Shown: positions 1 to 64,000 of the stretch, piece by piece | How the letters are laid out: each line of letters begins with the position of its first letter | Numbering within the stretch: the stretch's first letter is position 1 | Translations under genes and position numbers: made by a program | Notes under the pieces: generated by a model | The model's input: the letters and a program-made list of their open reading frames with translations, nothing else | The model's database searches: none | What the model was told of the DNA's origin: nothing | Origin: Gemmatimonadota bacterium | GTDB lineage: Bacteria > Gemmatimonadota > Gemmatimonadetes > Gemmatimonadales > GWC2-71-9 | Length of the DNA stretch: 64,000 nucleotides | Direction of reading: 5' to 3' | NCBI GenBank assembly: GCA_041487875.1 | Contig: JBGPOE010000002.1 | Coordinates: 8,121-72,120 of the forward strand

Positions 1-654
1 TTCTCTCAGGAAGTCGGCCTGTTGATGACGGTCTCCGATCTGTCGGTGATCCAAGTGAAGGTGCAGGTGGACGAGACCGACGTGGTCCGCGTTCACTTGG
101 GCGATTCAGTGGAAGTGTCGATCGACGCCTTCCCCGATACGGTCTTCGCGGGGCGGGTGACGAAGATCTCCGATAGCGCGATCCTCACGGCCGGAGCATC
201 GGTGGCCGGCAGCAACACGCAGGCGGTGGATTACCAGGTGGAAATCACCTTGAACAATCCGCCGTCCGACGTACGCCCGGACCTCTCCGCCACGGCGCGC
301 ATCATCACCGATACGCGCCGGCAAGCCCTGGCGATCCCGATCATTGCGTTGACGGTGCGCGAGAACAGTCCCGTGGCCACCGAAAACCGGCCGCGCCCGG
401 TCGACACAAGCAAGGCCCCCGGGAAGAAGCGCGACACAGAAGGCGTGTTCATCATCACGAACGGCGTCGCGACGTTCCGGCCGGTGAAGGTCGGCATCGC
501 GGGCGACGAGTATTTCGAAGTGCTGGACGGCGTGCGCGAAGGAGAGCAGATCGTCGCGGGCCCCTATCAGGCGATCCGCGACCTGCGTGACGGGACGCAC
601 GTGCGCGAGGCGAAGCAGCGCGCCGATACCACCAAAGTGAAGAAGACCTCCTGA
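1..654 (+). CDS. Efflux-pump periplasmic adaptor subunit (HlyD/MacA family), C-terminal part; the 5' end lies upstream of the window
   Basis: The frame is open from base 1; the listed ORF 22..654 is only the first in-window Met. The sequence is adaptor-like ([39 protein letters not shown]). The stop overlaps the next gene's ATG (TGATG). Confidence 0.7.
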
Positions 655-1385
655 TGAGCCAGCCCCAGGAGTTCCGCACGGGCGACACGCCCCTGCCGGA
701 CATCATCATTCTGACCCACAAGCTGGCGCGCGACTACGACATGGGGTCGGAGATCGTGCACGCGTTGCGTGGGGTGAGTTTCCAGATCCGTCGCAACGAG
801 TACGTGGCGGTGATGGGGCCGTCCGGCTCGGGCAAGTCCACGCTCATGAACCTGATCGGCTGCCTCGATACGCCGAGCGCCGGCGAGTACTGGCTCAACG
901 GACAGAAGGTCAGTGATCTGTCGGACGACGAGCTGGCCCACATTCGGAACAAGGAGATCGGGTTCGTCTTCCAAACCTTCAATCTCCTGCCCCGCGCGAG
1001 CGCGCTCCACAACGTGGAGCTGCCGCTGATCTATGCGGGCGCCTCGGCCAAAGTCCGCCGTGAACGGGCGGCCGAAGCGCTGGCGAGCGTGGGCCTGGGC
1101 GACCGCATGGAACACAAGCCGAACGAGCTGTCGGGCGGACAGCGCCAGCGGGTGGCGATCGCCCGCGCGCTGGTCAACAGGCCGAGCATCCTGCTCGCGG
1201 ATGAGCCCACGGGGAATCTCGACTCGGCGACGAGCAGCGAAATCATGGACGTGTTCGCCACGCTGCACGACCAGGGGCAAACCGTGGTGATGGTGACGCA
1301 CGAAGCCGATATCGCGGCGCACGCCAAGCGGGTCGTGACCCTGCGCGACGGACTCATCGCCACGGATCAAGCCCGAGCGGCCTGA
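654..1385 (+). CDS. ABC transporter ATP-binding protein, MacB/LolD type
   Basis: Walker [10 protein letters not shown], signature [15 protein letters not shown], Walker [13 protein letters not shown] and H-loop VTHE. It lies between the adaptor and the permeases. Confidence 0.92.
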
Positions 1386-1386
1386 G

Positions 1387-2625
1387 ATGCGAATCTTCGA
1401 AGCGATCCGGCTGGCCTTGCAACAAATCCGCGCGCAGAAGCTCAAGAGCGGCTTCTCCCTCATCGGCGTGTTCATCGGCGTCACGTTCTTGATCGGCGCG
1501 TGGTCGATCGTGAACGGCATGAACGTCTACATGACGGACAAGTTCGCGGGAACGCTGGTGGGCGTAAACACCTTCCACCTGAGGCGCGCGCCCAACGTCA
1601 ACTTCAACGTCGACGACTCGGTGTGGCGCTCCTGGCGACGGCGCCCCCGCATCAAGTTCGCGGATGCGAACGCCGTAACAGAGAAGTTGACGGTGCCGGT
1701 GCTGACGGCCTGGTATTCCGAAGACCGCGGGCCGGTCGAATTCAACGGCAAGGTGGCGAAGGACATTACGCTCGAGGGTGCCACCGAGCGGTACTTCGAC
1801 ATCATGAACTTGACCATCGCCATCGGCCGCCCGTTCACGGCCGAGGAGTCGAAAGCGGGCGTGACGGTGGTGGTGCTGGGCTGGGACCTGGCTCAGAAAC
1901 TGTTCCAGGACCTGAACCCCATCGGCCGCAAGGTGCGGATTCACGGCATACCCTATCGCGTGATCGGCGTGGTGGAGCGCCAAGGTAATCTGTTCGGCAT
2001 CTCGCTCGACAAGTTCGTGGTGGCCCCCGCGCTCTCGCCGATCCAGCGCGAGGTGAACCCGCCGGGAGTGGTCGACGCGCTCATTATCAAGGCGAACTCC
2101 GAGCCTGAGATGCGCGAAGCCATGGACCAGACCGAGGCCGTCATGCGCAGCCGGCGGCATCTGCGGCCCCGCCAGGACGACAACTTCGCGATGATGACGT
2201 CGGAGGGCGTGCTGGACTTCTGGAAGAAGCTCAGCCGCATCCTGTACGTCGTGGGACCCGGCCTCGTGGGCGTGGCGCTCGTGGTGGGCGGCATCGTGAT
2301 CATGAACATCATGTTGATGGCGGTGGCCGAGCGGACGCGCGAGATCGGGATTCGCAAGTCGCTCGGCGCCCGCCGCCGCGACATCATGCGCCAGTTCCTG
2401 GCCGAGGCCACCGCACTCGCCACGGTGGGCGCGAGCCTCGGCATCGTAACGGGCGTTGGTTTGTCGTTGCTGCTGAAGGTGGCCACACCGTTGCCAGCCG
2501 CGGTGTCGCCGTTCTCGATCGTGCTCGGGGTGATCGTGGGCGGCGGCGTCGGCATCGTGGCCGGCGTCTATCCCGCGAGCCGGGCGTCGCGGCTCGATCC
2601 CATCACGGCGTTGCGCCAGGAGTGA
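1387..2625 (+). CDS. MacB/FtsX-type ABC permease, type A copy 1
   Basis: 412 aa. N-terminal TM (MRIFEAIRLALQQIRAQKLKSGFSLIGV), a large periplasmic segment, and a C-terminal FtsX bundle with AERTREIGIRKSLGARRRDI. It ends LDPITALRQE. Confidence 0.88.
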   Translation: MRIFEAIRLALQQIRAQKLKSGFSLIGVFIGVTFLIGAWSIVNGMNVYMTDKFAGTLVGVNTFHLRRAPNVNFNVDDSVWRSWRRRPRIKFADANAVTEKLTVPVLTAWYSEDRGPVEFNGKVAKDITLEGATERYFDIMNLTIAIGRPFTAEESKAGVTVVVLGWDLAQKLFQDLNPIGRKVRIHGIPYRVIGVVERQGNLFGISLDKFVVAPALSPIQREVNPPGVVDALIIKANSEPEMREAMDQTEAVMRSRRHLRPRQDDNFAMMTSEGVLDFWKKLSRILYVVGPGLVGVALVVGGIVIMNIMLMAVAERTREIGIRKSLGARRRDIMRQFLAEATALATVGASLGIVTGVGLSLLLKVATPLPAAVSPFSIVLGVIVGGGVGIVAGVYPASRASRLDPITALRQE

Positions 2626-2629
2626 TCGC

Positions 2630-3865
<1,236 letters not shown>

Positions 3866-3871
3866 CACGGC

Positions 3872-5113
3872 ATGTCCTTCATCGAAGCGATCCGCCTCGC
3901 CCTGCAAAGCCTGCGCACGCAGAAGCTCAAGAGCGCGTTCTCCCTGATCGGCGTCATCATCGGCGTGATGTTTCTGATCGCCGTGGTGTCGATCGTCCAG
4001 GGAATGAACCGCTACATGACCGACAAGTTCGCCGGTACGCTGCTCGGCGTGAACACCTTCCGCTTGCGCCAGTTCCCCGACGTCCAGCTGGGCAACGTGA
4101 CCGATTCCACCTGGCGGTCCTGGCTGCACCGGCCGCGGATCTCCTACGAGGACGCCCAGGCGGTGATGCAGGAGCTGTCCGTGCCGGTGACGACGGCATG
4201 GGAGTCTTCGACCCGCGCCACGCTCGAAGGAGGCCGCAAGATCGCCAAAGATGTCGATGTTACGGCGGCGACCGAGCGGTACTTCGAGATCCGGTCGCTC
4301 ACGATCGAGCAGGGGCGGGCGTTCACGCCCCAAGAAGTGCACGCGGGAGTGCCGGTGGTCGTGTTGGGCTACGAGCTTGCGGCCAAGCTGTTCGAGGGTG
4401 AGGATCCGCTCGGACACGAAGTGAAGATCTTCGGCCTGCCCTATCGCGTGATCGGTGTGGTCGAAAAGCAAGGGAATCTGTTCGGCCTCTCGCTCGACAA
4501 GTTCGCCGTCACGCCCGCCACGGCGCCGGTCAAGCGCTACGTCAACCCGCCGCGCATCGTGGACGCGCTCGCCGTGCGGGCGGGTTCGCTCCCGGAGATG
4601 CGGGAAGCGATGGCGCAGGCTGAGGGGATCATGCGCACCCGGCGGCACCTGCGGCCGCGCGATCCCGACAATTTCGCGCTCGAGACCGCGGACGAAGTGC
4701 TCGACTTCTGGGGGAAGATCAGCCGCGTGCTGTTCCTCGCCCTGCCGGGCCTGGTAGCGATCTCGCTGGTGGTGGGCGGCATCGTGATCATGAACATCAT
4801 GCTCATGGCGGTGGCGGAGCGCACGCGGGAGATCGGGCTGCGCAAGTCGTTGGGCGCCCGCCGGCGGGACATTCTCCGCCAGTTCCTGGTCGAGGCGACG
4901 ACGCTGGCCACGGTCGGGGCCGCGATCGGAGTCGCCACGGGCATCGGGCTGGCGGGGTTGGTTGCCGCGTTCACACCGCTGCCGGCGAGCGTCGCCCCGT
5001 GGTCGGTGGCCGTGGGCGTGACGCTCGGGGCGACGGTCGGGATTGTCGCGGGCGTATATCCCGCGAGCCGCGCTGCGCGGCTGGACCCGATCGCGGCGTT
5101 GCGGCAGGAGTGA
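3872..5113 (+). CDS. MacB/FtsX-type ABC permease, type A copy 2
   Basis: 413 aa and collinear with 1387..2625 (MSFIEAIRLALQSLRTQKLKSAFSLIGV ... LDPIAALRQE). Confidence 0.88.
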   Translation: MSFIEAIRLALQSLRTQKLKSAFSLIGVIIGVMFLIAVVSIVQGMNRYMTDKFAGTLLGVNTFRLRQFPDVQLGNVTDSTWRSWLHRPRISYEDAQAVMQELSVPVTTAWESSTRATLEGGRKIAKDVDVTAATERYFEIRSLTIEQGRAFTPQEVHAGVPVVVLGYELAAKLFEGEDPLGHEVKIFGLPYRVIGVVEKQGNLFGLSLDKFAVTPATAPVKRYVNPPRIVDALAVRAGSLPEMREAMAQAEGIMRTRRHLRPRDPDNFALETADEVLDFWGKISRVLFLALPGLVAISLVVGGIVIMNIMLMAVAERTREIGLRKSLGARRRDILRQFLVEATTLATVGAAIGVATGIGLAGLVAAFTPLPASVAPWSVAVGVTLGATVGIVAGVYPASRAARLDPIAALRQE

Positions 5114-5117
5114 GCGC

Positions 5118-6353
5118 GTGACCCCCCTGTTCGAAGGCGTCGGCATCGCGCTGGGCTCGCTCCGGGCCAACAAGGGGCGCGCCGCGCTCACGATCCTGGG
5201 TGTGGCGATCGGCGTGATGGTGGTGATGATCATCGCCTCGATGATCAGCGGCATCAACCGCAGCGTGTCGAACACCTTCGAGCAGATCGCGCCGCGCACT
5301 TTCCTGGTGTGGCGGTTCTTCCAGGCCGGCGTGAACATCTCCGACGGGTCGGACGAGAACAGCCCGTGGCGTCGCAACCCGGCGATCAGCGAAGCGGAGG
5401 CCGATCGCATCGCCCAGCTCCCCAGCGTGCGCTATGTCACGCGCCGCGATGAGAGCTCGGCGCAGGTGGAATTTGGCGACCGCAAGTTGGAGTCGGTGAG
5501 CATCTCCGGCCTGAGCTCGCAGTGGATCGAGGTGAACGGTGGTGACATCTACCCCGGCCGCTCGTTCACGCATATGGAGGATCTGGCCAACAGTCGCGTT
5601 GTCGTGATCAGCCGGAAACTCGAGTCGCAGCTGTTCGAGGGTCGCGACCCGATCGGCCAAACGGTGAAGATCGCCGGCGTGCATTTCGAGGTAATCGGCG
5701 TCTACACGCCGCCCGCTAGCTTGTTCAGCGGCGCCAGCCCGCCGTTCGCCGGGATGCCCCACGGCGCGTTCGTGAAATACATCCCCTTCTTCAAGGGGTG
5801 GATGCGGCTGGCGGTCGCGCCGGACGTCAATATCCCGCAGCAGCAGGCCATCGACGAGGTGACGGCCACGCTGCGCTCGATGCGCAATCTCAAGCCCGCG
5901 CAGGAGAACACGTTCTCAATCGTGACGCAAGACAAGCTGCTGGACAGCTGGCACCAGGTCACCGGCGTGTTCTTTCTGGTCATGATCGCGCTCTCCTCGA
6001 TCGGCTTGATGGTGGGCGGCGTGGGCGTGGTGGCGATCATGATGATCTCGGTCACGGAGCGGACCCGGGAGATCGGCGTGCGCAAGGCGCTGGGCGCCAC
6101 GCGGCGCGAGATCCTGTGGCAGTTCCTGGTCGAGGCGGCGACGCTCACGTTGGTGGGCGGGGCCATCGGCATGCTGGTGGGGGGCCTCGTGGCCTGGCTG
6201 CTCTCGGCGGTTACGCCCATCCCCGCCTACGTCCCCGTGTGGTCCGTGGTGGTGGCACTCGCGGCGTCTGCGCTTACGGGAATTGGGTTCGGACTGTACC
6301 CGGCCAATCGCGCGGCCAAGCTCGATCCGGTGGACGCGCTGCGCTACGAATAA
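5118..6353 (+). CDS. MacB/FtsX-type ABC permease, type B copy 2
   Basis: The GTG at 5118 gives an N-terminus VTPLFEGVGIALGSLRANKGRAALTILGV that matches B copy 1. The listed ORF start at 5043 would overlap the preceding gene. Ends LDPVDALRYE. Confidence 0.85.
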   Translation: MTPLFEGVGIALGSLRANKGRAALTILGVAIGVMVVMIIASMISGINRSVSNTFEQIAPRTFLVWRFFQAGVNISDGSDENSPWRRNPAISEAEADRIAQLPSVRYVTRRDESSAQVEFGDRKLESVSISGLSSQWIEVNGGDIYPGRSFTHMEDLANSRVVVISRKLESQLFEGRDPIGQTVKIAGVHFEVIGVYTPPASLFSGASPPFAGMPHGAFVKYIPFFKGWMRLAVAPDVNIPQQQAIDEVTATLRSMRNLKPAQENTFSIVTQDKLLDSWHQVTGVFFLVMIALSSIGLMVGGVGVVAIMMISVTERTREIGVRKALGATRREILWQFLVEAATLTLVGGAIGMLVGGLVAWLLSAVTPIPAYVPVWSVVVALAASALTGIGFGLYPANRAAKLDPVDALRYE

Positions 6354-6370
6354 CGCTGCGCTACGAATAA
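6337..6370 (+). repeat. Perfect 17-bp tandem duplication (CGCTGCGCTACGAATAA x2) including the stop codon of the permease at 5118..6353
   Basis: Read directly: 6337..6353 is identical to 6354..6370. Confidence 0.9.
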
Positions 6371-6376
6371 CAGCGA

Positions 6377-6449
6377 CGGAATGACGGAATGACGGATGGG
6401 GGATGCGGAGACGCGTGCCGCATCCCGTTTCCGTCTTACCGTCCTTCCG
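6377..6449 (+). repeat. Long imperfect hairpin built from 7-8-nt words (GACGGAAT/GGGGGAT)
   Basis: The arms at 6377..6408 and 6418..6449 are complementary at about 26 of 32 positions with a 9-nt loop, followed by the U-containing CTCCGTTTAGCTTTCG. This is the only long gap inside the permease array. Confidence 0.7.
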
Positions 6450-6472
6450 GCTCCGTTTAGCTTTCGAACGCC

Positions 6473-7720
6473 ATGCAGCTCACCGAAGCGATTGTCCAAG
6501 CCCTACAGGCGGCGTGGAGCCACAAGCTCCGCTCGTTCTTCACGCTGCTCGGGATCATCGTGTCGGTCGCGTTCCTCGTGGCCGTGGTGGCGGTGATCCA
6601 GGGTATGAACGCCTACGTGCGCGAGAAGATCGGTGGCGCCATCGTGGGCGTGAACGCCTTCCAGGTGCGCCGTACGCCGATCGCCATCGGACTCATCGAC
6701 GACGAAGAATGGAAGGCGATCCAGCGGCGGCCGATCATCGCCCCGGAAGACGTGGCGTACGTGGAGCGCGCCATCCCCGAGGCCAGGGCCGTGGCGCTGC
6801 AATCGGGCTGGCCCACGCCGCAGGCGGACATCGTGTGGCGCGACCGCACGGTGGGAGACGCATTCGTGTTCGGCGTGACGGCGCCGTTCCAGGTGGTGCA
6901 GGACTACGAGTTCGCCGCGGGCGAGCCGCTTTCCGACCTGGACGTGCGCGAGCGCCGCCCGGTGGTCGAACTGGGTTTCGACATCGCCGACAAGTTGTTC
7001 GACCACAACTTGGCGCTGGCGGTGGGCCAGAGATTGCGCATCCGGGGCCAGCAGTACACGGTCCGAGGGGTGATCGCCAAGAAGGGCACGGTGCTGGGGC
7101 AATCCTGGGACGGGTTCGTGATGATGCCGCTCACCACGTTCGAGAGCCTGTACGGGCGGCGCCAGACCACGGTGATCTCCGTGAAGATGCCGGACGCCGA
7201 ATCGGTGACGTCGGGGATGCAGCGGGCCGAGGAGGCGATGCGCATCGCGCACCGGCTGCGGCCCGGGGCGCCCGACGATTTCACGGTCGACACGGCGGAC
7301 GCGCTGGTGAGTTTCTGGAAGAGTTTGACGCGCGTGCTATTCGCCGTGGTCCCCATGATGGTCATCATCGGGATCGTGGTCGGCGGCATCGTGATCATGA
7401 ACATCATGCTGATGAGCGTGAATGAGCGCACGCGGGAGATCGGGATCCGCAAGTCGCTGGGCGCCACCCGGCGCGACATCCGGCGTCAGTTCCTGGCCGA
7501 GTCCGGGACGCTGGCGCTGGTGGGCGGGGCGCTCGGCCTCGCGGCGGGCGTCACGCTCGCGTGGCTGGTGGCCGCGATCTCGCCGCTGCCGACGCGGGTG
7601 CCGTGGTGGGTGCCGCCGCTGGCGCTGGGCATCGGAGCCGGCGTGGGCATTCTGTTCGGCGTCTACCCCGCGATGCGAGCGGCGCGGCTCGACCCGATCG
7701 TGGCGCTGCGGGCCGAATGA
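6473..7720 (+). CDS. MacB/FtsX-type ABC permease, type A copy 3 (more divergent)
   Basis: 415 aa. MQLTEAIVQALQAAWSHKLRSFFTLLGI, NERTREIGIRKSLGATRRDI, ends LDPIVALRAE. Confidence 0.85.
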   Translation: MQLTEAIVQALQAAWSHKLRSFFTLLGIIVSVAFLVAVVAVIQGMNAYVREKIGGAIVGVNAFQVRRTPIAIGLIDDEEWKAIQRRPIIAPEDVAYVERAIPEARAVALQSGWPTPQADIVWRDRTVGDAFVFGVTAPFQVVQDYEFAAGEPLSDLDVRERRPVVELGFDIADKLFDHNLALAVGQRLRIRGQQYTVRGVIAKKGTVLGQSWDGFVMMPLTTFESLYGRRQTTVISVKMPDAESVTSGMQRAEEAMRIAHRLRPGAPDDFTVDTADALVSFWKSLTRVLFAVVPMMVIIGIVVGGIVIMNIMLMSVNERTREIGIRKSLGATRRDIRRQFLAESGTLALVGGALGLAAGVTLAWLVAAISPLPTRVPWWVPPLALGIGAGVGILFGVYPAMRAARLDPIVALRAE

Positions 7721-8958
7721 AGCTCCACTCGCTCACCGAAGGGCTGGCCATCGCGATCGAGCAGCTGCGCGCCAACAAGCTGCGCTCGGCGCTGACGATC
7801 CTGGGGGTGGTGATCGGCGTGTCGACGGTGATGGCGATGGCGTCGATCGTGCAGGGCATCCGCGACCAGATCATCAACACGATCGAAGTCGCGGGGCCCA
7901 CCACATTCTACGTGATGCGCTTCTTCTCGCAGACGCCGCTCAATCCCGACGCGCTCCCGAAGGCGGTGCGCATCCGCCCGGTGCTGAAGCCGCGGGAGGC
8001 GGAAGCGCTGGCGCGGCTGCCCGAAATCCGCTACGCCGGCATTTGGGTGCAGCTGTTCCAGAAGATGGAGTACCAGGGCACGCGCACCCAGTTGATGACG
8101 CAGTTCGGCGCCGACGAGCACTACATGGAGATCCAGGGGGGCCAGCTCCTGGAGGGCCGGTTCTTCACGCCGGCGGAGCTGAACGGCGGCGATCCGGTGG
8201 TGGTGCTGGAGCAGAAGCCTGCCGAGCGGTTGTTCGGACGGCTCGACCCGCTCAATCGCTACGTGCGCCTCGCGGGAAAGTCGCTGCGCGTGATCGGACT
8301 GTATCAGAACCCCGACAACATCTTCCAGCCACCGTCGCAGGAAATCGGCGCCATCCTGCCGTTCGAGACGGCGCGGCGGTTTTTCCGCTACGACGAGACC
8401 AACGCGTTGTGGATCGTCGTCAAGCCGCGGGACGGGGTTGCCGTGACCCAGGCGATGGACGCGGTGACGTTGCAGCTCCGGCGCATGCGCAGCCTGCGCC
8501 CCGGCGACCCCAATTCGTTCGACCTGATCAGCCAGGACCAGATCCTCAGCGTGTTCGACAGCTTGACGTCGACCTTCTTCGTCGTGATGCTGGCGCTCTC
8601 GAGCGTGGCGTTGATGGTGGGCGGCATCGGCGTGATGGCGATCATGATGGTGTCGGTCACCGACCGCACCCGCGAAATCGGCGTCCGCAAGGCCATGGGT
8701 GCCACGCGCCGCGAAATCATGTGGCAGTTCCTGGTTGAAGCCGCGACGTTGACGCTGCTGGGCGGCGTGCTCGGCATCGTGCTGGGCCTGACGCTGGGCC
8801 AGGTAGTGAAGACCGTCCTGGGCTACGACGCGCATGTGCCCGTCTGGAGCGCTGCCGCGGCATGCCTCGTCTCCGTGCTGATCGGGCTGGTGTTCGGCGT
8901 GGCCCCGGCCGCACGGGCGGCGAAACTCGATCCGGTGGAGGCTCTCCGTCATGAGTGA
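7717..8958 (+). CDS. MacB/FtsX-type ABC permease, type B copy 3 (more divergent)
   Basis: The ATG at 7717 overlaps the previous stop (ATGA). N-terminus MKLHSLTEGLAIAIEQLRANKLRSALTILGV, motif TDRTREIGVRKAMGATRREI, ends [10 protein letters not shown]. Confidence 0.85.
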   Translation: MKLHSLTEGLAIAIEQLRANKLRSALTILGVVIGVSTVMAMASIVQGIRDQIINTIEVAGPTTFYVMRFFSQTPLNPDALPKAVRIRPVLKPREAEALARLPEIRYAGIWVQLFQKMEYQGTRTQLMTQFGADEHYMEIQGGQLLEGRFFTPAELNGGDPVVVLEQKPAERLFGRLDPLNRYVRLAGKSLRVIGLYQNPDNIFQPPSQEIGAILPFETARRFFRYDETNALWIVVKPRDGVAVTQAMDAVTLQLRRMRSLRPGDPNSFDLISQDQILSVFDSLTSTFFVVMLALSSVALMVGGIGVMAIMMVSVTDRTREIGVRKAMGATRREIMWQFLVEAATLTLLGGVLGIVLGLTLGQVVKTVLGYDAHVPVWSAAAACLVSVLIGLVFGVAPAARAAKLDPVEALRHE

Positions 8959-9673
8959 CGAAGTCGAACTGCTGGCGATCGCCGCGCACCGCGACGACGT
9001 CGAGCTCACGTGCGGCGGCACGCTGGCCAAGGCAGTGCAGCAGGGTCACCGCGTGGGCATCGTCGATCTGACACAAGGCGAGACCGGCACGCGGGGCGAC
9101 GCGGCGACGCGGGCCGCCGAAGCGATGCGGGCCGCCACGGCCCTGGGCGTGCAGGTGCGGCTCAACGCCGGCCTGCCCGACGCGCACCTGCACAACGACG
9201 AAGCGTCGCGCGCGGTGCTGGTCGAGCTGATCCGGCGAACGCGGCCGCGCGCGGTTATCCTGCCCTACGCCGTGGGCCGCCACCCCGACCACCGCACGGC
9301 GGCCGAGTTGGGGCGCGACGCCTGCTATCTGGCGGGCCTCGCCAAGTTCGGCGGCGCGGGTGCGCCGCACCGGCCGTTCAAGATCCTGTACGCGCTGGCC
9401 TATCGCGAAGACCCGGTGAAGCCGTCGTTCGTGGTGGACATCTCGGACAGCTTCGACGCGAAGATGAAAGCGATCCGCTGCTACGCCTCGCAGTTCGACG
9501 GCGCCAAGGCCGCGGGCGAGATCTTCCCCACCGGACAGGACCTGTACGAACTGATTCGCATCCAGTCGGCACACTACGGGTCGCTGATCCGCCGCCCCTA
9601 CGGCGAGCCGTTCTTCACGTACGAGACCGTGGACGTGGACGACGTGTTGCAGCTTGGCGTGCAGTCCCTGTAG
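8951..9673 (+). CDS. bshB1: PIG-L/LmbE-family deacetylase, bacillithiol biosynthesis BshB1-like
   Basis: [37 protein letters not shown] and [23 protein letters not shown] parallel my recollection of B. subtilis BshB1. The start overlaps the last permease by 8 nt. Confidence 0.7.
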
Positions 9674-9690
9674 CCGATACATTGCCTGCC

Positions 9691-10866
9691 ATGAGCAAGC
9701 GCGTGGTGTATCTCGACAACGCGGCCACGACGCCGGTGCGGCCCGAGGTGCTCGAGGCGATGCTGCCCTATCTGGGCGCCGAGGCGTTCGGGAACCCGTC
9801 CTCGGCGCACCGGTTCGGGCGCGCGGCGCGGGCGGGGATCGAGGAAGCGAAGCGCACGATCGCCGACGCGCTGGGCGCCGAGCCGAACCAGGTGATCTTC
9901 ACCTCAGGCGGCACGGAGGCGGACAACCTCGCGGTCATCGGCGCGGCGCTGGCGGCGCGCGAGCGCGGCGGGCCGTTCCGGGTGGCCGTGTCGGCGATCG
10001 AGCACAAGGCGGTTCTCGCCGCGGCGCACGCCGTGAAGCAGCTCGGCGGAGACGAGGTGATCCTGCCGGTCTCGAGTGCGGGCCTGGTGGACGAGGCGGC
10101 GCTCGCCGCCGCGCTCGCGGGCGGGCTCGCGGTGGTGAGCGTGATGTGGGTGAACAACGAAGTGGGCGTCGTGCAGGCCGTGGCGCGTCTGGCCGAGCGA
10201 TGTCGGGCGGCCGACGTCTGTTTCCATTCCGACGCCGTCCAGGCGTTCGGCAAGGTTCCCGTGTCATTCTCCGACGTCCCCTGCACGCTGCTGACCATCT
10301 CCGGCCACAAGATCGGCGCACCCAAGGGCATCGGCGCGCTCATCGTGCGCGACCGCCGTGCGGTGGAAGCGATCATCCACGGCGGCGCGCAACAGTTCGG
10401 GATCCGGCCGGGGACGGAAAACGTGCCCGGGATCATCGCGCTGGGGCGGGCGGTGGCGTTGGCGGCGGCCGAGCAGGCGACGTGCGCCGCGCGGCTCGAG
10501 GCGCTGCGCGAGGACCTGGAGCAGCGGCTGGTCGCCGTGGTACCGGACGCGGTGATCAACGCCTGGCACGCCCCGCGCGCGCCACACGTCACCAACGTGT
10601 CGATTCCCGGCACCGACAGCGAAGCGCTGCTGATGCATCTCGACCTCGCCGGGATCGCGTGCTCGTCGGGCTCGGCATGCAACACGGGCTCGGTGGAGCC
10701 GTCGCACGTGCTGACGGCGATGGGCGTGCCGCGCGAGCTGGGCGTCGCGGCGCTGCGCTTCTCCTTCGGCCGGGACAGCACGGCCGAGGACGTAGACACG
10801 GTGATCGCGGCGCTGCCGAAGATCGTGGCGAAGGTGCGGTCGTTGAGCGCGGTGCTGCACCGATGA
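9691..10866 (+). CDS. Class I cysteine desulfurase (NifS/IscS/YrvO-like)
   Basis: [15 protein letters not shown] at the N-terminus, PLP lysine motif [14 protein letters not shown], and catalytic loop [17 protein letters not shown]. The long upstream in-frame extension from 9010 overlaps bshB1 and is rejected. Confidence 0.88.
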
Positions 10867-11960
10867 GAAGCGAACGCGGAACGCGGAATGGGGAATGCGG
10901 AACAGGTGCCCGCGTGCTGGTGGCGATGTCCGGCGGAGTGGACTCGTCCGTGGCTGCCGCCCTGCTAGTCGAACAGGGCTATGACGTCATCGGCGCGACG
11001 CTGAAGCTGTTCTGCTACGGCGACGACGTGCCGGATCGCCCCTGCTGCTCGCTCGATTCGATCACCGACGCGAAGCTGGTGGCGCACAAGCTGGGCATTC
11101 CCCACTACGTGCTCAATCTGGAAGACCGCTTCGGCCACGACGTGATCGACGACTTCGTGCGGGAATACGCCCGGGGCCGCACGCCGATCCCCTGCGTCCG
11201 CTGCAATGCGTTCACCAAGTTCCGAGACCTCCTGTCCCACGCCGACGCGCTGGACTGCGACTACCTGGCTACGGGCCATTACGTGACGGCGCGGGACGGC
11301 GCGCTCTTCCGCGGGCGCGATCCCCAAAAGGATCAGTCGTATTTCCTCTGGGGCATCAACCGCGCCGTGGTACAGCGGATGCTCGCCCCCGTGGGCGGAC
11401 TCACCAAGCGCGAGACGCGGGCCGTGGCCCGCCAGCTCGGCCTCGTGACCGCCGACAAGGTCGAATCGGTGGAGATCTGCTTCGTCCCCGACGACGACTA
11501 CGTGGCGGTACTCGAACGGCGGCTGCCGGCCGACGCCCCGGCGCTCACACCGGGCCCGCTCGTCACCACGGGTGGCGATGTGGTGGGCGAGCACGCCGGG
11601 TTCGCGCGCTACACCATCGGCCAGCGGCGCGGGTTGCCGGGCGGGTTTGCCGAGCCGATGTACGTGGTCGCGATCCGGCCCGAGACGCGCGAGGTGGTGG
11701 TGGGTCGGGGCGAGGAGTTGTTCGGACACACCGTGTCCCTCGACGAGGTCAACTGGCTCACGGAGCCGCTCGCGGCCGGCGATCCCGTATGGGTGCAGTG
11801 CCGCTACCGCGCCCGCGCCGTGCCCGGCACGGTAGATGCAATCGGCAACGGACGGCTCGCGCTCCGGCTGGCGGAGTCGGTCCGGGCGATCACGCCCGGT
11901 CAGTCGGGCGTCCTGTACGACGACAGCGAGCGCCTGCTCGGAGGCGGCCTCATCGCCTGA
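10863..11960 (+). CDS. mnmA: tRNA 2-thiouridine(34) synthase MnmA
   Basis: PP-loop [18 protein letters not shown] and a typical MnmA body. The ATG at 10863 overlaps the nifS-like stop (ATGA). The alternative GTG at 10914 gives the canonical short N-terminus and would leave the heptamer array 10870..10903 intergenic. Confidence 0.85.
10870..10903 (+). repeat. Tandem heptamer array GCGAAC GCGGAAC GCGGAAT GGGGAAT GCGGAAC
   Basis: Read directly. It lies between the nifS-like stop and the PP-loop region of mnmA. Confidence 0.85.
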
Positions 11961-12033
11961 GTGCCCCAGGTCACATCCCGCCCCGCGCCGGCCAGCTAGC
12001 ATAGGGGTTCCGGACATTCTTTCTGGAGGTGCC

Positions 12034-13158
12034 ATGAGCAGCTTCCGCGTTCTGCGCTATCTGGCCGGAGGCGCGGCGCTCGCCGCGATCGTCGTGGCGT
12101 GCAGCGACTCGACCGGCCCGGGTTCGCTCGCCAATCCGACCCAAACGTCGGCGGCGGTGGCGAGCATAGACAGCTCGTTCGCCACACCCGTGTTCCGGAG
12201 CTTCGCCGCCGTGGGCAGCGCGCTCTCCGCCACAGGCCCCGCGGCCGCCGCGCCCATCGGCGGGCTGCTCTGGGGGACGTTGCCCCACGTCCCGGGCCTC
12301 GCGGGCCGGGCATTCTCGAACGCGGCACGGGCGCGCGCCCTGCAGCGGCTGGCACCGGCGCTCAGCCTGATGGCTTCGCCGTCGGGCATTTTCCCGGATT
12401 CGGTGCGCGGCAAGACGTTCACCTACAACTGCGCGGGCGGCGCCTACATCCGCGATACCCTCTCCGGTGCCGACGCCAATGGCATCCGGATTCTCTTGTA
12501 TGCGGTCGACACGACCGCCACGATCGTCTGCCCGGCCACGGAGGTCGGGTACGTCGATATCATCGACGTCGGCTCGGCGACCGTGCCCGCGGTGCGCTTC
12601 GTCGTGAAGAGCGCGAACGGCACGGTCACCTACGTCGATTATACGGTCAGCGGCCACAGCACCAGCACGTCGTTCACAGCGTCGGTGGCGGGATACGTGA
12701 CGGATGGCTCGCACCGGCTCGATTTCGCGATGACGGTCACCGGCAACCTCACCGGCGTCACGGCGAACGCCACGCTCGACAACAACGCGGCGGATGCGCA
12801 CGTGGCGCTGTATGAGCGGATCACCCAGACCACAGACGGTCTGTCGCTTACGGTCGACTACCGCATCACCCACGGCGGCGAGAGCGTGCGGCTCTCCGGC
12901 AGCCTGACGGTGGATACGCTCGGCAATGTGACGGCGCATTTCACGATCCAGGCGGGCGGCGGCACCTTCGCCACCATCACCGCGACGCCGAGCGACACGG
13001 GCGAAGTGGTGACCTTCACGGGGCCGGGCGGGCGGCAACTCACGGCGGACGAGCTGGCCGCCCTCGGGCGCCTCTTCGAAGCGCCGCAGGACCTGTTCGA
13101 CGAGCTGGGCGACTTGGTGAACCCGGCCGGTAACCTGATCGGTTTCGGCGGCCCGTGA
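12034..13158 (+). CDS. Hypothetical lipoprotein, paralog 1 of 3
   Basis: GGAGG lies upstream of the ATG. Signal peptide with lipobox (AAIVVAC). Shares FPDSVRGKTFTYN, GIRILLYAVD and the C-terminal LTADELAALGRLFEAP with the next two genes. Confidence 0.7.
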   Translation: MSSFRVLRYLAGGAALAAIVVACSDSTGPGSLANPTQTSAAVASIDSSFATPVFRSFAAVGSALSATGPAAAAPIGGLLWGTLPHVPGLAGRAFSNAARARALQRLAPALSLMASPSGIFPDSVRGKTFTYNCAGGAYIRDTLSGADANGIRILLYAVDTTATIVCPATEVGYVDIIDVGSATVPAVRFVVKSANGTVTYVDYTVSGHSTSTSFTASVAGYVTDGSHRLDFAMTVTGNLTGVTANATLDNNAADAHVALYERITQTTDGLSLTVDYRITHGGESVRLSGSLTVDTLGNVTAHFTIQAGGGTFATITATPSDTGEVVTFTGPGGRQLTADELAALGRLFEAPQDLFDELGDLVNPAGNLIGFGGP

Positions 13159-13184
13159 CGGGCTGACCCGGGATGGCAAGCATG

Positions 13185-13230
13185 CGCCCCCGTCGGGCCC
13201 TGGCCCGGCGGGGGCGTTCATGTTATTCGT
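13185..13230 (+). terminator. Intrinsic-terminator-like hairpin after lipoprotein paralog 1
   Basis: CGCCCCCGTCGGGCC / GGCCCGGCGGGGGCG arms with 1 mismatch, followed by TTCATGTTATTCGTT. Confidence 0.55.
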
Positions 13231-13243
13231 TGAGGGTCCGGTC

Positions 13244-14224
13244 ATGCGACATCCGGCCTTCGCAGTCCGCCTGGCGCTCGTTCCGCTCAGCCTTCTGGGC
13301 GCGGGCTGCGCCGACCCCGTCGAGCCCGCGCGTCCGCCGGACCCGGTCCCGACGGTGTCGGCCATGACCGACGCCGACGCCATCCTGCGAGCCTCCCTGC
13401 TGCAAACCTACATAGCGCTCGCGCCCCAGATGGCCGTGGCGCGCGGGTCCGGGACCGTGTTCGGCGACACGCTGTTCGGCAAGACGCTCGAGTGGAGCCC
13501 GGCGGACGCGCGCTACCTCGAGGGCGCGCGGGCGGGGGCGCCGGCCGGCGCGGTGCGGTTCCTCCTGTACCGGCCCGACGCCACCACCAACGCCAATCCC
13601 ACCTACCCGCTGGTGGAAGTGGGCATCACCGACCAGATCGCCACGACGAGCCGCGGGGCTCCCGCCCTGCACACCGTGCTGCGCGACTCGGCGGGCGCAC
13701 TCCCGGCCGGGGATTACGTGGTGGGCGGCAGTTTCGGCACCGAGGCGTACACCGTCACCCTCGACGGGACGATCCGCCAGGCGGTGGCCGGGACGGTGCA
13801 TATGACGCTCGACGTCGCGCCGACGATCACCCAGGCGCTCATCACGGTGGCCGTGCCCCAGCGGGACGTGGCAGTGCGTTCGTTTCACTCGGATGTCGTG
13901 GCCGGGGACACGTTGTTCGGCTCGCTCGACTTCCGGGTCACGCACGGCGGGCACACGGTCAGCATGATCGGGACGTTCGTCCTCACCCACGTCGCCGCTG
14001 CCCGCCCCGACGAGATGCTGGATCTGACATTCCGGGACGGCTCAGTGACCTTCGCCACGATGCGCGGCACGGCCGACGCGCCGCAGATTCTGGACGGTGA
14101 CGGCGCGGCTGTCTCGAGCGGCGCCGCGTTTGCGATCTCCCGCCTGCTCGGCGCTCCGGATCGCTACTTCACGAGCGTTACCCGCATGGCGCAGCCCGAC
14201 TTCGCGCTGTTGCGGGGGTATTGA
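13244..14224 (+). CDS. Hypothetical lipoprotein, paralog 2 of 3
   Basis: MRHPAFAVRLALVPLSLLGAGC lipobox. Shares the GKTLEW and VRFLLYRPD motifs with its neighbours. Confidence 0.65.
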   Translation: MRHPAFAVRLALVPLSLLGAGCADPVEPARPPDPVPTVSAMTDADAILRASLLQTYIALAPQMAVARGSGTVFGDTLFGKTLEWSPADARYLEGARAGAPAGAVRFLLYRPDATTNANPTYPLVEVGITDQIATTSRGAPALHTVLRDSAGALPAGDYVVGGSFGTEAYTVTLDGTIRQAVAGTVHMTLDVAPTITQALITVAVPQRDVAVRSFHSDVVAGDTLFGSLDFRVTHGGHTVSMIGTFVLTHVAAARPDEMLDLTFRDGSVTFATMRGTADAPQILDGDGAAVSSGAAFAISRLLGAPDRYFTSVTRMAQPDFALLRGY

Positions 14225-14235
14225 GTCTGCGACGA

Positions 14236-15183
14236 ATGCCCCGCCGCACCTGGGTGTTGCTCGTCGTAGTCGTGGCGTGCACCGACCTCGGCTCGACCGT
14301 GATTCCTTTCGCCCCCGACGTCATCGCGGCGAACATCAATACCGCCACGGGTCTGATCACGTCTCCCGTGTTCGCGAGCTTCGCCGGGCTCGGGCCGCTG
14401 ATCCGGGTCCCCGGCACGTCGCCCACGGCGCCGTACTTCCCCGACTCCCTGCGGGGCCGCACGTTTACCTGGAATATCGGCACACACGCGTACGCGCTGG
14501 CCACGCAGGATACGACGCCCGCGCGCGGCGTGCGCTTCATTCTGTACGCCGCCGATTCCGTGACCGGGCGCCCGGTGGAGCCCACCGCCCAGATCGGGAC
14601 CGCCGAGTTTCAGGACGGCCCGCCCGATACCACCGCGCTGCACGTGCGCGTGGACGGGGGCGCGCCCGAGACCGTCGTCGCCTACCTGCTCAGCGGCACG
14701 TTTCACGCGGACTCGTTCCAGGCCGTGGCGGGCGGCTGCGTGGACGACAGCAATGCGCGCAATCTGTGCGTCACGGCGAGCGTGCAGCAGCGGCTCGCGG
14801 GCGGCGTTACGATCGTGACCATCTCGGGGACCGCCACGGCGACGGCCGTGTCGTTCGCCTTCGATCTCGTGTTCCACTTCTCGGCCACGGGATTGGTTGA
14901 TACGGTGGACGTGAGCGCCCTGTCCGACATCGAGTCGCAGCAGATTCGCATGTCCGGCACGACACAATTCGGGACCGTCACCAAGGCGGATCTCGCCTTG
15001 AGCGTGAACGACAAGCCGTTCGCCACGGTGCGCGGTACGGGGACGCTGACCGTGCGCCGCTCCAACGGCGAGGCCCTTTCCGCGGAGGAGCAGGCGCTGA
15101 TCGGTGCGATGTTCGCACTGCCGGGCGAGCTGCTCGACCTGTGCCGGGCGCTGGCGCGCCCGGGCCAACAGCTGCTTTCTTGA
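14236..15183 (+). CDS. Hypothetical lipoprotein, paralog 3 of 3
   Basis: MPRRTWVLLVVVVAC lipobox. FPDSLRGRTFTWN, GVRFILYAAD and LSAEEQALIGAMFALP are shared with paralog 1. A TTG at 14221 is an alternative start. Confidence 0.65.
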   Translation: MPRRTWVLLVVVVACTDLGSTVIPFAPDVIAANINTATGLITSPVFASFAGLGPLIRVPGTSPTAPYFPDSLRGRTFTWNIGTHAYALATQDTTPARGVRFILYAADSVTGRPVEPTAQIGTAEFQDGPPDTTALHVRVDGGAPETVVAYLLSGTFHADSFQAVAGGCVDDSNARNLCVTASVQQRLAGGVTIVTISGTATATAVSFAFDLVFHFSATGLVDTVDVSALSDIESQQIRMSGTTQFGTVTKADLALSVNDKPFATVRGTGTLTVRRSNGEALSAEEQALIGAMFALPGELLDLCRALARPGQQLLS

Positions 15184-15200
15184 TCACACGAGGCCGTCTC

Positions 15201-16502
15201 ATGACCAGCAGCCGCCGTCACTTTCTGCGCTCCCTGTTCGCCGCCTCCGCCGCCGTGCCCGCCTTCCGCAACGATACGCTGGACCGCGTGGCGGGGATCG
15301 TCGCGCGGGCCAAGCACACGTCGCCCGGAGACGGCGCGCAGGACGAGGACTTCTGGCAGGAGATCCAACGCGCGTTCGTGATCGATCGCACGCTCATCAA
15401 CTTGAACAACGGCGGTGTGGCGCCGAGCCCGCGCGTGGTGCAGGACGCGCTGCAGCGCTACCTCGAGATCTCGAACCAGGCGCCGTCGATGACGATGTGG
15501 GCCTGGTTGGAGCCGCAGATCGAGTCGGTGCGGCGGCGCCTGGCGGCCAATTTCGGGTGCGACCCCGAAGAGATGGCGATCACCCGCAACGCCAGTGAGG
15601 CGCTGGAAATCGCGCAGCTGGGGATGCCGCTCGAACGCGGCGACGAGGTGCTGACGACGACGCAGGACTACCCCCGCATGATCACGACGTGGAAGCAGCG
15701 GGAGCGGCGCGACGGCATCGTCCTGAAACAGATCACGTTCCCGGTGCCGCCGCCGTCGCCGGACGATCTGGTGCGCCGCTTTGCCGACGCGATCACGCCC
15801 AAGACCAAGGTCATCCACGTCTGTCACATCACGAATCTCACCGGCCAGATCTTCCCGATCCGCCAGATCATGCAGCTGGCGCGGCCGCGGGGGATCGAGG
15901 TGATCGTGGACGGCGCGCACGCCTACGCGCACTTCCCGTTCAAGCGCGACGAGCTGGACTGCGACTACTACGGGACCAGTCTGCACAAGTGGCTGACGGC
16001 GCCGATCGGCACGGGCTTCCTCTACGTCCGCAAAGAGAAGATCGCGAAGATCTGGCCGATGATGGCGGCCCCGCCGGAGATGAACGGCAACATCCGCAAG
16101 TTCGAGGAGATCGGCACGCACCCCGCGGCAAACCACAACGCGATCGCCGAGGCGGTGACGTTTTACGAGATGATCGGTGCGGAGCGGAAGGCCGCGCGCC
16201 TGCGCTATTTGCGCGACCGCTGGGCCAAGCGGATCGAGAAGCTCCCCGGCGTGAAGATTCTCACGCCGTACGACCCGGCGCAGTCGTGCGGGCTCGCGTC
16301 GTTCACGCCCGCCGCGCTCGATGTGGGCAAGGTGGGAGGCTTCCTCTGGGATCGCTACCGCATCATCGTCACGCCGATCGTGCATCCCGAGTTCTCCTGC
16401 GTCCGCGTGACGCCCAATGTCTATACGACAACGGATGAGATCGATCGGTTCGCGGTGGCGATGGAAGGACTGCTCACGAGCGGGTTGCCAGTCACGCAGT
16501 AG
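15201..16502 (+). CDS. Class V aminotransferase-fold PLP enzyme (isopenicillin-N-epimerase/cysteine-desulfurase-like) with a twin-arginine signal
   Basis: N-terminus MTSSRRHFLRSLFAASAAVPAF (Tat motif SRRxFL). PLP lysine context GTSLHKWLTAPIGTGFLY. Confidence 0.8.
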   Translation: MTSSRRHFLRSLFAASAAVPAFRNDTLDRVAGIVARAKHTSPGDGAQDEDFWQEIQRAFVIDRTLINLNNGGVAPSPRVVQDALQRYLEISNQAPSMTMWAWLEPQIESVRRRLAANFGCDPEEMAITRNASEALEIAQLGMPLERGDEVLTTTQDYPRMITTWKQRERRDGIVLKQITFPVPPPSPDDLVRRFADAITPKTKVIHVCHITNLTGQIFPIRQIMQLARPRGIEVIVDGAHAYAHFPFKRDELDCDYYGTSLHKWLTAPIGTGFLYVRKEKIAKIWPMMAAPPEMNGNIRKFEEIGTHPAANHNAIAEAVTFYEMIGAERKAARLRYLRDRWAKRIEKLPGVKILTPYDPAQSCGLASFTPAALDVGKVGGFLWDRYRIIVTPIVHPEFSCVRVTPNVYTTTDEIDRFAVAMEGLLTSGLPVTQ

Positions 16503-16510
16503 GCAGCCGC

Positions 16511-16564
16511 CAGAATAGTTGCCAGACGGCAAGTTGCCAGCGGTTACAAGAGGAGAGTTGCCAG
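16511..16564 (+). repeat. GTTNCCAG-word element, half copy
   Basis: Contains three GTTGCCAG words. By hand count, 44 of 54 positions are identical, ungapped, to 43745..43798. Confidence 0.75.
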
Positions 16565-16792
16565 GTGAGACTGAACCATGTGTTGCTCGCAACGGCGGTG
16601 CTGCTCGTCGGATGTGGCGGGAGCGACGCCAGCAAGCAGCAGAACGCCATCAACCGCGACACGCTGACCGAGCGGCAGCGCGACTCCGTCCTGGGGCAAT
16701 CGCGCATTCCGGGCGCTTCGGGCGTGGCGAAAGCCATGCGCGTGGCGGACTCGACCAGCGCGCAGGTGCAATCGACGGACACGATACACTGA
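16565..16792 (+). CDS. Small lipoprotein (75 aa)
   Basis: The GTG start is preceded by AGGAGA at a 9-nt spacing. Signal and lipobox MRLNHVLLATAVLLVGC. The composition is not the Arg/Ala-rich kind seen in shadow ORFs. Confidence 0.55.
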   Translation: MRLNHVLLATAVLLVGCGGSDASKQQNAINRDTLTERQRDSVLGQSRIPGASGVAKAMRVADSTSAQVQSTDTIH

Positions 16793-17295
16793 GCGCTCGT
16801 CCCCGGGGCCTCTGCGCCGCCCTGGCGGCGCTCCTCGCCGCCTGCGGCCCGGCCGATCCCTGCCACTCTACGGCGTTCCGGCTGCTCGCCCGCACGTCCC
16901 TGCCCTACGCCGGAGACTGGGTGGTGGCGCGCGGCGACACGCTCACACTGCCGCAGATGGGCGACCGCTTTCGGCTGCACGACGTGCGCCTCGACACCAC
17001 CACCACCGCGGCCGGGAAGGGCTGCCGCTTCCGCGGGGCGCTCGTCTTCACGGTCCCGCGGCGCGATACGTTTCCCGTCACCTGGTTCGGGCAGGCCGCG
17101 TCGTTCGCGCAGGCGGGCCGTGTGATCATCATCGGCTGGCCCGTCGATCTCGGACCCTTCTCAGGGATCGAGGCGACCCAGTGGGGCGACTCCCTCGTGG
17201 GCAACCTGCTGTTCGACGCGCGGCTCGGCATTCAGGTCAAGCCGGGGGTCACCGCGCAGTTCGTGGCGGGCCGCCCGCACCCGCGCAGCCGCTAG
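16789..17295 (+). CDS. Hypothetical lipoprotein, probable CTG start overlapping the upstream stop (CTGA)
   Basis: A lipoprotein signal (SARPRGLCAALAALLAAC) begins exactly at the CTG at 16789. No ATG, GTG or TTG lies between it and the Arg-rich upstream extension, which overlaps the previous gene. Confidence 0.45.
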   Translation: MSARPRGLCAALAALLAACGPADPCHSTAFRLLARTSLPYAGDWVVARGDTLTLPQMGDRFRLHDVRLDTTTTAAGKGCRFRGALVFTVPRRDTFPVTWFGQAASFAQAGRVIIIGWPVDLGPFSGIEATQWGDSLVGNLLFDARLGIQVKPGVTAQFVAGRPHPRSR

Positions 17296-17311
17296 CGATT
17301 ATCTTTCGCGC

Positions 17312-17722
17312 ATGACGACGGACGACGGCGTGCGTTCGCGTTGGGGCTTTGTGGGCGGGCTCGCCGGCGGCGTGATCGGCGGCTTCACGTGGGTGGTGGC
17401 GGGCGGCGTGGTGGCGCACGCGCCCGCATTCGTGGCGGGCGGCATCACCGCTGCCGTCCTGGTTTTCGCCGCCGCGCTCGCGGCGTCGGCGCGGCTCCCC
17501 GACCGGCCGCTCGGCGTCCTCGGGGTCACCATCCTCGCGATCGTTCTGTTGGACGGCGTGTTCCTCGCCTTCCTGTTGCCGCGACTCCCCGAGTCCGCGA
17601 CCGGACTCTATTACGGCACGTCGCGGACCGCATTCGCCAGCTTGCGGCCGCTGCTGCTCGCCGCGAGCATCGCCGGCGTGGCCCTGGTCATCGTGGACCT
17701 GTTCCGCCAAGGGAGGGAGTGA
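17312..17722 (+). CDS. Hypothetical integral membrane protein
   Basis: 136 aa with about 4 hydrophobic helices (GGLAGGVIGGFTWVVAGGVVAHAPAFVAGGITAAVLVFAAAL...). No recognised family. Confidence 0.5.
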   Translation: MTTDDGVRSRWGFVGGLAGGVIGGFTWVVAGGVVAHAPAFVAGGITAAVLVFAAALAASARLPDRPLGVLGVTILAIVLLDGVFLAFLLPRLPESATGLYYGTSRTAFASLRPLLLAASIAGVALVIVDLFRQGRE

Positions 17723-17723
17723 G

Positions 17724-18212
17724 ATGCCCCTATCGCGTGCCGAGCGCGAGACGCTGATCGAGCGCTACGCCAAGGGCCCCGCCGTGCTCAAGGCCGCGCT
17801 CCAGAAGATTCCCGCCGCGGCCATGCAGTGGCGCCCCGGCCCCGGGAAGTGGTCCGCGCACGAGATCATCGTGCACTGCGCCGACAGCGAGACCAACTCG
17901 CACGGCCGGATCCGCCAGCTGCTGGCCGACGAGACACCGGTCATTCACGGCTACGACCAGGACCGCTGGGCGCGCGAGCTCGACTACCACACGCTGCCGC
18001 TCGAGCCGGCACTCGCCACCACCACAGCGGTGCGCGCCAATACGGTGCCGATCCTGCGACGCCTCAGCGACGCGCAATGGCGCAAGAGCGGTACGCACAG
18101 CGAGTCGGGCACGTACGCGATGGAGGACTGGATCAGGATCTACGCCGCGCACCTCGAGGGCCACGCGCGCCAACTGGAGCGCAACCTCGCCGCCTGGAAC
18201 GCCCGCTCATGA
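17724..18212 (+). CDS. DinB-family (DinB_2) four-helix-bundle protein
   Basis: WSAHEIIVHCADSE...H...IYAAHLEGHARQLE, a His-triad pattern typical of DinB/YfiT-like proteins. A GGGAGGGAG RBS lies upstream. Confidence 0.7.
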   Translation: MPLSRAERETLIERYAKGPAVLKAALQKIPAAAMQWRPGPGKWSAHEIIVHCADSETNSHGRIRQLLADETPVIHGYDQDRWARELDYHTLPLEPALATTTAVRANTVPILRRLSDAQWRKSGTHSESGTYAMEDWIRIYAAHLEGHARQLERNLAAWNARS

Positions 18213-18604
18213 GAGGGTTCTTCTTCCGCCTGGTGATCACGGCGCTGGGACTGTGGCTCGCCGCGACGATCGTGCCGGGCGTGTCCTTCGAGGGCTGGGG
18301 CGCCCTGGTGGTGGCGGCCCTGCTGCTGGGCATCGTGAACGCCGTGATCCGGCCGATCCTCCTCGTCCTCACGTTCCCGATCACGCTATTGACGCTGGGC
18401 CTGTTCATTCTGGTGGTGAACGGGATCTCGCTGGCGCTCGTGGCCTGGCTGGTGCCGGGCTTCCATGTGACCGGCCTCCTGGCCGCCGTGCTCGCCGCGC
18501 TGGTCCTGGGCGTCACCGGGTGGCTGGCGTCGTCGTTCGTGGGGCGTTCGGGACGGATCGAGCGCTTCCGGACCATCGAAGTGACGGGCCGCCGGATCGA
18601 CTGA
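18209..18604 (+). CDS. Phage-holin-4_2 family (4 TMS) membrane protein
   Basis: MRGFFFRLVITALGLWLAATIVPGVSFEGWGALVVAALLLGIVNAVIRPILLVLTFPITLLTLGLF is the classic pattern for this family. ATGA overlap with the DinB gene. Confidence 0.72.
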   Translation: MRGFFFRLVITALGLWLAATIVPGVSFEGWGALVVAALLLGIVNAVIRPILLVLTFPITLLTLGLFILVVNGISLALVAWLVPGFHVTGLLAAVLAALVLGVTGWLASSFVGRSGRIERFRTIEVTGRRID

Positions 18605-18972
18605 TGGACCGCTTCTTTGCCGCCGCGGGCGCCGTCTCAGCGTTCATCGCGGTCCTGGCCGGGGCGTTCGGCGCGCACGCGCTCAAGAACCGGCTCTCCC
18701 CCGATCTGCTCGCGGTGTTCGAAACGGGCGCCCGCTACCAGATGTACCACGCGCTGGCGCTCTTCGCGGTCGCCTGGGCGCTCGCCCGCTGGCCCACGAC
18801 GCCGACGCGGGCGGCGGGCTGGTTGTTCCTCACGGGCACGGTGTTCTTCTCGGGCAGCCTCTATCTGTTGAGTCTCACCGGCGCGCGCTGGCTCGGCGCG
18901 ATCACGCCCGTGGGCGGCCTGCTGTTCCTCGCCGGTTGGGCGGCGCTCGCGGCAGGCGTGCTGGCGCGCTAG
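18604..18972 (+). CDS. DUF423 (YgdD-like) membrane protein
   Basis: GAFGAHALKNRL...FETGARYQMYHALAL motif. The start overlaps the previous stop. Confidence 0.78.
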   Translation: MDRFFAAAGAVSAFIAVLAGAFGAHALKNRLSPDLLAVFETGARYQMYHALALFAVAWALARWPTTPTRAAGWLFLTGTVFFSGSLYLLSLTGARWLGAITPVGGLLFLAGWAALAAGVLAR

Positions 18973-18978
18973 GCCTGA

Positions 18979-20055
18979 ATGGCCATCGCCACGCCGGCCT
19001 TGCTGCTCCACCTCGACGTGGTGGACGCGAATCTGCGGCATATGGCCGAGCGCGCCCGCGAGTTGGGCATAGCGCTGCGGCCGCACGCCAAGACGCACAA
19101 GTGCGTGGAGCTGGGCCGCCGCCAGTTGGCCCAAGGCGCCCGCGGCCTGACGGTGGCGACGCTGGTGGAAGCCGAGGTATTCGCGCGGGCCGGCGTCGCC
19201 GACATCACGTGGGCGTTCCCGCTCGACCCGTCGCATATCGGCCCCGCCCGGCGCATCGCGGAACACACGACGCTGCGCGTGGTGACGGACGATCTCGCGA
19301 CCGCGCGGGCGCTGGGCGGCAGCGGCCTGCACGTTCTTCTCAAGGTCGATTGCGGCTATCACCGCGCCGGCGTAGACCCTGCATCGCCCTACGCGCTGGC
19401 GGTGGCGCGGGAACTCGGCGCCGAGCGGGGGCTCGTGTTCGACGGCATCCTGAGCCACTCCGGCCACGCCTACCGCACGCGCAACCGGGCGGAGGCGGCG
19501 GCGGTCGCGGAGGAAGAGCGCGCGGTCATGGCCGGCTTCGCCGCGCGCTTGCGCGGCGACGGCATCCCCGTGCGCGAGGTGAGCGTCGGCTCGACGCCCG
19601 CGATGGCGGCGGTGCACGACCTGACGGGCGTGACCGAGGCGCGTCCCGGCAACTACATCTTTTACGACCGGACGATGGTGCTGATCGGCTGCTGCGAGCC
19701 CGCCGACGTGGCGGTGACCGTGCTCGCCACCGTCGTGTCGCACCAGCCCGGCGCGGCGCAGGTGATTGTTGACGCGGGCGCGCTGGAGCTGTCGAAGGAC
19801 CTGGGGCCGACACATCTCGGGCTGCCGGTCAGTTTCGGTGCGGTGCGGGGGCACCCCGGCGTGCTCGTGACGTCGGTGTCGCAGGAGCACGGCATCATCC
19901 GCGGGGCCGCACCGTTCGACGGCAAGTTCCCAGTGGGCGAGCAGATCGAGCTCATTCCCAATCATTCCTGCCTCACCGTCGCGCTCTTCGACGAGTATCA
20001 TGTCATGCAGCACGGCCGCGAGATCGACCGTTGGCGGATCGAGCGCGGCCGCTGA
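18979..20055 (+). CDS. DSD1-family PLP enzyme (D-serine dehydratase / D-threo-3-hydroxyaspartate dehydratase / D-Thr aldolase-like)
   Basis: Alanine-racemase-N fold with the lysine motif RPHAKTHKC. The C-terminal part is like the D-serine dehydratase C domain. Confidence 0.75.
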   Translation: MAIATPALLLHLDVVDANLRHMAERARELGIALRPHAKTHKCVELGRRQLAQGARGLTVATLVEAEVFARAGVADITWAFPLDPSHIGPARRIAEHTTLRVVTDDLATARALGGSGLHVLLKVDCGYHRAGVDPASPYALAVARELGAERGLVFDGILSHSGHAYRTRNRAEAAAVAEEERAVMAGFAARLRGDGIPVREVSVGSTPAMAAVHDLTGVTEARPGNYIFYDRTMVLIGCCEPADVAVTVLATVVSHQPGAAQVIVDAGALELSKDLGPTHLGLPVSFGAVRGHPGVLVTSVSQEHGIIRGAAPFDGKFPVGEQIELIPNHSCLTVALFDEYHVMQHGREIDRWRIERGR

Positions 20056-20064
20056 GGAGGTTTC

Positions 20065-20346
20065 ATGCGCATTCTGCTCAAGAATCTGCTCATCGCGGCG
20101 CTGCCCCTCTTGCTGGGGCTCGCGACGGGCTACCTATTCGCCTATACCCGCGCCTCGTGCGGCAGCATGGTCGGCCCGTTGTTCGCGGCCAAGTGCCACG
20201 GGCGCGTGCTGCAATACCAGATCCAGTTCCAGACGCTGGGTACGGCGCTGGGGTGTGTGGTCGTCGCCCTGATCGGCGTGGCGCGGGAACTCCGCGCCCG
20301 TCGCGCCGTACAATCCCGGGCATCCTCCCAAGGAGAGACCCCATGA
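20065..20346 (+). CDS. Small membrane protein (93 aa, 2 TM)
   Basis: Strong RBS (GAGGAGG) upstream of the ATG. Two hydrophobic helices. The stop overlaps the next gene's start (ATGA). Confidence 0.55.
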   Translation: MRILLKNLLIAALPLLLGLATGYLFAYTRASCGSMVGPLFAAKCHGRVLQYQIQFQTLGTALGCVVVALIGVARELRARRAVQSRASSQGETP

Positions 20347-20771
20347 GAACCACGTTGCTTCTGGCGCTCGCGCCCCTCGCTGCAGGCGTCGTGCGGGCGC
20401 AGGGAACCATGCAGATGCAGGACACCACCAAGCCACGTCCCGCGGCGACCATCACGGTCACCGAAGCGGTGGTGGCGCAGACCGTCGTGGATCGCGCGCC
20501 GCAGGATACCGGCTCGGCGTTCCCGGCGACCGTGGCGCAGCTCGTCTGCTTCACCAAGGTGAGCGGCGGCAGCGCCGGCACCACCGTCCACCACGTGTGG
20601 TTCCACGGCGAGACCCAGGTGGCGGACATCGAGCTGCACGTGGACGGCTCGCCGTGGCGCACGTGGAGCCGCAAGACCATTCCCGCCGAGTGGACCGGAG
20701 CGTGGCACGTCGAGGTGCGCGACGCCGCCGGGAACGTGCTGAAGCGGATCGACTTTACCGTCGGCAGCTGA
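20343..20771 (+). CDS. Secreted DUF2914-like protein
   Basis: Signal peptide MRTTLLLALAPLAAGVVRAQ. The motif VCFTKV...HHVWFHGETQVADIELHVDGSPWRTWSRKTIPAEWTGAWHVEVRDAAGNVL matches my recollection of DUF2914. Confidence 0.6.
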   Translation: MRTTLLLALAPLAAGVVRAQGTMQMQDTTKPRPAATITVTEAVVAQTVVDRAPQDTGSAFPATVAQLVCFTKVSGGSAGTTVHHVWFHGETQVADIELHVDGSPWRTWSRKTIPAEWTGAWHVEVRDAAGNVLKRIDFTVGS

Positions 20772-20773
20772 GA

Positions 20774-20840
20774 GCCGTCAGCGGTCAGCCATCAGCCGTC
20801 AGCAAGCCAGAACGCTGATGGCTGACGGCTGAACGCTGAT
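20774..20840 (+). terminator. Heptamer-array hairpin (GCCGTCA GCGGTCA GCCATCA GCCGTCA, loop, complementary array) followed by a T-rich tract
   Basis: 20778..20803 pairs with 20814..20839 at about 23 of 26 positions. The downstream sequence is TTGCTTATCTTTG. It starts 3 nt after the stop of 20343..20771. Confidence 0.6.
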
Positions 20841-20858
20841 TGCTTATCTTTGAGCCCC

Positions 20859-21221
20859 ATGGAACTGCTCCAACAGGTGGTCGCCAATCTCGCAATGGAC
20901 GAGAGCAAGGCGGAGAAAGGCATCGGCGCCATCCTGACGGCGCTGCGCATGTCCTCCGACAAGGCGACGTTCGAGCACGTGAAGGCCGTGGTGCCCAACG
21001 CCGAGCGCATGATGGGGCACGCCTTGATGAGCGGTGCGCGCACGGCCGAGCTCGTGGCACCGGTCGGGCCGGCCAGCCTGATGGCGGCGCTCGCGGCGGC
21101 GGGCGTCGGCAAGGACGACGTCCCCCGGCTGGGCCGGATCGTGCTCGAATTCCTGCGGCCCAGCGTCGGCAGTCCCGTGATCGACGCCTTCATGGAGAAA
21201 GCCCCGGGTCTGAAAGGCTGA
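20859..21221 (+). CDS. DUF2780-like protein
   Basis: MELLQQVVANLAMDESKAEKGIGAILTAL... and the C-terminal RIVLEFLRPSVG resemble the DUF2780 pattern. A TTG at 20850 is an alternative start. Confidence 0.5.
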   Translation: MELLQQVVANLAMDESKAEKGIGAILTALRMSSDKATFEHVKAVVPNAERMMGHALMSGARTAELVAPVGPASLMAALAAAGVGKDDVPRLGRIVLEFLRPSVGSPVIDAFMEKAPGLKG

Positions 21222-21228
21222 TGGCGGC

Positions 21229-21669
21229 CTGAACACCGTCCTCTCGCCCGCCGCCCCGGCTGACCTCCCGGCCATCTTGGACCTGCTCCAGCGGAGCAAA
21301 TTGCCGCAGGCGGGCGTCGCCGACCATGTCAACGACGCTTTCGTCGCGCGTGAGGGCACCCGCATCATCGGCTGCGCGGCGGTGGAGGTGTACGGCACGG
21401 CCGGCGTGCTGCGCTCGCTGGCCGTGGACATCGCGCATCGCGGGCTCGGGCTCGGGATTGATCTCACGGAAGCGGCCCTGGAGGTCGCGCGCAAACGCGG
21501 CGTGAAGACCCTGTACCTCCTCACGGAGACGGCCGCCGATTTCTTCCCGCGCTTCGGGTTCCAGAAGATCACGCGCGCCGAAGTGGAGCCCGCGGTGAAG
21601 GGCTCAGCCGAGTTCACGGGCGCCTGCCCCGACAGCGCCGTCGTGATGCGCCGGCGGCTCGCGGTGTGA
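21229..21669 (+). CDS. GNAT N-acetyltransferase, ArsN2-like; probable CTG start
   Basis: RSLAVDIAHRGLGLG, LYLLTETAADFFPRFGF and EFTGACPDSAVVMRRRL are typical of ArsN2. The conserved N-terminal PAAPADLPAILDLL lies upstream of the first canonical start (TTG at 21277). The only start-like codon after the in-frame stop at 21211 is the CTG at 21229. Confidence 0.65.
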   Translation: MNTVLSPAAPADLPAILDLLQRSKLPQAGVADHVNDAFVAREGTRIIGCAAVEVYGTAGVLRSLAVDIAHRGLGLGIDLTEAALEVARKRGVKTLYLLTETAADFFPRFGFQKITRAEVEPAVKGSAEFTGACPDSAVVMRRRLAV

Positions 21670-22679
21670 AGCAGCTCGTCATCACGCGGCACGGCGGCCC
21701 CGACGTCCTGCAGGTCCGGGAATCCGCCGAACCCGCACTCACTCCCGGCAGCGTGCGCATCCGAGTCCGCGCCGCGGGTCTCAACTTCTCCGACATTCTG
21801 GCGCGCCAGGGCCTTTACCCGGACGCTCCCAAGCCGCCTTGCACGACGGGATACGAAGTCGCAGGCCTAGTCCAAGACGTGGCTGCGGGCGTCACGGCGC
21901 CGCGTCCCGGCGACCGGGTGGTGGCCCTGACCCGGTTTGGCGGCCAGAGCGAGGTGGTCGTGGTGCCGGCCGGGCGGGTGTTGCCCCTCCCCTCGGGCTG
22001 GAGCTTCGAGGAAGGCGCCGCCTTGCCGGTCGTCTACCTCACGGCGCACCACATGCTGACCCGCGTGGCGGCGGTGCGCTCCGGGGAGAGCGTGCTGGTG
22101 CATGCGGCGGCGGGCGGCGTGGGCCTGGCCGTGGCGGAGCTGGGGCGCATTCTCGCGCTGCGCGTAATCGGGCTCGCTTCGCCCGCGAAGCACGACGTGT
22201 TACGCACCTACGGGGTGGAACCGCTCGACGGCCGCGACCCGCGTTGGCCGGACGCCGTGCGCCGCGTGGCGCCGGGCGGAGTGGACGTGATCCTCGACGC
22301 GGTGGGCGGCGATTACTGGCGGCAGGATTATCGCCTGCTCGCGCCCGGGGGCCGGCTGGTGTGCTTCGGCGCGTCCGCGCTGTCGCAACCGGGCGGTCGC
22401 CACCTCTTCGCCGCGCTGTGGCAGCTGCTGCGCTTTCCCCGCTTCGGACCGCTGGCGTTGATGAACGACAATCGCGCCGTGGCGGGTGTGAACATCGGGC
22501 ACTTGTGGGAGCACGACGCGCTGCTGCACCCGCAGCTCGCGGCCCTGCTGCAGTACGCCGCGGCGGGACGGATCAGGCCGCGGGTGGACCGCGCGTTCCC
22601 TCTGGCGGACGCGGCCGCCGCACATCGCTATATCCAGGAGCGGAAGAACATCGGCAAGGTGGTGCTGGTCAGTACTTGA
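21666..22679 (+). CDS. MDR-family NADPH:quinone oxidoreductase / zinc-type alcohol dehydrogenase-like
   Basis: MKQLVITRHGGPDVLQV, AAGLNFSD and a GxGxxG-like AAGGVGLA. GTGA overlap with the previous gene. Confidence 0.8.
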   Translation: MKQLVITRHGGPDVLQVRESAEPALTPGSVRIRVRAAGLNFSDILARQGLYPDAPKPPCTTGYEVAGLVQDVAAGVTAPRPGDRVVALTRFGGQSEVVVVPAGRVLPLPSGWSFEEGAALPVVYLTAHHMLTRVAAVRSGESVLVHAAAGGVGLAVAELGRILALRVIGLASPAKHDVLRTYGVEPLDGRDPRWPDAVRRVAPGGVDVILDAVGGDYWRQDYRLLAPGGRLVCFGASALSQPGGRHLFAALWQLLRFPRFGPLALMNDNRAVAGVNIGHLWEHDALLHPQLAALLQYAAAGRIRPRVDRAFPLADAAAAHRYIQERKNIGKVVLVST

Positions 22680-23754
22680 GGCCCTTCTTCTCGGCGAACG
22701 CCTTGAGGGCGTTCGCTTCCTCGGGCGACAGCTTCTCCGGGATGTCCACGCGCACTTCCACCAGCTGATCGCCGCGCCGGCCGTTCTTCTCGATGCCCTG
22801 CCCCGCGATGCGGAATTTCTTGCCGGGCTGCGTGCCGGGGGGAATGCGCAACACCACGCGCCGGCCGTCCAGCGTCCGCACCTTGATCTTGGTGCCGAGC
22901 GCCGCCTGCACGACGTTGACGGGTACGACGCACACGACGTCCAGTCCCTCGCGCCGGAAGAACGTATCGGGCTCCACGCGGAACTCGACCTGCAGGTCGC
23001 CCCTGCCCTTGGCGCCCTGGCCCCGGAGCCGCACCTTGCTGCCGTCCTCGGTGCCGGGCGGCACCGTGATCATGAGCTGCTTCTCGACGCGCACTTCGCC
23101 CGAGCCCTGGCACGTGCCGCAGCGCTGCGACGGGATGCGGCCCTTGCCGCGGCACATCGGACAGGGCCGGTTGACGGCGAAGCCCCCCTGACCGAACGAA
23201 ACGGTGCCCCGGCCCTTGCACTCGGGACAGGTGGAGATGGTGGCGCCCGGCGCAGCGCCGCTGCCGCTGCACGTGGGACACACCGCGGCCATCGCCAGCG
23301 TCACGGGTAGCTTGCCGCCGAGTGCCGCCACGCGGAACGGCACCGCGAGCGTGGTCTCCACGGTGTCGTCGGGCTCGTCCCGTCCGGTCCCCTTGCGCCC
23401 GAAGATGGAGGAGAAGAGATCGCCCAGCCCCCCGAACGAGCCGAGGTCGGAGAACTCGAAGTCGGTCGAGAAGTTGTCCGACGCGGCGCCGCCGCCGGGT
23501 CCGCGCGCGGTGCGTCCCGCTCCGGCGTAGGCGCCATAGCGGCGCAGGGTGTCGTACTTCTTGCGCTTGTCGGGATCGCTCAACGCGTCGTGCGCTTCGT
23601 TGATCTCCTTAAAGCGCTCCGCGGCCTGCGGGTTGCCCGGATTGCGGTCGGGGTGATGCACCTTGGCCAGCCGGCGGAACGCCTTCTTGATCTCGTCCGT
23701 CGTGGCCGTCTCGGAGACACCGAGGGTCTGGTAGTAGTCCTTTTGCGGCGCCAT
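22669..23754 (-). CDS. dnaJ: Molecular chaperone DnaJ
   Basis: J-domain DYYQTLGV...HHPDRN, a G-rich region, and four CxxCxGxG zinc-finger repeats. Confidence 0.92.
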   Translation of the reverse strand: MAPQKDYYQTLGVSETATTDEIKKAFRRLAKVHHPDRNPGNPQAAERFKEINEAHDALSDPDKRKKYDTLRRYGAYAGAGRTARGPGGGAASDNFSTDFEFSDLGSFGGLGDLFSSIFGRKGTGRDEPDDTVETTLAVPFRVAALGGKLPVTLAMAAVCPTCSGSGAAPGATISTCPECKGRGTVSFGQGGFAVNRPCPMCRGKGRIPSQRCGTCQGSGEVRVEKQLMITVPPGTEDGSKVRLRGQGAKGRGDLQVEFRVEPDTFFRREGLDVVCVVPVNVVQAALGTKIKVRTLDGRRVVLRIPPGTQPGKKFRIAGQGIEKNGRRGDQLVEVRVDIPEKLSPEEANALKAFAEKKGLKY

Positions 23755-23770
23755 CAGCCGTCAGCCGTCA
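23749..23770. repeat. Heptamer array GCCATCA GCCGTCA GCCGTCA spanning the grpE stop and dnaJ start
   Basis: Read directly. On the minus strand it reads CTGACGGCTGACGGCTGATGGC, encoding the grpE C-terminus LTADG, the TGA stop and the dnaJ ATG. Confidence 0.85.
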
Positions 23771-24359
23771 GAGGTTCGTCGCGCGGACGGTCGTCCGGCG
23801 CCGGCGAGTCGCCACCGTGCCACGCGAGCACGATGACGCGCGCCGGCCGGATCAGCGTCTCGCCCAGCTTGTAGCCCGGCTGCAGCACGGCCGCGACCGT
23901 GTGATCCTGCGCCGCCGACGGCGCGGGCTGCACCGTCACCGCCTCGTGCACGTGAGGATCGAACAGAACGCCCGGCTGATCGAGCCGCGTCACGCCCATC
24001 GCTTCGAGCTGCTTCCAGATCTTGCGCTCGACCATGTCCACGCCGTCGTGGATCGTCTTGGCGTCGGTCTGCGCCGGATCGACGTGGGCGAAGCGCGCCA
24101 GGTCGTCGAGCCCATCCACCAGACGGGCCAGCAGGTCGGCCTGCGCCCGCCTCCAGGCTTCGGTCCGCTCGCGCGCGCTGCGCTTCTTGAAGTTGTCGAA
24201 CTCGGCCGCCAAGCGGAGATACTTGTCCTTCGCGTCGGCGAGCTCGGTCTCGAGCGGCGACGCGGCAGTTTCCGGCACCGCCTCCCCGCCGCTGGGAGGC
24301 TCGGTCGCCGGGTGGGCGCCGGCGGTGTGGCCGTGGTGGCGGTGTTTCTTCTCGGTCAT
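23754..24359 (-). CDS. grpE: Nucleotide exchange factor GrpE
   Basis: KDKYLRLAAEFDNFKKRSARE motif. The stop overlaps the dnaJ ATG by 1 nt. Confidence 0.9.
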   Translation of the reverse strand: MTEKKHRHHGHTAGAHPATEPPSGGEAVPETAASPLETELADAKDKYLRLAAEFDNFKKRSARERTEAWRRAQADLLARLVDGLDDLARFAHVDPAQTDAKTIHDGVDMVERKIWKQLEAMGVTRLDQPGVLFDPHVHEAVTVQPAPSAAQDHTVAAVLQPGYKLGETLIRPARVIVLAWHGGDSPAPDDRPRDEPLTADG

Positions 24360-24422
24360 CGTGGCTCGCTGAAGCTAGCGGATCGCATCGGACGCGTAAA
24401 CTACGGGCCCGCGCGCACGAGG

Positions 24423-25247
24423 TTACAGGCGCGGCACGCGGGCTCGCAGGAACGCGACGACGTCGTCGAGCACACGGTCTTTCTGCGGGTCGTTCAGCAC
24501 CTCGTGGTACATCTCGGGATACCACCGCACCTCGGCTGGCGTCTTGAGCGCCCCCGCGAACGCGCGAGCCAGGTGCGCATCCGCGAGGTGGTCCTCGCCG
24601 CCGAGCAGGAACAGCAGCGGGGCCTCGATGCGCGCGGCGTCGGCGGGGACGGCGCGCTGCGCCCACTGGATCTCGCGCCACGCGCCGGCGGTCATCTGCT
24701 GGTGCACCAGCGGATCGCGCGCGTACGCCTCGTTCACCGCCGGGTCGCGGCTCACGTGATCCGTGACGACGCCTGTGGGCAGCGCGAGCGTGGGCCACAA
24801 GTCCGCGAGCACGCGGCCGGCGGCGCGCTTCCAGGCGGGCGGCTGGAAGGCGAGTCCCAGAAACGGGCTCGCGATGACGGCCGCCGCAAGCGGCTCGAGC
24901 GGTTGCGTCTCGAGGTAGCGCAGCGTCACCAAGCCGCCGAACGAGTGTCCCAGCAACACTTGCGGCGCGGCTGTGCGCTGCCGGATGGCACGGCGGAACG
25001 CCTGCAGGTCACCCAGCAGCTGGCTGAACCGTGACAAGTGGCCCCGCCGCCCGCCGGAGCGGCCGTGGCCACGCTGGTCGAGCACGAACGTGGCGTAGCC
25101 CGCGTCGCGCAGACGCGCGGCCGCGGGGGCCCAGCGGCCCGCGTGGTCGGACCAGCCCGTGAGGAACAGCACGGCCGCGACGGGCGACGCGGGCTCGTAC
25201 CCGTCGTAGACGAGCGACGTCCCGTCAGGCGCCGTGAGCTGCGGCAT
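24423..25247 (-). CDS. Alpha/beta hydrolase (lysophospholipase/monoacylglycerol-lipase-like)
   Basis: The start at MPQLTAPDG overlaps the cinA stop by 1 nt. Motifs DQRGHGRSGG, nucleophile elbow GHSFGG and C-terminal HEVLND. Confidence 0.8.
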   Translation of the reverse strand: MPQLTAPDGTSLVYDGYEPASPVAAVLFLTGWSDHAGRWAPAAARLRDAGYATFVLDQRGHGRSGGRRGHLSRFSQLLGDLQAFRRAIRQRTAAPQVLLGHSFGGLVTLRYLETQPLEPLAAAVIASPFLGLAFQPPAWKRAAGRVLADLWPTLALPTGVVTDHVSRDPAVNEAYARDPLVHQQMTAGAWREIQWAQRAVPADAARIEAPLLFLLGGEDHLADAHLARAFAGALKTPAEVRWYPEMYHEVLNDPQKDRVLDDVVAFLRARVPRL

Positions 25248-26503
25248 CAGCGGCGCTCCAGCTCGCGGCGCAGCAGATCGAGCACCGCCTGCGCACTGCG
25301 CCGGCGGATCTCCTCGCGCTCGCCCGGGAACACGCGCCGCACCGCGCGGGTCTCTCCCTCGACGCTCGCGGCGAGCCACACAGTGCCCACCGGCTTCTCG
25401 GGTGTCCCCCCCGCCGGGCCCGCGATGCCCGTCACGGCGACGCTCGCGGCGACGCCGAAGCGTTGCCGTGCACCCGCGGCCATCGCGCGCACCGCCTCCT
25501 CCGACACCGCGCCCTGCGCCGCGAGCACGTCCGCCGGGACGTCGAGCAGCGCGCGCTTCACATCGTCGTCATACGCCACGACGCCACCCGCGAATACGTC
25601 CGACGCGCCCGGGATCGCCGTAAGCCGCGCCCCGACGAGCCCGCCGGTACACGACTCGGCCACCGCGAGCCGGCGGTGCGACGCGCGCAGCAGGTCCAGC
25701 ACCACCGCGGCGAGATCCGCTCCGTCCGCCCCGTACGCGTGCTCGCCCGCGCGCGCGCGCACCACCCGCTCCGCCGCGGCGAGGCGCGCCGCGGCGTCCG
25801 CGGACGGCAGCGACCAGGCCGTGAACCGCAGATCCACGCCGTCCTCCCCGGGCAGGTACGCGAACGTCAGCGGCGCGATCTCCTCTTCGATGTCGCCCAT
25901 CCGCTCGGCCAGCGCCGACTCGGGGACGCCCGTGGTGCGGATGGTGCGCGACTGCACTACGCGGGGCGGCTCGCCGTCCTTCGCCAGGCGCGCCGTGAAC
26001 CGCGGCAGCACTTCCTCCACCAGCAGCCCGCGCATCTCGCGCGGCACGCCCGGGAGGAGCACCGCCACCCGGCCCTTGGCGTCCTCCAGCCACAAGCCGG
26101 GCGCCGTGCCCCGCGGATTCGCGAGCACGGTGGCCCCCTGCGGCACCTGCGCCTGCGAGCGATTGACCGCGGGCATCGGGCGGCCGAGCCGCCGGAAGCG
26201 GGCCTCGAGCGCGCGCAGCACCGTGTCGTCGAGCAGGAGCGGCCGTTCGAACAGCTCGGCCGCCACGGTCTTGGTCATGTCGTCGCGTGTGGGACCCAAG
26301 CCGCCCGTGGCGATGACGAAGCCCGTGCGGTCCAGCGCCTCCGCCAGCGCGGCGCGAATGGCCGGCGGGCGATCGGGCACCGAGGTGTGGCGCACGACCT
26401 CGCCGCCGGCGGCCGCTACGGCCCGGGCGATGTCCGCCGCATTGGTGTCGAGCGTGTGCCCGAGCACGAGCTCGGTGCCGATGGTGAGGACTTCGAGCTT
26501 CAC
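25247..26503 (-). CDS. cinA: CinA family: competence/damage-inducible protein with a nicotinamide-nucleotide amidohydrolase (PncC) domain
   Basis: GTG start giving VKLEVLTIGTELVLGHTLDTNA, then GGLGPTRDD. The C-terminal domain carries AESCTGGLVGARLTAIPGAS. GTGA overlap with pgsA. Confidence 0.88.
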   Translation of the reverse strand: MKLEVLTIGTELVLGHTLDTNAADIARAVAAAGGEVVRHTSVPDRPPAIRAALAEALDRTGFVIATGGLGPTRDDMTKTVAAELFERPLLLDDTVLRALEARFRRLGRPMPAVNRSQAQVPQGATVLANPRGTAPGLWLEDAKGRVAVLLPGVPREMRGLLVEEVLPRFTARLAKDGEPPRVVQSRTIRTTGVPESALAERMGDIEEEIAPLTFAYLPGEDGVDLRFTAWSLPSADAAARLAAAERVVRARAGEHAYGADGADLAAVVLDLLRASHRRLAVAESCTGGLVGARLTAIPGASDVFAGGVVAYDDDVKRALLDVPADVLAAQGAVSEEAVRAMAAGARQRFGVAASVAVTGIAGPAGGTPEKPVGTVWLAASVEGETRAVRRVFPGEREEIRRRSAQAVLDLLRRELERR

Positions 26504-27141
26504 CCGCCGCTCTTCAGCAGCGCGCGATAGCGGTACAGATAGACGCCCAGGGAGTAGAGCGTGAGCAGCACGGCGGCCGCCAGCGTCAGGGCCACCACCC
26601 CCCCATGGAACTGGTCCCAGAAGTTGCGGAACCAGCCCGCCCAGCGGTGGGCGGCGAGCGCGTCCTTCCAGGCGAACCACGCGATGGTGGCGCCGATGAA
26701 CGCGTTCTGCATCACCGCCTTGAGTTTCCCCGCCCCGGCGGCGGGAATCACGACGCCCTTGCGTTTGGCGAAGAAGCGGAACGCCGTGATCAGCACCTCG
26801 CGCCCCACCAGGATCAGCAGCGCCCATACGGGGATGCTGCCCCACCACGGAATGCGGTAGTCCACGAGAATCGTGGGGTGCCGCGTGATCCAGAAGATGG
26901 GGATGAGCATCGCGAACAACATCAACTTGTCGGCGATCGGGTCCAGCAGCTGGCCCAGCTCGCTCACCTCGTTGCGCCGGCGGGCGAGCCAGCCGTCCAC
27001 CACGTCGCTGAAGGCAGCGATGAGGAAGATGAAGAAGGCGATGACCTTGGGCCAATACCCCGAAATGAACGGCAGCAGAGCGATCACCGGCGTGAGACCG
27101 ATGCGGGCCAGCGTGAGGATGTTGGGCAGGGTCCAGCGCAT
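26500..27141 (-). CDS. pgsA: CDP-diacylglycerol--glycerol-3-phosphate 3-phosphatidyltransferase
   Basis: MRWTLPNILTLARI and the CDP-alcohol motif DVVDGWLARRRNEVSELGQLLDPIADK. Confidence 0.88.
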   Translation of the reverse strand: MRWTLPNILTLARIGLTPVIALLPFISGYWPKVIAFFIFLIAAFSDVVDGWLARRRNEVSELGQLLDPIADKLMLFAMLIPIFWITRHPTILVDYRIPWWGSIPVWALLILVGREVLITAFRFFAKRKGVVIPAAGAGKLKAVMQNAFIGATIAWFAWKDALAAHRWAGWFRNFWDQFHGGVVALTLAAAVLLTLYSLGVYLYRYRALLKSGG

Positions 27142-27152
27142 GAGACGCCCGA

Positions 27153-27827
27153 TCAACTCAACGTTTTGAGCACCAGCTTGCTGCATACCTTGAGCGTGTC
27201 GAACACACCGTCGCCCCGCACCGCCACCGCCTCGAGGTACGGCGCGCGCCCCACCCATTGGCCGCCCACGTTCTCCACCAGGTTCTCACCAGGGTGCGTG
27301 GGGTCGGGGGTCACCTTCTGCTGGGGGCCGTCGTCGATCGGCCACCCGGGATTGAGCGCGGCCTGGAGGTCTTTGATCGGCGCGGCGTTGGGCAGGTCAC
27401 GCTTGTTGTACTGGATCACGAACGGGATCTTGGTCAGATCGTACCCGTACTCCGCCATGTTGTCGTACAGGTTCTGCATCGACTCGACGTTCGCTTCCAT
27501 GCGCTCAAGCTGGCTGTCGGCGACGAACACGATGCCGTCCACGCCCTTCAAGATCAGCTTGCGGCTGGCGTTGTAGTACACCTGGCCCGGCACCGTGTAG
27601 AGGTGGAAGCGAGTCTTGAAACCGCGGATGGTGCCCAGATCCACCGGCAGGAAGTCGAAGAACAGCGTGCGCTCGGTCTCGGTGGCGAGCGAGATCATTT
27701 TGCCGCGGGTCTGGGGCGAGACTTTGGCGTAGACGTGCTCCAGGTTCGTGGTCTTGCCGCCCAGACCGGGACCGTAGTACACGAGCTTGCAGTTGATCTC
27801 GCGGGACGCGTAGTTGATCATCGACAT
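27153..27827 (-). CDS. mglA: Ras-like small GTPase MglA (with an extra segment near the C-terminus)
   Basis: [71 protein letters not shown] and GVFDTLK closely follow my recollection of Myxococcus MglA. Confidence 0.88.
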
Positions 27828-27839
27828 GGACGCGTCCCC

Positions 27840-28328
27840 TTAGCCGAAGAGCTTGTCAATTTCGTCTTCCGCCCCTTCGAGCAGCCCCTTTTGCTGCGCC
27901 GAGCCGCCCGTCCCCACGCGGTTGAACATCTCCTCGAACACCTTGTTGAGACTCTCCACCACGCTGCGCGCCTTGAGCTTCACCAGGCCGAGGGTGGCGC
28001 GCTGATCGAACAGCACCACCAGGATGACGCGCTTCGCCACGTCGGCGAGATACATCGATTCCTTCTCGCCCTGGTGCACGAGCGAGGCGAACTCCGGCTC
28101 GCCGATCATCTTGGCGAGCTGGTCGTTGGCGCTGAAATCGGCGGCGGTGAGTGAGGCGAAGGCGGTGGGATCGAAGTGCGGTGTCTCGCCGACCGTGGCG
28201 ACGAGCTGTCCCGTGCGATCCACGAGCAGCGCGCAGCGCGCGTTCGACTCGCGCAGATACGCCTGGAGATGCGTCTGAATCTGCTTGAAGTCGTTTTCGC
28301 TGAACGACCAGCTGGCCGCACCCGTCAT
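27840..28328 (-). CDS. mglB: Roadblock/LC7-domain protein MglB (MglA GAP)
   Basis: Lies directly upstream of mglA on the same strand. Roadblock-like core (ARCALLVDRTGQLVATVGE...ILVVLFDQRATLGLVK). Confidence 0.8.
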   Translation of the reverse strand: MTGAASWSFSENDFKQIQTHLQAYLRESNARCALLVDRTGQLVATVGETPHFDPTAFASLTAADFSANDQLAKMIGEPEFASLVHQGEKESMYLADVAKRVILVVLFDQRATLGLVKLKARSVVESLNKVFEEMFNRVGTGGSAQQKGLLEGAEDEIDKLFG

Positions 28329-28341
28329 CCGGCTCCCTCGG

Positions 28342-28944
28342 TCACTCCGATTCCGACATCTCGCGGCGCGCGAGCAGCGACTGCGCGATGGTCACACCGT
28401 CCGCGTATTCGAGATCCCCGCCCACCGGCAGCCCGCGCGCGATGCGCGTCACCCGGACTCCCGCGGGCTTGAGCACTTGCTGCAGATACGTCGCGGTGAC
28501 CTCGCCCTCCATCGACGGGTTGGTCGCAACGATCACTTCGCCAACCCCGGCGCCGTTGGTCACGCGCGCGAGCAGCTGCTCGATGCGCAGGGCCTCCGGG
28601 CCGATCCCCTCGAGCGGCGACAGCCGGCCGCCCAAGACGTGGTAGCGGCCACGGTACCCGCCCGCGCGCTCGATGGCGCCGACATCCCCCGCCTCCTCCA
28701 CGACGCACAACATGGTCGCGTCGCGCCGCGGATCGCGGCAGATCGCGCACGGGTCCTCGTCGGAGAGGTTGCCGCACACGCCGCATGCCTCCACCTGCGT
28801 GCGCACCCGGCGGATCGCCTCGGCCAGCCGCTCGACCACGTCGGGCGGCTGCTTCAGCAAATGAAACGTCAGCCGCTGCGCCGTCTTGCGTCCGATCCCG
28901 GGGAGCCGTGCCAGCTCCGTCACGAGATCCTCGATGGCCGACAC
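28342..28944 (-). CDS. recR: Recombination protein RecR
   Basis: LPGIGRKTAQRLTFHLL helix-hairpin-helix, a C4 zinc finger (CGVCGNLSDEDPCAIC), and Toprim. Confidence 0.92.
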   Translation of the reverse strand: MSAIEDLVTELARLPGIGRKTAQRLTFHLLKQPPDVVERLAEAIRRVRTQVEACGVCGNLSDEDPCAICRDPRRDATMLCVVEEAGDVGAIERAGGYRGRYHVLGGRLSPLEGIGPEALRIEQLLARVTNGAGVGEVIVATNPSMEGEVTATYLQQVLKPAGVRVTRIARGLPVGGDLEYADGVTIAQSLLARREMSESE

Positions 28945-28950
28945 GACGAA

Positions 28951-29268
28951 CTACAGTGGCAGCTGGAACGGAAACGGCAAGCCGGAGGCGACCTTCTTCA
29001 CTTCCGCCTGGTACAGCTCGGCGGCCCGCTTCTGCGCCTCGGTGACCGCCGCTACGACGAGGTCCTCGAGCAGCTCGACGTCCCCCGGAACGACGACCTG
29101 GGGATCGATCTTGATCGAGCGGATCATCCCGCGCCCGTCGGCCGTCGCCTGCACCATCCCGCCGCCCGCCGCGACCGTCACCGTCTGTTGCGCGAGTTGG
29201 GACTGAATCTCCGAGAGCCGCCCCTGCATCTGCTGCCCCAGCTGGAGCAGGCTGGATAAATCCGCCAT
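28951..29268 (-). CDS. ybaB: YbaB/EbfC nucleoid-associated protein
   Basis: MADLSSLLQLGQQMQGRLSEIQSQLAQQTVTVAAGGGMVQATADGRG. The upstream in-frame extension is rejected. Confidence 0.85.
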   Translation of the reverse strand: MADLSSLLQLGQQMQGRLSEIQSQLAQQTVTVAAGGGMVQATADGRGMIRSIKIDPQVVVPGDVELLEDLVVAAVTEAQKRAAELYQAEVKKVASGLPFPFQLPL

Positions 29269-29305
29269 GTGTCGAAAGTTACCCGCGCCTAGAGGGCCCC
29301 GCAAG

Positions 29306-30964
29306 CTACTCCAGCAGCTCGAGATCGAGCGCGTCGGCCGCGGCATTCAACGTCGGATCCTTCTGCCGCAGCGACTTGAGCCGCTCCGCGTTGGCGCTCT
29401 GCTCGGTGAGCCGCTCGCCGCGCGCCGCCGCCGTGCCGCCGCTCCCCGCCGCCCGCTCCCCGCCGACCGCCACCCGCACGCGCAGCGGCTCCGTGACGTA
29501 GCGCCCCATGACCTGCGCCAGCGCATCGCGCTTGCGGTCGACGCCTTCGGCGTGATGCGCGTCGGTGAGCGAGAGCGTCACGACGCCGCCCGCCACGGCC
29601 GACACGACCGCCTCGGCCACGAGACTCGCGATCATCGGGTTCTCGGCGCGCACATCGGCGACGATGCGGGGCCACAGCGCGCGGAGGCGGTCGAGCGAAG
29701 CGGGACCGCGCTCCGTGGGGACAGGGGACGGGGGAATGGGGACAGGCGCTGCCGCGGATGGAGCGACGTCACGCAATTGCGGCGGCGCAGGCGGCGCCGC
29801 AGCCGGACCCTTCCCCTGTCCCCTGTCCCCTTTCCCCAACGCCGTGAGCACTTCCGCCAGCTCGACCGTCCGATCCATCATCGCCCAACGCAGCAGCAAC
29901 AGCTCGACCGCGAGGCGCGTATTGCCGCCGCGGCGGATCTGCACCTCCATTTCCCCCAGCACCGCGAGCAGCCGGACGACGTCGGGCGGCGGCAGCCGGC
30001 CGGCAGCGCCCCGTACCACCTGCGCCAACCCCTCCGTGAGCCCCTCGGGCTGGCCGCCCAGCCCCGCGATCAACAGCGCGCGCAGGGTCTCCCCCGCCCC
30101 ATCCACGAACTCGCCGAGGTCCGCGCCCGCCTCGAGCAGGCGCTCGACCAGGGGAAATACGCCGGCGGCATCGCGCTCGGCCACGAGGCGCAGCATCTCA
30201 CCGTACAGCTCGTCGGGAATGAGACCGAGGACCGCGCGCACCCGGGCGGCGGTGATCGGACCTTCGCCGAAGGACAGCACCTGATCCAACACCGACAGGG
30301 CGTCGCGCATGCCGCCGTCCGCGCTCTTGGCGATGAGGTGCAGCGCGTCGTCCGCGGCGGCGATGCCCTCCGCGCGCACCACGGCCTGGAGCCGCTCCGC
30401 GATGGCGTGCGGCCCGATGCGGCGGAAATCGAACCGCTGCAGCCGCGACAACACGGGCGCCGCGGTCTGGGCGATCTTGTGCGGCTCGGTGGTCGCGAAC
30501 ACGAAGACGACTTTGGGCGGCGGCTCCTCCAGGATCTTGAGCAGCGCGTTCCACGCCTCCCGCGTGAGCATATGCGCCTCGTCCACGATGTAGACCTTGT
30601 GGTGGCCTTCGGTGCTCGCCGCGTACATCGCGCGCTCGCGCAGATCGCGCGCGTCGTCCACACCGCGGTTGGACGCGGCGTCGAGCTCCACCACGTCGAG
30701 CCCCGCCGATCCATTCCACGTGCGCAGGCAGGCGTCGCACTCGCCGCATGGCTCGCCCGCCACGGCGCCTTTGCGCTCGCAGTTCAAGGCCATCGCGAGG
30801 ATGCGCGCCGCCGTCGTCTTGCCGACGCCCCGGGGGCCCGCGAACAAATAGCCGTGCGCGGCACGCCCCTGCGCCACGGCGCCCCGTAACGCCGCGGCCA
30901 CATGGTCCTGAGCGATCAAGTCGGCGAAGCGTTTGGGGCGGTACTTACGGGCGAGGGCGATCAT
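29306..30964 (-). CDS. dnaX: DNA polymerase III subunit gamma/tau
   Basis: MIALARKYRPKRFADLIAQ, Walker A GPRGVGKTT, zinc module CGECDAC and the SRC region. It contains a low-complexity insert encoded by 29718..29837. Confidence 0.92.
   Translation of the reverse strand: MIALARKYRPKRFADLIAQDHVAAALRGAVAQGRAAHGYLFAGPRGVGKTTAARILAMALNCERKGAVAGEPCGECDACLRTWNGSAGLDVVELDAASNRGVDDARDLRERAMYAASTEGHHKVYIVDEAHMLTREAWNALLKILEEPPPKVVFVFATTEPHKIAQTAAPVLSRLQRFDFRRIGPHAIAERLQAVVRAEGIAAADDALHLIAKSADGGMRDALSVLDQVLSFGEGPITAARVRAVLGLIPDELYGEMLRLVAERDAAGVFPLVERLLEAGADLGEFVDGAGETLRALLIAGLGGQPEGLTEGLAQVVRGAAGRLPPPDVVRLLAVLGEMEVQIRRGGNTRLAVELLLLRWAMMDRTVELAEVLTALGKGDRGQGKGPAAAPPAPPQLRDVAPSAAAPVPIPPSPVPTERGPASLDRLRALWPRIVADVRAENPMIASLVAEAVVSAVAGGVVTLSLTDAHHAEGVDRKRDALAQVMGRYVTEPLRVRVAVGGERAAGSGGTAAARGERLTEQSANAERLKSLRQKDPTLNAAADALDLELLE
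29718..29837. repeat. Intragenic inverted pair of heptamer arrays inside dnaX
   Basis: GGGGACA GGGGACG GGGGAAT GGGGACA at 29718..29747 and the C-rich complement at 29808..29837 agree at about 24 of 30 positions. The total length is 120 nt. Confidence 0.8.
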
Positions 30965-30984
30965 GAGCGGAATCTAACGTAAAA

Positions 30985-31083
30985 TGCCCCAGGCACCCCG
31001 TAACGAGTCCCGACATCGCTTAGCGCTGCTCCCTGCGGGGGCCTGACGCGATTCGCGCGCGGAAAACCTACGGACCTGGGGCA
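30985..31083 (-). ncRNA. ffs: Signal recognition particle RNA (small bacterial 4.5S type)
   Basis: The minus-strand RNA starts UGCCCCAGG and ends CCUGGGGCA, a 9-bp closing helix. It contains GUCAGGCCCCCGCAGGGAGCAGC, which resembles the conserved domain IV GUCAGGUCCGGAAGGAAGCAGC. It lies immediately upstream of dnaX, a classic position. Confidence 0.7.
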
Positions 31084-31091
31084 CGCGAAAG

Positions 31092-32135
31092 CTAGCGCGA
31101 AGACACACACGGCACTACCCCGGGCACGGCCTCGGAGAGCACCGCCGCCGTGAGGGTACGCTTGAGTCCCGCCGCGGACACGGCGAGGACGGTGGTGCCG
31201 CCGCCCCGCGGCTCGAGCTCCACGGTTGCGGCGCCCGCGGCGGGCGTCACGACGCCGATCTTTAGGACGCGTTCGTCCGTCGATACGACCGCCACGGTGT
31301 CCACAGCCAGCGGCGTGTCGAACGAATCGAGCACGCGCACGCCCAGCGCGACGCGCGCGCCGGCCGAAAGCACGAGCAATCCCACGAGCGTCTGGCCGCC
31401 GCAGGACAGCGCGAGGCGCGCCGGCGCGCCCGTGGCCGGCAGGATCGTGACCGGCAGTGCGACGGACCCGAGCGACGCCGTGACCACAGCCGGGAGCGGC
31501 TGCGCGCCGAACGTGACGCCGATCGCGGTGCGGCCCAGGGCGTCGGTCACGGTGCTGGCGGCGTCGAGGGTCGCGTTGGTGGCTGTGAGCGTCACGGGCA
31601 CGGCGGCGAGTGGGGTACCGCTCGAGTCTCGTGCCGTGAACACGAGCGCCGCCGCCAGTCGTTGTCCGGCCGTCCCGCGCATGCTGGTCGCCTCCCACGC
31701 CGAGTGGGCCGCATCGGCCCGGCTCGCGCGCGGCGGGGCCACGAGCGCGGCGGCGGGCGCCGCGGCGGCTGGGGCCGCGCCCGGGGGAGCGGGTCGCGGG
31801 CCGACGCGGGGAGCGGGCGCTCGTGCCGGCACGGTGTCGCGGCGTGGCGGCGGGGCCGCCGCTCGCGGTTGGGCCCGGCGCACGCATCCGTCGATCTCCC
31901 GGAAGACAGCGGGGCTCGCGCCCAGCGCCGTGAAATCCGCGCGGTCGCGGCCCGTGGGCGTGAATGTGAGACAGTTGCGCTTGATCAAACCCGCGATCTC
32001 TGCGGACCCGAGCGCGGAGCCCGAAAGGAGGCGGACCAGATCGCTCTTGCGCAGGGGCTGCAGCTGTTGCGCGCGCACGGGCCCGGCCACCAGCGCGAGC
32101 GCGAGCGCCGCCGCCGCTCTCACGGACGCGCGCAT
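31092..32135 (-). CDS. Secreted hypothetical protein with a Cys-containing N-domain, a Pro/Ala linker and an Ig-like C-terminal region
   Basis: Signal peptide MRASVRAAAALALALVAGPVRAQ. The C-terminal beta-rich repeats (VTLTATNATLDAASTVTD..., LGVRVLDSFDTPLAVDTVAVVSTDERVL) look Big_2-like. Confidence 0.6.
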   Translation of the reverse strand: MRASVRAAAALALALVAGPVRAQQLQPLRKSDLVRLLSGSALGSAEIAGLIKRNCLTFTPTGRDRADFTALGASPAVFREIDGCVRRAQPRAAAPPPRRDTVPARAPAPRVGPRPAPPGAAPAAAAPAAALVAPPRASRADAAHSAWEATSMRGTAGQRLAAALVFTARDSSGTPLAAVPVTLTATNATLDAASTVTDALGRTAIGVTFGAQPLPAVVTASLGSVALPVTILPATGAPARLALSCGGQTLVGLLVLSAGARVALGVRVLDSFDTPLAVDTVAVVSTDERVLKIGVVTPAAGAATVELEPRGGGTTVLAVSAAGLKRTLTAAVLSEAVPGVVPCVSSR

Positions 32136-33598
32136 CGCGAGCGATCGAAATGCCGCTCGACTGAGTCCACCGCGGCGTACACCGCCTGGTCGCGCCCGGC
32201 GTGCACGGCGTCGAGCGGGCCCGTCAGCGCCTTGCGTCGCAGGTTGTAGGTGGTCCAACCGTTTTCCACCGCCACCACCCCGCGCGCCAGGTCGGTGCAC
32301 GTCATCTGACGGTTGTCGAACAGGCGTGCGCGATCGTTGTAACTGCGCACGGTGCCGGTCATCGTGTCCGACACGCGCTCGAATCCATGGAGGGCGGAAT
32401 CGCCGACCGCCGTAGCCGGCGGCACAGTCGCCGCATGGCCGGCGGCGCCGGGACGAAGTCTCAGGTAGTAGTATGCTCCGCCGGCTCCCAGGCCCAGCAC
32501 CAACAGCACTCCCCAGATCCAGCCGCGGCCCGATCCCCCGCGCCGCTGCGCCTCGCTGAGCGATGCCCGGACCACGGGGCGCGACGTGCGCCGCCGCGGG
32601 TCCGACGTGCGCGGCGCGGGCGGCGGAGCGGATGGGCGTGCGGGCGTGGTCGTCCGGCGAGCAGGAGGCGGCGCGGGCGGGCCCGAGGCACGCGGCGCGC
32701 GCGGCGCGGGCACATCCGGCATCGGCGCGCCGAGCTCCATCAGCGGCAACCCTGCCGTTTCGGGGGGCCCCGCGCGGGCCACAGGCGGCGACATCGTGGC
32801 CGCCGGTCGGGGCGCCGGTGGCGGTGGCGGAGGTGGAGCGGCCGTCACCTCGAGCGTCGATCGTTCCGCGGGGGCCGATCCTCGCACCTGCGACGCGCGG
32901 GGCGCCGGCACCGCGGCGCTCGCCCCGCGCGTGGCCGCTCGGTCCGCCGTGCGGAAATTACGCCACGGCATGTGCGAGACTTTGCCGCCCGGCGCCGCCG
33001 TTTCGCGCTCGTCGATCAGCTCGTAAAAGGGCAGCGCCACGAGGGCGGTCGGCTCATTGCGGGGCGAGCGAAACAGCGCGGCGGCGGGCTGATCCGCGGT
33101 GCCGCCCAATACCAGCGCCACGTGCCACGCTTTGCCGAAAAACGTCACATGGGTCTCGAGGTCGCCCGCCGCCAGTGACAGGCCGAGCGGCGGGTGGCTG
33201 TGATACCAGCCGATCACCGCCCCGTTGGTTTTGGCAAGCTCCTTCTGGACGCGCTCCATCACGCGGCTCACGACCACGGTGGTCTTGTCGCCGTAGATCG
33301 GCTGGGTAAGACGGATGGTCGAGTCGACGACGACAAAGCGGGCGTGCGTAGCGGCGTCCTCGCACAAATCACCGGTGAGGAATCCGAGCAAGCCGCTTTC
33401 GGGCGACGCCCGGAAGTGCTCGTTGATCGCGCGCAGCGTCGACTGTCCGAAAAAGACGGGGAACTGCACCGGCGCCGCGACCGTCCCGCCTTGCGGCAGC
33501 CACAGGACCGCGCGCTCGGTCGGGATCGGCGCCTGACGCACCGGCCTTCCGGACGGGGGCGGCGGGGGCGGCGGCGGTGTCGCTCGCGGTGTGGTCAC
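32120..33598 (-). CDS. Membrane-anchored MPN+/JAMM-domain protein (Rpn11/CSN5-like motif)
   Basis: The GTG start overlaps the ltaE stop (GTGA). Motifs ESGLLGFLTGDLCED and AVIGWYHSHPPLGLSLAAGD (33161..33202). Pro-rich linkers, one TM (GWIWGVLLVLGLGAGGAYYYL), then a roughly 110-aa extracytoplasmic domain. Confidence 0.7.
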   Translation of the reverse strand: MTTPRATPPPPPPPPSGRPVRQAPIPTERAVLWLPQGGTVAAPVQFPVFFGQSTLRAINEHFRASPESGLLGFLTGDLCEDAATHARFVVVDSTIRLTQPIYGDKTTVVVSRVMERVQKELAKTNGAVIGWYHSHPPLGLSLAAGDLETHVTFFGKAWHVALVLGGTADQPAAALFRSPRNEPTALVALPFYELIDERETAAPGGKVSHMPWRNFRTADRAATRGASAAVPAPRASQVRGSAPAERSTLEVTAAPPPPPPPAPRPAATMSPPVARAGPPETAGLPLMELGAPMPDVPAPRAPRASGPPAPPPARRTTTPARPSAPPPAPRTSDPRRRTSRPVVRASLSEAQRRGGSGRGWIWGVLLVLGLGAGGAYYYLRLRPGAAGHAATVPPATAVGDSALHGFERVSDTMTGTVRSYNDRARLFDNRQMTCTDLARGVVAVENGWTTYNLRRKALTGPLDAVHAGRDQAVYAAVDSVERHFDRSRCARP

Positions 33599-34623
33599 GA
33601 GAGCGTCGTGGCGATAAGTGCCGCCGCGCGGTCGATGTCGTCGCGCGTCACGTCGAGGTGCGTCACCGCGCGCAGCCGCTTCGGGCCGAACGGCACCAGC
33701 AGCACGCCCGCCGCCGCGAGCCGGGGAATGACCGTCTCGGCCGTGTCGCCGGGGCGCACGAGGTCGATCATCACGATGTTGGTCTCGGGCGCGAGCGGCC
33801 GCACGGCGGGACAGCCCGCGAGCCGCTCGGCGAGCAGCTTGGCGTTGCTGTGATCTTGCGTGATGCGCGGCAGGTGATGCTCCAGCGCGTACAGCCCCGC
33901 CGCGGCGAGAATCCCCGACTGCCGCATCCCGCCCCCCAACCGTTTGCGGACTTCCCAGGCGCGCTCGCGCTGCGCTCGCGGAAATGCGAGACACGAGCCC
34001 ACCGGGCAGCCCAGTCCCTTCGAGAGACTGACCATGACGCTCGCCACGCCTTGCGTGAGCCGCGCCGGCGGCACGCCCAGCGCTGCCGCCGCATTCCACA
34101 GACGCGCCCCGTCCAGGTGCACCGGCAGGCCGGCGCCGCGCGCCACCGCGACGTTGGCCGCCAGCACGTCGGGGGGCATGACTTTTCCGCCCGCCGCGTT
34201 GTGCGTGTTCTCGAGCGCCACGGCCGACGCGCGCGGCACGTGCGGCGACGCCGGCCGCAGCGCCGCGCGCAGCAGCTCCGCCGTGAGCAGGCCGTCCGGA
34301 GTCGTCACCGGCCGGATCTGCACGCCGGCGAGGGCGGCGACGCCCGCGATTTCGTAATGCACGAGATGGGCGTTCGCCTCGATCAACAGCTCGGTCCCGG
34401 GGCGCGTGGCGAGGGCGATGCCCGTCTGGTTCGCCTGCGTGCCGGAGGGAAAGAACAACGCCTCCTCCATCCCCAGGAGGTCGGCCACGCGCTGCTCCAG
34501 CCGCCGCGTCGTGGGGTCGCCGTCCAGCACGTCGTCGCCGACTTCGGCCTCGGCCATGGCGCGCCGCATCGCCGCCGACGGCCGCGTGACCGTGTCGGAG
34601 CGCAGATCGATCGGCGCGCTCAT
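33595..34623 (-). CDS. ltaE: Low-specificity L-threonine aldolase
   Basis: IDLRSDTVTRPSAAMRRAM, GDDVLDGDPT, FFPSGTQANQ. Confidence 0.88.
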   Translation of the reverse strand: MSAPIDLRSDTVTRPSAAMRRAMAEAEVGDDVLDGDPTTRRLEQRVADLLGMEEALFFPSGTQANQTGIALATRPGTELLIEANAHLVHYEIAGVAALAGVQIRPVTTPDGLLTAELLRAALRPASPHVPRASAVALENTHNAAGGKVMPPDVLAANVAVARGAGLPVHLDGARLWNAAAALGVPPARLTQGVASVMVSLSKGLGCPVGSCLAFPRAQRERAWEVRKRLGGGMRQSGILAAAGLYALEHHLPRITQDHSNAKLLAERLAGCPAVRPLAPETNIVMIDLVRPGDTAETVIPRLAAAGVLLVPFGPKRLRAVTHLDVTRDDIDRAAALIATTLS

Positions 34624-35507
34624 CCCAGCCCCACGCGCTGCGAGCGCCGCAACCGGATGAGCTCCACCACCTCAGCGACCTCGCAGCTCAGCAGGAACGC
34701 GTAGGCCATGCCGTAGATCCAGATGAAAAAGAGAAACAGCGCCACCAGATTCGCATCCGAGGCCACGCGGTTGAGCGTCACGAAGCGGGTGAGGTAAAGT
34801 GCGTACAACCGCTTCCCCACCTCGAAGGCCACCGCGGAGAACACCGCGGATACCACCGCCGTGCGCCACGCCAGGCGGCGGCTCGGCAGGATCTCGAAGA
34901 TGAGGAAGAAGAGCGCAGTGCTGAACGCAAACGTGATCAACTCGATGCTGAACCGGTACAGCCATGCCAGCACGAACCCGCCGCCCAGCGCCGCGTCCGA
35001 CTGGGCCCTGATCGCCGGGAGCGCGGCGTTGGCCACCAGCAACAACGCCGTCACGAACACCATCGCGAGGTCGGTGAGCTTGGCGATGGGCCACGAGCGG
35101 ATCTCGTCGGAGTCGAACACCTCGTTCAGGGCGACGCGCAGCCCGCCGAAGAAGCGCGACGAAAACCACAGGAACAGCGGCACGCCGAACACGGTGAGCC
35201 GCCCGCGCGCCTTCACAAGCGCGGTGACGATACCCTCGACCCGTTTGAACATCTCGGGGCTATCGGTGCCCCCGAGCGGCAGGAACCGCGCCAGCAGCTC
35301 GTGCACGGCGATTTGGTTGGTGGTGATCTGGTGCTGCACCAGGTAGCCGACCGCGGCGAGCACGAGCACGATAAACGGCAGGGCCGTGAGGATGAGATCG
35401 AATGAGAGGGCGCTCGCGAGGAAGGGGATGTTGTCTTCGAAGGCGGCCTCGAGGGTGCGGCGGATCACGCCGAACGGCGACCGATGCCACCCCCCCTCGC
35501 GTCTCAC
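34620..35507 (-). CDS. YihY/BrkB family membrane protein
   Basis: IPFLASALSFDLILTALPFIVLVLAAVGY and about 6 TM helices. GTGA and ATGA overlaps with both neighbours. Confidence 0.8.
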   Translation of the reverse strand: MRREGGWHRSPFGVIRRTLEAAFEDNIPFLASALSFDLILTALPFIVLVLAAVGYLVQHQITTNQIAVHELLARFLPLGGTDSPEMFKRVEGIVTALVKARGRLTVFGVPLFLWFSSRFFGGLRVALNEVFDSDEIRSWPIAKLTDLAMVFVTALLLVANAALPAIRAQSDAALGGGFVLAWLYRFSIELITFAFSTALFFLIFEILPSRRLAWRTAVVSAVFSAVAFEVGKRLYALYLTRFVTLNRVASDANLVALFLFFIWIYGMAYAFLLSCEVAEVVELIRLRRSQRVGLG

Positions 35508-35842
35508 GCGAGCGTCTCGTCCTCCTCGTCGGCGACTTCAGCGCCCCCGGTGATGTGCCCCGCGCCGCGCCGCCGGCGGCGCGCGGCCTCGAGCCGCCGC
35601 CGCACTTCCTCGGCCGCCGTCCGCCGCGCCGCCTGGCCGGCGCCTTGCGCGGTCGCCACCAGATCGCCCGCTTCGCCGGCTGCCTCCGCCACCAGCCGCC
35701 GCAGTCCCTGCAGCTTCCCCGACAACTTGCGCCGCGACGCGCCACCCTCTTCCGGCGCGAACAGCACGCCCAGGACGGCGCCAACCGCGAGCCCCAACAG
35801 AAACGCGCCGGCCGCGCCGCCCCCGCCTTCACGTTCGCTCAT
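35504..35842 (-). CDS. YtxH-domain protein
   Basis: GAFLLGLAVGAVLGVLFAPEEGGASRRKL followed by a charged helical tail. The ATG overlaps the upstream stop (ATGA). Confidence 0.7.
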   Translation of the reverse strand: MSEREGGGGAAGAFLLGLAVGAVLGVLFAPEEGGASRRKLSGKLQGLRRLVAEAAGEAGDLVATAQGAGQAARRTAAEEVRRRLEAARRRRRGAGHITGGAEVADEEDETLA

Positions 35843-37215
35843 TCGCCCGCCTCCGCGTCGTCCGGCGCCGCCACGGCGACCGGCCGCGGGGCCGCATGCG
35901 ACGCCAGTGGCGGCCGCACGAAGGTGCCCGTGACTTGCCGCGTGTTCCGCACCCGCAGCTGCTCGAACAGGAAGGAAAACGTCTGCTCCAGTGTCGCCCC
36001 GATCTGCGCCCGCACTTCGGCCGGCAAATCCCACAGCCTCCGCTTGAACGGTCCGATCGCCTTCTTGCGGCTCTTGTAGAGGAACTGCTCCTCGGTGTCG
36101 CCCTTCTTCCACTCGTCCTTGCACTCGGCCTTCACCCACTCAGCGATGTCCCGTTTGACGCCGGCCGGCAGCGCGGGATGATCGAGCACGATGGTCTGGA
36201 AGTTGGTCGCCAGATGGATCTCGATCGCCTCGCACTTGGGGAAGTTGCCAAAGGCGTCGTTGGGCAGCGTCGAGGCCCCGTGCTGCACGGCGCCGCCCAG
36301 GCCGTACTTGGTGCGCGCTTCGTGCGACAGCGCCTTCAGGGCGTCGAGGTCGAGCTGGACCTTGGCGATGGTGCCGTCCGGCAGGACCACGCCGCCGTGG
36401 CTCGTGCCCGTCTGCACCGAAATCTTGGAGATGCCCACCGCGCCGCCCAGCCGCTTGAGCGTGCGGTTGTACCCGTCCATGAATGCCTGCAGCTCGTGCA
36501 CGTCGGAGTTCTTGCCACCCACCTCCCCGATTTCCGCCCCCACCGAGACGGTCACGCCGGCCGGCTCGCGGCCGCGGATGTAGGTGGTGAGTTCGGCCGC
36601 GCGCTCGTAGTTGACGCGCTGCTGCTCGTCGAGGCTGGGCTTGGAGAGATCGACCACGGTGGACGTATCCACGTCGATGTTGTAAAACCCCGCCGCGATC
36701 TCCTCGTCGATCAGCGCCCGGATCGCCGCGAGCTCCCCGTCGGGATCGGCCGCGTATTTCTTGGCGTTCACCTGCACGTGGTCGCCCTGAATGAAGAGCG
36801 GCCCCGTAAAGCCCTCGCGCAGCGCCGCCGCCGTCATCACGGCGACGTATTCCGCGGGGCGCTGGTCGGTGTAGGCGATTTCGCTGCGGGCGATCTCGCA
36901 GATGACGGCGCCCGCCTCCAGCCGCTTGGCCGCCCGGAAAATGGCGCGACCCGTATCGTAGGACAGCACCCGCACGTTCATCGCGGGCGTGGTGAACACT
37001 GGCGCCTCGCCCCTGCCGCGCGCCATGTACAGCTCGTGAATCGACGCCGGACGCACCCCCGCGTGCTGGCCGATCTCCCAGATCAGCCAGCGGCCTACTT
37101 CGCGCGCGTCCTGGTCGCCGAACACCGCTTGGCGGACCAAGTCGTCCATGGCGGCACTGGCGCGCACGGCCGGCTCACGAAACCGCTTCAATATCTCTTG
37201 GACGTTCTGGGCCAT
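35839..37215 (-). CDS. Class II ketose-bisphosphate aldolase (long fructose/tagatose-bisphosphate aldolase form)
   Basis: FIQGDHVQV, VSVGAEIGEVGGKN and GGAVQHGASTLP correspond to class II aldolase metal and phosphate motifs. Confidence 0.65.
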   Translation of the reverse strand: MAQNVQEILKRFREPAVRASAAMDDLVRQAVFGDQDAREVGRWLIWEIGQHAGVRPASIHELYMARGRGEAPVFTTPAMNVRVLSYDTGRAIFRAAKRLEAGAVICEIARSEIAYTDQRPAEYVAVMTAAALREGFTGPLFIQGDHVQVNAKKYAADPDGELAAIRALIDEEIAAGFYNIDVDTSTVVDLSKPSLDEQQRVNYERAAELTTYIRGREPAGVTVSVGAEIGEVGGKNSDVHELQAFMDGYNRTLKRLGGAVGISKISVQTGTSHGGVVLPDGTIAKVQLDLDALKALSHEARTKYGLGGAVQHGASTLPNDAFGNFPKCEAIEIHLATNFQTIVLDHPALPAGVKRDIAEWVKAECKDEWKKGDTEEQFLYKSRKKAIGPFKRRLWDLPAEVRAQIGATLEQTFSFLFEQLRVRNTRQVTGTFVRPPLASHAAPRPVAVAAPDDAEAGE

Positions 37216-37242
37216 GAGCGCAACCCTCCCCCGGGCAAGAAT

Positions 37243-38025
37243 TTAGACCGCGTCCACGTCGATAACCAGTCCGTCGTGCGCGGGCGCGATGCCTGGAGGC
37301 AAACTCGCCGCTAACTCGGCGTGCGGCGTCGCATGCGTGAGGTGCGTCAGCCACGTCTGGCGCGCGCCGATGGCGCGCGCGGTTTCCACCGCTTCGTCGA
37401 TGGACAGATGCAACGGGTGCGGGTGGCGCAGCAACGCGTTGAGCACCAGCACGCGCACACCGGCCAACGCCGCTCGGGCCTCGGCCGGCACAACCTTCAC
37501 GTCGGTGAGATAGGCGAGCGGCCCGATCCGGTATCCGAACACCCACTGCTCGCCGTGCGGCAACAAGAGCGGGAGGACGGGAAAGCCCGCGACGTCCGTC
37601 TCGCGCCCCGGCTCCAGGGGACGCGCCACCAACTCGGGTTTTGACGTGCCGGGCTGGGCCTGGACGGCTGCGTCGAAAATGTAGCGAAAGCGGGCCACCA
37701 GCTCCGCCAACGTGGCCGCTGACCCGTACGCGGGGAGCGGCGCGCCCTGCTTCACGGAGAGCGCGCGCAAATCGTCGATGCCGTGGACGTGGTCGGCGTG
37801 GGGATGGGTGTAGAGCACGGCGTCGAGGCGAGACACGCCGGCCGCCACCAGCTGCAGCCGCAGCTCCGGCGGCGTGTCGATCAAGATCCGGCGCTCACCC
37901 GACTCGAACAACGCCGCCGTGCGCGTGCGACGATCGCGCGGATCGGTGGACGTGCACGTGCGACAGGAACACCCGACCTGGGGAACGCCGAACGACGTCC
38001 CCGTGCCGAGGAGGGTCAGCCGCAC
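37243..38025 (-). CDS. MBL-fold metallo-hydrolase (PhnP/GPMA-like)
   Basis: MRLTLLGTGTSFGVPQVGCSCRTC and HPHADHVHGIDDLR. Confidence 0.8.
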   Translation of the reverse strand: MRLTLLGTGTSFGVPQVGCSCRTCTSTDPRDRRTRTAALFESGERRILIDTPPELRLQLVAAGVSRLDAVLYTHPHADHVHGIDDLRALSVKQGAPLPAYGSAATLAELVARFRYIFDAAVQAQPGTSKPELVARPLEPGRETDVAGFPVLPLLLPHGEQWVFGYRIGPLAYLTDVKVVPAEARAALAGVRVLVLNALLRHPHPLHLSIDEAVETARAIGARQTWLTHLTHATPHAELAASLPPGIAPAHDGLVIDVDAV

Positions 38026-38026
38026 G

Positions 38027-39430
38027 TCACACTTCCTCGACCTTGATCAGGTTGGTGCTGCCCGACACCTCCCACGGCACGCCGGCGGTCATCACGATGT
38101 GGTCGCCCGGCTTGGCGTAGCCGCGCTTCAAAATGAGGTCGCGCACCACCGTGAGCATCGCATCGTACCCCGGGACGCGATCCACCAACACCGGCACCAC
38201 GCCCCACACCAGCGCCAGCTGGCGGTAGGACGCGACCTCTGTCGTCACCGCGAGGATGGGCACCGGCGGCCGCTGCGCCGCCACCTTGCGGGAAGTGAAG
38301 CCGCCCTTGGTCAGCGTGACGATGAGCGGCGTCTTGAGCATCCGGGCGACGGCGCTCGTGCCGATGGCGATAGAGTCTTCGACCGGAACCGCCGCTTCGC
38401 CGCGCGGCGCCAGGCGCCGGTCGTCCTTACCGAGGGCGTGCCGCTCCATCTCGCGGCAGATCCGGTCCATGGCCCGCACCGCCTCGAGCGGGTAGTCGCC
38501 GGTGGCGGTCTCGGCCGAGAGCATCACGGCGTCAGTGCCGTCGAGAATCGCGTTGGCCACGTCCGAGGCCTCCGCTCGCGTGGGCCGCGGGTTGTGCACC
38601 ATCGACTCCAGCATCTGCGTCGCCGTGATCACCGGTTTGCCGTGCTGGTTCGCTTCGTGGATCAGCCGCTTTTGGACGATGGGAACTTCCTCGAACGGCA
38701 GCTCCACACCCAGATCGCCGCGAGCGACCATCACCGCGTCGCACGCGCCCAAGATGCGCGCTAGCTCGTCCAGCGCCGCGGCCTTCTCGATCTTGGCCAC
38801 GAGCTTCATCTGCGGCGGCACGAGCTGGCGCAGCTGGGCCAGGTCTTCCGCCTTGCGCACAAACGAGAGCGCCAGATAGTCCGCTCCGACCGCCACCGCA
38901 TCCTTCACGTCCTCGCGGTCTTTGTCGGTGAGCGCCGGCGCGCTCACTTGCAGCCCGGGCAGGTTCATCCCCTTGTGGGAGGTGAGCGTTCCCCCGTCCA
39001 CCACGCGCCCTTCCACGCGCGGCGGCGCCACGCGGGTCACTTCGACCGACAGCAGGCCGTCGTTGAGAAGGATCTTGGCCCCCACACGCACGTCTTCGGC
39101 GAGGTCTTCATAGGTGGTGGGGAGCTCGTCGCCCCGGGCCACCGCTTCCGGCGCGAACACCACCGCGGCTCCCGGCACGAGCTCGCGCGGCTCGGCTAGC
39201 TGCCCCACGCGGATGCGCGGGCCCTGCAGGTCCACCAGGATCGCGACCGGCAGCCCCTGCGCTTCAGCGGCGCGCCGCACCAGCTTGATCCATGTGCCGC
39301 GGATCTCAGGCGTGCCATGGGATGCGTTGATGCGGACGACGTTGACGCCGGCCTCGAGCAGGGCCGCGATCTTTGCCTCAGTGCCCGTAGCCGGGCCGAG
39401 GGTCGCCACGATCTTGGTGCGGCGGATCAC
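38027..39430 (-). CDS. pyk: Pyruvate kinase
   Basis: RRTKIVATLGPAT, VVRINASHG, MVARGDLGVE. Confidence 0.93.
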   Translation of the reverse strand: MIRRTKIVATLGPATGTEAKIAALLEAGVNVVRINASHGTPEIRGTWIKLVRRAAEAQGLPVAILVDLQGPRIRVGQLAEPRELVPGAAVVFAPEAVARGDELPTTYEDLAEDVRVGAKILLNDGLLSVEVTRVAPPRVEGRVVDGGTLTSHKGMNLPGLQVSAPALTDKDREDVKDAVAVGADYLALSFVRKAEDLAQLRQLVPPQMKLVAKIEKAAALDELARILGACDAVMVARGDLGVELPFEEVPIVQKRLIHEANQHGKPVITATQMLESMVHNPRPTRAEASDVANAILDGTDAVMLSAETATGDYPLEAVRAMDRICREMERHALGKDDRRLAPRGEAAVPVEDSIAIGTSAVARMLKTPLIVTLTKGGFTSRKVAAQRPPVPILAVTTEVASYRQLALVWGVVPVLVDRVPGYDAMLTVVRDLILKRGYAKPGDHIVMTAGVPWEVSGSTNLIKVEEV

Positions 39431-39538
39431 GCGTTCGAAACCTCGAGTGGGGGTGAGGTCGGGCCGCTAAATAAGCAGCGGGCGCGAGCCGGCGCACCAG
39501 TCCCGCCTCGCACGACCTCGCCAGGAGCGGTTATCAAC

Positions 39539-39566
39539 ATTCTAGCCGAGGATGGCTTTGTGGAAA
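39539..39566 (-). promoter_or_regulatory. Candidate sigma70-type promoter for pyk
   Basis: On the minus strand TTTCCA-N16-TAGAAT lies in the least GC-rich part of the 319-bp gap upstream of pyk. Confidence 0.3.
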
Positions 39567-39749
39567 AACCGGTGGCGCTAGGTAGTGACAGTTGTCCCGC
39601 GCTGGCGGCGGAACCACCGGCCGATGGGAGCGGCGTAAGTGACGTTTGCGTGCGCCGGTACGAGCACGAGATCAAGCGACCTCTGCGCGGTCCCGGCACT
39701 CCGCCGTTTCCCATCCCTCGATGCATAAAGTTGTCCACAGCCGTATAGC

Positions 39750-40211
39750 TCACGGGACGACAGCGATCTGCCGCCCTTCCAGGCGCCGCTTGAGCTCCTC
39801 CAGGAGGGCGACCGTACGAGTGACGGAAGTTGCCGGCAGCCCCTCGATGGTCCGCGCGGCGAGGCGGCGCTCCAGCTGGCCCGCCTTGAGCAACGCCTCG
39901 AGGCCGCGCCGGGTGAGCGTGACCCGGACGCCGCGGTCGTCGTCGGAGTCGGGCGTGGTCTCGACCAGGCCCTTCGATTCGAGCCGCTGGATGAATGTGG
40001 TGGCGGCGGCGCGCGACACCCCCAGGTGACGCGCCACCTCGCTGGGGCGGGCACCGTCGGCCCCACCTTGATCCACGGCCACCAGGGCGCTCTGGGCGCG
40101 GTGCCCGAGCCCGTAGGAGCGAAAGGCGCGGTCTCCGGCGCGCTGCAGGGCGGCGGCGGCGGCCGCGACGGCGTCGGTCAACTGCAGGGCGAGCTCGGAA
40201 CGGTCGGTCAT
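39750..40211 (-). CDS. MarR-family transcriptional regulator
   Basis: Winged-helix core (ARPSEVARHLGVSRAAATTFIQRLESKGLVETTPDSDDDRGVRVTLTRRG). It is divergent from the ABC operon. Confidence 0.85.
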   Translation of the reverse strand: MTDRSELALQLTDAVAAAAAALQRAGDRAFRSYGLGHRAQSALVAVDQGGADGARPSEVARHLGVSRAAATTFIQRLESKGLVETTPDSDDDRGVRVTLTRRGLEALLKAGQLERRLAARTIEGLPATSVTRTVALLEELKRRLEGRQIAVVP

Positions 40212-40218
40212 GGGTGTT

Positions 40219-40241
40219 TGTTAATATATTGACCATTAACA
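40219..40241. promoter_or_regulatory. Candidate MarR operator: inverted repeat TGTTAAT-N9-ATTAACA
   Basis: Perfect 7-bp arms in the only AT-rich stretch of the 84-bp divergent region between marR and the ABC ATPase. Confidence 0.45.
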
Positions 40242-40295
40242 TACTAACATATCAGCGATCCCCGCAAGGCCCCGGTTTTCCCTACATTCTCTCGC

Positions 40296-41021
40296 ATGAT
40301 CGAGGTCAAGGATCTCACCAAGCTGTATGGCACGCTGACCGCCGTGTCCGAGCTCTCCTTTGGCGTGGCCGCGGGCGAGGTGCTGGGGTTGGTGGGGCCC
40401 AACGGCGCGGGCAAGACCACCACCCTGCGCAGCATCGCCGGCATCATCCGGCCGACCCGGGGGCAGATCGTGATCGGCGGCCACGACCTGCAGCGGCAAC
40501 CGGTCGCCGCCAAGGCCCTGCTCGCCTTCATGCCGGACGAGCCCCGCCTGTTCGACTATCTCACCGTGGAAGAGCACCTCCGTTTCGTCGGCCGGCTGTA
40601 CGGCGTGGCCGACGTGGACACCCGGGCCCCTGCCCTACTGCAGGAACTGGAGCTCGTCGACAAGGCCAAGACGCTCCCCGGGGAGCTGTCGCGGGGCATG
40701 AAGCAGAAGCTGACGATCGCGTGCGGCCTACTGCACGAGCCCAAGGCGCTGTTGTTCGACGAGCCGCTCACGGGGCTCGATCCGGTGGGGATCCGCCGCA
40801 TGAAGCAGACGATCGTCGAGCGGGCCCGCCGCGGCGCGGCCGTGCTGCTGTCCTCGCACCTGCTGCATCTGGTGGAGGAGATCTGCACCCGGGTGCTCAT
40901 CATCCAGCGCGGCCGTAAAGTCGCGCACGGCAGCATCGCCGAGATCCTGGCCGGCCGGCCCGACCTGCAAGGGCGGAGCCTCGAGGAGGTGTTCCTCGCG
41001 CTGACGGGCGCCGAGACGTGA
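40296..41021 (+). CDS. ABC transporter ATP-binding protein (ABC-2/DrrA-like)
   Basis: Walker A GPNGAGKTT, signature LSRGMKQKL, Walker B LLFDEPLTGLD. Confidence 0.9.
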   Translation: MIEVKDLTKLYGTLTAVSELSFGVAAGEVLGLVGPNGAGKTTTLRSIAGIIRPTRGQIVIGGHDLQRQPVAAKALLAFMPDEPRLFDYLTVEEHLRFVGRLYGVADVDTRAPALLQELELVDKAKTLPGELSRGMKQKLTIACGLLHEPKALLFDEPLTGLDPVGIRRMKQTIVERARRGAAVLLSSHLLHLVEEICTRVLIIQRGRKVAHGSIAEILAGRPDLQGRSLEEVFLALTGAET

Positions 41022-42751
41022 TCACGGCTGCGCTGTACCTGTCGCGCCGCTCGCTGGTGAACGCCACGTGGCGGCGGTTGCGGCGCCTGCGCGAGCCCAA
41101 GTATCTCGTCGGGTTCGTGGTTGGCCTGCTCTACTTCTGGTGGTTTCTCTACCGGCCGCGCGGCACGCGCCCCGCGCCGGCCTTCGCGGCCGCCCTGGTC
41201 GACCAGCTGGTGCCGCTCGGCGCCCTGGCGCTCGCGGTGCTGCTGCTCGTCGGGTGGATCGCCGGGTCGTCCGAGACGCCGTTCAGCTTCAGTCTGGCGG
41301 AGACGCAGTTCCTGTTCACGGCCCCGCTGACGCGCCGGCAGGTGATCGCGTTCAAGGTGCTGCGCTCGCAGACAAGTCTCTTGCTCTCGGCGATCCTCTC
41401 CGTGCTGTTGTTCTCGGGCTTCCATTTCACTGCCTCGCGGCTGATGCGGATGGGCGGGCTGTGGCTGGTCTACGCCACGCTGCAGCTCAACTTCGCGGCG
41501 GCGGCGTTCGCCCGGGCCAACCTCACCGACCACGGGCTCACCGGGTGGCGGCGGCGTGCCGGCCTGGTGCTGGGGGCGGCGGTGGTAGTGGGGCTCGGGT
41601 GGTGGGGGGTGCGGCAGGCGCTGCCGGGGATCGCCGCCGCGTTCAGCGACGACCCGGCGCAGGGTGCGGCGGCGCTCGGTGGCGCCCTGCGCGGCGGGGT
41701 GCTGGGTGTGCTGCTGTGGCCGCTGCGGGCGCTGCTCGGCCCGCTGTTCGCGGCGACGCCCGCTGCGTTCGTCGCGGCGCTTCCGGCAGCTCTGCTGGTG
41801 CTGGCGGCGCACTACGTATGGGTGGTGAGCTCAGCCCTGTCGTTCGAGGAAGTGGCGGCCGAGGCGGCGGAGAAAACCGCGCGGCGCATCGACGCGATGC
41901 GCCGCGGCCGCGGGCTCGAGACGCCTCTGCCCTCCCGGGTGCGGCGCCCCGCCCTGCTCCGCCTCGCGCCCACTGGACCGCCGGCCCGCGCCATCCTCTG
42001 GAAGAACCTCACCGGACTGGCACGCACCAACCGGCCCCGCACCCTCGTCTTCCTCGCGATCTTCGCGGTGGCGGTGGCCGGGAGCCTCGGCTCGCGCGCG
42101 TTCACGCCGCTCGACTGGCTCGCCACCTTCGCACTGATCTTCGGCGGTTACGCGATGGTGTTCGGCCCGTTCATCGTGCGCTTCGATCTGCGGCGCGACC
42201 TCGAACTGGTGGACGTGCTGAAGTCGGCGCCGGTGCGCGGCCGCGACGTGGTGGCGGGCGAGATTCTCTCTCCGGTCGTTGCGGTCACCGCATTCGTCTG
42301 GGCGTTCGCCCTGATCGCCTACGCCGCCACCCTGCCCCGCGTCACCGGCCTGCCCCCACTGGGCCCGCGCACCGCCATCTTGGTCGCGGCCCTCGCCGCG
42401 GTGCCGGCGTTCTGCGGCCTCCTCGTCACCTATCAGAACGCGGTGGTGCTGTTGTTCCCCGCCTGGGCGGCGATCGGCCCCGATCGCGCGACCGGCGTCG
42501 AGGCCCTGGGCCAGCGCATTCTCGTGATGGTAGGCGGCTGGTTGGCGCTGCTCGTGGGACTGCTGCCGGGCGCGGTCGTGGCCGCGGTGGTGGCGGGCCT
42601 GCTACAGGTGGCGGGGGTGCCGCTCGTGTGGGGCGTCGCGGCCGGTGTGGTGGGCGGCGTCGTCACGGTGGGATGCGCGATCGCGTTCGCCGTGACGTGG
42701 TTGGGCCGCGTGTTCGACCGCCTCGATCCCGCGGCGGCCGGCCTCTCCTAG
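41018..42751 (+). CDS. Polytopic membrane protein, putative ABC exporter permease component
   Basis: GTGA-coupled to the ATPase. 577 aa with many TM helices. The N-terminus (ALYLSRRSLVNATWRRLRRLREPKYLVGFVVGLLYFWWFL) resembles the 'putative ABC exporter' family. Confidence 0.65.
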   Translation: MITAALYLSRRSLVNATWRRLRRLREPKYLVGFVVGLLYFWWFLYRPRGTRPAPAFAAALVDQLVPLGALALAVLLLVGWIAGSSETPFSFSLAETQFLFTAPLTRRQVIAFKVLRSQTSLLLSAILSVLLFSGFHFTASRLMRMGGLWLVYATLQLNFAAAAFARANLTDHGLTGWRRRAGLVLGAAVVVGLGWWGVRQALPGIAAAFSDDPAQGAAALGGALRGGVLGVLLWPLRALLGPLFAATPAAFVAALPAALLVLAAHYVWVVSSALSFEEVAAEAAEKTARRIDAMRRGRGLETPLPSRVRRPALLRLAPTGPPARAILWKNLTGLARTNRPRTLVFLAIFAVAVAGSLGSRAFTPLDWLATFALIFGGYAMVFGPFIVRFDLRRDLELVDVLKSAPVRGRDVVAGEILSPVVAVTAFVWAFALIAYAATLPRVTGLPPLGPRTAILVAALAAVPAFCGLLVTYQNAVVLLFPAWAAIGPDRATGVEALGQRILVMVGGWLALLVGLLPGAVVAAVVAGLLQVAGVPLVWGVAAGVVGGVVTVGCAIAFAVTWLGRVFDRLDPAAAGLS

Positions 42752-43113
42752 CAGGTCTCCGACCAGTCCACCGCGGAGTCCTTGCCGCAGCCGACGCACC
42801 GCAGCTCGGCCGGTTTGCCCGCGAAGTCCTGCCGCTCGTGGCAATGCGGGCACACCGCGTACGTGGTGGTGATTTCCTTGTCGCGCCCGCCCCCCAACGT
42901 GGGGCGCAAGACGCCGGTGCGGACCACGATGCTCCAGCGGGTGGGCGGGTCGGTGCGGACACGGATTTCCTGGCGCGACAGGCGCAGCCGGCGCTGGTGG
43001 ACCTCGAGCAGCACGTGGCCGTCCGCGGTCTCTTCGAGGATCGGATACCACGCGCCGCGTCGCATGACGTCCGCCACGCTGTCGATGCAGCGGGCCCAAC
43101 CGAGCTTCCCCAT
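42748..43113 (-). CDS. Hypothetical zinc-ribbon protein, paralog 1
   Basis: 121 aa. RRGAWYPI...RWSIV core plus a C-terminal CPHC...CVGC. It is a paralog of 43882..44292. Confidence 0.6.
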   Translation of the reverse strand: MGKLGWARCIDSVADVMRRGAWYPILEETADGHVLLEVHQRRLRLSRQEIRVRTDPPTRWSIVVRTGVLRPTLGGGRDKEITTTYAVCPHCHERQDFAGKPAELRCVGCGKDSAVDWSETC

Positions 43114-43143
43114 AGGCGGGGACCATCATACTACATTTCGCCG

Positions 43144-43719
43144 ATGCGCGTAATCGGCCCGATCCTGCGCCTGCAAGTTCAGCGCTCCACCCTCAAGACC
43201 GGCGAGAAGCCCAACCGCACCTACGACCCGCGCCCGCTCCTGGCGGTGCCGGCGCTCGCCGTGCACCCCGATGGCGCCTGCGGCGCGATGGATGGTGGCT
43301 GGGTGGTGGACGTGCACCATCGCGCGCATCCCGAGACCAAGAACGAAGACGGCCTGCACGGGCTGTCGGTGGGCTTCACGTCGCATTATGCCGCGATGCA
43401 ACAGCGCTTCGGCCCGCACGTGACCATGGGTGTCGCGGGCGAGAACATCATCGTCGACACCGATCGTCACGTCACCTGGGACGACGTGGCGCTGGGCTGC
43501 ACCGTGCTGGACGCGGCGGGGCAGGAGGTGGTGCGCTTGCGGGTGCTGCAGCCCGCGCATCCGTGCCGGCCGTTCACGGGCTGGGCCCTGGGCGAGCGCG
43601 TCGAAGCGCAGGTGCTCAAGGAGCATCTGCAATTCCTGGACGACGGAATGCGCGGGTACTATGCGGTGGCGGAGGGGACAGGCGTGCTGCGGGCTGGGAT
43701 GATCCTAGCCGCCATATAG
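43144..43719 (+). CDS. MOSC-domain-like protein
   Basis: 191 aa. GENIIVD and the conserved Cys context QPAHPCRPF resemble MOSC beta-barrel proteins. The long upstream in-frame extension from 41068 is rejected. Confidence 0.5.
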   Translation: MRVIGPILRLQVQRSTLKTGEKPNRTYDPRPLLAVPALAVHPDGACGAMDGGWVVDVHHRAHPETKNEDGLHGLSVGFTSHYAAMQQRFGPHVTMGVAGENIIVDTDRHVTWDDVALGCTVLDAAGQEVVRLRVLQPAHPCRPFTGWALGERVEAQVLKEHLQFLDDGMRGYYAVAEGTGVLRAGMILAAI

Positions 43720-43747
43720 CCGTCAGCGGTCAGCCGTCAGCCGTCAG
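43719..43747 (+). repeat. Heptamer array GCCGTCA GCGGTCA GCCGTCA GCCGTCA
   Basis: 27 of 28 nt are identical to 20774..20801. It overlaps the TAG stop of the MOSC gene. Confidence 0.85.
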
Positions 43748-43749
43748 AA

Positions 43750-43865
43750 CAGTTCCCAGACGCCAAGTTACCAGTGGTTCCAAGTGAAAAGTGGCCAGCT
43801 GCTCTCGAAAGCAGACTGGCCACTGCGTTACTTACGACCACTGGTAACTTGGCGTCTGGGAACTG
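43750..43865. repeat. 116-nt rod-like palindromic element: perfect 29-bp outer inverted repeat enclosing a 13-bp inner hairpin
   Basis: 43750..43778 is the exact reverse complement of 43837..43865. The inner pairing joins 43790..43802 with 43811..43824. It lies between convergent genes. Confidence 0.85.
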
Positions 43866-43881
43866 ACCTGTCCGCTGTCAG

Positions 43882-44292
43882 CTAATTGACTTCATCCCAA
43901 GCCAACCCAGCAACAGCATGACACCGATCGCACGCGAGCTCCGTGAGCCCTGCGTCGAACGCCTGGCGATGGCGGCACGTGGGGCACACGCCGTAGGTCA
44001 AGGGGAACAGCCGGCCCACACGCTGGATCTCGCGCGGCTCGCAGCGCACGATGCTCCACCGCTCCGGTGGATGGTAGCGGATCTCGAGCAGCCGGCGGTC
44101 CACCGGTACGTTGTGGCGGTTGACGTCCAACACGACGATGTTGGTCGATGAGATGCGCACGACGGGGTACCACGCGCCGCGGCGCAGCGTGTGCGCGCCC
44201 GACGGGCCGACGCGGGCCCAGCCGCGCGCCTGCAGTCGGGTGGGGGTGATGGGACGGGATTCCATAGGTATCCTATCTAACTCCCTTTCCAT
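43882..44292 (-). CDS. Hypothetical zinc-ribbon protein, paralog 2
   Basis: RRGAWYPV...RWSIV core plus CPTC...CDRC. An internal Met at 44265 is an alternative start. Confidence 0.6.
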   Translation of the reverse strand: MERELDRIPMESRPITPTRLQARGWARVGPSGAHTLRRGAWYPVVRISSTNIVVLDVNRHNVPVDRRLLEIRYHPPERWSIVRCEPREIQRVGRLFPLTYGVCPTCRHRQAFDAGLTELACDRCHAVAGLAWDEVN

Positions 44293-44393
44293 TCTCCCGG
44301 CGTGAGCGCGGTCACAGCGGCGGCGGTCAGCGTGTGGTGCGGCCCGGCCGCAATATAAGAAGCAGGCCGTCCCGCACGCTACGTCTCAACGAC

Positions 44394-44951
44394 TCACTGG
44401 GGCCCGAGCTGCGGCTCCAGATGTTTGCGGTAGCAATCGGGGCAGATGCCGTGACTGAACTCGGCGCGTGAGCGCTTCTCGATGTACCCCTCCAGCGACG
44501 ACCACTCGTCCCGATCGTTGCGGATGCGCTTGCAGTAGCTGCAAATCGGCAGCAGTCCCTCGAGCGCGTGCAGCTCTTCGCGCAGACCGAGGATGCGCTC
44601 GGCCACCGTGAGCCGCGCGCGCAACTCTTCGGGGTCGACGGGCTTCGTGATGAAGTCGTCCACGCCCGCCTCCATGGCGGCGAGGAAGTTCTCCCGCCCG
44701 CCCGTGGCGGTGAGCAGGATGAAGTACGTGTAGCGATCACCCCGCCGCGCCCGCAGGCGGCGGCAGAACTCGAGACCGTCGAGCTGCGGCATGGCCCAAT
44801 CCGACACCACGACGCGCGGCTGCGCAATCTGCCACGCCCCCCACGCCTCCATCCCGTCGTCGGTCGCGGTGACGTCGTGCCCCTGCGCTCGCAGCAGCGC
44901 CGCGAGCTTGGCGCGGGAGACGGGGTCGTCTTCAGCGATGAGGATCTTCAT
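44394..44951 (-). CDS. Response regulator: receiver domain plus a C-terminal Cys4 tail
   Basis: MKILIAEDD...SDWAMPQLDG...ITKP receiver domain. The tail is PICSYCKRIRNDRDEWSSLEGYIEKRSRAEFSHGICPDC. Confidence 0.85.
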   Translation of the reverse strand: MKILIAEDDPVSRAKLAALLRAQGHDVTATDDGMEAWGAWQIAQPRVVVSDWAMPQLDGLEFCRRLRARRGDRYTYFILLTATGGRENFLAAMEAGVDDFITKPVDPEELRARLTVAERILGLREELHALEGLLPICSYCKRIRNDRDEWSSLEGYIEKRSRAEFSHGICPDCYRKHLEPQLGPQ

Positions 44952-45003
44952 GCTCCAACACTCGCCCGTCCCCGCCCCGCGTCAAGCCGGGGGTCCAAAC
45001 GGC

Positions 45004-45034
45004 GACGCCGGCCCACGGCAGGCGGGCCGGCGTC
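45004..45034 (-). terminator. Stem-loop downstream of nrdJ
   Basis: Perfect 11-bp inverted repeat GACGCCGGCCC-N9-GGGCCGGCGTC, 28 nt past the nrdJ stop. There is only a weak U-tract. Confidence 0.45.
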
Positions 45035-45061
45035 ACGTTGCCGCGGGCCACGTGGGTCAGC

Positions 45062-47533
45062 TCAGCCGCACTCGCTGAAGCCGCACACGTGGCACTTGGC
45101 GCAGCCTTCCACGAACGCGAGCTGCGAGCCGCAATCCGGGCAAGCGCCGATGAAGTCCTGCGCCTCACCGCCCGAGCGCAGCACTGCCTCGCCCGAGGAG
45201 CCGGCCACGATTTCGCGGGAGGGCACCGCCGGTGCCGGCGTGCCGAGCAGGTCTTGCTGGATGCCCTGCTTCTCCTGCAGCCATTTCTCGATCGCGATGC
45301 CGATGGCATCGGGGACCGACATCACTTTGTTCGGTCCCAGGCCCACCACGCGGTCCGACGAGATGCCGCGCAGCTGGCGATGGATCTCCTTCAAGGGAAT
45401 GCCGGAGCGCAGGGCCAGCGAGATCAGCCGGCCGATCGCCTCGACGTCCGCCATGAGGGCGCCGCCCGCCTTGCCAAGCGAGATGAACACCTCGAACGGC
45501 TGGTTCTTGTCGTCCTCGGTGATGTTCACATACATCGTGCCGAGCGGCGTCTCGACGCGCCGCGTGGCGCCGCGGAGCAGATCGGGCCGCGAGCGCTTGG
45601 CGCGCCGCTGCAGATTCTCGGCCTCCACCTCGTGCAACTGGCGCCGCGTGCGCTCCAACTCGGCCTCGAGCTCGGCGATGCGCCCGAGTGCCTCGGACAG
45701 GCCGGCCTGGGTCGCGGGAGCCGCCGCCGCTGCCTGCCCCGACTGCGCTTGTACCTTCTTGGCGGTAGAGCCGGTGGAGAGCACCTGGCCCTCGCGCGCC
45801 CCGTCCCGATACACCGTGACGCCCTTGCAGTCGAGCTGGAAGGCGAGCCGATAGATCTGCTCGACGTCGTCCTCGCTCGCCTCGTGGGGGAAGTTGCAGG
45901 TCTTGGAGATCGCCGAATCGGTGAACTCCTGGAAGGCGGCCTGCATCCGGATGTGCCACTCCGGCGTGACATCGTGGGCCGTGACGAACACGCGCTGCCA
46001 CTTGGCCGGGACCTCATCGAAGTGGATGTGGCCCGATGCGGCGATGCGCTGCACCAGGGCGTCGCTGTACCACCCTTCCTGCCGGGCGATGGCCACGAAC
46101 GCCTCATTCACGTCGGGCATCAGCACGCCCGCCTGGTTGCGCATGAACGCGACGGCGAATAGCGGCTCGATCCCCGAGCTGCAACCCGAGATGATGGAGA
46201 TCGTGCCCGTGGGCGCCACGGTCGTGAGATTGCAGTTGCGCAACCGGCGCAGCGGCCGGATGCGCTGTCCCTGGGGGTCGCGCGCGCACGTCTTGTCCGG
46301 GCCCCAGATCGAGCGCTCCCACTCGGCGAAGACGCCGCGTTGCTGGGCGAGCTTCTCCGATGCGACCTTGGACTCCTCGTCCACGAACGCCATCAGCTTG
46401 CGCCCCAGCGCCACGCCCTCTTCCGAGTTGTAGGGCACGCCGAGCTGCACCAGCAGATCCGCCCAGCCCATGATCCCGAGGCCGATGCGGCGAATCCGCT
46501 TGGCCAGGTCGTCGATCTCCGGCAGCGGATACTTGTTGGCGTCGATGACGTTATCGAGAAAGTGCGTGCACAGGTGCACCACCGTGCGCAGCCGGTCCCA
46601 GTCGACGTCGCCGTCCTTGACGAACAACCCGACGTTGATCGAGCCGAGGTTGCACACGTCGTACGGGAGGAGCGGCTGCTCGCCGCACGGGTTGGTCGCC
46701 TCGTAGCTGCCCAGGGCGGGCACCGGGTTGTAGTGGTTCGCCCGGTCGATGAAGAACACCCCCGGCTCGCCCGTCTTCCAGGCGCCGTGCACGATCTTGC
46801 GGAACACCTCGCGCGCATCGAGCCGGCCCACGACCTTGCCGGTGCGGGGGTGGATCAGATCGTAGCTCGCCCCCTGCTCCAGGGCGTGCATGAACGCGTC
46901 GGTCACGGCGACGGAAATGTTGAAGTTCGTCACCTGGGTGAGGTCGTCCTTGCAGGTGATGAACTCCAGGATGTCGGGGTGGTCCACGCGCAGGATGCCC
47001 ATGTTGGCGCCGCGGCGCGTGCCGCCCTGCTTGACGACGTCGGTCGAGGCGTCATACAGCTTCATGAACGAGACCGGGCCCGACGCCACGCCCATGGTGG
47101 AGCGGACGACGTCGTTTTGCGGCCGCAGGCGCGAGAACGCGAACCCGGTGCCGCCGCCCGACTGGTGCACCAGAGCCATGGCGCGCAGCGTGTCGTAGAT
47201 GCCGCTCTTGCCGTTGGAGAGCGCGTCGTCCACCGGGAGCACGAAGCAGGCCGACAGCTGGCCCAGCGGCCGGCCGGCGTTCATGAGGGTGGGCGAGTTG
47301 GGCATCCAGGCCCGCGTGGCCATCAGATCGAAGAACGTCTCCGCCAAGGTCTCGACCGCTCTGTCGGACGCCCCATAGGTCTTGTCCGGGGCGGCGATCG
47401 TGCGGGCCACCCGCCAAAAGAGGTCCTCGGGAGCCTCGACGGGCTTGCCGTCGTCGCCCTTCACGAGGTAGCGGCGCTCGAGCACGGTGAGCGCGTTGGC
47501 GCTCAGGTCGAGTTTCTTGGCGAAAGCGGTCAT
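45062..47533 (-). CDS. nrdJ: Adenosylcobalamin-dependent ribonucleoside-diphosphate reductase (class II)
   Basis: 823 aa. LSANALTVLERRYL, NPCGEQPLLPYDVCNLGS, and a C-terminal Cys-rich tail (CPDCGSQLAFVEGCAKCHVCGFSEC). Confidence 0.92.
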   Translation of the reverse strand: MTAFAKKLDLSANALTVLERRYLVKGDDGKPVEAPEDLFWRVARTIAAPDKTYGASDRAVETLAETFFDLMATRAWMPNSPTLMNAGRPLGQLSACFVLPVDDALSNGKSGIYDTLRAMALVHQSGGGTGFAFSRLRPQNDVVRSTMGVASGPVSFMKLYDASTDVVKQGGTRRGANMGILRVDHPDILEFITCKDDLTQVTNFNISVAVTDAFMHALEQGASYDLIHPRTGKVVGRLDAREVFRKIVHGAWKTGEPGVFFIDRANHYNPVPALGSYEATNPCGEQPLLPYDVCNLGSINVGLFVKDGDVDWDRLRTVVHLCTHFLDNVIDANKYPLPEIDDLAKRIRRIGLGIMGWADLLVQLGVPYNSEEGVALGRKLMAFVDEESKVASEKLAQQRGVFAEWERSIWGPDKTCARDPQGQRIRPLRRLRNCNLTTVAPTGTISIISGCSSGIEPLFAVAFMRNQAGVLMPDVNEAFVAIARQEGWYSDALVQRIAASGHIHFDEVPAKWQRVFVTAHDVTPEWHIRMQAAFQEFTDSAISKTCNFPHEASEDDVEQIYRLAFQLDCKGVTVYRDGAREGQVLSTGSTAKKVQAQSGQAAAAAPATQAGLSEALGRIAELEAELERTRRQLHEVEAENLQRRAKRSRPDLLRGATRRVETPLGTMYVNITEDDKNQPFEVFISLGKAGGALMADVEAIGRLISLALRSGIPLKEIHRQLRGISSDRVVGLGPNKVMSVPDAIGIAIEKWLQEKQGIQQDLLGTPAPAVPSREIVAGSSGEAVLRSGGEAQDFIGACPDCGSQLAFVEGCAKCHVCGFSECG

Positions 47534-47717
47534 CCTAGCTCGTCCCTCACGGTGAGAGCGGTTCGCAGTGACTCAGTGCTTGAGATGACTGACTGAAGTA
47601 GTCCCAGCTACCCGCAGAACAGCATTCAAAGCGCGGAAGGTCAAGGTAGAAACTTGCGGGCGGCCGGGCAAGACGCAGGCGAAACCCGCGCTGGCGCGAG
47701 CTTCCCCGCAATTCACA

Positions 47718-48251
47718 TCACAAAGTTGGCCGCGCCAGCGGAAACCGTCCCGCGCGGTGCCGCTCGGCTTCCTTCACATAGTGCTCCCAGGTGCTCCGAA
47801 TCCGCGCCGCGAGCGCCGGGTCCACCGCCCGGGCCACCCGGCCCGGTATCCCCATCACCAGCGACCCCGGCGGCACGCGCATCCCCTCCGGTACCACCGC
47901 CCCCGCCGCTACGACGCTTCCGGTCCCGATACGGACCCCATTCAACAGGACACTGCCCATCCCGATCAGGCAGTCGTCCTCGATGGTGCAGCCATGGATG
48001 ATCGCCCGGTGCCCGATGCCCACCCGGGCACCGATCAGGGCGGGCTTGCCCTCATCCACATGCACAATCGTGCCGTCCTGCAGGTTCGTCGCCTCGCCCA
48101 CGACGATCGCGGCCATGTCGCCCCGCAGCACGGCCTGGTACCACACGCTGGCGCGCGGCCCGAGCGTGACGTCGCCCAGGACGGCGGCCGTGGGGGCGAT
48201 GAACGCCGTGGGATCGATGTTGATTACTGTCTCGTCGGCTGGAACGGCCAC
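47718..48251 (-). CDS. Gamma-carbonic-anhydrase-like hexapeptide-repeat protein (YrdA/PaaY family)
   Basis: GTG start giving VAVPADETVINIDPTAFIAPTAAVLGDVTLG. SVWYQAVLRGD and HGCTIEDDCLIGMGS follow. It overlaps the upstream kinase gene by 28 nt. Confidence 0.8.
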   Translation of the reverse strand: MAVPADETVINIDPTAFIAPTAAVLGDVTLGPRASVWYQAVLRGDMAAIVVGEATNLQDGTIVHVDEGKPALIGARVGIGHRAIIHGCTIEDDCLIGMGSVLLNGVRIGTGSVVAAGAVVPEGMRVPPGSLVMGIPGRVARAVDPALAARIRSTWEHYVKEAERHRAGRFPLARPTL

Positions 48252-50074
48252 TGCACCCAGGCGTCGACGGCGTCGCCGTTCTTCTGGGCGGGATTCCAGC
48301 GGATGAGCTTCGCCAAGTCCAGCGCCTGTTGATTGAACGTCTCGACGTTGGACCCCGAGAACACGCGCGCTTCCATCGTCTCGCCGTCCTTGGAGACGTG
48401 CACCAGGAGAATGGCCTGGCGCGGGAAGATCGGCGCGTCGGACGGCACGGGGATGAACGTCGGCGTGAGCGGCACCGGGCGGGCATCCCAGCACATGCTG
48501 TTCTGGTTGTAGGCCGGTCCGTACTGGCCGCAGGGATCGCTGCCGCGCGGCGAATCGTCCGCCTCCTCCATCGCCACGCGCACCGTGGTGGGCAGACCCG
48601 CGACAATGGTGACCGGCCGCTCGAACGTGGCGTAGCCGGGCGCGGTGACGGTGAGTTTGTAGCTGCCGGGCTGCAGCTCGGGCTGCGCGCTGTGCGCCGG
48701 CTGGCCGTTCAAGCTGACGCGGGCCCCCTGCGGCAAGCCCTGGAGGACGAGCTTGCCGGGGGTGCCGGGCGGGAACGTCGGGTGCGTGGCGGTGTCGCGG
48801 GCGGCCGAATCGGCCGCGGTGCTGTCGCCGCCCGCGAGCAGCGCCGAATCGCGCGCCAGCTGCGAGGCGGAATCGGACGCTGGCTTGGCGCCCGACGCCC
48901 CCGCGAACACCCAGCCTTTCTTCATGGCGAAGTAGCCGCCGCCTCCTAAGATCAACGCGACCAGCGCGAGCCACGTGATCACCGCGCCGACCACCGAGTG
49001 CTTGGGGCCCGCCGGGCCGCCGGTGGTGACGCGCGGCAGCGGCGTGGTCGGCGCGGCCGACACGCGCGGGACGCCCGAGAGCGACGGCAGGGCACGGGTC
49101 GCGGCGGTCGAGATCGACATCTGCAGCGGCGTGAACGCCCCGCCCTCCACCGCCGTGACCATCTCGTCCGCCGTTTGGAAGCGATCGTCGGGCGACTTGG
49201 CCATCATCTTGCGCACGACCTGGAACAGCTCGCGCTTGTCGGGCGTGTCGAGCGCCGGCGCGGGCAGGTCCTCCATGATGTGCTTGTAGCCGATGGAGAA
49301 CGAGTCCTCGCCGTCGAACGGCACGCCGCCGGTGAGACATTGGTACGCCACGACGCCCAGCGAATAGAGGTCGCTGCGGCCGTCGAGCGACTGGGCGCGA
49401 GCCTGCTCCGGGCTCATGTAGTGGGGCGTGCCGATGGACATGCCCGTGCCCGTGAGCTTGCCGCCTGAGGCGGCCTTGGCGATGCCGAAGTCGGTGACGA
49501 CGGCCTGGCCGTGCTCGTCGAACATGATGTTGTCGGGCTTGATGTCGCGATGGACGATGCCGCTCTTGTGCGCGTAGCCCAAGGCGCGGCCCACTTGGGA
49601 CAGCACGACGCGGATCTCCCCCGGCGGCAGCGCGCCCCGTCCGGCGAGAATCGCGGACAGCGGTTTGCCGCGCAGGAACTTCATGACGAAGTAAATCACG
49701 CGGCCCGACTTGCCGACGCGGTAGATCGGGATGATGCCCGGGTGCTCGAGCTTGGCCGACGTGCGCGCCTCGCGCTGGAACCGCTCGACGAATTCCTTGT
49801 CGAAGGCGAGCGAGAACGGCAGGACCTTGATCGCGACATCGCGCTCCAGCTGCCGCTCGCGCGCCTTGAACACGATCGCCATGCCGCCGCGGCCCAGCTC
49901 GTCGAGGATGTCGTACTCCTCTTTGAGCTGCTCGCGCACCATGTCGATTTCCGTCATCTCCGGGTTCTGGTCCCGGACGGTGCTGATCGGCGTGGTGGCC
50001 GTCAGGTCCAGGCCGCAGGACCGGCAGAATTTGGCGGGATCGGGGTTCTGGGTGCCGCAGCGGGAGCAGTACAT
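48224..50074 (-). CDS. Ser/Thr protein kinase with an N-terminal zinc ribbon, one TM, and extracytoplasmic PEGA-like and TonB_C-like domains
   Basis: CSRCGTQNPDPAKFCRSCG; kinase motifs GRGGMAIVFKA, HRDIKPDN, DFG; TM ITWLALVALILGGGGYF; YKLTVTAPGYATFERPVTI; C-terminal LLVHVSKDGETMEARVFSGSNVETFNQQALDLAKLIRWNPAQKNG. Confidence 0.88.
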   Translation of the reverse strand: MYCSRCGTQNPDPAKFCRSCGLDLTATTPISTVRDQNPEMTEIDMVREQLKEEYDILDELGRGGMAIVFKARERQLERDVAIKVLPFSLAFDKEFVERFQREARTSAKLEHPGIIPIYRVGKSGRVIYFVMKFLRGKPLSAILAGRGALPPGEIRVVLSQVGRALGYAHKSGIVHRDIKPDNIMFDEHGQAVVTDFGIAKAASGGKLTGTGMSIGTPHYMSPEQARAQSLDGRSDLYSLGVVAYQCLTGGVPFDGEDSFSIGYKHIMEDLPAPALDTPDKRELFQVVRKMMAKSPDDRFQTADEMVTAVEGGAFTPLQMSISTAATRALPSLSGVPRVSAAPTTPLPRVTTGGPAGPKHSVVGAVITWLALVALILGGGGYFAMKKGWVFAGASGAKPASDSASQLARDSALLAGGDSTAADSAARDTATHPTFPPGTPGKLVLQGLPQGARVSLNGQPAHSAQPELQPGSYKLTVTAPGYATFERPVTIVAGLPTTVRVAMEEADDSPRGSDPCGQYGPAYNQNSMCWDARPVPLTPTFIPVPSDAPIFPRQAILLVHVSKDGETMEARVFSGSNVETFNQQALDLAKLIRWNPAQKNGDAVDAWVQWPFQPTRQ

Positions 50075-50132
50075 TCCGGCGTCCGGGAGGGACGCGGAAA
50101 CTTACGGGTCGCAGGCGAGCAGTGTCAACCGA

Positions 50133-52367
50133 CTAGCGCGCCGTGATTTGGAAGCGTTGGGTGCGCGTGATGACGCGCGACCCCGCCGTGACCGTGACGC
50201 TGAGGAGATACCGCCCGCGCGGCGTGTCGCGCAGGTCGATGCCGCGGTGCACGCGGGTGATCGGACCGTCCGCGGGCGCGTCGAACTCGAGCATCACGGG
50301 CGCGCGCCGGCCGCCGAACAGTCCCGTGATCGCCCCGAAGAACGAGCGCCCGCCTTCTCTTTCGAGCCGCACCACCGTGTGCATCGCTGCGCCGCGCTCC
50401 ATGCCGTACACCTCGTAGTACAGCTCCGCGGCGCTGCCCTGGGGGAAGCGCCCCAGCGGGTTGAGCAGCACAGTATCGCCCGCGGCGCTCCAGAAGAGGC
50501 CCGCACCCCGGCGGCCGAGCACCAGATCGCTCGCGGCCACCACGGAGCCGTCCAGCTGCTCGACCGTGACCGAGTCGCCCAGGACCACGTCGCCGCCCGC
50601 GCTGTCGGGGGTGTTTACGAGCAGGCGATAGCGGTAATCGCCGGGCGGCACCGGGACGGCGAGCTGGCCCGTGAGATACGCGTCGCCGCCCAGCGGCTCG
50701 CGAGCGTGGAACAGGCGCGCCGTATCGACCCGCGCGACCAAGCGGTCGGCCGTATCGGAGACGAGCAGCCGGAAATGCAGCGGGTACACCACGCCGTCCC
50801 CGACCACCGCGCGGCCGGCGAGGCGGTCCGCGGGCACCGCGAACACGACGTGCAGCGCCTGGCCCGTGCCGGTGCCGTCGCCCACCACGAAGTCGCGCGT
50901 GACGAGGCCCAGCGAGGCGTCGAAGCGTTGGCGATAGCTGTCGGTGGTGGTGCCGATCGCGATACTGCGCTGACCCGCCCGCCGCTCCTCGGCGAGCGCC
51001 GTGCCCTGCGCCGCCGTGCCGTGGCTGATGCGCATGTACAAGGGCCCGAACAGCTCCCGCGAGGAGTACAGGTCGGACACCGAAGCGAACGTGCCGCTGG
51101 GCGCCACCACACCGCCCGCGAAACCGAACACGTCGACGAGACTCTCCACCAGCTTGTAATCCTGATTGTGCTCACGCGCCACGAAGTGGAACACCAGGTC
51201 GCCCTCGGGCCGCAGGTACAACCAGCTCTCGTTGGGCTCGACCCCCGGCTTCTCGTAAAACGCCCGCCGATCGGGCTCGCCGTGTCGCAGATAGATGACG
51301 CCGCGGTCGTCGAACTCGCGCTGCGCGGTGCGGTAGACGTCGGTGATGTCGTAGTGGCGGTGACGGCTCGGCAAACGGAAATGCTCGCGCACGTAGAACC
51401 AGCGGCGATAGTGCTCGGCCAGCCGCTCACCCGCGTCGCGCGCGTCGGCCGCGTCGCGGCGATCCCAGAACGGCTCCAGCCAGGCGACGCGCCCCGCGCC
51501 GCCCGCGAGCGTGTCGAAGGTGGCGAGATCCGCGGGGGTCGCCAGCCAGCTCACGTCGTCGCGGTACGCGGCCCGCGCTTCGCCGCTCTGCGCCGCGCGC
51601 GCACCCGCGTAGTACCAGCGCGCGCCGTCGGTCGAGCGCCCCGCCTTGTAAGCGGTGCGCGCGAGCTCGAGGTAGCCCACGCCGGAGTCGCCCCCCAACG
51701 CGAGGTATGCCTGAAATCCGACGAGCGCGGAGTCGGCGTCGCCCACCTCCCGCTCCACCCGGCCGCGCATCATCTGCAGCGCGGGCCGGGCCCCCGCGGG
51801 CGATGTGGCGGCCTGACGCACCGCTGCGAGCGCCACGTCGAGCCGCGGGCCGATCCGCTGCGACAGCGCGGTGGTGGCGAGATCGACCGTCGCCTGCGCG
51901 AACGACGGATCGGCCATGGCCGCGCGCGCGAACGCGTTCGCCGCCTTCGACAGATAATCCTTGTGCAGCCACTGCTGCAGATTTTCGACCACGGGGCTCG
52001 GATTCTCCCCCACGGCGAGCTGGGCCGTGCCGAGACCGTACCAGGGATACGGCCAGCCGGGCTGGAGCTCGCTCGCCCACTCGAACTCCCCGGACGCGTC
52101 ATCGAAATGCGACTTGGCATTGCCGACCTCACCCAGGCGGTACGCGATGAACCCGAGCCGCAGGTGCAGCAGCGCGTTGTCGCGATCCACCTTGGCGAGC
52201 GTGATGGTCGCCTGCTCGAGCCGTCGCAGAGCGAACGAGTCGGTGACGCCGCCGAGCGAGTCGCGCAGCTGCTCGATCGCCGCGCGCTCGGCCGGCGCCT
52301 GGGCGGTCAGGCGGGCTGGCGGGCTCGCGGCCAGCAAGACCAAGAAGATCACGGTGGCGGTGCGCAT
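50133..52367 (-). CDS. Secreted TPR plus GWxTD-domain protein
   Basis: Signal peptide MRTATVIFLVLLAASPPARLTAQ. N-terminal TPR-like helices. The GWxTD-family core is FWDRRD...HYRRWFYVREHF...DDRGVIYLRHGEPD...PNESWLY. Confidence 0.65.
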   Translation of the reverse strand: MRTATVIFLVLLAASPPARLTAQAPAERAAIEQLRDSLGGVTDSFALRRLEQATITLAKVDRDNALLHLRLGFIAYRLGEVGNAKSHFDDASGEFEWASELQPGWPYPWYGLGTAQLAVGENPSPVVENLQQWLHKDYLSKAANAFARAAMADPSFAQATVDLATTALSQRIGPRLDVALAAVRQAATSPAGARPALQMMRGRVEREVGDADSALVGFQAYLALGGDSGVGYLELARTAYKAGRSTDGARWYYAGARAAQSGEARAAYRDDVSWLATPADLATFDTLAGGAGRVAWLEPFWDRRDAADARDAGERLAEHYRRWFYVREHFRLPSRHRHYDITDVYRTAQREFDDRGVIYLRHGEPDRRAFYEKPGVEPNESWLYLRPEGDLVFHFVAREHNQDYKLVESLVDVFGFAGGVVAPSGTFASVSDLYSSRELFGPLYMRISHGTAAQGTALAEERRAGQRSIAIGTTTDSYRQRFDASLGLVTRDFVVGDGTGTGQALHVVFAVPADRLAGRAVVGDGVVYPLHFRLLVSDTADRLVARVDTARLFHAREPLGGDAYLTGQLAVPVPPGDYRYRLLVNTPDSAGGDVVLGDSVTVEQLDGSVVAASDLVLGRRGAGLFWSAAGDTVLLNPLGRFPQGSAAELYYEVYGMERGAAMHTVVRLEREGGRSFFGAITGLFGGRRAPVMLEFDAPADGPITRVHRGIDLRDTPRGRYLLSVTVTAGSRVITRTQRFQITAR

Positions 52368-52404
52368 CGCTATTCCATTATACCCGGCCGCCCGCGAGCG
52401 TTCG

Positions 52405-55197
52405 TCAGAAATCCGAGGAGAACCCGAGATACACCTGCAGGCGGCGCGGTCCACCACTCGGCAACGGCGCGAGCGGTTCGGCCACGCCCAGCCGCAGGCG
52501 CAGCGGCAGATCGTAGCTGATCGTCACGTCGCTCACGAGCTCCGCCCCGGCCGACGCGATGTGCGCGAGGCGCGGTCGCGCGCCCGGATCCCAGGCGTCC
52601 CCCGCGTCGCCGAACAGCGAGAGCGAGAACTTGTCCGCACCCAACGGCAAGTGACCCACGCCCTTCCCCACGAGCGCAAGCGGCAGGCGGTACTCGACGC
52701 TCGCGGTGGCGGCGCGCCGGCCACGCAAGGCGCCAGCCCCATACCCGCGCACCGGGAAGGCCCGCGCCGTCCCGACGCTCCGCCCGAAGCCCACGTCGAG
52801 CGCGCCCGACGACACGCCGCCCACGCCGAGCAGCGTCGGCAATGGGCCCGCGGTGGCCCCGGCAGCGAGGCGCAGCGCGAGCACCGAGTGCGCGAACCCA
52901 CCCAGGCCCGGCGCCGGCAGGTACAGACCCAGCCGCCCGCGCGCCTCGTTGGACCACTCGCCTGAACCCTGGCGCTCGCGGCGCCGCACCAGCGCCACCA
53001 GGGAGAAGCCGTTCTGAGCCGATATCGACAGCGGCCCGGCGAACGCGCGCGCCAGCCCGAGGCTCACCGAGCCCCCCACGAGATCGCGATCGGCGCAGCC
53101 GACGCACACGGCGACCAGCGGCGTGTCGGGCTCCGCCACGAAGCGCCGGCCTTCGAATTCCCCCGCCACGCGCAGGCTCACGGCGGTACGCCAGCGCTGC
53201 CGCACGAACGTGGCGCCCACCGCCGCGTCCTGAGTGCGCTCCGACACGCTGGCGACGGCATTCGACCCGATGAACGACCAGTCGCTCGAGGCCGACACGT
53301 CGAGCGTGGGATTCCCCAGGCGTTGATCGATCAGCGTGAAGGCGCCGGCAGCGCGTCGCGTGCCGGGCGCCACCAACGCCTCGAGGACGTAATAGTTGCG
53401 CGCGAGCGCGTCGGAGCCCGCCGTGACGGCGCCCACGAACGTCCCGGCGCCGCTCGTGCTGAGCAACGCCGGCACCCAGAAGTGCGGCCGCAGGGACGGC
53501 CAGGCGCTGTACCCCGTCTCGCGCGCCGGGACGGCGGGCGCCGTGTCGAACGGCGCGGGTGTGGTGCCGGGCTCCGCGGCGGCAGCGAGCGGCGTCGCGC
53601 GGCGCAGCTGCCAGCCGCGCGCGCCGAGCGTGGCGTACAGGATCGTGCCGTCCACGAGCGACGCGGGATGCCGCGCGCCCGCCGGGTCGGCGGTGAGGCG
53701 CACGGCGCCCGAGTCGGTCCAGCGGTATACCTGCGCGAGGCCCGTCGGGTCGGCGACGAAGAGCAGCGCGCCGTCCGCCGTCCACGCCGGATCGGTCACG
53801 ACTCCTGCCCGCTCGAACAGCACGACGCTCGAATCAGGCGCGTGCGCCGGCCAACGCACCAGCGCCCAGTGGCCAGCGGCGTGACGCGAGGCGGCCACCC
53901 AGCGCCCGTCCGGCGACGGCACGATCGCGCCCCAGGTCGTGCCCGGTGGATCGGGCACGCCGGGAAGCGTGGGGCGGTTGTCGCCGGCCCCGATGGCGAC
54001 GGCGGACACTACGCCAGCGGCCGCGTGCGGCTCGGTGAGGCGCGCGTCGTGCGTGGTGCGGCGCCACGCGCCGTCGGGCGTCCAGCGGTAGAGATCCGAG
54101 CGGGCGCGCCAGCGCGACGTGAAGTCGAGCTGCGACACGACGAGCGTGTCGCCCAGCCAATCGGCGCTGGCGAGCGCATTGACGAGGTGGCGCCGCAGCG
54201 GCCGCCCCGTGGCGCCGTCCGCGACCACGAGCGCACGCGGGCCCTTGCCGTCATCCTGCACGAAGGCCACGCGCCGGCCGTCGGGCGACGCCTGTGGATT
54301 GGGCATGGTCCACAAGCCGTCCGCCAGCAGCGCGCCGCGCGGCCCGTCGGGCGGCGGCGCGGCATCGCGCGTGGCGCGGCGCCAGTCGGCGCTCAGGTCC
54401 GCGGTGGCGTCGGCATGACGCAGCTGGCGTCCCACGCGATACGGAATGGTCTGCGCGGCGGTGGCCTCGACGAACCGCGGGATCACCGAGTCGCCGCGCG
54501 CGCGCGCCACGTAGGCAAAGAACCGGCTGCCGTAGGCGTACGGCATCTCGCCGTCGGGCCAGCGCGTGAACAGCAGCGCGTCCCACGGGCGGCGCGACGT
54601 GCCGCCCCCGCGCTCGGCGCCGAGCAGCGCGGTATGATAGCTGCCGGTGACACGCCCGCCCGCGGTGAGGCGCGATTCGTAATAGACCGCGAGTCCCTCG
54701 ATCACCCAGCTCGGCTGATACGCGTTGGGGAACAATCCCGGCGCCCGGCCGAACACCCGCTGCAGCCCGCCCCAGAAGCTCGCGCTCCGGTCCAAATGGA
54801 AGACGTGGGTGAGCTCGTGCGTGATCACCAGACGCAGCCAGTCGTCGTAATGCTGGAGGGCGGGATCGAGGGCGGGGGGCGCCAGCAGCACGACGATGCG
54901 GTTGGACGGGAAGACGCTGGTGAAGCCGTTGGCCGCATCGACGTCGTCGGACAGGGTGAGGTCGATGGTGCCGCGGGGAGCGTGCAGCTCGCGCGCCAGC
55001 AGCCCGTAGGCGCGCTCGGCTTCGCGGGCGGCGTCCCCCGCCACCGCGCGGAGCGCCGGCCGGAAATGGAGGCGGAAGTGTGCGGTGTGCAGCGTGCGCC
55101 AGGGACCCGCAGGGTCCTGGGCGCGGAGCGGCCGGGGGAGCGACGCGACGAGCGCCAGCACCCCGAGCGCGGACGTGATGAGCGTCACCCGTCGCAT
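52405..55197 (-). CDS. Outer-membrane fusion protein: MA-clan zinc metallopeptidase, PD40/TolB-like beta-propeller and C-terminal beta-barrel
   Basis: Signal peptide MRRVTLITSALGVLALVASLPRPLRAQ. HELTH at 54805..54819 with a downstream WVIEGLAVYYE. Repeated SPDGRxVA-type blades. The C-terminal region has alternating hydrophobics and ends LGFSSDF (terminal Phe). Confidence 0.7.
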   Translation of the reverse strand: MRRVTLITSALGVLALVASLPRPLRAQDPAGPWRTLHTAHFRLHFRPALRAVAGDAAREAERAYGLLARELHAPRGTIDLTLSDDVDAANGFTSVFPSNRIVVLLAPPALDPALQHYDDWLRLVITHELTHVFHLDRSASFWGGLQRVFGRAPGLFPNAYQPSWVIEGLAVYYESRLTAGGRVTGSYHTALLGAERGGGTSRRPWDALLFTRWPDGEMPYAYGSRFFAYVARARGDSVIPRFVEATAAQTIPYRVGRQLRHADATADLSADWRRATRDAAPPPDGPRGALLADGLWTMPNPQASPDGRRVAFVQDDGKGPRALVVADGATGRPLRRHLVNALASADWLGDTLVVSQLDFTSRWRARSDLYRWTPDGAWRRTTHDARLTEPHAAAGVVSAVAIGAGDNRPTLPGVPDPPGTTWGAIVPSPDGRWVAASRHAAGHWALVRWPAHAPDSSVVLFERAGVVTDPAWTADGALLFVADPTGLAQVYRWTDSGAVRLTADPAGARHPASLVDGTILYATLGARGWQLRRATPLAAAAEPGTTPAPFDTAPAVPARETGYSAWPSLRPHFWVPALLSTSGAGTFVGAVTAGSDALARNYYVLEALVAPGTRRAAGAFTLIDQRLGNPTLDVSASSDWSFIGSNAVASVSERTQDAAVGATFVRQRWRTAVSLRVAGEFEGRRFVAEPDTPLVAVCVGCADRDLVGGSVSLGLARAFAGPLSISAQNGFSLVALVRRRERQGSGEWSNEARGRLGLYLPAPGLGGFAHSVLALRLAAGATAGPLPTLLGVGGVSSGALDVGFGRSVGTARAFPVRGYGAGALRGRRAATASVEYRLPLALVGKGVGHLPLGADKFSLSLFGDAGDAWDPGARPRLAHIASAGAELVSDVTISYDLPLRLRLGVAEPLAPLPSGGPRRLQVYLGFSSDF

Positions 55198-55289
55198 AGG
55201 CGCGCAAGCTACTGTCTCCCCTTTCGACCCGTCAATTTCACCAATAGATTGGCGTACCTTTACTTGGGCTTCGTGAGGTTCCCCCATTC

Positions 55290-56357
55290 ATGACGACCTG
55301 CCAGTACTGCGGCCGCGCCAATGAACCCGGCGCGCAGTTCTGCATGGATTGTGGCAAGCCGCTCAGCAAGGAAGCGGCAGCCATGAAGAAGGCCGCCGCA
55401 CCGCGCGCGTCGGCCGGCCCGGGCGCGGCCGTGCCCGGCACCCAAGTCCTCTCAGCCCCCGCCGCCGCGCCGACGGACGCCCCCGGGACCGCGCCCTGTC
55501 CGTTTTGCAACGAGCCGGTCAACGGCAACCTGCCCTACTGTCCGCACTGCGGGCGGCGCCTGTCGGCGCCGGGCTCGGGGCCGGCCTGCGCGCGCTGCGG
55601 CTCGCCGGTGACTCCCGGGACCAAGTTCTGCGCCACCTGCGGAGCCACCCTGGGCGACATCGCCGCCCCCGCGCTGCAGCGGCCCTCATCGCAGCCCGCG
55701 CCGCGCACCGATTTTTCGTTCGTGCTGGTCCAGCTCGACGACGCCGGCCAGCCGCGCCAGCGTTTCGAGCGCAAGAGCACCGACACGACCATCGGCCGGC
55801 TCGACGGCGACATCCGCTTCCCCGAAGACCCGTTCCTCTCGCCGCTGCACACCCGCCTGTCGTGGGAAGATCAGCAGCTGGTGGTGCGCGACCTCGGCAG
55901 CCGCAACGGCACCTGGGTCTTCCTCGATGCACCCTACCGGCTGATGGACGGCGACCTGCTGCTCGTCGGCTCGCAGGTGCTGCGGTTCCGCCGGCTCGGC
56001 TATCCCGGGCCGCACGCACCCGAGGCGGACGCCACCAAGCGCATGGGCAGTCTGATCCCGAGCGCCGACATCGCGAGCCTCACGCAGCTGCGCTCCGACG
56101 GCAGCGCGCGCGACGTGATCCATCTCTCGCCCGGCCGCGACGTGCTGATCGGGCGCGAACAGGGGGACTGGCTCTTTCCCTATGATCCCTCGATGAGCGG
56201 CCGGCACGCGCTGATCCGTTCCGAGGACGCCGACTTCGTGGTGCTCGACGCCGGCAGCCGCAACGGCGTCGCCCTCGCCGCGCGGGGCGCGATGCCGCTC
56301 AAGCACCAGTCCAAGCTGCTGGTCGGCGACAAACTCATGCGCCTCGAGCTGCCGTGA
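55290..56357 (+). CDS. Triple zinc-ribbon plus double FHA-domain protein
   Basis: CQYCGRANEPGAQFCMDCG, CPFCNEPVNGNLPYCPHCG and CARCGSPVTPGTKFCATCG. Two FHA cores (TIGRLDGDIRF...SPLHTRL...DLGSRNGT and LIGREQGDWLF...SGRHALI...DAGSRNG). Confidence 0.85.
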   Translation: MTTCQYCGRANEPGAQFCMDCGKPLSKEAAAMKKAAAPRASAGPGAAVPGTQVLSAPAAAPTDAPGTAPCPFCNEPVNGNLPYCPHCGRRLSAPGSGPACARCGSPVTPGTKFCATCGATLGDIAAPALQRPSSQPAPRTDFSFVLVQLDDAGQPRQRFERKSTDTTIGRLDGDIRFPEDPFLSPLHTRLSWEDQQLVVRDLGSRNGTWVFLDAPYRLMDGDLLLVGSQVLRFRRLGYPGPHAPEADATKRMGSLIPSADIASLTQLRSDGSARDVIHLSPGRDVLIGREQGDWLFPYDPSMSGRHALIRSEDADFVVLDAGSRNGVALAARGAMPLKHQSKLLVGDKLMRLELP

Positions 56358-57952
56358 AGCTCTGCCCCGTCTGCTCCACGGAATTTCCGTACGACGTGAA
56401 GTTCTGTCCCAACGACGGCGCTACCCTGCGCTCGGCGTCCCCGATGTCCGATCTCGTGGGCCAGGTGGTGGCCGACCGCTACCACGTCGTGAAGAAGCTG
56501 GGCGAAGGCGGCATGGGGCAGGTCTACCTCGCCGAGCACGTGAAGATGGGGCGGCGCAGCGCCATCAAGGTGATGAACCCGTCGATGGTGCACGACCCCG
56601 ACGCGGTGGCGCGGTTCAACCGCGAGGCATCCAACGCGAGCCGCATCACCCACCCCAACGTCTGCGCCATTTACGATTTCGGCGAAACGCCCGAGGGGCT
56701 GATCTACCTCGCGATGGAATACATCGAGGGCGAGCCGCTGACCGACCTGCTGCACCGCGAGGGGGCGCTCAAGGTGCCGCGCGCCGTGCACATCTTCCGC
56801 CAGGTGGCCGACGCCCTGCAGGCGGCGCACGATCTTGGCATCGTGCACCGCGACCTGAAGCCCGACAACATCATGCTCACCAAGACGCGCGGCGGCGCCG
56901 ACATGGTGAAGGTGGTGGACTTCGGCATTGCCAAGGCCGTAGGGGGCGACGAGTCCGGCCAGAAGGTGACCAAAACCGGCCTCGTGGTGGGGACGCCGGA
57001 GTTCATGAGTCCGGAGCAGCTCTCGGGCGACAAGCTGGACGGCCGCAGCGACTTGTACTCGCTGGCACTGGTGTTCTACAAGATGCTGACGGGGCAGCTG
57101 CCGTTCGAGGCCGACACGGTCCAGGAAACGATGATCAAGCGCCTCACCGACGAGCCCGCCAAGCTCGCCGCGCTGCGGCCGGATCTGCCGTTCCCGCCCG
57201 GCCTGCAGGAGGTGCTCGACAACGCGCTGGCCCGCACGCCGGTGGACCGCTACCAGACGGTCTCGAAGTTCTCGCAGGACGTGGCGAGCGTCACCGGCGT
57301 GAGCACGGCGACCACGGCGGTGCCCGCGACCCGATCGGACGTCACGAGCGACAAGACGCAGCTGCTCGATGCGTCGGCCACGAAAGCGATCCCTGCGAAG
57401 CGGGCCGGCGCCAAGGCGGCGCCCGCCACGCGCGGCGCGGCGTCCGAGAAGAAGCGCTCGCTCGTGCCGATGGTGGGCGGCGTGGTGGCGGTGCTGGCAC
57501 TGGGCGGCGGCGCATGGGCCGTGTTCGGCCACAAGACGCCACCGGCCAACGGCGCGCAGCGCCCGGCCGACACGACCAAACAGGTCACCACAGTGCCCCA
57601 CGACACGAGCAAGACGCAGCACGCGTCGAAACCGCCGAACAACACGACCAATCCCGGTACCTCCGCGACGGCGACGCAACATCGCGTGGACCCGGCGAAG
57701 GCGGCGGACGCGCTCGACGCGCTGACCGATCTGGTCGACCGCGATCCAGCGGCTGCGCGTGACTCAGCCACCGTCTTGTACGAGGCGGCGTCAGTGGCCA
57801 AGACCGACAAGGCCATGGCGGCGTTCGTGATCGCGAACGCGTTCTGGAAGCTCGGCAATCGTCCGCAGGGCTGCACGTGGATTCGGCGCGCCCAAACCCT
57901 CGATCCCGCGACGCCGACGTTCACCACCGTCGCCACGTCGCAGTGCCAATAG
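56354..57952 (+). CDS. Ser/Thr protein kinase with an N-terminal zinc ribbon, one TM and a small helical extracytoplasmic domain
   Basis: GTGA-coupled to the upstream gene. CPVCSTEFPYDVKFCPNDG; GEGGMGQVYLAEH, HRDLKPDN, DFG; TM LVPMVGGVVAVLALGGGAWAVFG. Confidence 0.88.
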   Translation: MKLCPVCSTEFPYDVKFCPNDGATLRSASPMSDLVGQVVADRYHVVKKLGEGGMGQVYLAEHVKMGRRSAIKVMNPSMVHDPDAVARFNREASNASRITHPNVCAIYDFGETPEGLIYLAMEYIEGEPLTDLLHREGALKVPRAVHIFRQVADALQAAHDLGIVHRDLKPDNIMLTKTRGGADMVKVVDFGIAKAVGGDESGQKVTKTGLVVGTPEFMSPEQLSGDKLDGRSDLYSLALVFYKMLTGQLPFEADTVQETMIKRLTDEPAKLAALRPDLPFPPGLQEVLDNALARTPVDRYQTVSKFSQDVASVTGVSTATTAVPATRSDVTSDKTQLLDASATKAIPAKRAGAKAAPATRGAASEKKRSLVPMVGGVVAVLALGGGAWAVFGHKTPPANGAQRPADTTKQVTTVPHDTSKTQHASKPPNNTTNPGTSATATQHRVDPAKAADALDALTDLVDRDPAAARDSATVLYEAASVAKTDKAMAAFVIANAFWKLGNRPQGCTWIRRAQTLDPATPTFTTVATSQCQ

Positions 57953-57954
57953 CC

Positions 57955-58983
57955 ATGTTCGGACGCTCCTCCAACCCCAAGCCCATCCGGGTCCGCGTCT
58001 TCGGCAAGACGGATCTCGGCAAGACGCGCGACCACAACGAGGACTGCTTCCTCGTGGCCGACCTGACGCGCGGCGACGCGTCGCTCCAGCCGACCGTGCG
58101 CGAGCACGAGGTGGGCGAGCGTGGCACCCTGCTGGTCGTGGCGGATGGCATGGGCGGCGCGGCGGCGGGCGAAGTCGCGAGCGACATGGCGACCAAGACG
58201 ATCTACGAGCAATTGATGAAGAGCTGGGGCGCGGAAACGGAGCTCACGGCGCAGCGCTTCGCCGCGCGCCTCAAGGAAGCCGTGGAGACCGCCAACGGCC
58301 ACATCCACGCGTACGCCAAGGCGCACCCCGAAGTCCGCGGCATGGGGACTACCACGACCGCCGTGGGCGTGCTGGCCGATCACCTCTATCTCACGCAGGT
58401 GGGCGACAGCCGCGCGTATCTGGTGCGCGACGGCGTCGCCGTGCAGCTCACCAAGGACCAGTCGCTGATGCAGCGGCTGGTCGAGGCGGGCGAGCTGACC
58501 GAAGAAGAGGCGGCGCAGAGTGAGCGCCGCAACATCATCCTCCAGGCCTTGGGCCCCGATCCCAAAGTGAAGGTCGATCTCACCTTCCAAGATCTGCGCC
58601 GCGGTGACGTGCTGGTGCTCTGCTCCGACGGGCTGTCGGGCCTCGTGAAGAAGGAAGAGATCGCTGGCGTCGCCGGCAAGGAACCGGACCTGGCCGTGGC
58701 CTGCGAGAAGCTGATCGCCCTCGCCAACGACCGCGGCGGCCCGGATAACATCACGGTCGTGATTGCGCGGTTCGAGGGCGACGGCCTGCCCGCCGACACG
58801 CCCGACCCGGCCGGCCACCAGGTCTATCCCTTGATCGACACCGAGACGAGCACGGAGCCCGTGCCGGTCTACAAGGGCAGCAAGGCGCCGGTGCCGGCGC
58901 GGCGCGCGCGCGCCCGCTGGCTCACGGTGCTGCTGCTCGCGGGCGCGGGGGCGGTGGCCCTCTATCTCGCGCTCGTCCGGTGA
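57955..58983 (+). CDS. PP2C-family Ser/Thr phosphatase with a C-terminal TM anchor
   Basis: KTDLGKTRDHNEDCF, VADGMGG, DRGGPDNITVV. The C-terminal helix is WLTVLLLAGAGAVALYLAL. Confidence 0.88.
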   Translation: MFGRSSNPKPIRVRVFGKTDLGKTRDHNEDCFLVADLTRGDASLQPTVREHEVGERGTLLVVADGMGGAAAGEVASDMATKTIYEQLMKSWGAETELTAQRFAARLKEAVETANGHIHAYAKAHPEVRGMGTTTTAVGVLADHLYLTQVGDSRAYLVRDGVAVQLTKDQSLMQRLVEAGELTEEEAAQSERRNIILQALGPDPKVKVDLTFQDLRRGDVLVLCSDGLSGLVKKEEIAGVAGKEPDLAVACEKLIALANDRGGPDNITVVIARFEGDGLPADTPDPAGHQVYPLIDTETSTEPVPVYKGSKAPVPARRARARWLTVLLLAGAGAVALYLALVR

Positions 58984-60371
58984 AGGCGCAGTTCAAGTTC
59001 CTCTCGGGCGCACGCGCCGGTGAAGTCGAAGCCTTCGGCAAGGCGTACATCGGCGTCGGACGGCACCCACTCTCCGACGTCCGCTTCGACGCCGAGCGCG
59101 ATCTCGACGTCTCGTCGCGGCACGCGTCAATCACGCGCGGGGCCGGGGGGTTCGTGCTCAAGGACTTGGGCAGCAAGAACGGCACGTTCGTCAACGGCAA
59201 GCGGGTCGCGGCCGACGTCCTGCTGCGGGACGGCGACATCATCGCCTTCGGCGACAAGGGCCCGGCACTCGAGTTTCACGTAGTCGACGCGGGCGAGGCG
59301 GCGCCTTCCGAGGCCGGCGCCGCCGATCTCGCCCGGCGCTCCTCGGCGCCGCGAGAATCGTTCGCCGCGAGCGCCGCCCCCGCCCCCGCTCCCGTCGCCC
59401 CGCCCCGTCGCTCCAGCACCGCCGTCCGGTTCGCGCAGGAAGTCGCCCACCTCCGCCGCACCACGAAGCTGCTGTTCGGCGCCTTGGTGCTGGCGTTCGC
59501 GCTGTTCGGATTCCTGCAATGGAAGGGCGGACGCGACCGCGCGCACGACCGCGCGCAGTTCCAGAACCAGCTGCAATCGCTCAACGACGCGTTGACGCAG
59601 TCGCGGCAGGAGGTTTCGCGGCTGGATCGCGAGCTCGTCGCGGCGAGCCGCGTGGGGGACGATTCGACCCTGACGCGCCTTCGCGCCGAGCTCGACGCCG
59701 CCGAGCACCGCTATCGCAGCATCGTCGGGGCGGCGGCGGTGGATTATCGCGGCATCAGCCAGAAGAATCAGGACGCCGTGGCGCTGGTGCTGGTGGATTT
59801 CGGTGCCAGCGAGGTATTCAGCGGCACCGCGTTCGCGGTGGACTCGCAGGGGACCTTGGTCACCAACAAGCACGTCCTGGTGGGCGAAGAGGCCGACCGC
59901 ACGCCGCAGCGCATCGCGGTGAAATTCTCTGGCTCCAAGCAGTGGTTCCCAGGCCGCATGGTGGGCGTCTCCAGCAAGTGGGACCTGGGCGTCGTCAAGG
60001 TCGACATCAAGGGGGGCGTGCCGCGCGTCGCCGGGATCGCCCGGGAGGCTCACGCCGTGCAGCGCGGTGATCCCGTCGCCATCATCGGCTTCCCGCTCGG
60101 CGTCGACTTACCGATGGAAGGCGGCCAGGGGGTGAACGCCGTCGCCGATCCCACCCTCACCGCGGGTACGGTGAGCAAAGTGCTCGACAGTCTCGTGCAG
60201 GTGGACGGATACGGCGCGCCCGGCTCTTCGGGCAGCCCGATTTTCGACCGCGACGGCCGCGTCGTGGCGGTCTTGTACGGCGGCAACCGGGAGTCCGGCG
60301 GCAAGATCATCTTCTCGATTCCGGCCTACTTCGTGGTGGATTACCTCAAGTCGCTCAATCTGCTGAAATAG
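58980..60371 (+). CDS. FHA domain, TM, coiled coil and trypsin-like (S1) serine protease fusion
   Basis: GTGA-coupled to the upstream gene. FHA core (GVGRHPLSDVRF...SSRHASI...DLGSKNGTFVNG). TM LLFGALVLAFALFGFL. Protease triad contexts TNKHV, WDLGVVKV and GAPGSSGSPIF. Confidence 0.82.
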   Translation: MKAQFKFLSGARAGEVEAFGKAYIGVGRHPLSDVRFDAERDLDVSSRHASITRGAGGFVLKDLGSKNGTFVNGKRVAADVLLRDGDIIAFGDKGPALEFHVVDAGEAAPSEAGAADLARRSSAPRESFAASAAPAPAPVAPPRRSSTAVRFAQEVAHLRRTTKLLFGALVLAFALFGFLQWKGGRDRAHDRAQFQNQLQSLNDALTQSRQEVSRLDRELVAASRVGDDSTLTRLRAELDAAEHRYRSIVGAAAVDYRGISQKNQDAVALVLVDFGASEVFSGTAFAVDSQGTLVTNKHVLVGEEADRTPQRIAVKFSGSKQWFPGRMVGVSSKWDLGVVKVDIKGGVPRVAGIAREAHAVQRGDPVAIIGFPLGVDLPMEGGQGVNAVADPTLTAGTVSKVLDSLVQVDGYGAPGSSGSPIFDRDGRVVAVLYGGNRESGGKIIFSIPAYFVVDYLKSLNLLK

Positions 60372-61770
60372 CGCGCGCCGCCGCGCGCTGCATGACTCCG
60401 TCTCCTCCCCACGCACACAACACCGGTACGCGCCCCGGGATCTGTGCCGCGAGCCGCGGATGGCCGAACAGCACCACCAGCGCCGCACCGGGCAACCGCC
60501 GCCGCAGCGCGGCGCGTGAACGGGCGCTCAAGTCGGCGTGGCCTTTCCAGGAGAGGGGATTGGCGAAGACGGCGATGATGCGTGTGCCGTTCTCTGTTAT
60601 CCGTCGCCCGCGACTGTGCAGCTCCCCGGCAAATACGTCGCGCGGGCCGACGGTGTAGGGTCCGCCTGCGTCGTCGTCCACCACCGCGACGCGCAGCGCG
60701 GCGCCGAGTTTCGGTTGCTCGCCGCGCACCCACCGTAGCGTCCGTTGCGCCAGCTGATCGGCGAAGAGGGCGTTGGCGGCCAAGTCGACGTCCCTGTCCC
60801 CTGTCCCCCTTCCCCATTCCCCGATTGTCCGCTCGTAACGCGCCAAAGCCTCGTCCGCCCTGGCGGATGAGATCTCCTTCCCGACGGCCGCGTCGAGCGC
60901 AGCGATCACGGCGGCGAAATCTTCGGGATAGAGCAACCCGTCGCAGCCCGCGGCCACCGCCGCGACCGTGGCCGGCGCCTCCGCTTGCGCGGCGGTGGCG
61001 CCACCCATGATCAGTGCGTCCGTCACCACGAACCCGGAGAAGTTGAGCGGGTCGCGCAGGTATCCGAGAATTGTTGGTGAGAACGCCGCGGCCCGGCCGC
61101 TCGAGTCCCAGCCGGGATAGGCGACGTAGGCGGCCATCACGCTGCCCACGCCCGCGCCGATCGCGGATTCGAACGGCCCCAAATCCGTGGCGGCGAGCGC
61201 GGCGAACGGCGTGGCGACGCGCGGCACGGTGGCGTGGGAGTCCTGGATGGTGCGACCGTGCCCCGGATAGTGCTTGGCACAGGCGAGCACGCCGTGCTCC
61301 TGGCAGCCGCGGATCCACACGGCCGCCTGCTCCCCCACCCGCTGTGGGTCCGCGCCGAACGACCGCGTCTGGATGATGGGATTCTCGGGCTCCACGTCGA
61401 GGTCGCATACCGGCGCGAACGCCCAGTTGAGTCCGACGGAGAGCGCTTCGCCCGCCGTGATGAGCGCCGCGGCGTGCGTGGCGTCGAGGTCGTCCAAGGC
61501 ACCGAGGGCCGCGGGTGGCGGCAGCTCGGTGAGTCCGCGGACCTGCTGGCCGGCGCCGCGCTCCAGGTCCGCGCCGATCAGCAAGGGCCGGCCCGCCTGC
61601 GCCCGCAGGTCGGCGGTGAGTGCCGCCACGGCGTGGCGCGTCCCGCCGAACGCAATGAATCCACCGGCGCCCGCCGCGAGCGCGCGGTCGATCTTCTGCC
61701 GCTCGTGCGCAAACGATCCCCGGCGCCACCGCAGCGCTGGGAAGACGAGCCGTGCCAGCGACGTGGTCAC
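60355..61770 (-). CDS. nagZ: Glycoside hydrolase family 3 beta-N-acetylhexosaminidase (NagZ-like) with a C-terminal extension
   Basis: IGADLERGAGQQ, AKHYPGHGRT, FSGFVVTDAL. At 471 aa it is longer than typical NagZ. Confidence 0.8.
   Translation of the reverse strand: MTTSLARLVFPALRWRRGSFAHERQKIDRALAAGAGGFIAFGGTRHAVAALTADLRAQAGRPLLIGADLERGAGQQVRGLTELPPPAALGALDDLDATHAAALITAGEALSVGLNWAFAPVCDLDVEPENPIIQTRSFGADPQRVGEQAAVWIRGCQEHGVLACAKHYPGHGRTIQDSHATVPRVATPFAALAATDLGPFESAIGAGVGSVMAAYVAYPGWDSSGRAAAFSPTILGYLRDPLNFSGFVVTDALIMGGATAAQAEAPATVAAVAAGCDGLLYPEDFAAVIAALDAAVGKEISSARADEALARYERTIGEWGRGTGDRDVDLAANALFADQLAQRTLRWVRGEQPKLGAALRVAVVDDDAGGPYTVGPRDVFAGELHSRGRRITENGTRIIAVFANPLSWKGHADLSARSRAALRRRLPGAALVVLFGHPRLAAQIPGRVPVLCAWGGDGVMQRAAARAISAD
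60791..60825. repeat. Heptamer array inside nagZ (minus-strand reading GGGGAAT GGGGAAG GGGGACA GGGGACA)
   Basis: Read directly. It encodes GEWGRGTGDRD in the NagZ C-terminal extension. Confidence 0.8.
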
Positions 61771-62885
61771 AGCGGCGTGATGCGGCCCAGCACCCGTGGC
61801 CCCCGCGCGCCCGTGGCCGCGGGGAGATTGCCGGGCGAGCCTGCGAGCGTGAGAAGCCCGAGAAACGCGAACGCGACCGCCTCTTTGGCGTCGCCGTCGA
61901 AAAACAGCTGATCGAAGGAGAGCACGGGCCGCGGTCGTACGCGGGCGGCAAGTGCCGTGACGAGCACCGGATTACGCGCGCCGCCGCCCGAGATCACGAG
62001 CTCGGCGTCCGCGGGCGCGGCGGTGAACTGCTCGATCGCCCGGGCGACGGATTCGACCGTGAGCGCCGTGGCCGTCGCCACGGCGTCGTTTGCGGACCCG
62101 CCGCCGGCGCGCACCTGCGCCAGCAGCCGCTCCGCGTACTCAAGGCCGAAGCGCTCCCGACCCGTGCTCTTGGGCGGGCGAGCCGCGAAGTACGGGTCCG
62201 CGAGCAGGACGTCGAGCACCCGTGTCACGGGCCGGCCACGCCGCGCGCGCTCGCCGTCGGTGTCGTACGACGCATCCGGGTCGATCGCCCGCGTCACGGC
62301 GTCGATGATGGCGACACCCGGGCCGGTGTCGAACGCCAGCGCCCCGGCGGTCTCGCCGCGCCGCGGCACCCAGGTCACGTTCGCCATGCCGCCCAGGTTC
62401 AAGAGCAGGCGGCCGCGCTCGGGATGGCCGAACAGCATCACGTCGGCGAGCGGCACGAGCGGCGCGCCCTGCCCGCCCGCCGCCACGTCACGCGCACGGA
62501 AGTCGCTGATCACCCGCACGCCCACCCGTTCGGCAATCACCGCGGGGTCGCCCAGCTGGAGCGTGGCCTTTCCCGGCTCATGCCAGATCGTCTGGCCGTG
62601 CGACGCCACGAACGCGACGGCCGGCGGCGCCGTCTTCGCCTTGGCCAGGAGCTGCAGCACCGCGCCCGCGAAGCGCTCGCCTAAGGCCACGTGCAACAGC
62701 GCCAGATCTTTGGCACCGCCGCGCGCGATCGCCTCGATGATCTGGCCGCGCTCGGCCGCGGCGTAGGGTTCCTGATGGAAGGCGACGAGCCGGGCGGTGG
62801 GGCCCTCACTCAACCGCACCAGCGCCGCCGACACGCCGTCCAGCGACGTGCCGGACATCACGCCGACGGCGAGCGTCTCCGTCAC
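61767..62885 (-). CDS. anmK: Anhydro-N-acetylmuramic acid kinase
   Basis: The GTG start overlaps the murQ stop (GTGA). VGVMSGTSLDGVSAAL, NLGGMANVT, and GGGARNPVL near the C-terminus. Confidence 0.88.
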   Translation of the reverse strand: MTETLAVGVMSGTSLDGVSAALVRLSEGPTARLVAFHQEPYAAAERGQIIEAIARGGAKDLALLHVALGERFAGAVLQLLAKAKTAPPAVAFVASHGQTIWHEPGKATLQLGDPAVIAERVGVRVISDFRARDVAAGGQGAPLVPLADVMLFGHPERGRLLLNLGGMANVTWVPRRGETAGALAFDTGPGVAIIDAVTRAIDPDASYDTDGERARRGRPVTRVLDVLLADPYFAARPPKSTGRERFGLEYAERLLAQVRAGGGSANDAVATATALTVESVARAIEQFTAAPADAELVISGGGARNPVLVTALAARVRPRPVLSFDQLFFDGDAKEAVAFAFLGLLTLAGSPGNLPAATGARGPRVLGRITPL

Positions 62886-63808
62886 CGCTGCACGGGAGGC
62901 GGATCGCCCACGGCGCGGCGCACGAATCCGCCCGCGGCGTCGAGCAGGCGGCGCGCCTCGACACGATCCACGCCGCGGCGCGCCATCACGATGGCGAGTT
63001 TCACCGACCCCGCGGCGGACTCGATCGCGCGGCGGGCGGTGGCGCGATCCACGGCGCAGCACTCCATAACGATGCGCTCGCCGCGGTCCTTCAGTTTGTC
63101 GCTCACCGCCAGGAGGTCTACCATCAGGTTGCCGTAACAGCGGCCCAGACGGATCATCGCGCCGGTGGTGAGTGTGTTGAGGACGAGCTTGGTGGCGGTG
63201 CCCGCCTTCATACGGGTCGAGCCGGTGAGGACTTCGGGGCCCACGAGCGGCACGATCAGGACGTCGCACGTGTCGGCCAGGATCTTGGGCGGCGGGGAGC
63301 AGGACACGAGCCCCGTGGCGGCGCCGAGCGTTTGCGCGCGCCCCAGCGCCGCCCGTACGAACGGCGTGGTGCCGCTCGCGGCAATTCCGATCACGACGTC
63401 TTTCGCCGTGACGCGCTGGGCGTCCATCGCCGCGGCGCCCGCGTTGACATCGTCCTCGGCGCCCTCGGCGCTCTTTACCATGGCCGCATAGCCGCCGGCG
63501 ACGACGCCCACCACCAGCTCCGGCGGCGTGCCGAAGGTAGGCGGGCACTCCGCCGCGTCCAGCACGCCCAGCCGCCCCGACGTGCCGGCGCCCACGTAGA
63601 TCAGCCGCCCGCCACCCTGCAGCCGTGCGACGATGAGATCCACGGCCCGCGCCAAGTCTTCGCGGACGCCGTGCACTACGTCGGGCACGGTTCGATCCTC
63701 GGCGTTGATCGCGTCCACGATCTCGAGGCTCGACGCGACGTCGATGCGCTCGGTGCGCGGATTGCGTTGCTCGGTGAGGCGCGGATCGTGAAAGTCGGGG
63801 GTGCGCAT
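62882..63808 (-). CDS. murQ: N-acetylmuramic acid 6-phosphate etherase
   Basis: LTEQRNPRTERID, GAGTSGRLG, SIS-domain body. Confidence 0.9.
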   Translation of the reverse strand: MRTPDFHDPRLTEQRNPRTERIDVASSLEIVDAINAEDRTVPDVVHGVREDLARAVDLIVARLQGGGRLIYVGAGTSGRLGVLDAAECPPTFGTPPELVVGVVAGGYAAMVKSAEGAEDDVNAGAAAMDAQRVTAKDVVIGIAASGTTPFVRAALGRAQTLGAATGLVSCSPPPKILADTCDVLIVPLVGPEVLTGSTRMKAGTATKLVLNTLTTGAMIRLGRCYGNLMVDLLAVSDKLKDRGERIVMECCAVDRATARRAIESAAGSVKLAIVMARRGVDRVEARRLLDAAGGFVRRAVGDPPPVQR

Positions 63809-63829
63809 GTGGGGCCTGAGAAACTAGGC

Positions 63830-63851
63830 GTTGACCGCACTGCGGGTCAAC
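63830..63851. promoter_or_regulatory. Inverted repeat GTTGACC-N8-GGTCAAC in the murQ/lipoprotein divergent region
   Basis: Each arm reads TTGACC (-35-like) toward one of the two divergent genes. On the plus strand TTGACC-N18-CACAAT ends 5 nt before the ATG at 63866. Confidence 0.35.
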
Positions 63852-63865
63852 GTGCACAATTGGGG

Positions 63866-64000
63866 ATGCGCACACTCCTGCCCTTCGCCCTCGTGCTCGC
63901 CGCGGCCTGCGGCGGCGCCGCCACCACCCCCGAGACCGCGCCGCGCCCGGGCGGCGCCGGCGCCGCCCGTGGTGCCGTGGTCACGGGGCGGCCCGTCCTG
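63866..64000 (+). CDS. Lipoprotein, N-terminal fragment (runs off the window)
   Basis: MRTLLPFALVLAAACGG gives a signal peptide plus lipobox. The frame is open to the window end. Confidence 0.5.
   Translation, partial: MRTLLPFALVLAAACGGAATTPETAPRPGGAGAARGAVVTGRPVL

Follow-up and report, generated by a model that had tools for sequence, protein, structure and literature searches.

We analysed a window of 64,000 nucleotides from a soil bacterium of the phylum Gemmatimonadota, which opens with a chromosomal operon of the efflux-pump type. Within positions 1–8958 we found the C-terminal half of an adaptor, a single ABC ATPase and six intact permeases of 411–415 amino acids, all on the plus strand and with the permeases in the order A, B, A, B, A, B (Table 1). 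Each gene lies where the initial annotation had placed it. The genes are closely packed. The start of the ATPase gene overlaps the adaptor stop codon, and the spacing from A to B inside each pair is either 4 nt, as between the A1 stop and the B1 start, or an overlap of 4 nt (ATGA), as between A3 and B3. The gene for BshB1, which overlaps the B3 stop by 8 nt, adjoins the permeases on their 3′ side in 10 Gemmatimonadota loci, in some of them on the opposite strand, and is probably a conserved neighbour and not a component of the pump.

Table 1. Features at the 5′ end of the window (positions counted from its first nucleotide).
Feature	Position	Strand	Assignment
Adaptor, MacA/YknX type, periplasmic; C-terminal 217 of 427 aa	1..654	+	HlyD_D23 and HlyD_3 (Pfam); gene start upstream of window
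ABC ATPase, 243 aa, MacB-NBD/LolD/FtsE type	654..1385	+	ABC_tran, E 1.6e-35 (Pfam)
Permease A1, 412 aa, A clade, type I	1387..2625	+	MacB_PCD and FtsX; TM2 GGIVIMNIM, Val304
Permease B1, 411 aa, B clade, type I	2630..3865	+	MacB_PCD and FtsX; TM2 GGIGV, Gly303
Permease A2, 413 aa, A clade, type I	3872..5113	+	MacB_PCD and FtsX; tree placement
Permease B2, 411 aa, GTG start, B clade, type I	5118..6353	+	MacB_PCD and FtsX; tree placement
Structured spacer, 119 nt, between pairs 2 and 3	6354..6472	+	Long imperfect hairpin
Permease A3, 415 aa, A clade, type II	6473..7720	+	MacB_PCD and FtsX; type II A clade, bootstrap 100
Permease B3, 413 aa, B clade, type II	7717..8958	+	MacB_PCD and FtsX; type II B clade, bootstrap 100
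BshB1, bacillithiol deacetylase, PIG-L family	8951..9673	+	NCBIfam TIGR04001, 230.5 bits (cut-off 182.5)

The spacer between pairs 2 and 3 is the only gap of more than 6 nt from the adaptor gene to the gene past B3. Its hairpin arms lie at 6369–6408 and 6418–6457, with a minimum free energy of −54.3 kcal/mol (z = −4.2 against shuffled sequences), and an exact copy of the final 17 nt of B2 lies at 6354–6370. A terminator consensus scan gave no match in this hairpin. Hairpin spacers built from repeats are also present at pair junctions in four other loci (L029, L040, L006 and L011).

Six similar genes in a row could result from faulty assembly, and the window paralogues share approximately 74% DNA identity over 1.5 kb, with short stretches at 82–84%. 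However, a metagenome contig (L001) matches window positions 1–11171 at 99.96%, a second contig (L002) encodes identical proteins up to its end within the 5′ part of A1, and all six genes recur in the same arrangement in a metagenome-assembled genome from a separate study (L029), as orthologues that are 62–81% identical. Thus faulty assembly does not explain the array. On the identical contig L001, JGI gene calling had independently placed the starts at the same sites as ours, 5118 (GTG) and 7717 (ATG).

Contig L001 extends the locus in the 5′ direction. There the full adaptor gene (L001 3204–4487, 427 amino acids) encodes BSH_RND, Beta-barrel_YknX and YknX_C domains, and a gene for a 490-amino-acid OEP/TolC-like protein followed by the adaptor gene lies directly upstream of the ATPase. 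The adaptor matched the NCBIfam RND_mfp model at 158.8 bits (cut-off 94.9) and the MacA model with an E value of 7e-39. A channel and an adaptor are encoded with the transporter in the same layout in 10 Gemmatimonadota loci. The best NCBIfam matches of the ATPase were the NBD half of MacB (267 bits) and LolD (233 bits), with DarD and FtsE also matched, and its translation contains a ten-residue Walker A motif, the signature LSGGQRQR and the Walker B motif ILLADEPT. The initial annotation had proposed that one ATPase serves all three pairs and had named ATPase genes dedicated to each pair as what would speak against this. Neither the 64 kb window nor the 4.5 kb preceding it contains a second MacB-type ATPase, and the remainder of the genome could encode more; the sole other ABC ATPase of the window (40296–41021) is of the DrrA/ABC-2 type and has its own ABC_export permease.

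All six permeases matched MacB_PCD (E 1e-31 to 1e-36) and FtsX (E 1e-22 to 1e-25) in Pfam, above the cut-offs. Hydropathy indicated four hydrophobic segments, with TM1 at approximately residues 24–42, three more past residue 280 and a loop of roughly 250 amino acids between the first and the second. A1 and B1 aligned over their full length with the solved MacB structures 5lil, 5gko and 5nik and with Spr0695 (5xu1), with E values from 3e-30 to 3e-45; the value against 5lil was 1e-42 for A1 and 5.6e-45 for B1, and B1 matched 5xu1 at 2.8e-45. The domain order, the full-length similarity and an ATPase with intact motifs place the system in the MacB/FtsX (type VII ABC) superfamily.

The two alternating sequence types that had been noted in the window, with their N- and C-terminal signatures, are present in the translations, and identity is higher within a type than between A and B. 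A1 and A2 are 67% identical and B1 and B2 59%, compared with 41–43% for A3 against A1 or A2, 43% for B3 against B1 or B2 and 31–39% for any A against any B. Pairs 1 and 2 are therefore closer to each other (59–67%) than to pair 3 (41–43%), as had been supposed. Every one of the six open reading frames is intact and retains all 54 family-conserved residues. Against their L029 orthologues the six genes gave dN/dS values of 0.15–0.45, which indicates purifying selection, although these values are rough because dS is compressed by extreme GC3. Pair 1 evolves faster (0.35–0.45) than pair 2 (0.15–0.19), whose members A2 and B2 are 81% and 80% identical to their orthologues at dN/dS 0.15 and 0.19, respectively.

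We compared divergence in the periplasmic and membrane regions. The Sabre and Porter-C periplasmic subdomains are 13–30% identical between types I and II, whereas among the A proteins or among the B proteins identity is 61–73% in TM2–TM4 and 83–96% in the coupling loop that docks the ATPase. Periplasmic domains diverge faster as a rule in the MacB-type family, and since such divergence is normal for the family it is no proof of substrate specialisation.

To place the six proteins we built a tree of 181 permeases from 82 loci, comprising the window's six and 175 homologues. We found that A and B form two disjoint clades of 75 sequences each, so the predicted separation of the six proteins into two alternating clades was borne out. 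Both clades span Gemmatimonadota, Acidobacteriota, Eisenbacteria and other phyla, and the gene order is A then B without exception (39 AB, 8 ABAB and 2 ABABAB loci). With Gemmatimonadota alone each clade has a bootstrap of 100. Across phyla the exact-clade neighbour-joining bootstrap is 39 for A and 33 for B of 100, low because a few borderline taxa shift, and the mean Jaccard overlap is 0.96–0.97. The clades are also set apart by single residues. The TM2 position of A1 residue 304 is Val in 75 of 75 A proteins and Gly in 75 of 75 B proteins; of the 31 permeases in the tree that belong to neither clade, 29 have Gly there, as do three aligned solved chains (MacB, Spr0695). TM1 and TM2 of both subunits make up the central four-helix bundle (PMC5985334). 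At position 411, adjoining the C-terminus, 72 of 75 B proteins have an aromatic residue and the A proteins Ala, Gln or Ser. All three window pairs fit this definition of the A/B family, with A before B, Val/Gly at A1-304 and membership of separate clades. Among the 150 best matches of 1.84 billion representatives we found no A–B fusion protein; one 824-amino-acid protein among those 150 is a fusion of two canonical Gly-type halves.

The number of pairs varies between genomes. In Gemmatimonadota otherwise syntenic operons hold one, two or three pairs, and loci of other phyla hold one or two, so the array is not peculiar to this genome. The A and B clades split congruently into type I (bootstrap 100 and 99) and type II (100 and 100). 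This split is old and is kept across Gemmatimonadota, where orthologues are 57–67% identical, and type I was duplicated independently in at least two lineages, with the A and B partners copied together each time. The description of the locus as a triplicated module thus holds for the three pairs but not for a single triplication, since an old type I/II split was followed by a later duplication of type I. These patterns show the A/B pair to be an old unit that has been copied, lost and moved whole across genomes, in keeping with a permease of two parts whose variants draw on a common motor. One MacB-type ATPase is present per Gemmatimonadota locus regardless of the number of pairs, and in 19 of the 29 well-flanked loci there is no MacB-type ATPase near the A/B pair. 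Sharing of the ATPase is also favoured by the inverted or detached type II pairs of some loci (L008, L042 and L043) and by the contrast between the conserved coupling loop and the divergent periplasmic subdomains. Equal clade sizes, strict A–B pairing and co-duplication are the genetic pattern that matches a two-subunit permease with one ATPase gene.

Our data suggest, with a probability that we put at roughly 0.6, that the locus encodes a MacAB-TolC-like type VII pump in which A/B heterodimers serve as permeases and three such modules share one ATPase, adaptor and channel. The heterodimer and shared-motor reading of the initial annotation is the best supported of those considered; we infer heterodimerisation, the common use of ATPase, adaptor and channel, and substrate specialisation from sequence comparison. 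The operon would supply, in order, a TolC-like channel, a MacA/YknX-like adaptor, a separate ATPase and three alternative permease modules. The two members of a pair most probably assemble with each other, in the manner of LolC and LolE. B keeps the canonical MacB features (TM2 GGIGV and the aromatic residue in the C-terminal helix) and A is the derived partner, carrying the invariant Gly-to-Val change in TM2. Each heterodimer is predicted to bind two copies of the one ATPase through the nearly invariant cytoplasmic coupling loop and to sit beneath a common adaptor hexamer and channel. The three resulting pumps would be distinguished chiefly by the Porter and Sabre domains in the periplasm, and hence probably by substrate range. 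The array grew by tandem duplication of whole A–B units, with the old type I/II split first and type I copied again later.

Other arrangements of the same genes have to be weighed against three heterodimers with a common motor. If any A could assemble with any B, up to nine permeases would arise in place of three cognate pairs. The good conservation of TM2–TM4 and of the coupling loop across types and the position of all genes in one tight cluster would permit this. We nevertheless consider it unlikely, as the A and B trees agree even at the recent duplications, which points to co-evolution of cognate partners, translational coupling within pairs favours assembly of neighbours, and the type II pair relocates as a pair. 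Joint behaviour of the partners also bears on whether the six genes encode separate MacB-like homodimers that share the ATPase, with the A/B alternation a relic of gene duplication. Independent homodimers are expected to come and go singly, but the partners have been duplicated, inverted or relocated jointly in several lineages and phyla, A and B occur in equal numbers and in constant order, and the Gly of homodimeric relatives is replaced in A, without exception, by a derived Val. B retains the canonical motifs and could plausibly homodimerise, and the solved tripartite MacB-type permeases (5lil, 5gko, 5nik, 5xu1) are all homodimeric; on balance we regard six homodimers as quite unlikely.

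A cognate heterodimer could still act outside a pump. Some pairs, type II above all, might borrow only the ATPase and work without adaptor or channel as an extractor or mechanotransmitter in the manner of LolCDE, YbbAP or FtsEX, and adaptor-free type VII systems are a familiar class (PMC5985334). In L008 and L043 the type II pair runs in the opposite direction to the operon, in the latter also detached from it, and in L042 it is detached and lies away from any adaptor or TolC gene. Most Acidobacteriota A/B pairs have no adaptor within 5–10 kb, and in the window the hairpin spacer precedes pair 3. However, in the window and in five other loci (L029, L004, L040, L010 and L011) the type II pair lies within the pump operon and reads in its direction, its best matches are to MacB and not to LolC/E or FtsX, and we saw no gene for a LolA-like or hydrolase partner in the vicinity, which leaves adaptor-free function improbable. 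Least probable, and to us barely credible, is that the extra pairs arose recently by duplication and are retained for dosage or on their way to loss, without specialisation. A copy number of one to three among related genomes indicates that extra pairs are dispensable in some lineages, and pair 1 is the faster evolving, but purifying selection acts on all six intact genes, each has its own L029 orthologue, the type I/II split is ancient, and the periplasmic domains are far too divergent between types for dosage copies.

The closest known systems are MacB-type pumps. The locus resembles MacAB-TolC (MacB of E. coli, A. baumannii and A. actinomycetemcomitans) in the four TM segments, the MacB_PCD periplasmic domain, the FtsX C-terminal part, the MacA-like adaptor and TolC-like channel in the operon, the coupling-loop motif ERTREIG.RKALGA, and end-to-end similarity of the permeases to 5lil, 5gko and 5nik (E 1e-40 to 1e-45). 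It differs in that the ATPase is unfused, the permease consists of two diverged subunits and not of one homodimerising chain, and three permease pairs accompany each ATPase. Membership of MacB proper (NF007826, a fused NBD-permease homodimer of ~650 amino acids, cut-off 966 bits) was rejected, the ATPase scoring 267 bits and the four scanned permeases 155–179. In Spr0693-0694-0695 of S. pneumoniae and YknXYZ of Bacillus, the ATPase and a permease of ~410 amino acids are separate and stand beside a MacA/YknX-type adaptor, as in the window, whose adaptor has the YknX barrel and C-terminal domains; Spr0695 is the best solved match to B1. Those systems have one homodimeric permease gene in Gram-positive hosts and no outer-membrane channel, whereas the window locus has a TolC-like gene and three A/B pairs.

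LolCDE is the well-described type VII case of two different permease subunits with one homodimeric ATPase (PMC5985334), and it is the model for the proposed stoichiometry of A/B with two ATPases. Unlike LolCDE, the locus has an adaptor and a TolC-like channel and lacks a LolA-like gene. The proteins scored 49–62 bits against lolCE TIGR02212 (cut-off 362) and 18–36 bits against the LolC and LolE models (cut-offs up to 540), and the match to LolC 7arh (E 7e-5) covers the C-terminal TM part only, so the Lol system was rejected. The A/B split arose independently of LolC/LolE, within the MacB-like branch.

ADOP (TIGR03434), YbbP and other fused double FtsX permeases belong to the same superfamily and likewise combine two non-identical cooperating MacB-type halves; they are often encoded far from any ATPase. 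Scanned A proteins best match the N-half of the ADOP model and scanned B proteins its C-half. ADOP membership (~800 amino acids, two MacB_PCD+FtsX halves) was rejected for the window proteins, which have 411–415 amino acids and one repeat and score 100–153 bits (cut-off 622). Two ADOP-like proteins in the collected loci lack the A/B TM2 motifs; their C-halves favour the B profile (103 versus 79 and 97 versus 79 bits) and their N-halves do not discriminate, so a direct evolutionary link between A/B and ADOP is unproven.

Multiple permease genes beside one ATPase occur elsewhere. By annotation only, the window locus can be likened to the Porphyromonas gingivalis clusters PG0679-PG0685 and PG1662-PG1667, tabulated with a TolC-family protein, an adaptor, one ABC ATPase and 2–3 permease genes (PMC12094164). 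Among the collected loci, a second paired family with partners in separate clades is present in Chitinophagales, Verrucomicrobiae, KSB1 and Woeseiaceae and a third in Myxococcota; unlike A/B, these have the canonical TM2 Gly in both partners. In the searchable literature we found no functional or structural study of multi-permease MacB-type clusters. It is possible, if rather doubtful, that the A/B pair is an undescribed, phylum-spanning heterodimeric MacB-type class, in which Val/Gly in TM2 makes A an obligate partner of B and portable pairs time-share one ATPase dimer. Permease pairs would then be cartridges, either one to three together in cis or orphaned at other sites of the genome, that also time-share the adaptor and channel where these are present. 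In group II ECF transporters and with the MsmX/MsiK ATPases, one energising module serves several interchangeable modules, in cis or elsewhere. Such A/B pairs would be the exporter-side counterpart of these systems, an analogy of function only, as those are importers of unrelated fold.

Over its first 9 kb the window carries a closely packed run of + strand genes with 64-69% G+C (see table). We found that the six permeases are 411-415 aa long, match both MacB_PCD (E 1e-31 to 1e-36) and FtsX (E 1e-22 to 1e-25), and show four hydrophobic segments in their hydropathy profiles with a loop of ~250 aa after the first. Genes in this run overlap or are separated by 1-6 nt, the sole exception being a 119-nt spacer between B2 and A3; within pairs the junctions are 4-nt gaps plus a 4-nt ATGA overlap. 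An exact-match look-up of the window ATPase found two metagenome contigs, L001 and L002, and L001 matches window positions 1-11171 at 99.96% identity. L001 extends upstream of the window and carries a gene for a 490-aa OEP/TolC-like protein and then the full gene for the 427-aa adaptor, which has YknX-type domains. Together with the window genes this gives the operon order TolC-like protein, adaptor, ATPase and six permeases.

Directly 5' of the TolC-like gene, at 914-1579 of L001, is the gene for a 221-aa protein that is conserved and hydrophobic at its N-terminus, and homologues at 25-33% identity are present at seven Gemmatimonadota loci (L004, L008, L011, L012, L014, L040 and L077). The protein had no family match (top match DUF6134, E 0.29) and may serve the pump as an accessory or periplasmic component. 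The 132-nt spacer 3' of its gene looks lower in G+C and may hold the operon promoter. At the other end of the array, a gene for a BshB1-type bacillithiol deacetylase, with an NCBIfam score that exceeds the cut-off, shares 8 nt with the 3' end of B3 and is followed by a class V aminotransferase gene. The BshB1 gene keeps its place beside the permeases across Gemmatimonadota, in some loci on the other strand (L043), and is unlikely to be tied functionally to the pump. A seeming insertion of 5.5 kb 3' of this gene relative to L001 was rejected as an artefact of GC3-based ORF picking, given the 99.96% match through position 11171. Further into the window, five ORFs of high GC3 gave no Pfam match, and the two largest adjoin a Ser/Thr protein kinase gene with an unusual domain combination.

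Features of the window, with positions in nucleotides
Feature	Position	Strand	Matches
Adaptor, last 217 codons	1-654	+	HlyD_D23, HlyD_3 (Pfam)
ABC ATPase, 243 aa	654-1385	+	ABC_tran, E 1.6e-35 (Pfam)
Permease A1	1387-2625	+	MacB_PCD + FtsX (Pfam)
Permease B1	2630-3865	+	MacB_PCD + FtsX (Pfam)
Permease A2	3872-5113	+	MacB_PCD + FtsX (Pfam)
Permease B2	5118-6353	+	MacB_PCD + FtsX (Pfam)
B2-A3 spacer	6354-6472		
Tandem repeat of B2 end, 17 nt	6337-6353 = 6354-6370		
Spacer hairpin arms, ~40 nt each	6369-6408, 6418-6457		
Permease A3	6473-7720	+	MacB_PCD + FtsX (Pfam)
Permease B3	7717-8958	+	MacB_PCD + FtsX (Pfam)
TM2 + coupling-loop segments of B1, B2, B3	3425-3744, 5979-6232, 8518-8765		
BshB1-type deacetylase	8951-9673	+	NCBIfam
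Class V aminotransferase	9691-10866	+	
Three consecutive ORFs (440, 334, 320 aa)	11836-15183	+	
Candidate second ATPase, rejected	40296-41021	+	DrrA/ABC-2 type
Unrelated ABC system: this same ATPase (241 aa), then 577-aa membrane protein	40296-42751	+	DrrA/GldA-like ABC-2-type; ABC_export
Ser/Thr protein kinase, 615 aa	48224-50074	-	N-terminal zinc ribbon; C-terminal PEGA, CarboxypepD_reg, TonB_C
Two large ORFs (773, 959 aa)	50133-55287	-	

The permeases belong to a very large family, with 3480 clusters (50% identity) matching A1 at E <= 1e-30. Over their whole length, A1 and B1 align with the MacB structures 5lil, 5gko and 5nik and with the separate-subunit permease Spr0695 (5xu1) at E 3e-30 to 3e-45, while the match to LolC reaches E 7e-5 only and is confined to the C-terminal helices. 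The best NCBIfam model for the four permeases scanned is the permease half of MacB (155-179 bits), and the nearest models for the ATPase are the MacB nucleotide-binding domain and LolD. By homology, then, the six permeases and the ATPase are MacB-type (type VII ABC) components with the ATPase encoded separately. We rejected identity with the Lol system because of the lolCE model scores (49-62 bits against a cut-off of 362) and because the operon includes genes for an adaptor and a TolC-like protein. No NCBIfam equivalog cut-off was reached by the MacB-type proteins of the window, so a standard annotation pipeline would probably assign only generic names.

The initial annotation had described the permeases as alternating A,B,A,B,A,B between two types with distinct N- and C-terminal signatures. 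This is correct in every particular, and the signatures are found in the translations. Any A is 31-39% identical to any B. A1 and A2 share 67% identity and B1 and B2 59%, whereas A3 is 41-43% identical to A1 or A2 and B3 43% identical to B1 or B2, which bears out the claim that pairs 1 and 2 are closer to each other than to pair 3. We refer to pairs 1 and 2 as type I and to pair 3 as type II.

We scanned an alignment of the six proteins against a collection of species-representative genomes, which gave 80 loci, and mapped all operon proteins onto every locus. In a neighbour-joining tree built from 181 full-length permeases (100 bootstrap replicates), A and B form disjoint clades of 75 sequences each, both spanning Gemmatimonadota, Acidobacteriota, Eisenbacteria, Vicinamibacterales and others, and the six window permeases fall into these clades alternately, as predicted. 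Within Gemmatimonadota both clades have bootstrap 100. Across phyla the support for the exact clades is modest (A 39/100, B 33/100) as a handful of borderline taxa change position; in each replicate the split closest to the A or B clade overlaps it with a mean Jaccard index of 0.96-0.97. Ordered by stop codon, the genes always run A then B (39 loci AB, 8 ABAB and 2 ABABAB, plus truncated cases), and the order BA was found at none of the loci compared.

A single alignment column separates A from B perfectly among the 69 A and 75 B sequences compared. At the position equivalent to A1 residue 304, in TM2, every A has Val and every B has Gly, and the 75 Val-bearing sequences are exactly the A clade. 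Gly also occupies this position in 29 of the 31 other permeases of the tree and, within the motif VGGIGVMNIM, in MacB of E. coli and A. actinomycetemcomitans and in Spr0695. Among the best A1 matches Val-type (A-like) sequences are frequent, making up 64 of the 116 that span the motif. A second difference lies next to the C-terminus, where 72/75 B sequences have Tyr, His or Trp and A has Ala, Gln or Ser; the aromatic residue is the ancestral state. Since B retains both the TM2 Gly and this aromatic residue, it resembles the canonical subunit, and A resembles a derived partner. In MacB, TM1 and TM2 of both protomers zip into a central four-helix bundle, and the C-terminal helix is a minor coupling helix that touches the nucleotide-binding domain (PMC5985334). 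In an A/B dimer Val304 of A may face Gly303 of its partner, and this invariant Val/Gly position offers a simple, testable handle on dimer specificity.

Other paired permeases were also seen. At a number of adaptor-ATPase loci with two adjacent permeases (L044, L051, L064, L073, L076, L080 and L082; also L047 and L060), the first-gene and second-gene permeases form clades of their own with bootstrap 74 and 61, and their TM2 motifs, FVGGIG.MNIMF and.VAGIGIMNIML, keep the canonical Gly in both partners. Besides A/B, the tree shows two paired families with the canonical Gly in both partners, one in Chitinophagales, Verrucomicrobiae, KSB1 and Woeseiaceae loci and one in Myxococcota. From these Gly/Gly loci, pairing of MacB-type permeases seems to have arisen more than once.

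NCBIfam models also suggested a likeness of A to the N-half and of B to the C-half of ADOP, the acidobacterial duplicated orphan permease (TIGR03434), a fused double FtsX permease. Two ADOP-like ORFs in the fetched loci have C-halves that prefer the B profile; their N-halves do not discriminate, and both ORFs are devoid of the A/B TM2 motifs. Among the 150 top matches to A1, an exhaustive HMMER search recovered a single double permease of 824 aa, P0006, and we ruled it out as an A-B fusion, as both halves are of the canonical Gly type and close to each other. The backing for an A-B fusion from the ADOP-like ORFs is weak, and we dropped fusion as evidence.

The initial annotation had read the array as a triplicated heterodimeric permease module. 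Our data indicate not a single triplication but two successive duplications. The A and B subtrees are congruent, with bootstraps of 100 (A1/A2) and 99 (B1/B2) for type I and 100 for both A3 and B3 of type II. The closest loci are Gemmatimonadota MAGs, and one of these, the Gemmatimonadales MAG L029, has the same layout with an orthologue for each of the six permeases (62-81% identity). Type I underwent one duplication in the lineage leading to the window and L029 and another, independent one in that of L006, L008, L011 and L012, and each event copied both partners. From the congruent type I/type II split and these later duplications, the array traces back to two duplications of a pair, the first old and the second younger. 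Otherwise syntenic Gemmatimonadota operons carry one pair (L007, L014, L077), two pairs (L004, L012, L040, L010) or three (the window, L029 and L011; also L008, with pair 3 inverted), and double pairs occur elsewhere in Blastocatellia, Eisenbacteria and Acidoferrales (L023, L024, L039, L050). At the DNA level, pairs 1 and 2 are ~74% identical across an alignable 1.5 kb, and the ~250-bp segments of B1, B2 and B3 covering TM2 and the coupling loop are 82-84% identical; the latter could reflect strong constraint plus GC3 bias, or gene conversion between paralogues.

The spacer between pairs 2 and 3 opens with an exact tandem repeat of the end of B2, stop codon included, and contains a long imperfect hairpin (MFE -54.3 kcal/mol, z = -4.2) partly made of GACGGAAT-type repeats. 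A consensus scan found no canonical terminator or sigma-70 promoter in it. Similar hairpins, likewise made of repeats, separate pairs in L029 (GGGAAAC repeats), L040, L006 (ACGGTAG repeats) and L011, and at the listed within-pair junctions of the compared loci the genes overlap slightly or lie 0-5 nt apart. Attenuation or stabilisation of transcripts is a possible role of the hairpin, or it may mark a recombination junction; hairpins of this kind may represent an intergenic repeat element specific to the lineage, or a regulatory structure.

We then considered whether the modules share one ATPase, as the initial annotation proposed. No second MacB-type ATPase is present within the 64-kb window; the one candidate was rejected as a DrrA/ABC-2-type protein with its own ABC_export permease. 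Each locus has at most one MacB-type ATPase whatever its number of pairs, and of the 29 loci flanked by 5 kb or more on each side, 19, mostly from Acidobacteriota, have none near the pair. Many acidobacterial pairs are orphans, with neither a MacB-type ATPase nor an adaptor in 5-10 kb either side (L015, L021, L027, L034-L036, L038, L041, L050, L053, L066, L074, L075 and others). The type II pair of Gemmatimonadota is inverted in L008 and detached in L042 and L043. Use of an ATPase encoded elsewhere thus appears common in the family, which makes ATPase sharing within the window operon plausible. The cytoplasmic coupling loops are 83-96% identical within A or B (65-74% for A versus B), and the periplasmic Sabre and Porter-C subdomains are 46-59% identical between pairs 1 and 2 and 13-30% between types I and II. 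Purifying selection acts on all six genes, with dN/dS of 0.15-0.45 against L029; conservation is highest in pair 2, and the fastest change is in the periplasmic domains of B1 and B3.

The most economical reading of these comparisons is a MacAB-TolC-like pump whose permease would be a LolCE-style heterodimer of A and B with two copies of the ATPase, three alternative A/B modules serving one ATPase, one adaptor and one channel. A heterodimer is suggested by the strict adjacency and order of the partners, the equal clade sizes, their repeated co-duplication and co-relocation, the translational coupling within pairs, and the conserved asymmetry in TM2 and the C-terminal helix. A shared motor is suggested by the single ATPase per locus, the orphan pairs elsewhere and the near-identical coupling loops. 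The heterodimer and shared-ATPase interpretation of the initial annotation, corrected for duplication history, therefore remains the best inference. If A and B are obligate heterodimers, tripartite type VII pumps can carry asymmetric permeases, which would bear on substrate entry to the periplasmic cavity and on the docking of six adaptors onto a non-symmetric base. One ATPase could then power several permease modules, which would account for the many 'orphan' FtsX/MacB permease genes of soil phyla, Acidobacteriota and Gemmatimonadota among them, and ATPase gene counts would underestimate the efflux repertoire of such organisms.

MacB-type pumps are described as homodimers, and LolCE is, to our knowledge, the family's one textbook heterodimer. 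A review of the MacB family lists the homodimers MacB and FtsX, the one heterodimer LolCE and the fused forms BceB and YbbP, and mentions no heterodimeric tripartite pump or multi-pair array (PMC5985334). The passages on heterodimers in a large review of tripartite pumps name no heterodimeric tripartite pump, and in our full-text literature searches we found neither heterodimeric tripartite MacB-type pumps nor tandem arrays of permease pairs described. The operon is best described as a tripartite pump of the MacB type whose permease modules come in pairs and in several copies; its components are ordinary and the arrangement is common in the phylum. Clusters like it, with several permeases, can be seen in annotated genomes but are unstudied; P. 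gingivalis PG0679-0685, for instance, is tabulated with one ATPase and three permeases alongside TolC and an adaptor (PMC12094164). The window operon resembles Spr0693-0695 and YknXYZ in having the ATPase separate from the permease, but unlike these it sits in a diderm setting with a TolC-like channel.

Follow-up and report, generated by a model that had tools for sequence, protein, structure and literature searches.

A tandem-repeat hairpin in the dnaX linker of Gemmatimonadales, a probable copy of an order-wide class of short repeats remodelled at the DNA level

In the 64,000-nucleotide stretch of a Gemmatimonadota genome analysed here (the window), the dnaX gene encloses a block of DNA that is at once palindromic and translated in frame. 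What kind of element can occupy such a position within a replication gene? The original prediction, made from the letters of the stretch, was that of an inverted heptamer-repeat element comparable to the Rickettsia palindromic elements, whose hairpin could also affect DnaX translation. Our analysis favours another answer: the dnaX element is probably one copy of a Gemmatimonadales-wide class of short tandem-repeat hairpins, which is remodelled at the DNA level and has no recoding role.

DnaX of the window matches four Pfam families (PF13177, PF22608, PF12169 and PF20964), with domains I-III at residues 19-364, the hairpin block at residues 377-417 and DnaX_C at residues 418-509; the block is located in the linker between domain III and DnaX_C. 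It is composed of two inverted arrays, each of about four GGGGAMN heptamers (Table 1). On the plus strand, the first reads GGGGACA GGGGACG GGGGAAT GGGGACA GG (29717-29746) and the second is the reverse-complement array CCCTTCC CCTGTCC CCTGTCC CCTTTCC CC (29808-29837); TRF gives a period of 7 with 4.3-4.4 copies at both positions. The best inverted repeat in dnaX pairs 29716-29757 with 29797-29838, as 42-nt arms that are 76% complementary. The predicted arrays therefore exist, the first starting one base earlier than proposed, at 29717 and not at 29718. This shift matters for the other figures initially put forward: the complementarity of 24 out of 30 positions is recovered in the 29717 register and falls to 17/30 in the 29718 one and, since complementarity peaks in the 29717 register, the spacer measures 61 nt and not 60. 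As for the length of exactly 40 codons, it has no special meaning, the peptide quoted with it spanning 41 codons (29714-29836). The repeat units hold no stop codon in either orientation and the reading frame is kept, so that the block is simply translated, the product of the 5′ arm being a Gly-rich stretch that abuts domain III and the QLRDVAP codons of the loop lying at 29759-29779.

Table 1. Features of the dnaX block and of the related arrays in the 64-kb window.
Feature	Coordinates	Strand	Remarks or basis
dnaX (DNA polymerase III tau), 552 aa	29306..30964	minus	ORF list, Pfam, full-length Gemmatimonadales orthologs
5′ arm (sense/mRNA strand), GGGGAAA GGGGACA GGGGACA GGGGAAG GG	29808..29838	minus	encodes GKGDRGQGKG
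Spacer/loop, 61 nt	29747..29807	minus	encodes PAAAPPAPPQLRDVAPSAAA
3′ arm (sense strand), CC TGTCCCC ATTCCCC CGTCCCC TGTCCCC	29717..29746	minus	encodes Pro-rich PVPIPPSPVP
Whole predicted stem-loop, with extra pairs beyond the heptamer arrays	29700..29855	minus	RNA and DNA folding
Single array, sense GGGGAAT GGGGAAG GGGGACA GGGGACA GGG	60792..60822	minus	in frame in GH3/NagZ-like ORF (60355-61770)
Array GGAACGC GGAACGC GGAATGG GGAATGC GGAAC	10872..10903	plus	ATGA junction, cysteine-desulfurase-like ORF / mnmA
Intergenic hairpin, arms of tandem GACGGAAT / GGGGGAT units	6375..6449	plus	22 nt past stop codon
Intergenic hairpin, (AGCCGTC)x4.4, 10-nt loop, inverted array	20773..20839	plus	begins 1 nt past TGA stop
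Single (GACGGCT)x3 array	23750..23771	minus	spans stop/start junction of two minus-strand genes
Single intergenic (AGCCGTC)x4.3 array	43718..43747	plus	unit shared with the 20773 and 23750 loci

The proposal of a nucleotide-level hairpin repeat, read in frame in a tolerant part of the protein, is borne out by both the periodicity and the in-frame translation. As RNA, the region 29700-29855 folds with a minimum free energy of -92.5 kcal/mol (z = -3.98), a value equalled by none of 200 dinucleotide shuffles; as DNA, its z-score is -3.14. The linker also folds better than its own codons shuffled within each linker half (z = -4.6, 0/40). We further recoded the block synonymously, the protein being fixed and the codons being redrawn 300 times from the window's own usage. 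Its inverted-repeat score was matched in 2 of the 300 draws and its folding energy in 26, and the period-7 autocorrelation was attained in none of them for either arm. The period-7 signal is thus a nucleotide feature that cannot derive from the protein. Because the rare codons GGG, GGA, AGG, AAA and CCT are used, the codons of the block are about 12 log10 units less probable than is typical under this null. The complementarity of the arms exceeds both nulls that preserve the Gly/Pro codons.

The dnaX block is not the only array of its kind in the window. The three related loci first proposed, in nagZ, at the 5′ end of mnmA and in an intergenic hairpin, are all real, and in total seven array loci from three unit families were counted over the 64 kb, every family occurring at two or more sites. 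Two of these loci are read in frame, and the other five are located at gene ends or between them. The nagZ-like copy encodes GEWGRGTGDRD; it has no inverted partner and shares 96% identity over 25 nt with the dnaX arm. The array at the mnmA junction is either an N-terminal extension of MnmA or the mnmA leader. Both intergenic hairpins are predicted to fold stably as RNA, with -48.2 kcal/mol (z -5.39) at 6375-6449 and -51.9 kcal/mol (z -7.05) at 20773-20839. The motif GGGGANNGGGGA occurs 9 times in the window for 0.18 expected, a number reached in 0 of 100 shuffles, and all nine occurrences fall in dnaX or at 60797-60822.

To place these loci in a larger family, we counted arrays in 1.04 Mb composed of the window and of 160 related loci. 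This sample is centred on dnaX loci, so that genome-wide statements rest on the 64 kb and on the dnaX flanks. Tandem arrays of period 7 (231) and 8 (110) are over-represented relative to those of period 6 (59), 9 (57) and 10-12 (about 5 each). An inverted partner lies within 160 nt of 126/231 period-7 and 55/110 period-8 arrays (controls 0-25), against 2/59 and 3/57 arrays of periods 6 and 9. The median length of the arrays is 29-31 nt, or about four units, with median copy numbers of 4.1 for the period-7 and 3.9 for the period-8 arrays; the units AGCCGTC, CAATGAT and GTCGGACA also occur in about fours.

Among Gemmatimonadales, a hairpin is present at the same dnaX site in 85 of 161 orthologs. 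A significant inverted repeat was detected in the linker of 70 of the 105 orthologs whose identity to DnaX of the window is 66% or more, and of 15 of the 56 more distant ones. Many orthologs have no hairpin, and some, such as L013 and L156, have no array at all. The alignment of orthologs, suggested as a way to see the block present or absent between close relatives, places it at the same orthologous position in most of them with its contents replaced, not inserted; the differences are replacements within a linker that every ortholog possesses. The repeat unit varies with the lineage (GGGGACA, GGGAAGC, GTCGGACA or GGCGGACA, with a period of 7, 8 or 11), and the orthologs too carry short-period arrays. 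Both observations named beforehand as refuting the initial proposal, a block conserved as protein without periodicity and a complementarity no better than that of Gly/Pro-coding DNA, are contradicted by these results. Arm periods are 7/7 or 8/8 in 62 of the 80 distinct dnaX hairpins. In 75 of them the G-rich arm precedes the other on the sense strand, and the 5′ arm begins only a few codons after domain III ends. This orientation and this start near domain III look selected, and count against a neutral view of the element.

The two arms of the dnaX hairpin change together. Indeed, in an alignment of 19 sequences, 83.9% of the cells pair, as compared with 66.1% in shuffles, two-sided changes affect 45 cells instead of 14.4, and the covariation score is 0.434 instead of 0.159, none of 500 shuffles reaching the observed value in any of the three cases; controls in which the partner was slid gave scores of 0.04-0.18. 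Among 2434 Watson-Crick pairs, the arm mismatches comprise 55 G:U and 67 A:C, and the complementarity is thus DNA-like. In the loop, the motif (V/Q)LRD(A/V)AP is kept in many orthologs and its Arg codon varies (CGT, CGC, CGG, AGG), which argues for a constraint at the protein level. A TGA is found within the LRD codons only where Arg is encoded by CGT.

Between close genomes, the block is replaced rapidly. In four of seven pairs that are near-identical outside the block, the dnaX blocks are unrelated: L131 and L011 show no difference over 4.1 kb upstream and 83 differences in the 185 nt of the block, an "identical background" that designates the same population and not a proven clone, since the sequences compared are mostly metagenome assemblies, which can merge strains and hold local errors (an 82-nt gap in L011). 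An inversion of the loop between these two genomes was considered as an assembly artefact and discarded: the two loops remain dissimilar when one of them is reverse-complemented, and LRD is read in frame in each. More generally, 22 of the 25 windows that are substitution hot spots between close genomes, the dnaX block included, lie on period-7/8 arrays, as compared with 55 of 1026 other windows. In the hairpin of the ffs-dnaX intergenic region, all units of both arms switch between GGAATGC and GGAACGC in close genomes. We looked for donors of the swapped blocks and found none among the 160 loci, the nearest blocks having an identity of 0.62-0.83. Horizontal transfer is not needed to account for similar blocks in diverged backgrounds, as these blocks diverge at about the all-site rate of their flanks. 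The idea that arms evolve more slowly than synonymous sites held for hand-picked pairs and failed in an unbiased analysis of all pairs, in which arm divergence shows two modes and a significant excess of divergence in the arms over the flanks is more frequent than the converse. Nonetheless, some species pairs have arms much more similar than their flanks, as in L002 and L091, whose arms differ at 0 of 63 positions despite a divergence of 0.36 at fourfold sites, so that the arms may be under a sequence-specific constraint.

These observations fit best with the following scenario. The elementary piece of the class is an array of some 30 nt in which a 7- or 8-nt unit is repeated in tandem about four times. 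Roughly one array in two has a reverse-complement array within 160 nt, and either DNA strand can then form a long hairpin. In dnaX, the element fills a disordered linker that joins domain III of the clamp loader to the tau-specific C-terminal domain, its 5′ arm supplying a Gly/charged stretch, its loop the conserved QLRDVAP and its 3′ arm a Pro-rich stretch. Slippage may homogenise the units inside one array; among the long simple repeats of prokaryotes, those with a heptanucleotide unit are the most frequent, with slippage as their proposed cause, according to the summary of Mrazek 2007 given in PMC4679880. Templated correction could then operate between the two arms, imperfect palindromes being known to be converted by template switching (PMC4060949), and whole blocks may be replaced by recombination between strains. 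The architecture of the element, its family, the non-protein source of the periodicity, the conserved site, the joint change of the arms and the rapid turnover are demonstrated by the data; we infer the mutational mechanisms from the patterns described above and not from direct observation, and likewise regard the peptide as mostly a passenger. The dnaX element would thus be a variant of a known repeat class, with candidate roles as far as function is concerned.

The object of selection could also be the protein, a possibility that we hold to be unlikely, albeit compatible with the repeat-class explanation. By analogy with Caulobacter, the Gly-rich tract that the 5′ arm places directly after domain III would make an unfoldase such as ClpXP lose its grip, tau would be degraded in part from its C-terminus to leave a gamma-like product, and the hairpin would be a side effect of the Gly (GGN) and Pro (CCN) codons. 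For Caulobacter, ClpXP is described as being blocked by a Gly-rich stretch that separates domains III and IV of DnaX, gamma being the product (Vass and Chien 2013, cited in PMC6677533). In line with this, the Gly fraction of the first 12 residues past domain III is 0.28 across 150 orthologs (0.33 with a hairpin and 0.22 without), for 0.08 over the entire protein and 0.05-0.09 in more distal parts of the linker, and the leading position of the G-rich arm is in the same direction. However, neither the choice of rare codons nor a period of 7 or 8 nt can come from protein selection, which also leaves the identical hairpins of intergenic DNA unexplained and has to accommodate units like GTCGGACA that give modest Gly only (e.g. 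KGVGQSDSLTVG). The Gly-rich stretch directly C-terminal to domain III, GKGDRGQGKG in the window, is kept even in orthologs without a hairpin and recalls the processing of Caulobacter DnaX. Such a Gly-rich start beside domain III may be useful to DnaX.

A bolder variant, to which we give little credence, would combine remodelling and function. The 7/8-mer hairpin cassettes would be actively rewritten or exchanged between strains, possibly via hairpin-provoked breaks repaired from other alleles or copies, and the dnaX copy would have been put to use, either as a Gly-rich stop signal for a proteolytic gamma-like subunit or as a hairpin that sets the tau:gamma ratio. If true, cassette swapping among strains would tune the composition of the replisome.

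It is improbable that the hairpin functions in the mRNA, where ribosome stalling or a double-strand RNase at the domain III/IV boundary would set tau:gamma through frameshifting, drop-off or cleavage, or would tune the downstream ybaB and recR. The fold computed for the messenger is certainly very stable, the arms covary, the position corresponds in protein terms to the frameshift region of E. coli dnaX and single-tRNA slips are conceivable on the G-runs. But the zero frame at the arm reads TTG GGG AAA GGG GAC and contains no X XXY YYZ slippery heptamer, neither in the window nor as a conserved feature of orthologs. No conserved -1 or +1 stop follows the arm in 153 orthologs: the first stop lies 20 (-1) and 65 (+1) codons further in the window's dnaX, at a median of 51 codons in the -1 frame (10th-90th percentile 8-213) and of 53 in the +1 frame (13-132) in orthologs, and stop distances in the shifted frames extend from 2 to more than 200 codons. 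A programmed frameshift was rejected on these grounds. Since the arm mismatches show no bias of G:U over A:C, nothing points to selection on the mRNA fold, and selection for a sense RNA fold was discarded as well. The block has no family match in Rfam, where the sole match is the SRP RNA upstream, no terminator-like T-run follows it, and many orthologs have no hairpin. An effect of the mRNA hairpin on the translation of DnaX, as initially suggested, thus finds no support here.

The initial reading as a Rickettsia-type palindromic sequence, mobile and inserted in frame in dnaX, is now very unlikely and already largely refuted. It would predict a palindrome that keeps the frame of a tolerant linker, a related array in a second gene (the GH3/NagZ-like ORF) and orthologs without any array, all of which are seen. 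It would also predict other full-length copies, but the window contains no second copy of about 120 nt and no counterpart of the loop, a blastn search of the block and loop against the window returning only the block itself and the 25-nt array 60792-60816. The position is, moreover, orthologous throughout the order, and the variation proceeds by replacement without clean presence/absence edges.

An origin in G-quadruplexes, formed by the four G4-runs of the sense strand and by those, also four, that the other arm supplies on the opposite strand, appears equally remote. The dnaX block does carry the canonical motif GGGG-N3-GGGG-N3-GGGG-N3-GGGG, and related heptamers form G-quadruplexes in vitro and prefer four units (PMC4692102). 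However, only 45 of the 80 significant hairpins have a sense-strand motif, and its lack in nearly half of them led us to reject it as a general cause; arrays of GTCGGACA, AGCCGTC and CAATGAT keep the four-unit length, which disfavours a general quadruplex explanation, and the complementary arm would compete with quadruplex formation. Finally, chance complementarity of a Gly-rich then Pro-rich low-complexity linker, plausible at first sight in view of the intrinsic complementarity of GGN and CCN codons and of the folding energies of recoded blocks, is hardly credible and already refuted by the codon shuffles, the inverted-repeat and period-7 scores of the recodings, the covariation and the same architecture built from other units in orthologs.

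Taken as a member of a short tandem-repeat class, the dnaX element would extend the heptameric repeats to a little-studied soil phylum, with 8- and 11-nt as well as non-G-rich units. It shows that an essential replication gene can retain a whole repeat hairpin, in frame, throughout an order. In our sample, the hypervariable islands between genomes that are otherwise identical are mainly these repeat hairpins, which is relevant to strain-level metagenomics and to the evolution of such repeats. The location of the dnaX copy at the tau/gamma boundary offers a testable link to whether and how bacteria beyond model species make gamma. If the element is merely a tolerated passenger, the result is a modest one.

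How does this element compare with known systems? The Rickettsia palindromic elements that Ogata et al. described in 2000 are reportedly scattered copies that share a consensus about 100-150 nt long, and their presence or absence is of the insertion type. The dnaX element resembles them in being a hairpin-forming repeat that is read in frame where the protein tolerates it. It differs from them in that its short arrays alone are found again elsewhere, its loop is particular to the gene and relatives carry it at the orthologous site. REP/BIME sequences are short dispersed intergenic hairpins that share one consensus and are not internally tandem-periodic. The Gemmatimonadales hairpins are likewise short, dispersed at gene junctions and variable between strains, whereas they are tandem-periodic within and do not follow one consensus.

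With the devices that produce tau and gamma from dnaX, namely the -1 frameshift cassette of E. coli, the transcriptional slippage of Thermus and the ClpXP partial proteolysis of Caulobacter (PMC5009743; PMC6677533), the present element shares its position at the domain III/IV boundary; like E. coli dnaX it has a stable stem-loop, and like Caulobacter DnaX a Gly-rich tract after domain III. In contrast to these devices, no slippery heptamer, A-run or conserved out-of-frame stop is found here.

A closer precedent than the Rickettsia elements is the class of G-rich heptameric repeats that Rehm et al. 2015 (PMC4692102) described in Xanthomonas (GGGAATC) and Nostoc (GGGGA(C/T)T, STRR type). In these genomes, four units are preferred and the repeats lie mostly between co-oriented genes; 70-75 inverted (convergent) pairs occur per Xanthomonas genome, a comparison of two Xanthomonas species found 83% of the repeats in a conserved context, and stability is increased nearby (PMC4692102). 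As in that class, the Gemmatimonadales arrays are made of tandem 7-nt G-rich units, about four per array; inverted pairs able to form stem-loops are frequent, copies occasionally occur in genes, and the L001 unit, GGGGACT, is that of Nostoc. To judge from the seven loci of the 64-kb window, the arrays may also resemble that class in being dispersed on both strands, mostly at junctions of co-oriented genes. Unlike in that class, the host is a member of the Gemmatimonadales, the unit families are many and include 8-mers, 11-mers and non-G-rich units, and strain-level turnover is strong where Xanthomonas mostly conserves the context. One copy, a complete hairpin, is read in frame within the linker of an essential gene, where it persists throughout an order.

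The dnaX gene of the window carries a G-rich tandem heptamer array and, in inverted orientation, its reverse complement, as the original prediction had proposed. The second array lies exactly where it had been placed, whereas the first had been set to start one base late, at 29718. In the 29717 register the two arms are complementary at 24 of 30 positions (17/30 in the 29718 register) and, because the first array starts at 29717, the spacer measures 61 nt instead of the 60 nt initially counted, so that the claim of a unit of exactly 40 codons carries no weight. The block codes for DnaX residues 377-417, the linker between clamp-loader domains I-III and the tau C-terminal domain. The window has a G+C content of 70% and its DnaX is nearest to proteins of uncultured Gemmatimonadales (72-79% identity among species-representative genomes), two soil-metagenome contigs reaching 87-89%. 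From reading their translations, we take the ORFs downstream of dnaX to be ybaB, recR, mglB and mglA; the order dnaX, ybaB-like ORF, recR, mglB, also read from translations, is common to the window and the related loci read.

Features of the window; coordinates are window positions unless residues are indicated
Feature	Position	Strand	Remark
dnaX	29306-30964	minus	552-codon ORF
DnaX clamp-loader domains I-III	residues 19-364		Pfam
DnaX tau C-terminal domain	residues 418-509		Pfam
SRP RNA gene	30983-31082		just upstream of dnaX
dnaX-SRP RNA spacer	30965-30982		18 nt
mglA and mglB homologues	27153-28328		directly downstream of recR; identified from translations alone
dnaX hairpin	29717-29837		array locus
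First dnaX array	29717-29746	plus	GGGGACA GGGGACG GGGGAAT GGGGACA GG
Reverse-complement dnaX array	29808-29837
Best inverted repeat	29716-29757 / 29797-29838		42-nt arms, complementary at 76%
Loop motif	29759-29779	minus	(V/Q)LRD(A/V)AP
Intergenic hairpin	6375-6449		array locus; fold z = -5.4
Intergenic hairpin	20773-20839		array locus; fold z = -7.1
Single array	10872		array locus
Single array	23750		array locus
Single AGCCGTC array	43718-43747		array locus
Single array	60792-60822		array locus; dnaX-type units, in frame in GH3/NagZ-like ORF, giving GEWGRGTGDRD
17-nt tandem duplication	6337-6371		perfect, CGCTGCGCTACGAATAA x2.1
Stem-loop	43760-43800	minus	GUGGCCAGUCUGCUUUCGAGAGCAGCUGGCCAC then UUUU

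First, we showed that the arrays exceed chance expectation, GGGGANNGGGGA occurring 9 times in the window for 0.18 expected. The RNA fold of 29700-29855 reaches -92.5 kcal/mol (z = -3.98), a value matched by 0/200 shuffles, and when codons were shuffled within each linker half the fold of the block stood at z = -4.6, with 0/40 as good. The sharpest control is synonymous recoding, in which the peptide is fixed and codons are redrawn from the window's own usage: the inverted-repeat score was matched in 2/300 recodings and the period-7 signal in 0/300 for either arm, the codon probability of the block given its protein being about 12 log10 units under typical. Since recodings with a fixed peptide fail to reproduce the signal, the periodicity belongs to the DNA and not to the Gly/Pro-rich protein; the same recodings and within-half shuffles place the complementarity above the expectation for low-complexity Gly/Pro-coding sequence.

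The related arrays predicted elsewhere in the window (6375-6449, 10872 and 60792) are real and belong to seven loci in three unit families, each family being found at at least two sites. A TRF search over 1.04 Mb (the window and 160 loci carrying dnaX orthologs), with inverted partners counted within 160 nt, returned 231 arrays of period 7 (126 with a partner), 110 of period 8 (55), 59 of period 6 (2), 57 of period 9 (3) and about five for each of periods 10-12, these counts holding for a sample weighted to dnaX neighbourhoods. At any period, array length is about 29-31 nt, that is about four units. The 17-nt duplication includes the stop codon with which the upstream gene ends, and directly precedes the octamer hairpin at 6375. 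The strong conventional stem-loop adjoining the AGCCGTC array resembles a normal terminator and appears distinct from that array. In many relatives, a tandem-heptamer hairpin (AATGCGG / GAACGCG) lies between the SRP RNA gene 3′ end and the dnaX start, as seen in L001 (2919-2996), L004, L005, L010 and L026 (~2880-3000); the window is without it and keeps only 'GATTCCGC' in the spacer.

At the dnaX site itself, linkers extracted from the 160 orthologous loci revealed that most close relatives carry a G-rich tandem array and then its reverse complement at the identical position, beginning a few codons past the last helix of domain III. What varies among orthologs is the unit: at period 7, GGGGACA (window), GGGGACT (L001), GGGGAAG (L009, L010, L017), GGGGACG (L012, L016) and GGGAAGC / GGGATGC (L004, L006, L085); at period 8, GTCGGACA (L003, L014), GGGCGGAC (L002), GGCGGATC (L023), GGCGGACA (L026, L071) and GCGGGGAA (L057, L079); and a unit of about 11 nt in L099 and L119. 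Against codon-within-half shuffles, the linker inverted repeat is significant in 70/105 orthologs whose identity to the window DnaX is 66% or more and in 15/56 more distant ones. Both arms are of period 7 in 36 and of period 8 in 26 of the 80 distinct significant hairpins, 75 of which have the G-rich arm first on the sense strand. The arms covary across orthologs: in a 19-sequence alignment, paired cells amount to 83.9% vs 66.1% in shuffles, cells changed on both sides to 45 vs 14.4 and the covariation score to 0.434 vs 0.159 (0/500 for each), slid-partner controls giving 0.04-0.18.

The loop codes for a short motif kept in many Gemmatimonadales and missing from a clade with a linker ending QKLEPTL. 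Its Arg codon varies (CGT, CGC, CGG, AGG); the motif is therefore constrained as protein, and may be a binding motif in the tau linker. A subclade (L020, L093, L094, L144 and ~15 other loci) has a second inverted heptamer pair inside dnaX, bracketing the tau-specific region: (CCGCTCC)x3, giving RSPLPAPD within domain III, and (GGGAGCG)x3, giving GAGSGER in the C-terminal tail ~540 nt downstream. This pair is complementary at 18-20/21 positions (shuffle mean 14, max 18); the window equivalents (~29975-30001 and 29410-29481) are degenerate, at 16/21, not above shuffles.

Between close genomes, the all-pairs analysis gave a bimodal pattern of arm divergence. Arms are nearly identical in some species pairs, and L002/L091 show 0/63 arm differences at a 4-fold-site divergence that reaches 0.36; the arms are entirely different in most pairs with only 3-13% flanking dnaX difference. 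A greater conservation of arms than of synonymous sites, seen in pairs picked by eye, failed in this unbiased analysis. In these mostly metagenome-assembled genomes, where strain merging and local errors are possible, four of the seven pairs near-identical outside the block have unrelated blocks; L131/L011 are identical over the 4.1 kb upstream and the 1.3 kb downstream, and differ at 83 positions within 185 nt. Across 14 close pairs, 22/25 substitution hot-spot windows overlap a period-7/8 array, vs 55/1026 other windows. The ffs-dnaX hairpin is among these hot spots, hypervariable between near-identical genomes: each unit, in both arms, switches between GGAATGC and GGAACGC. Such unit-wide switches look like concerted evolution within the hairpin. 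Whole-block differences take in the loop, yet both alleles retain LRD in frame, so that recombination with another dnaX allele is the simplest reading; no donor allele was found among the 160 loci. When aligned with near-identical contigs, L011 shows an 82-nt gap in mglB (~5656-5738, alignment columns), and L151 shows a 33-nt gap and, inside the CCGCTCC array, a 24-nt insertion (~2897-2930, 3031-3054); either misassembly or genuine indels at repeats could account for these.

We lean towards a DNA-level element in which slippage would shape the arrays, arm-to-arm correction the hairpin and recombination the block, and whose translation the disordered tau linker would tolerate. Arm mismatches comprise 55 G:U and 67 A:C among 2434 Watson-Crick pairs; as G:U is not in excess over A:C, the complementarity is symmetric between the strands, a symmetry that a DNA-level process would produce and selection on sense RNA would not. 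A role for the mRNA hairpin, or for the Gly-rich arm in gamma production, is possible but unsupported. The position of the block is suggestive, as events at the DnaX domain III/IV boundary give rise to gamma in E. coli, Thermus and Caulobacter (PMC5009743). The proposed effect of the hairpin on DnaX translation nonetheless found no recoding evidence: the dnaX block lacks an X XXY YYZ slippery site; across orthologs, the distance from the arm to the first -1 or +1 stop ranges from 2 to >200 codons; there is no terminator-like tail after the block; G:U is not in excess; and only 45/80 hairpins contain a G-quadruplex motif. The first 12 residues past domain III have a Gly fraction of 0.33 in orthologs with the hairpin and 0.22 in those without, for 0.08 in whole DnaX. 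In Caulobacter, ClpXP is halted when it meets a Gly-rich tract in this position, and gamma results (Vass and Chien 2013, cited in PMC6677533); a similar tract may account for the G-rich arm being nearly always first.

Compared with known systems, the analogy with Rickettsia palindromic elements fails on their defining features, as no second full-length copy of the block was found within the window, the loop is unique and orthologs show no insertion-type presence/absence polymorphism. The tandem-array and inverted-pair architecture is already described (Mrazek et al. 2007; Rehm et al. 2015, PMC4692102). According to the summary in PMC4679880, no long simple repeats were more frequent in prokaryotes than the heptanucleotide ones in the study of Mrazek et al. 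(2007), who suggested that they arise by polymerase slippage. Rehm et al. (2015) studied the GGGAATC repeats of Xanthomonas and the GGGGA(C/T)T repeats of Nostoc: four units are preferred, most arrays sit between co-oriented genes, intragenic copies are few, and each Xanthomonas genome has 70-75 stem-loop-capable convergent array pairs. The window element shares those defining features of this class that could be checked. Altogether, the dnaX element is real and best described as this known kind of repeat, here in a lineage that is new for it and in an unusual location, the tau linker, where a complete hairpin is translated in frame. The element has kept to a single site throughout Gemmatimonadales, with turnover of its units, and is hypervariable between close strains.

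Follow-up and report, generated by a model that had tools for sequence, protein, structure and literature searches.

A membrane-anchored MPN protein within a conserved gene block

We analysed a 64-kb stretch of DNA from a Gemmatimonadota bacterium (hereafter, the window, 64,000 nucleotides in full), with a focus on a gene encoding an MPN domain fused to a predicted membrane anchor. The gene, its domains and its neighbours are located as follows:

29306..30964, minus strand: dnaX, followed by ybaB, recR, mglB and mglA, a conserved downstream housekeeping block
31092..32135, minus strand: gene for a secreted 347-aa Big_1 protein, with ATG at 32135 and a 16-nt overlap with the MPN gene
32120..33598, minus strand: coding sequence of the MPN-linker-TM-helical-bundle protein, 492 aa when read from the GTG lying across the ltaE stop
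32123..32422, minus strand: predicted periplasmic C-terminal domain, last 100 aa, an antiparallel three-helix bundle in the AF2 model (pLDDT 93.8)
32453..32521, minus strand: single predicted TM helix, residues 360-382, the hydrophobic segment WIWGVLLVLGLGAGGAYYYLRLR
32522..32935, minus strand: low-complexity linker, predicted to be cytoplasmic, residues 222-359 (138 aa; 25.5% Pro, 19.7% Ala, 14.6% Arg)
32936..33526, minus strand: MPN-fold domain, predicted to be cytoplasmic, approximately residues 25-221 (Pfam JAB, profile against PDB, AF2, Foldseek)
33161..33202, minus strand: zinc-ligand motif HSHPPLGLSLAAGD, with H133, H135 and D146, and with A143 at the canonical Ser position (family alignments)
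33287..33289, minus strand: D104 of a YGDKT motif, within the Ins-1-equivalent loop; unchanged throughout the ortholog group
33392..33394, minus strand: G69, the counterpart of Rpn11 E48, the catalytic Glu, in phmmer and profile alignments
33595..34623, minus strand: ltaE, a threonine-aldolase-type PLP enzyme (Beta_elim_lyase, E = 2.9e-95), the stop of which overlaps the GTG of the MPN gene

The 492-aa frame coupled through GTGA to ltaE, as described in the initial annotation, is present, and both peptide strings quoted there are found in its translation. The start codon is ambiguous: an alternative GTG at V20 (33541), preceded by GGAAGG, yields a 473-aa form, and the identical NCBI protein (P0001) is annotated with 473 aa, matching this second start. 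The base composition of the region is that of the remaining window.

The ltaE assignment of the upstream gene agrees with its domain match. The downstream gene encodes a protein with a signal-peptide-like start, an N-domain of about 60 aa containing Cys55 and Cys84, a Pro/Ala linker and Ig-like repeats, so that the earlier description of a secreted Ig-like neighbour with a Cys-containing N-domain and a 16-nt overlap was accurate in all but the repeat type: two stretches match Big_1 (PF02369) with 37.4 bits, the cut-off being 34.9, and not Big_2, for which Pfam reported no match in this protein.

Relatives of the MPN protein are encoded in 193 GTDB species genomes, the best 80 of which are all Gemmatimonadota MAGs. 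In these best 80 genome loci, the MPN gene lies inside a fixed block, fba-brkB-ltaE-MPN-(Big_1)-dnaX-ybaB-recR-mglB-mglA. An ltaE-type gene is directly upstream in 62 of 74 loci, dnaX is downstream in all 42 loci having enough flank, and 43 of 58 related loci (74%) have a Big_1 homolog downstream of the MPN gene. Thus, the proposed pairing of the MPN and Ig-like genes is frequent across genomes but not obligate; moreover, because the entire block is syntenic in related genomes, adjacency by itself says little about a functional link. The MPN gene is a core, syntenic gene of Gemmatimonadales, vertically inherited and lineage-specific.

An MPN fold with an intact zinc triad and no catalytic glutamate

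The N-terminal domain is an MPN domain, an assignment that lies far above chance and upholds the fold proposed in the initial annotation. The window protein matches Pfam JAB (PF01398) with 26 bits, above the cut-off of 22.5, and the family profile compared with the PDB retrieved Rpn11 and an archaeal Rpn11 homolog (4.9e-10 to 2.5e-9, with 4.9e-10 for an Rpn11 homolog). The AF2 model of the domain (pLDDT 87.4, pTM 0.87) was matched by Foldseek to Rpn11 (E = 1.2e-8, TM 0.57/0.68), with CSN5 and BRCC36 next. The domain has family-specific edges, namely, an N-terminal strand ILW.P with W33 and a C-terminal strand PW.N with W212. The match of the window protein to Prok-JAB (PF14464) was below threshold (14.6 bits against 25), and NCBIfam gave no meaningful match for either the MPN protein or its Big_1 neighbour.

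The zinc ligands H133, H135 and D146 are unchanged in alignments of all 95 homologs, so the ligand conservation on which the earlier proposal had been made to depend is observed, and the protein differs from MPN-minus domains, in which the fold is kept and the zinc ligands are lost. By contrast, the complete "eukaryote-style" JAMM signature that had been read from the sequence is not present. The upstream Glu of that reading, E67 in ESGLLGF, is not conserved in the homologs, and Rpn11 E48 falls on G69 in the phmmer and profile alignments alike. This column holds Gly, Ala or Thr in 95/95 homologs, never Glu, and the relatives that do bear the Glu have it in exactly this column of the family's own profile alignment; in the AF2 model, a beta-strand begins at G69. 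The canonical Ser position, eight residues after the second His, is occupied by Ala143, with a Ser two residues before, as had been noticed previously; among the 95 homologs, this position is Ala in 51, Thr in 29 and Ser in 12. Hence, of the features that define JAMM/MPN+ domains, the window protein has the fold and the zinc ligands, and lacks the catalytic Glu and the Ser.

Glu-to-Ala mutants of characterised JAMM enzymes serve as inactive substrate traps, and no characterised JAMM enzyme is known to function without the catalytic Glu. The BilC E33A mutant is among the PDB matches of the family profile. The inference of a membrane-tethered cytoplasmic isopeptidase, made in the initial annotation, is therefore weakened: the MPN fold, the zinc ligands and the predicted topology (see below) fit it, but the Glu position is Gly, Ala or Thr throughout the homologs and the Ser position is Ala in the window protein.

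A proline-rich tether, a single TM helix and a predicted periplasmic bundle with two invariant Cys

The remainder of the protein follows the layout originally described, with Pro-rich linkers, one TM helix and an extracytoplasmic part of about 110 aa. Two short motifs in the linker, STLEV-like and LPLL/LPLM-like, recur in homologs. The 20 residues ahead of the TM helix contain five Lys or Arg and the 20 behind it contain none; this charge bias, together with two invariant Cys residues in the C-terminal domain, leads us to predict an N-in/C-out bitopic topology.

In the alignment of the C-terminal domain, C434 and C489 never vary and are probably joined by a disulfide, and the C-terminus of the bundle is conserved as F(D/E)RSxCxRP. 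Comparison of the bundle with PDB folds produced nothing significant (E > 0.1 throughout, generic three-helix bundles ranking first), and thus its function could not be inferred from fold similarity.

Relatives with a complete motif and the acidic residue at position 104

The same C-terminal domain was identified in 177 of the 237 top relatives, most of them with a TM segment. Among the Gemmatimonadota relatives, there are members that combine this C-terminal domain with a complete E-HH-S/T-D motif, and no Ubl neighbours were found beside these full-motif members. In a rough NJ tree, the Glu-bearing members are basal and the Glu-less ones form one crown clade. Since the deeper relatives retain the full motif, the family probably descended from active membrane-anchored JAMM enzymes; and since these relatives are also devoid of Ubl context, a Ubl-independent enzymatic role may be ancestral.

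Another relative is the acidobacterial protein P0158 (MBI1353552.1), which belongs to the same MPN subfamily (profile E = 1.1e-52, with the match spanning the full 200 residues) and consists of two tandem MPN domains, each with E-HxH-S-D, followed by a TM segment. At its locus (L081), it is immediately preceded by genes for ThiF (5.5e-56), a YukD-like double Ubl (1.3e-11) and a weakly matching UQ_con E2, and followed by genes for a VWA/Prok-RING protein and an FHA protein.

The window contains a single MPN gene; a second, adjacent MPN-TM paralog is present in 14 of the best 80 genome loci. Some of these second paralogs have lost the His ligands (GRSSD, PRSGD, SRCSD). The degenerate-ligand members might be read as evidence that the whole family is non-catalytic; we rejected this reading because, at the one locus of such a member that was inspected, P0193 turned out to be the second of two tandem paralogs, next to a copy with intact ligands, and because the His ligands have also been lost in second paralogs at other loci.

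D104 may serve as a fourth zinc ligand or take the place of the base. An acidic residue occupies position 104 in 171 of 185 Glu-less domains with intact Zn ligands (92%) compared with 11 of 24 Glu-bearing domains (46%), a contrast that is confounded by shared ancestry because the Glu-less sequences form one crown clade. With this confounding in mind, the far more frequent acidic residue in Glu-less domains suggests that D104 could stand in for the missing base. Furthermore, H133, H135, D146 and D104 are strictly kept although the homologs share only 31-50% identity with the window protein, which implies strong selection on the metal site and would fit a working enzyme as well.

Comparison with known MPN proteins

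MPN/JAMM domains are metal-dependent deubiquitinases of proteasome, signalosome and BRISC complexes. The closest counterparts of the window protein in sequence, profile and fold are Rpn11/PSMD14 and the Rpn11 homolog of Caldiarchaeum subterraneum (PDB 4O8X, 6FJV), with which it shares the GWYHSHP...D motif, the MPN fold and an Ins-1-like loop located after the fourth strand and before the second helix. Unlike Rpn11, in addition to the Gly and Ala substitutions at E48 and Ser, respectively, it is joined by a Pro-rich tether to a TM helix with a three-helix bundle on the periplasmic side, carries the family-specific N- and C-terminal strands with invariant W33 and W212, and is encoded outside any proteasome, Ubl or E1/E2 context.

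In CSN5, also a top fold match, Glu104 of Ins-1 ligates zinc in the auto-inhibited state. The invariant acidic D104 of the window protein lies in the equivalent loop and adjoins the column that, by way of the Rpn11 alignment, we take to be equivalent to CSN5 E104. However, CSN5 retains Glu76, its catalytic residue, and becomes active when substrate binds; because the window protein lacks the Glu, a permanently four-coordinate or non-catalytic site appears at least as likely.

With the MPN-minus scaffolds (Rpn8, CSN6, Abraxas and the MPN domain of Prp8), the window protein has in common the fold and, probably, a non-catalytic role in binding or dimerisation, and the second, sometimes ligand-degenerate paralogs at related loci recall MPN+/MPN- pairs. 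In classical MPN-minus domains the zinc ligands are gone; the ortholog in the window keeps all three, which are invariant, and is present as one copy.

P0158 resembles the window protein in the MPN subfamily, including the N-terminal W strand, and in the order of a cytoplasmic N-terminal MPN part, a TM segment and an extracytoplasmic region. It differs in having two MPN domains with a complete motif, an extracytoplasmic region without the F..SGCxRP bundle, and a location in a Ubl-conjugation operon. Prok-JAB (PF14464), CBASS Cap3 and BilC have a distantly related JAB fold and a gene context unlike that in the window.

The bacterial MPN/JAMM relatives known so far occur in connection with Ubl, sulfur-carrier, CBASS or phage genes. 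Searching with tblastn for the acidobacterial E1/Ubl/E2/VWA-RING/FHA set gave zero matches in the 64-kb window and none in the 10 kb around the gene at 85 related loci, and PADLOC gave no match for the MPN protein or the Big_1 protein. These results, along with the housekeeping nature of the neighbours, bear out the original statement that no Ubl, E1/E2, CBASS or phage-tail genes lie nearby. Likewise, none of the partners that mark a Ubl-associated JAB protein (a co-encoded Ubl, E1/E2 or cGAS-like enzyme, mostly on mobile or defence islands) was found within the 64-kb window, and the neighbourhood contains no defence genes. Bacterial operons that combine JAB, E1, E2 and Ubl genes have been described, and the MPN-TM-bundle architecture is not among them (Iyer et al. 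2006; PMC1779556). In the open-access literature, we found no paper on the MPN-TM-bundle family, which is weak evidence of absence.

Proposed function and alternatives

Our preferred interpretation, which we hold with evenly balanced confidence, is a lineage-specific bitopic inner-membrane MPN protein that acts as a zinc-binding, probably non-catalytic receptor or scaffold. Judging from the sequence, the protein is probably a binding or scaffold module instead of an isopeptidase because it lacks the Glu needed by all characterised enzymes of the JAMM type. The MPN domain has lost the general-base Glu (Gly69) and the oxyanion Ser (Ala143) while keeping the zinc triad, and, under this interpretation, it would bind zinc without hydrolysing isopeptide bonds by the canonical mechanism. 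It would instead function as a membrane-tethered peptide or protein binder, similar to a natural Glu-to-Ala "substrate trap" or an MPN pseudo-enzyme scaffold. The protein is probably dimeric, and its partner in some genomes may be the degenerate tandem paralog. It would link a cytoplasmic partner with the periplasmic bundle, and the latter, co-encoded with the Big_1 protein in most Gemmatimonadales, may touch the Big_1 protein.

The most serious alternative, which we consider unlikely although clearly ahead of the others, is an active, non-canonical, membrane-tethered metallopeptidase, in which D104 of the Ins-1-like loop has taken over the part of the strand Glu as base and which cleaves a membrane-proximal cytoplasmic peptide or isopeptide independently of any Ubl system. 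It would account for the invariance of D104 together with the three zinc ligands across the ortholog group and for the enrichment of Asp or Glu at position 104 in the Glu-less, Zn-intact domains, and it is compatible with the presence of Ser or Thr at the oxyanion position in about 40% of the homologs and with the complete JAMM motif, also outside Ubl context, in deeper relatives of the same architecture. However, the window protein itself misses two catalytic positions, with Gly for Glu and Ala for Ser, the activity would have no known precedent among the characterised JAMM enzymes, and the enrichment at position 104 carries the phylogenetic confounding described above. More doubtful still is an elaboration of this scheme, whereby membrane-anchored deubiquitinases of bacterial E1-E2-RING-Ubl operons gave rise to a trans-envelope system, with the base rewired to D104 in the Gemmatimonadales branch and a Ubl-independent, membrane-proximal metallopeptidase or zinc-dependent switch coupled across the membrane to the disulfide-stapled bundle and the secreted Big_1 protein.

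A canonical deubiquitinase-like peptidase, serving, as in the acidobacterial relatives, a Ubl system whose genes lie in another part of the genome, appears improbable. The precedent for it is P0158, of the same subfamily, with its tandem full-motif MPN domains and TM segment, in a ThiF-YukD-E2-VWA/RING operon; but neither the window protein nor any of the 95 homologs has the catalytic Glu, no homolog of that E1, Ubl, E2 or RING set was detected in the window or within 10 kb at the 85 related loci, the full-motif Gemmatimonadota members likewise have no Ubl neighbours, and the E2 family of the acidobacterial system is rare, with 15 clusters, none of which is labelled Gemmatimonadota. Finally, a role in anti-phage defence or in a mobile system (CBASS Cap3, Bil or a phage-tail JAB), for which the JAB-type domain speaks and nothing further, is highly improbable, being effectively refuted by the synteny of the fixed housekeeping block, with the lack of a PADLOC match, the marginal similarity of BilC to the family profile (E = 0.2) and the window-like base composition of the region pointing in the same direction.

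Significance

The MPN-TM-bundle family by itself settles no long-standing question. What sets it apart from known bacterial relatives is that it is encoded by a core syntenic gene, not by a mobile island, that it carries a membrane anchor, that no Ubl genes are nearby, and that its zinc site is kept although the catalytic Glu has been lost. Because the relatives span complete-motif enzymes, including P0158 in its operon, the family offers a natural series for the transition from an isopeptidase to a pseudo-enzyme or a rewired site. It also opens a way into the little-studied envelope biology of Gemmatimonadota.

Gene and neighbourhood

The window has a G+C content of about 70% throughout, and the gene encoding the MPN domain protein is followed on the same strand by a gene for a secreted Ig-like protein (the Big_1 gene):

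33598 to 32120, minus strand: MPN gene, an ORF of 492 aa from a GTG overlapping the stop of the upstream gene
GTG of V20 at 33541, minus strand: alternative MPN start with GGAAGG in front, giving the 473-aa form annotated at NCBI
33161-33202, minus strand: zinc-ligand motif HSHPPLGLSLAAGD in the 492-aa MPN protein
32522-32935, minus strand: low-complexity linker, residues 222-359 (25.5% Pro, 19.7% Ala, 14.6% Arg)
Residues 360-382, minus strand: the sole hydrophobic segment of the MPN protein
31092-32135, minus strand: Big_1 gene, with a signal-peptide-like start and a 16-nt overlap with the MPN gene
31974-32135, minus strand: N-domain of the Big_1 protein (about residues 25-85), some 60 residues with C55 and C84, followed by a Pro/Ala linker and Big_1 repeats

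Both peptide strings quoted in the initial annotation are present in the 492-aa protein, and the GTGA coupling it described is found as ctcGTGAcc, where the GTG overlaps the upstream stop. The start codon (33598 or 33541) is ambiguous, because the identical NCBI protein P0001, at 473 aa, fits the V20 GTG with GGAAGG ahead of it. Close homologs start at either position in the alignment, and the 19 extra residues of the longer form (33539-33598) are mostly Pro and unconserved among homologs. The upstream gene encodes a threonine-aldolase-type PLP enzyme (Pfam Beta_elim_lyase, 2.9e-95) and is itself preceded by a gene for a BrkB/YihY membrane protein (Pfam). For the downstream gene, the overlap, the signal-peptide-like start and the two cysteines had been described correctly; the repeats, previously taken to be Big_2-like, match Pfam Big_1 and not Big_2, scoring 37.4 bits where the cut-off is 34.9. 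The N-domain of this protein has no match in Pfam or NCBIfam, but tblastn hits show it to be conserved in related loci, again following the MPN gene. Further downstream, roughly 4 kb from the MPN gene, the conserved block includes paired genes for a small GTPase of the MglA type and for an MglB-like Roadblock/LC7 protein (27153-28328, minus strand).

Fold and active site

The N-terminal domain has the MPN fold, as had been proposed. Pfam JAB (PF01398) matches the protein at 26 bits (gathering score 22.5), with Prok-JAB staying under the Pfam threshold, and the single sequence retrieves the Caldiarchaeum Rpn11 homolog (1.8e-5) and Rpn11/PSMD14 from the PDB. With a 32-sequence family profile, these matches reach 4.9e-10 and 2.5e-9, respectively, followed by BRCC36, CSN5 and AMSH, with BilC at only 0.2. 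AlphaFold2 models residues 18-221 with confidence (pLDDT 87.4, pTM 0.87), and Foldseek aligns this model to Rpn11 (E = 1.2e-8, TM 0.57/0.68) as well as to CSN5, BRCC36 and the archaeal Rpn11 homolog in the PDB.

Throughout the alignments and across 95 homologs, the zinc ligands H133, H135 and D146 do not vary, in agreement with the ligand assignment of the initial annotation. Set against the refuting conditions named there, the outcome is thus mixed: the fold and the His/Asp ligands hold up, but the JAMM signature is incomplete at the residue doing the chemistry. The upstream Glu had been assigned to E67 (in ESGLLGF), which is unconserved among the 95 homologs; the catalytic E48 of Rpn11 (EVMGLMLG) falls on G69 in single-sequence and profile alignments alike, a modelled beta-strand starts exactly at G69 (AlphaFold2), and this column holds Gly, Ala or Thr throughout the 95 homologs. 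This register is confirmed by distant relatives that retain the Glu, which occupies exactly the G69 column in the family's own profile alignment. The canonical Ser position, eight residues after the second His, is Ala, as noted earlier; across the family it is Ala in 51, Thr in 29 and Ser in 12 sequences. With Gly at the Glu position and Ala at the Ser position, the window protein thus fails two defining features of MPN+ domains while keeping the metal triad. Glu-to-Ala JAMM mutants are standard inactive substrate traps, and one of them, BilC E33A, is among the PDB matches of the family profile. We infer that the domain binds zinc yet is no canonical isopeptidase.

A further invariant residue, D104 (YGDKT), lies in a loop aligned to the Ins-1 region of Rpn11. 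Where the zinc ligands are intact, position 104 is acidic in 171 of 185 domains without the Glu versus 11 of 24 with it. This contrast is a lead towards D104 as either a candidate fourth ligand of the metal or a base that has moved, but it is confounded by ancestry, since the Glu-less sequences make up one crown clade in a rough neighbor-joining tree.

Linker, membrane segment and periplasmic bundle

The protein is bitopic: its cytoplasmic part includes a long tether, its periplasmic part a Cys-stapled bundle. Five Lys/Arg residues in the 20 positions ahead of the hydrophobic segment, against none in the 20 behind, indicate the N-in/C-out topology proposed initially. Two motifs recur in the linker, one S/P-T-L/I-E/Q-V-V-like (52 of 93 homologs) and one LPLL/LPLM-like (72 of 93), both counted with loose regular expressions without a chance expectation; they may be docking motifs. 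The final 100 residues are conserved and end in the consensus F-D/E-R-S-x-C-x-R-P, and the invariant, extracytoplasmic C434 and C489 would fit a periplasmic disulfide. This region is modelled as an antiparallel three-helix bundle (pLDDT 93.8) that has no significant neighbour in the PDB.

Distribution and synteny

A word-indexed search returned 96 homologs, and all organism labels present are Gemmatimonadales. When each GTDB species was represented by a single genome, a relative turned up in 193 genomes; the 80 best loci all come from Gemmatimonadota or Gemmatimonadales MAGs. In these 80 loci, the order fba-brkB-ltaE-MPN-(Big_1)-dnaX-ybaB-recR-mglB-mglA is near-fixed: ltaE directly precedes the MPN gene at 62 of 74 loci, and dnaX lies downstream in 42 of 42; Pfam confirms the window neighbours of this block. 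The block belongs to the core genome and is inherited vertically; it is not an island. The proposed pairing with the Ig-like gene holds in part: a Big_1 homolog lies downstream in 43 of 58 loci (74%), and in 15 loci the MPN gene is directly followed by dnaX, without space for a gene between. Taken alone, synteny among related genomes says little about whether ltaE, dnaX or Big_1 is functionally linked to the MPN gene; for Big_1 only, co-occurrence in 74% of loci together with the overlap of 16 nt provides a moderate hint.

Relatives and paralogs

An exhaustive profile search recovered 1405 cluster representatives with E values up to 1e-10, of which 199 reach E ≤ 1e-30. The C-terminal bundle is common to 177 of the 237 closest proteins, and most of these 177 also have a transmembrane segment. 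The crown group, including the window protein, has the pattern G/A/S/T - H H - A/S/T - D plus D104. Deeper members of the same architecture, such as P0168, P0235 and P0225, carry a complete E-HxH-S/T-D motif. Few distant relatives have organism labels; P0235 has a cluster-mate with the label Gemmatimonadota. The neighbours of these full-motif members are housekeeping genes, with no ubiquitin-like protein (Ubl), E1 or E2 found among them. In one clade an outer-membrane beta-barrel gene lies upstream and a Peptidase_S58 gene, translationally coupled, downstream; another clade is flanked by PBP4, TPR and RecA genes. Loci with Peptidase_S58 and loci with a second copy are as follows:

L082:993-4126, L084:8001-11059, L085:3060-6937: Gemmatimonadota clade, MPN gene followed by Peptidase_S58 (DmpA-like)
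L087:6162-10815; L019, L022, L023, L027, L032, L035, L037: second MPN-TM-bundle paralog
L038, L040, L044, L049, L056, L061: second MPN-TM-bundle paralog, further loci

Members of the Peptidase_S58 clade have active sites of the type E/T-HH-T-D, and their linkers are long and acidic. At two of the three loci the MPN and peptidase genes overlap or abut, and in L082 and L085 the beta-barrel gene lies just upstream on the opposite strand. The conserved neighbourhood of this clade differs from that of the window. The second paralog, present in 14 of 80 genome loci, is located directly downstream of the first or beyond the Big_1 gene, and in several cases its His ligands are gone (GRSSD, PRSGD, SRCSD). 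These pairs resemble eukaryotic MPN+/MPN- pairs; the window has one MPN copy only.

In a sister group, a tandem pair of MPN+ domains, both fully canonical, comes ahead of the transmembrane segment, and the extracytoplasmic region is different. One member, MBI1353552.1 from an Acidobacteria MAG, belongs to an operon:

L081:7415-15808 (WGMB01000002.1): ThiF E1, double YukD-like Ubl, E2-like protein, tandem-MPN+ protein, VWA and FHA proteins

Directly ahead of the gene for this 1113-aa membrane-anchored protein are ThiF (5.5e-56) and the double YukD-like Ubl (1.3e-11), together with a weak, sub-threshold UQ_con E2 match (5.3e-5). Next come genes for a VWA protein, which matches Prok-RING_1 weakly, and for an FHA protein, and Tad-like T2SSE/T2SSF/RcpC genes follow the operon. 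The operon resembles a eukaryote-like ubiquitination cassette associated with the membrane, and the MPN subfamily thus includes bona fide bacterial ubiquitin-like conjugation components. A Ras-like GTPase and a weak Roadblock match are paired a few kb away (L081:4402-5399); the occurrence of such pairs near both this operon and the MPN gene may be a coincidence.

Functional interpretation

The most economical reading, to which we give an even chance, is a membrane-tethered binding or scaffold module. The MPN domain would hold a cytoplasmic partner, and the tethered module would connect that partner to the periplasmic bundle, which is perhaps linked on to the Big_1 protein. The main rival, a rewired enzyme using D104, draws on the strict conservation of the metal site and appears rather unlikely. 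A canonical deubiquitinase serving a distant Ubl system is poorly supported and improbable: tblastn finds none of the E1/Ubl/E2/VWA-RING/FHA set of L081 in the 64-kb window or 85 related loci, consistent with the earlier remark that no such genes lie nearby, and the E2 family of that operon comprises 15 clusters only, none labelled Gemmatimonadota. A defence role is poorly supported and very improbable; neither Ubl nor defence genes lie near the MPN gene.

No description of the membrane-anchored MPN-TM-bundle architecture was found in the open-access literature, and the catalogue of bacterial JAB/E1/E2/Ubl operons by Iyer et al. 2006 (PMC1779556) does not include it. In the loci searched, the Gemmatimonadota branch is detached from ubiquitin-like conjugation machinery. 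Within the Rpn11-like MPN family, the window protein represents a membrane-anchored branch that lacks the Glu, is uncharacterised and has so far been labelled only in Gemmatimonadota.
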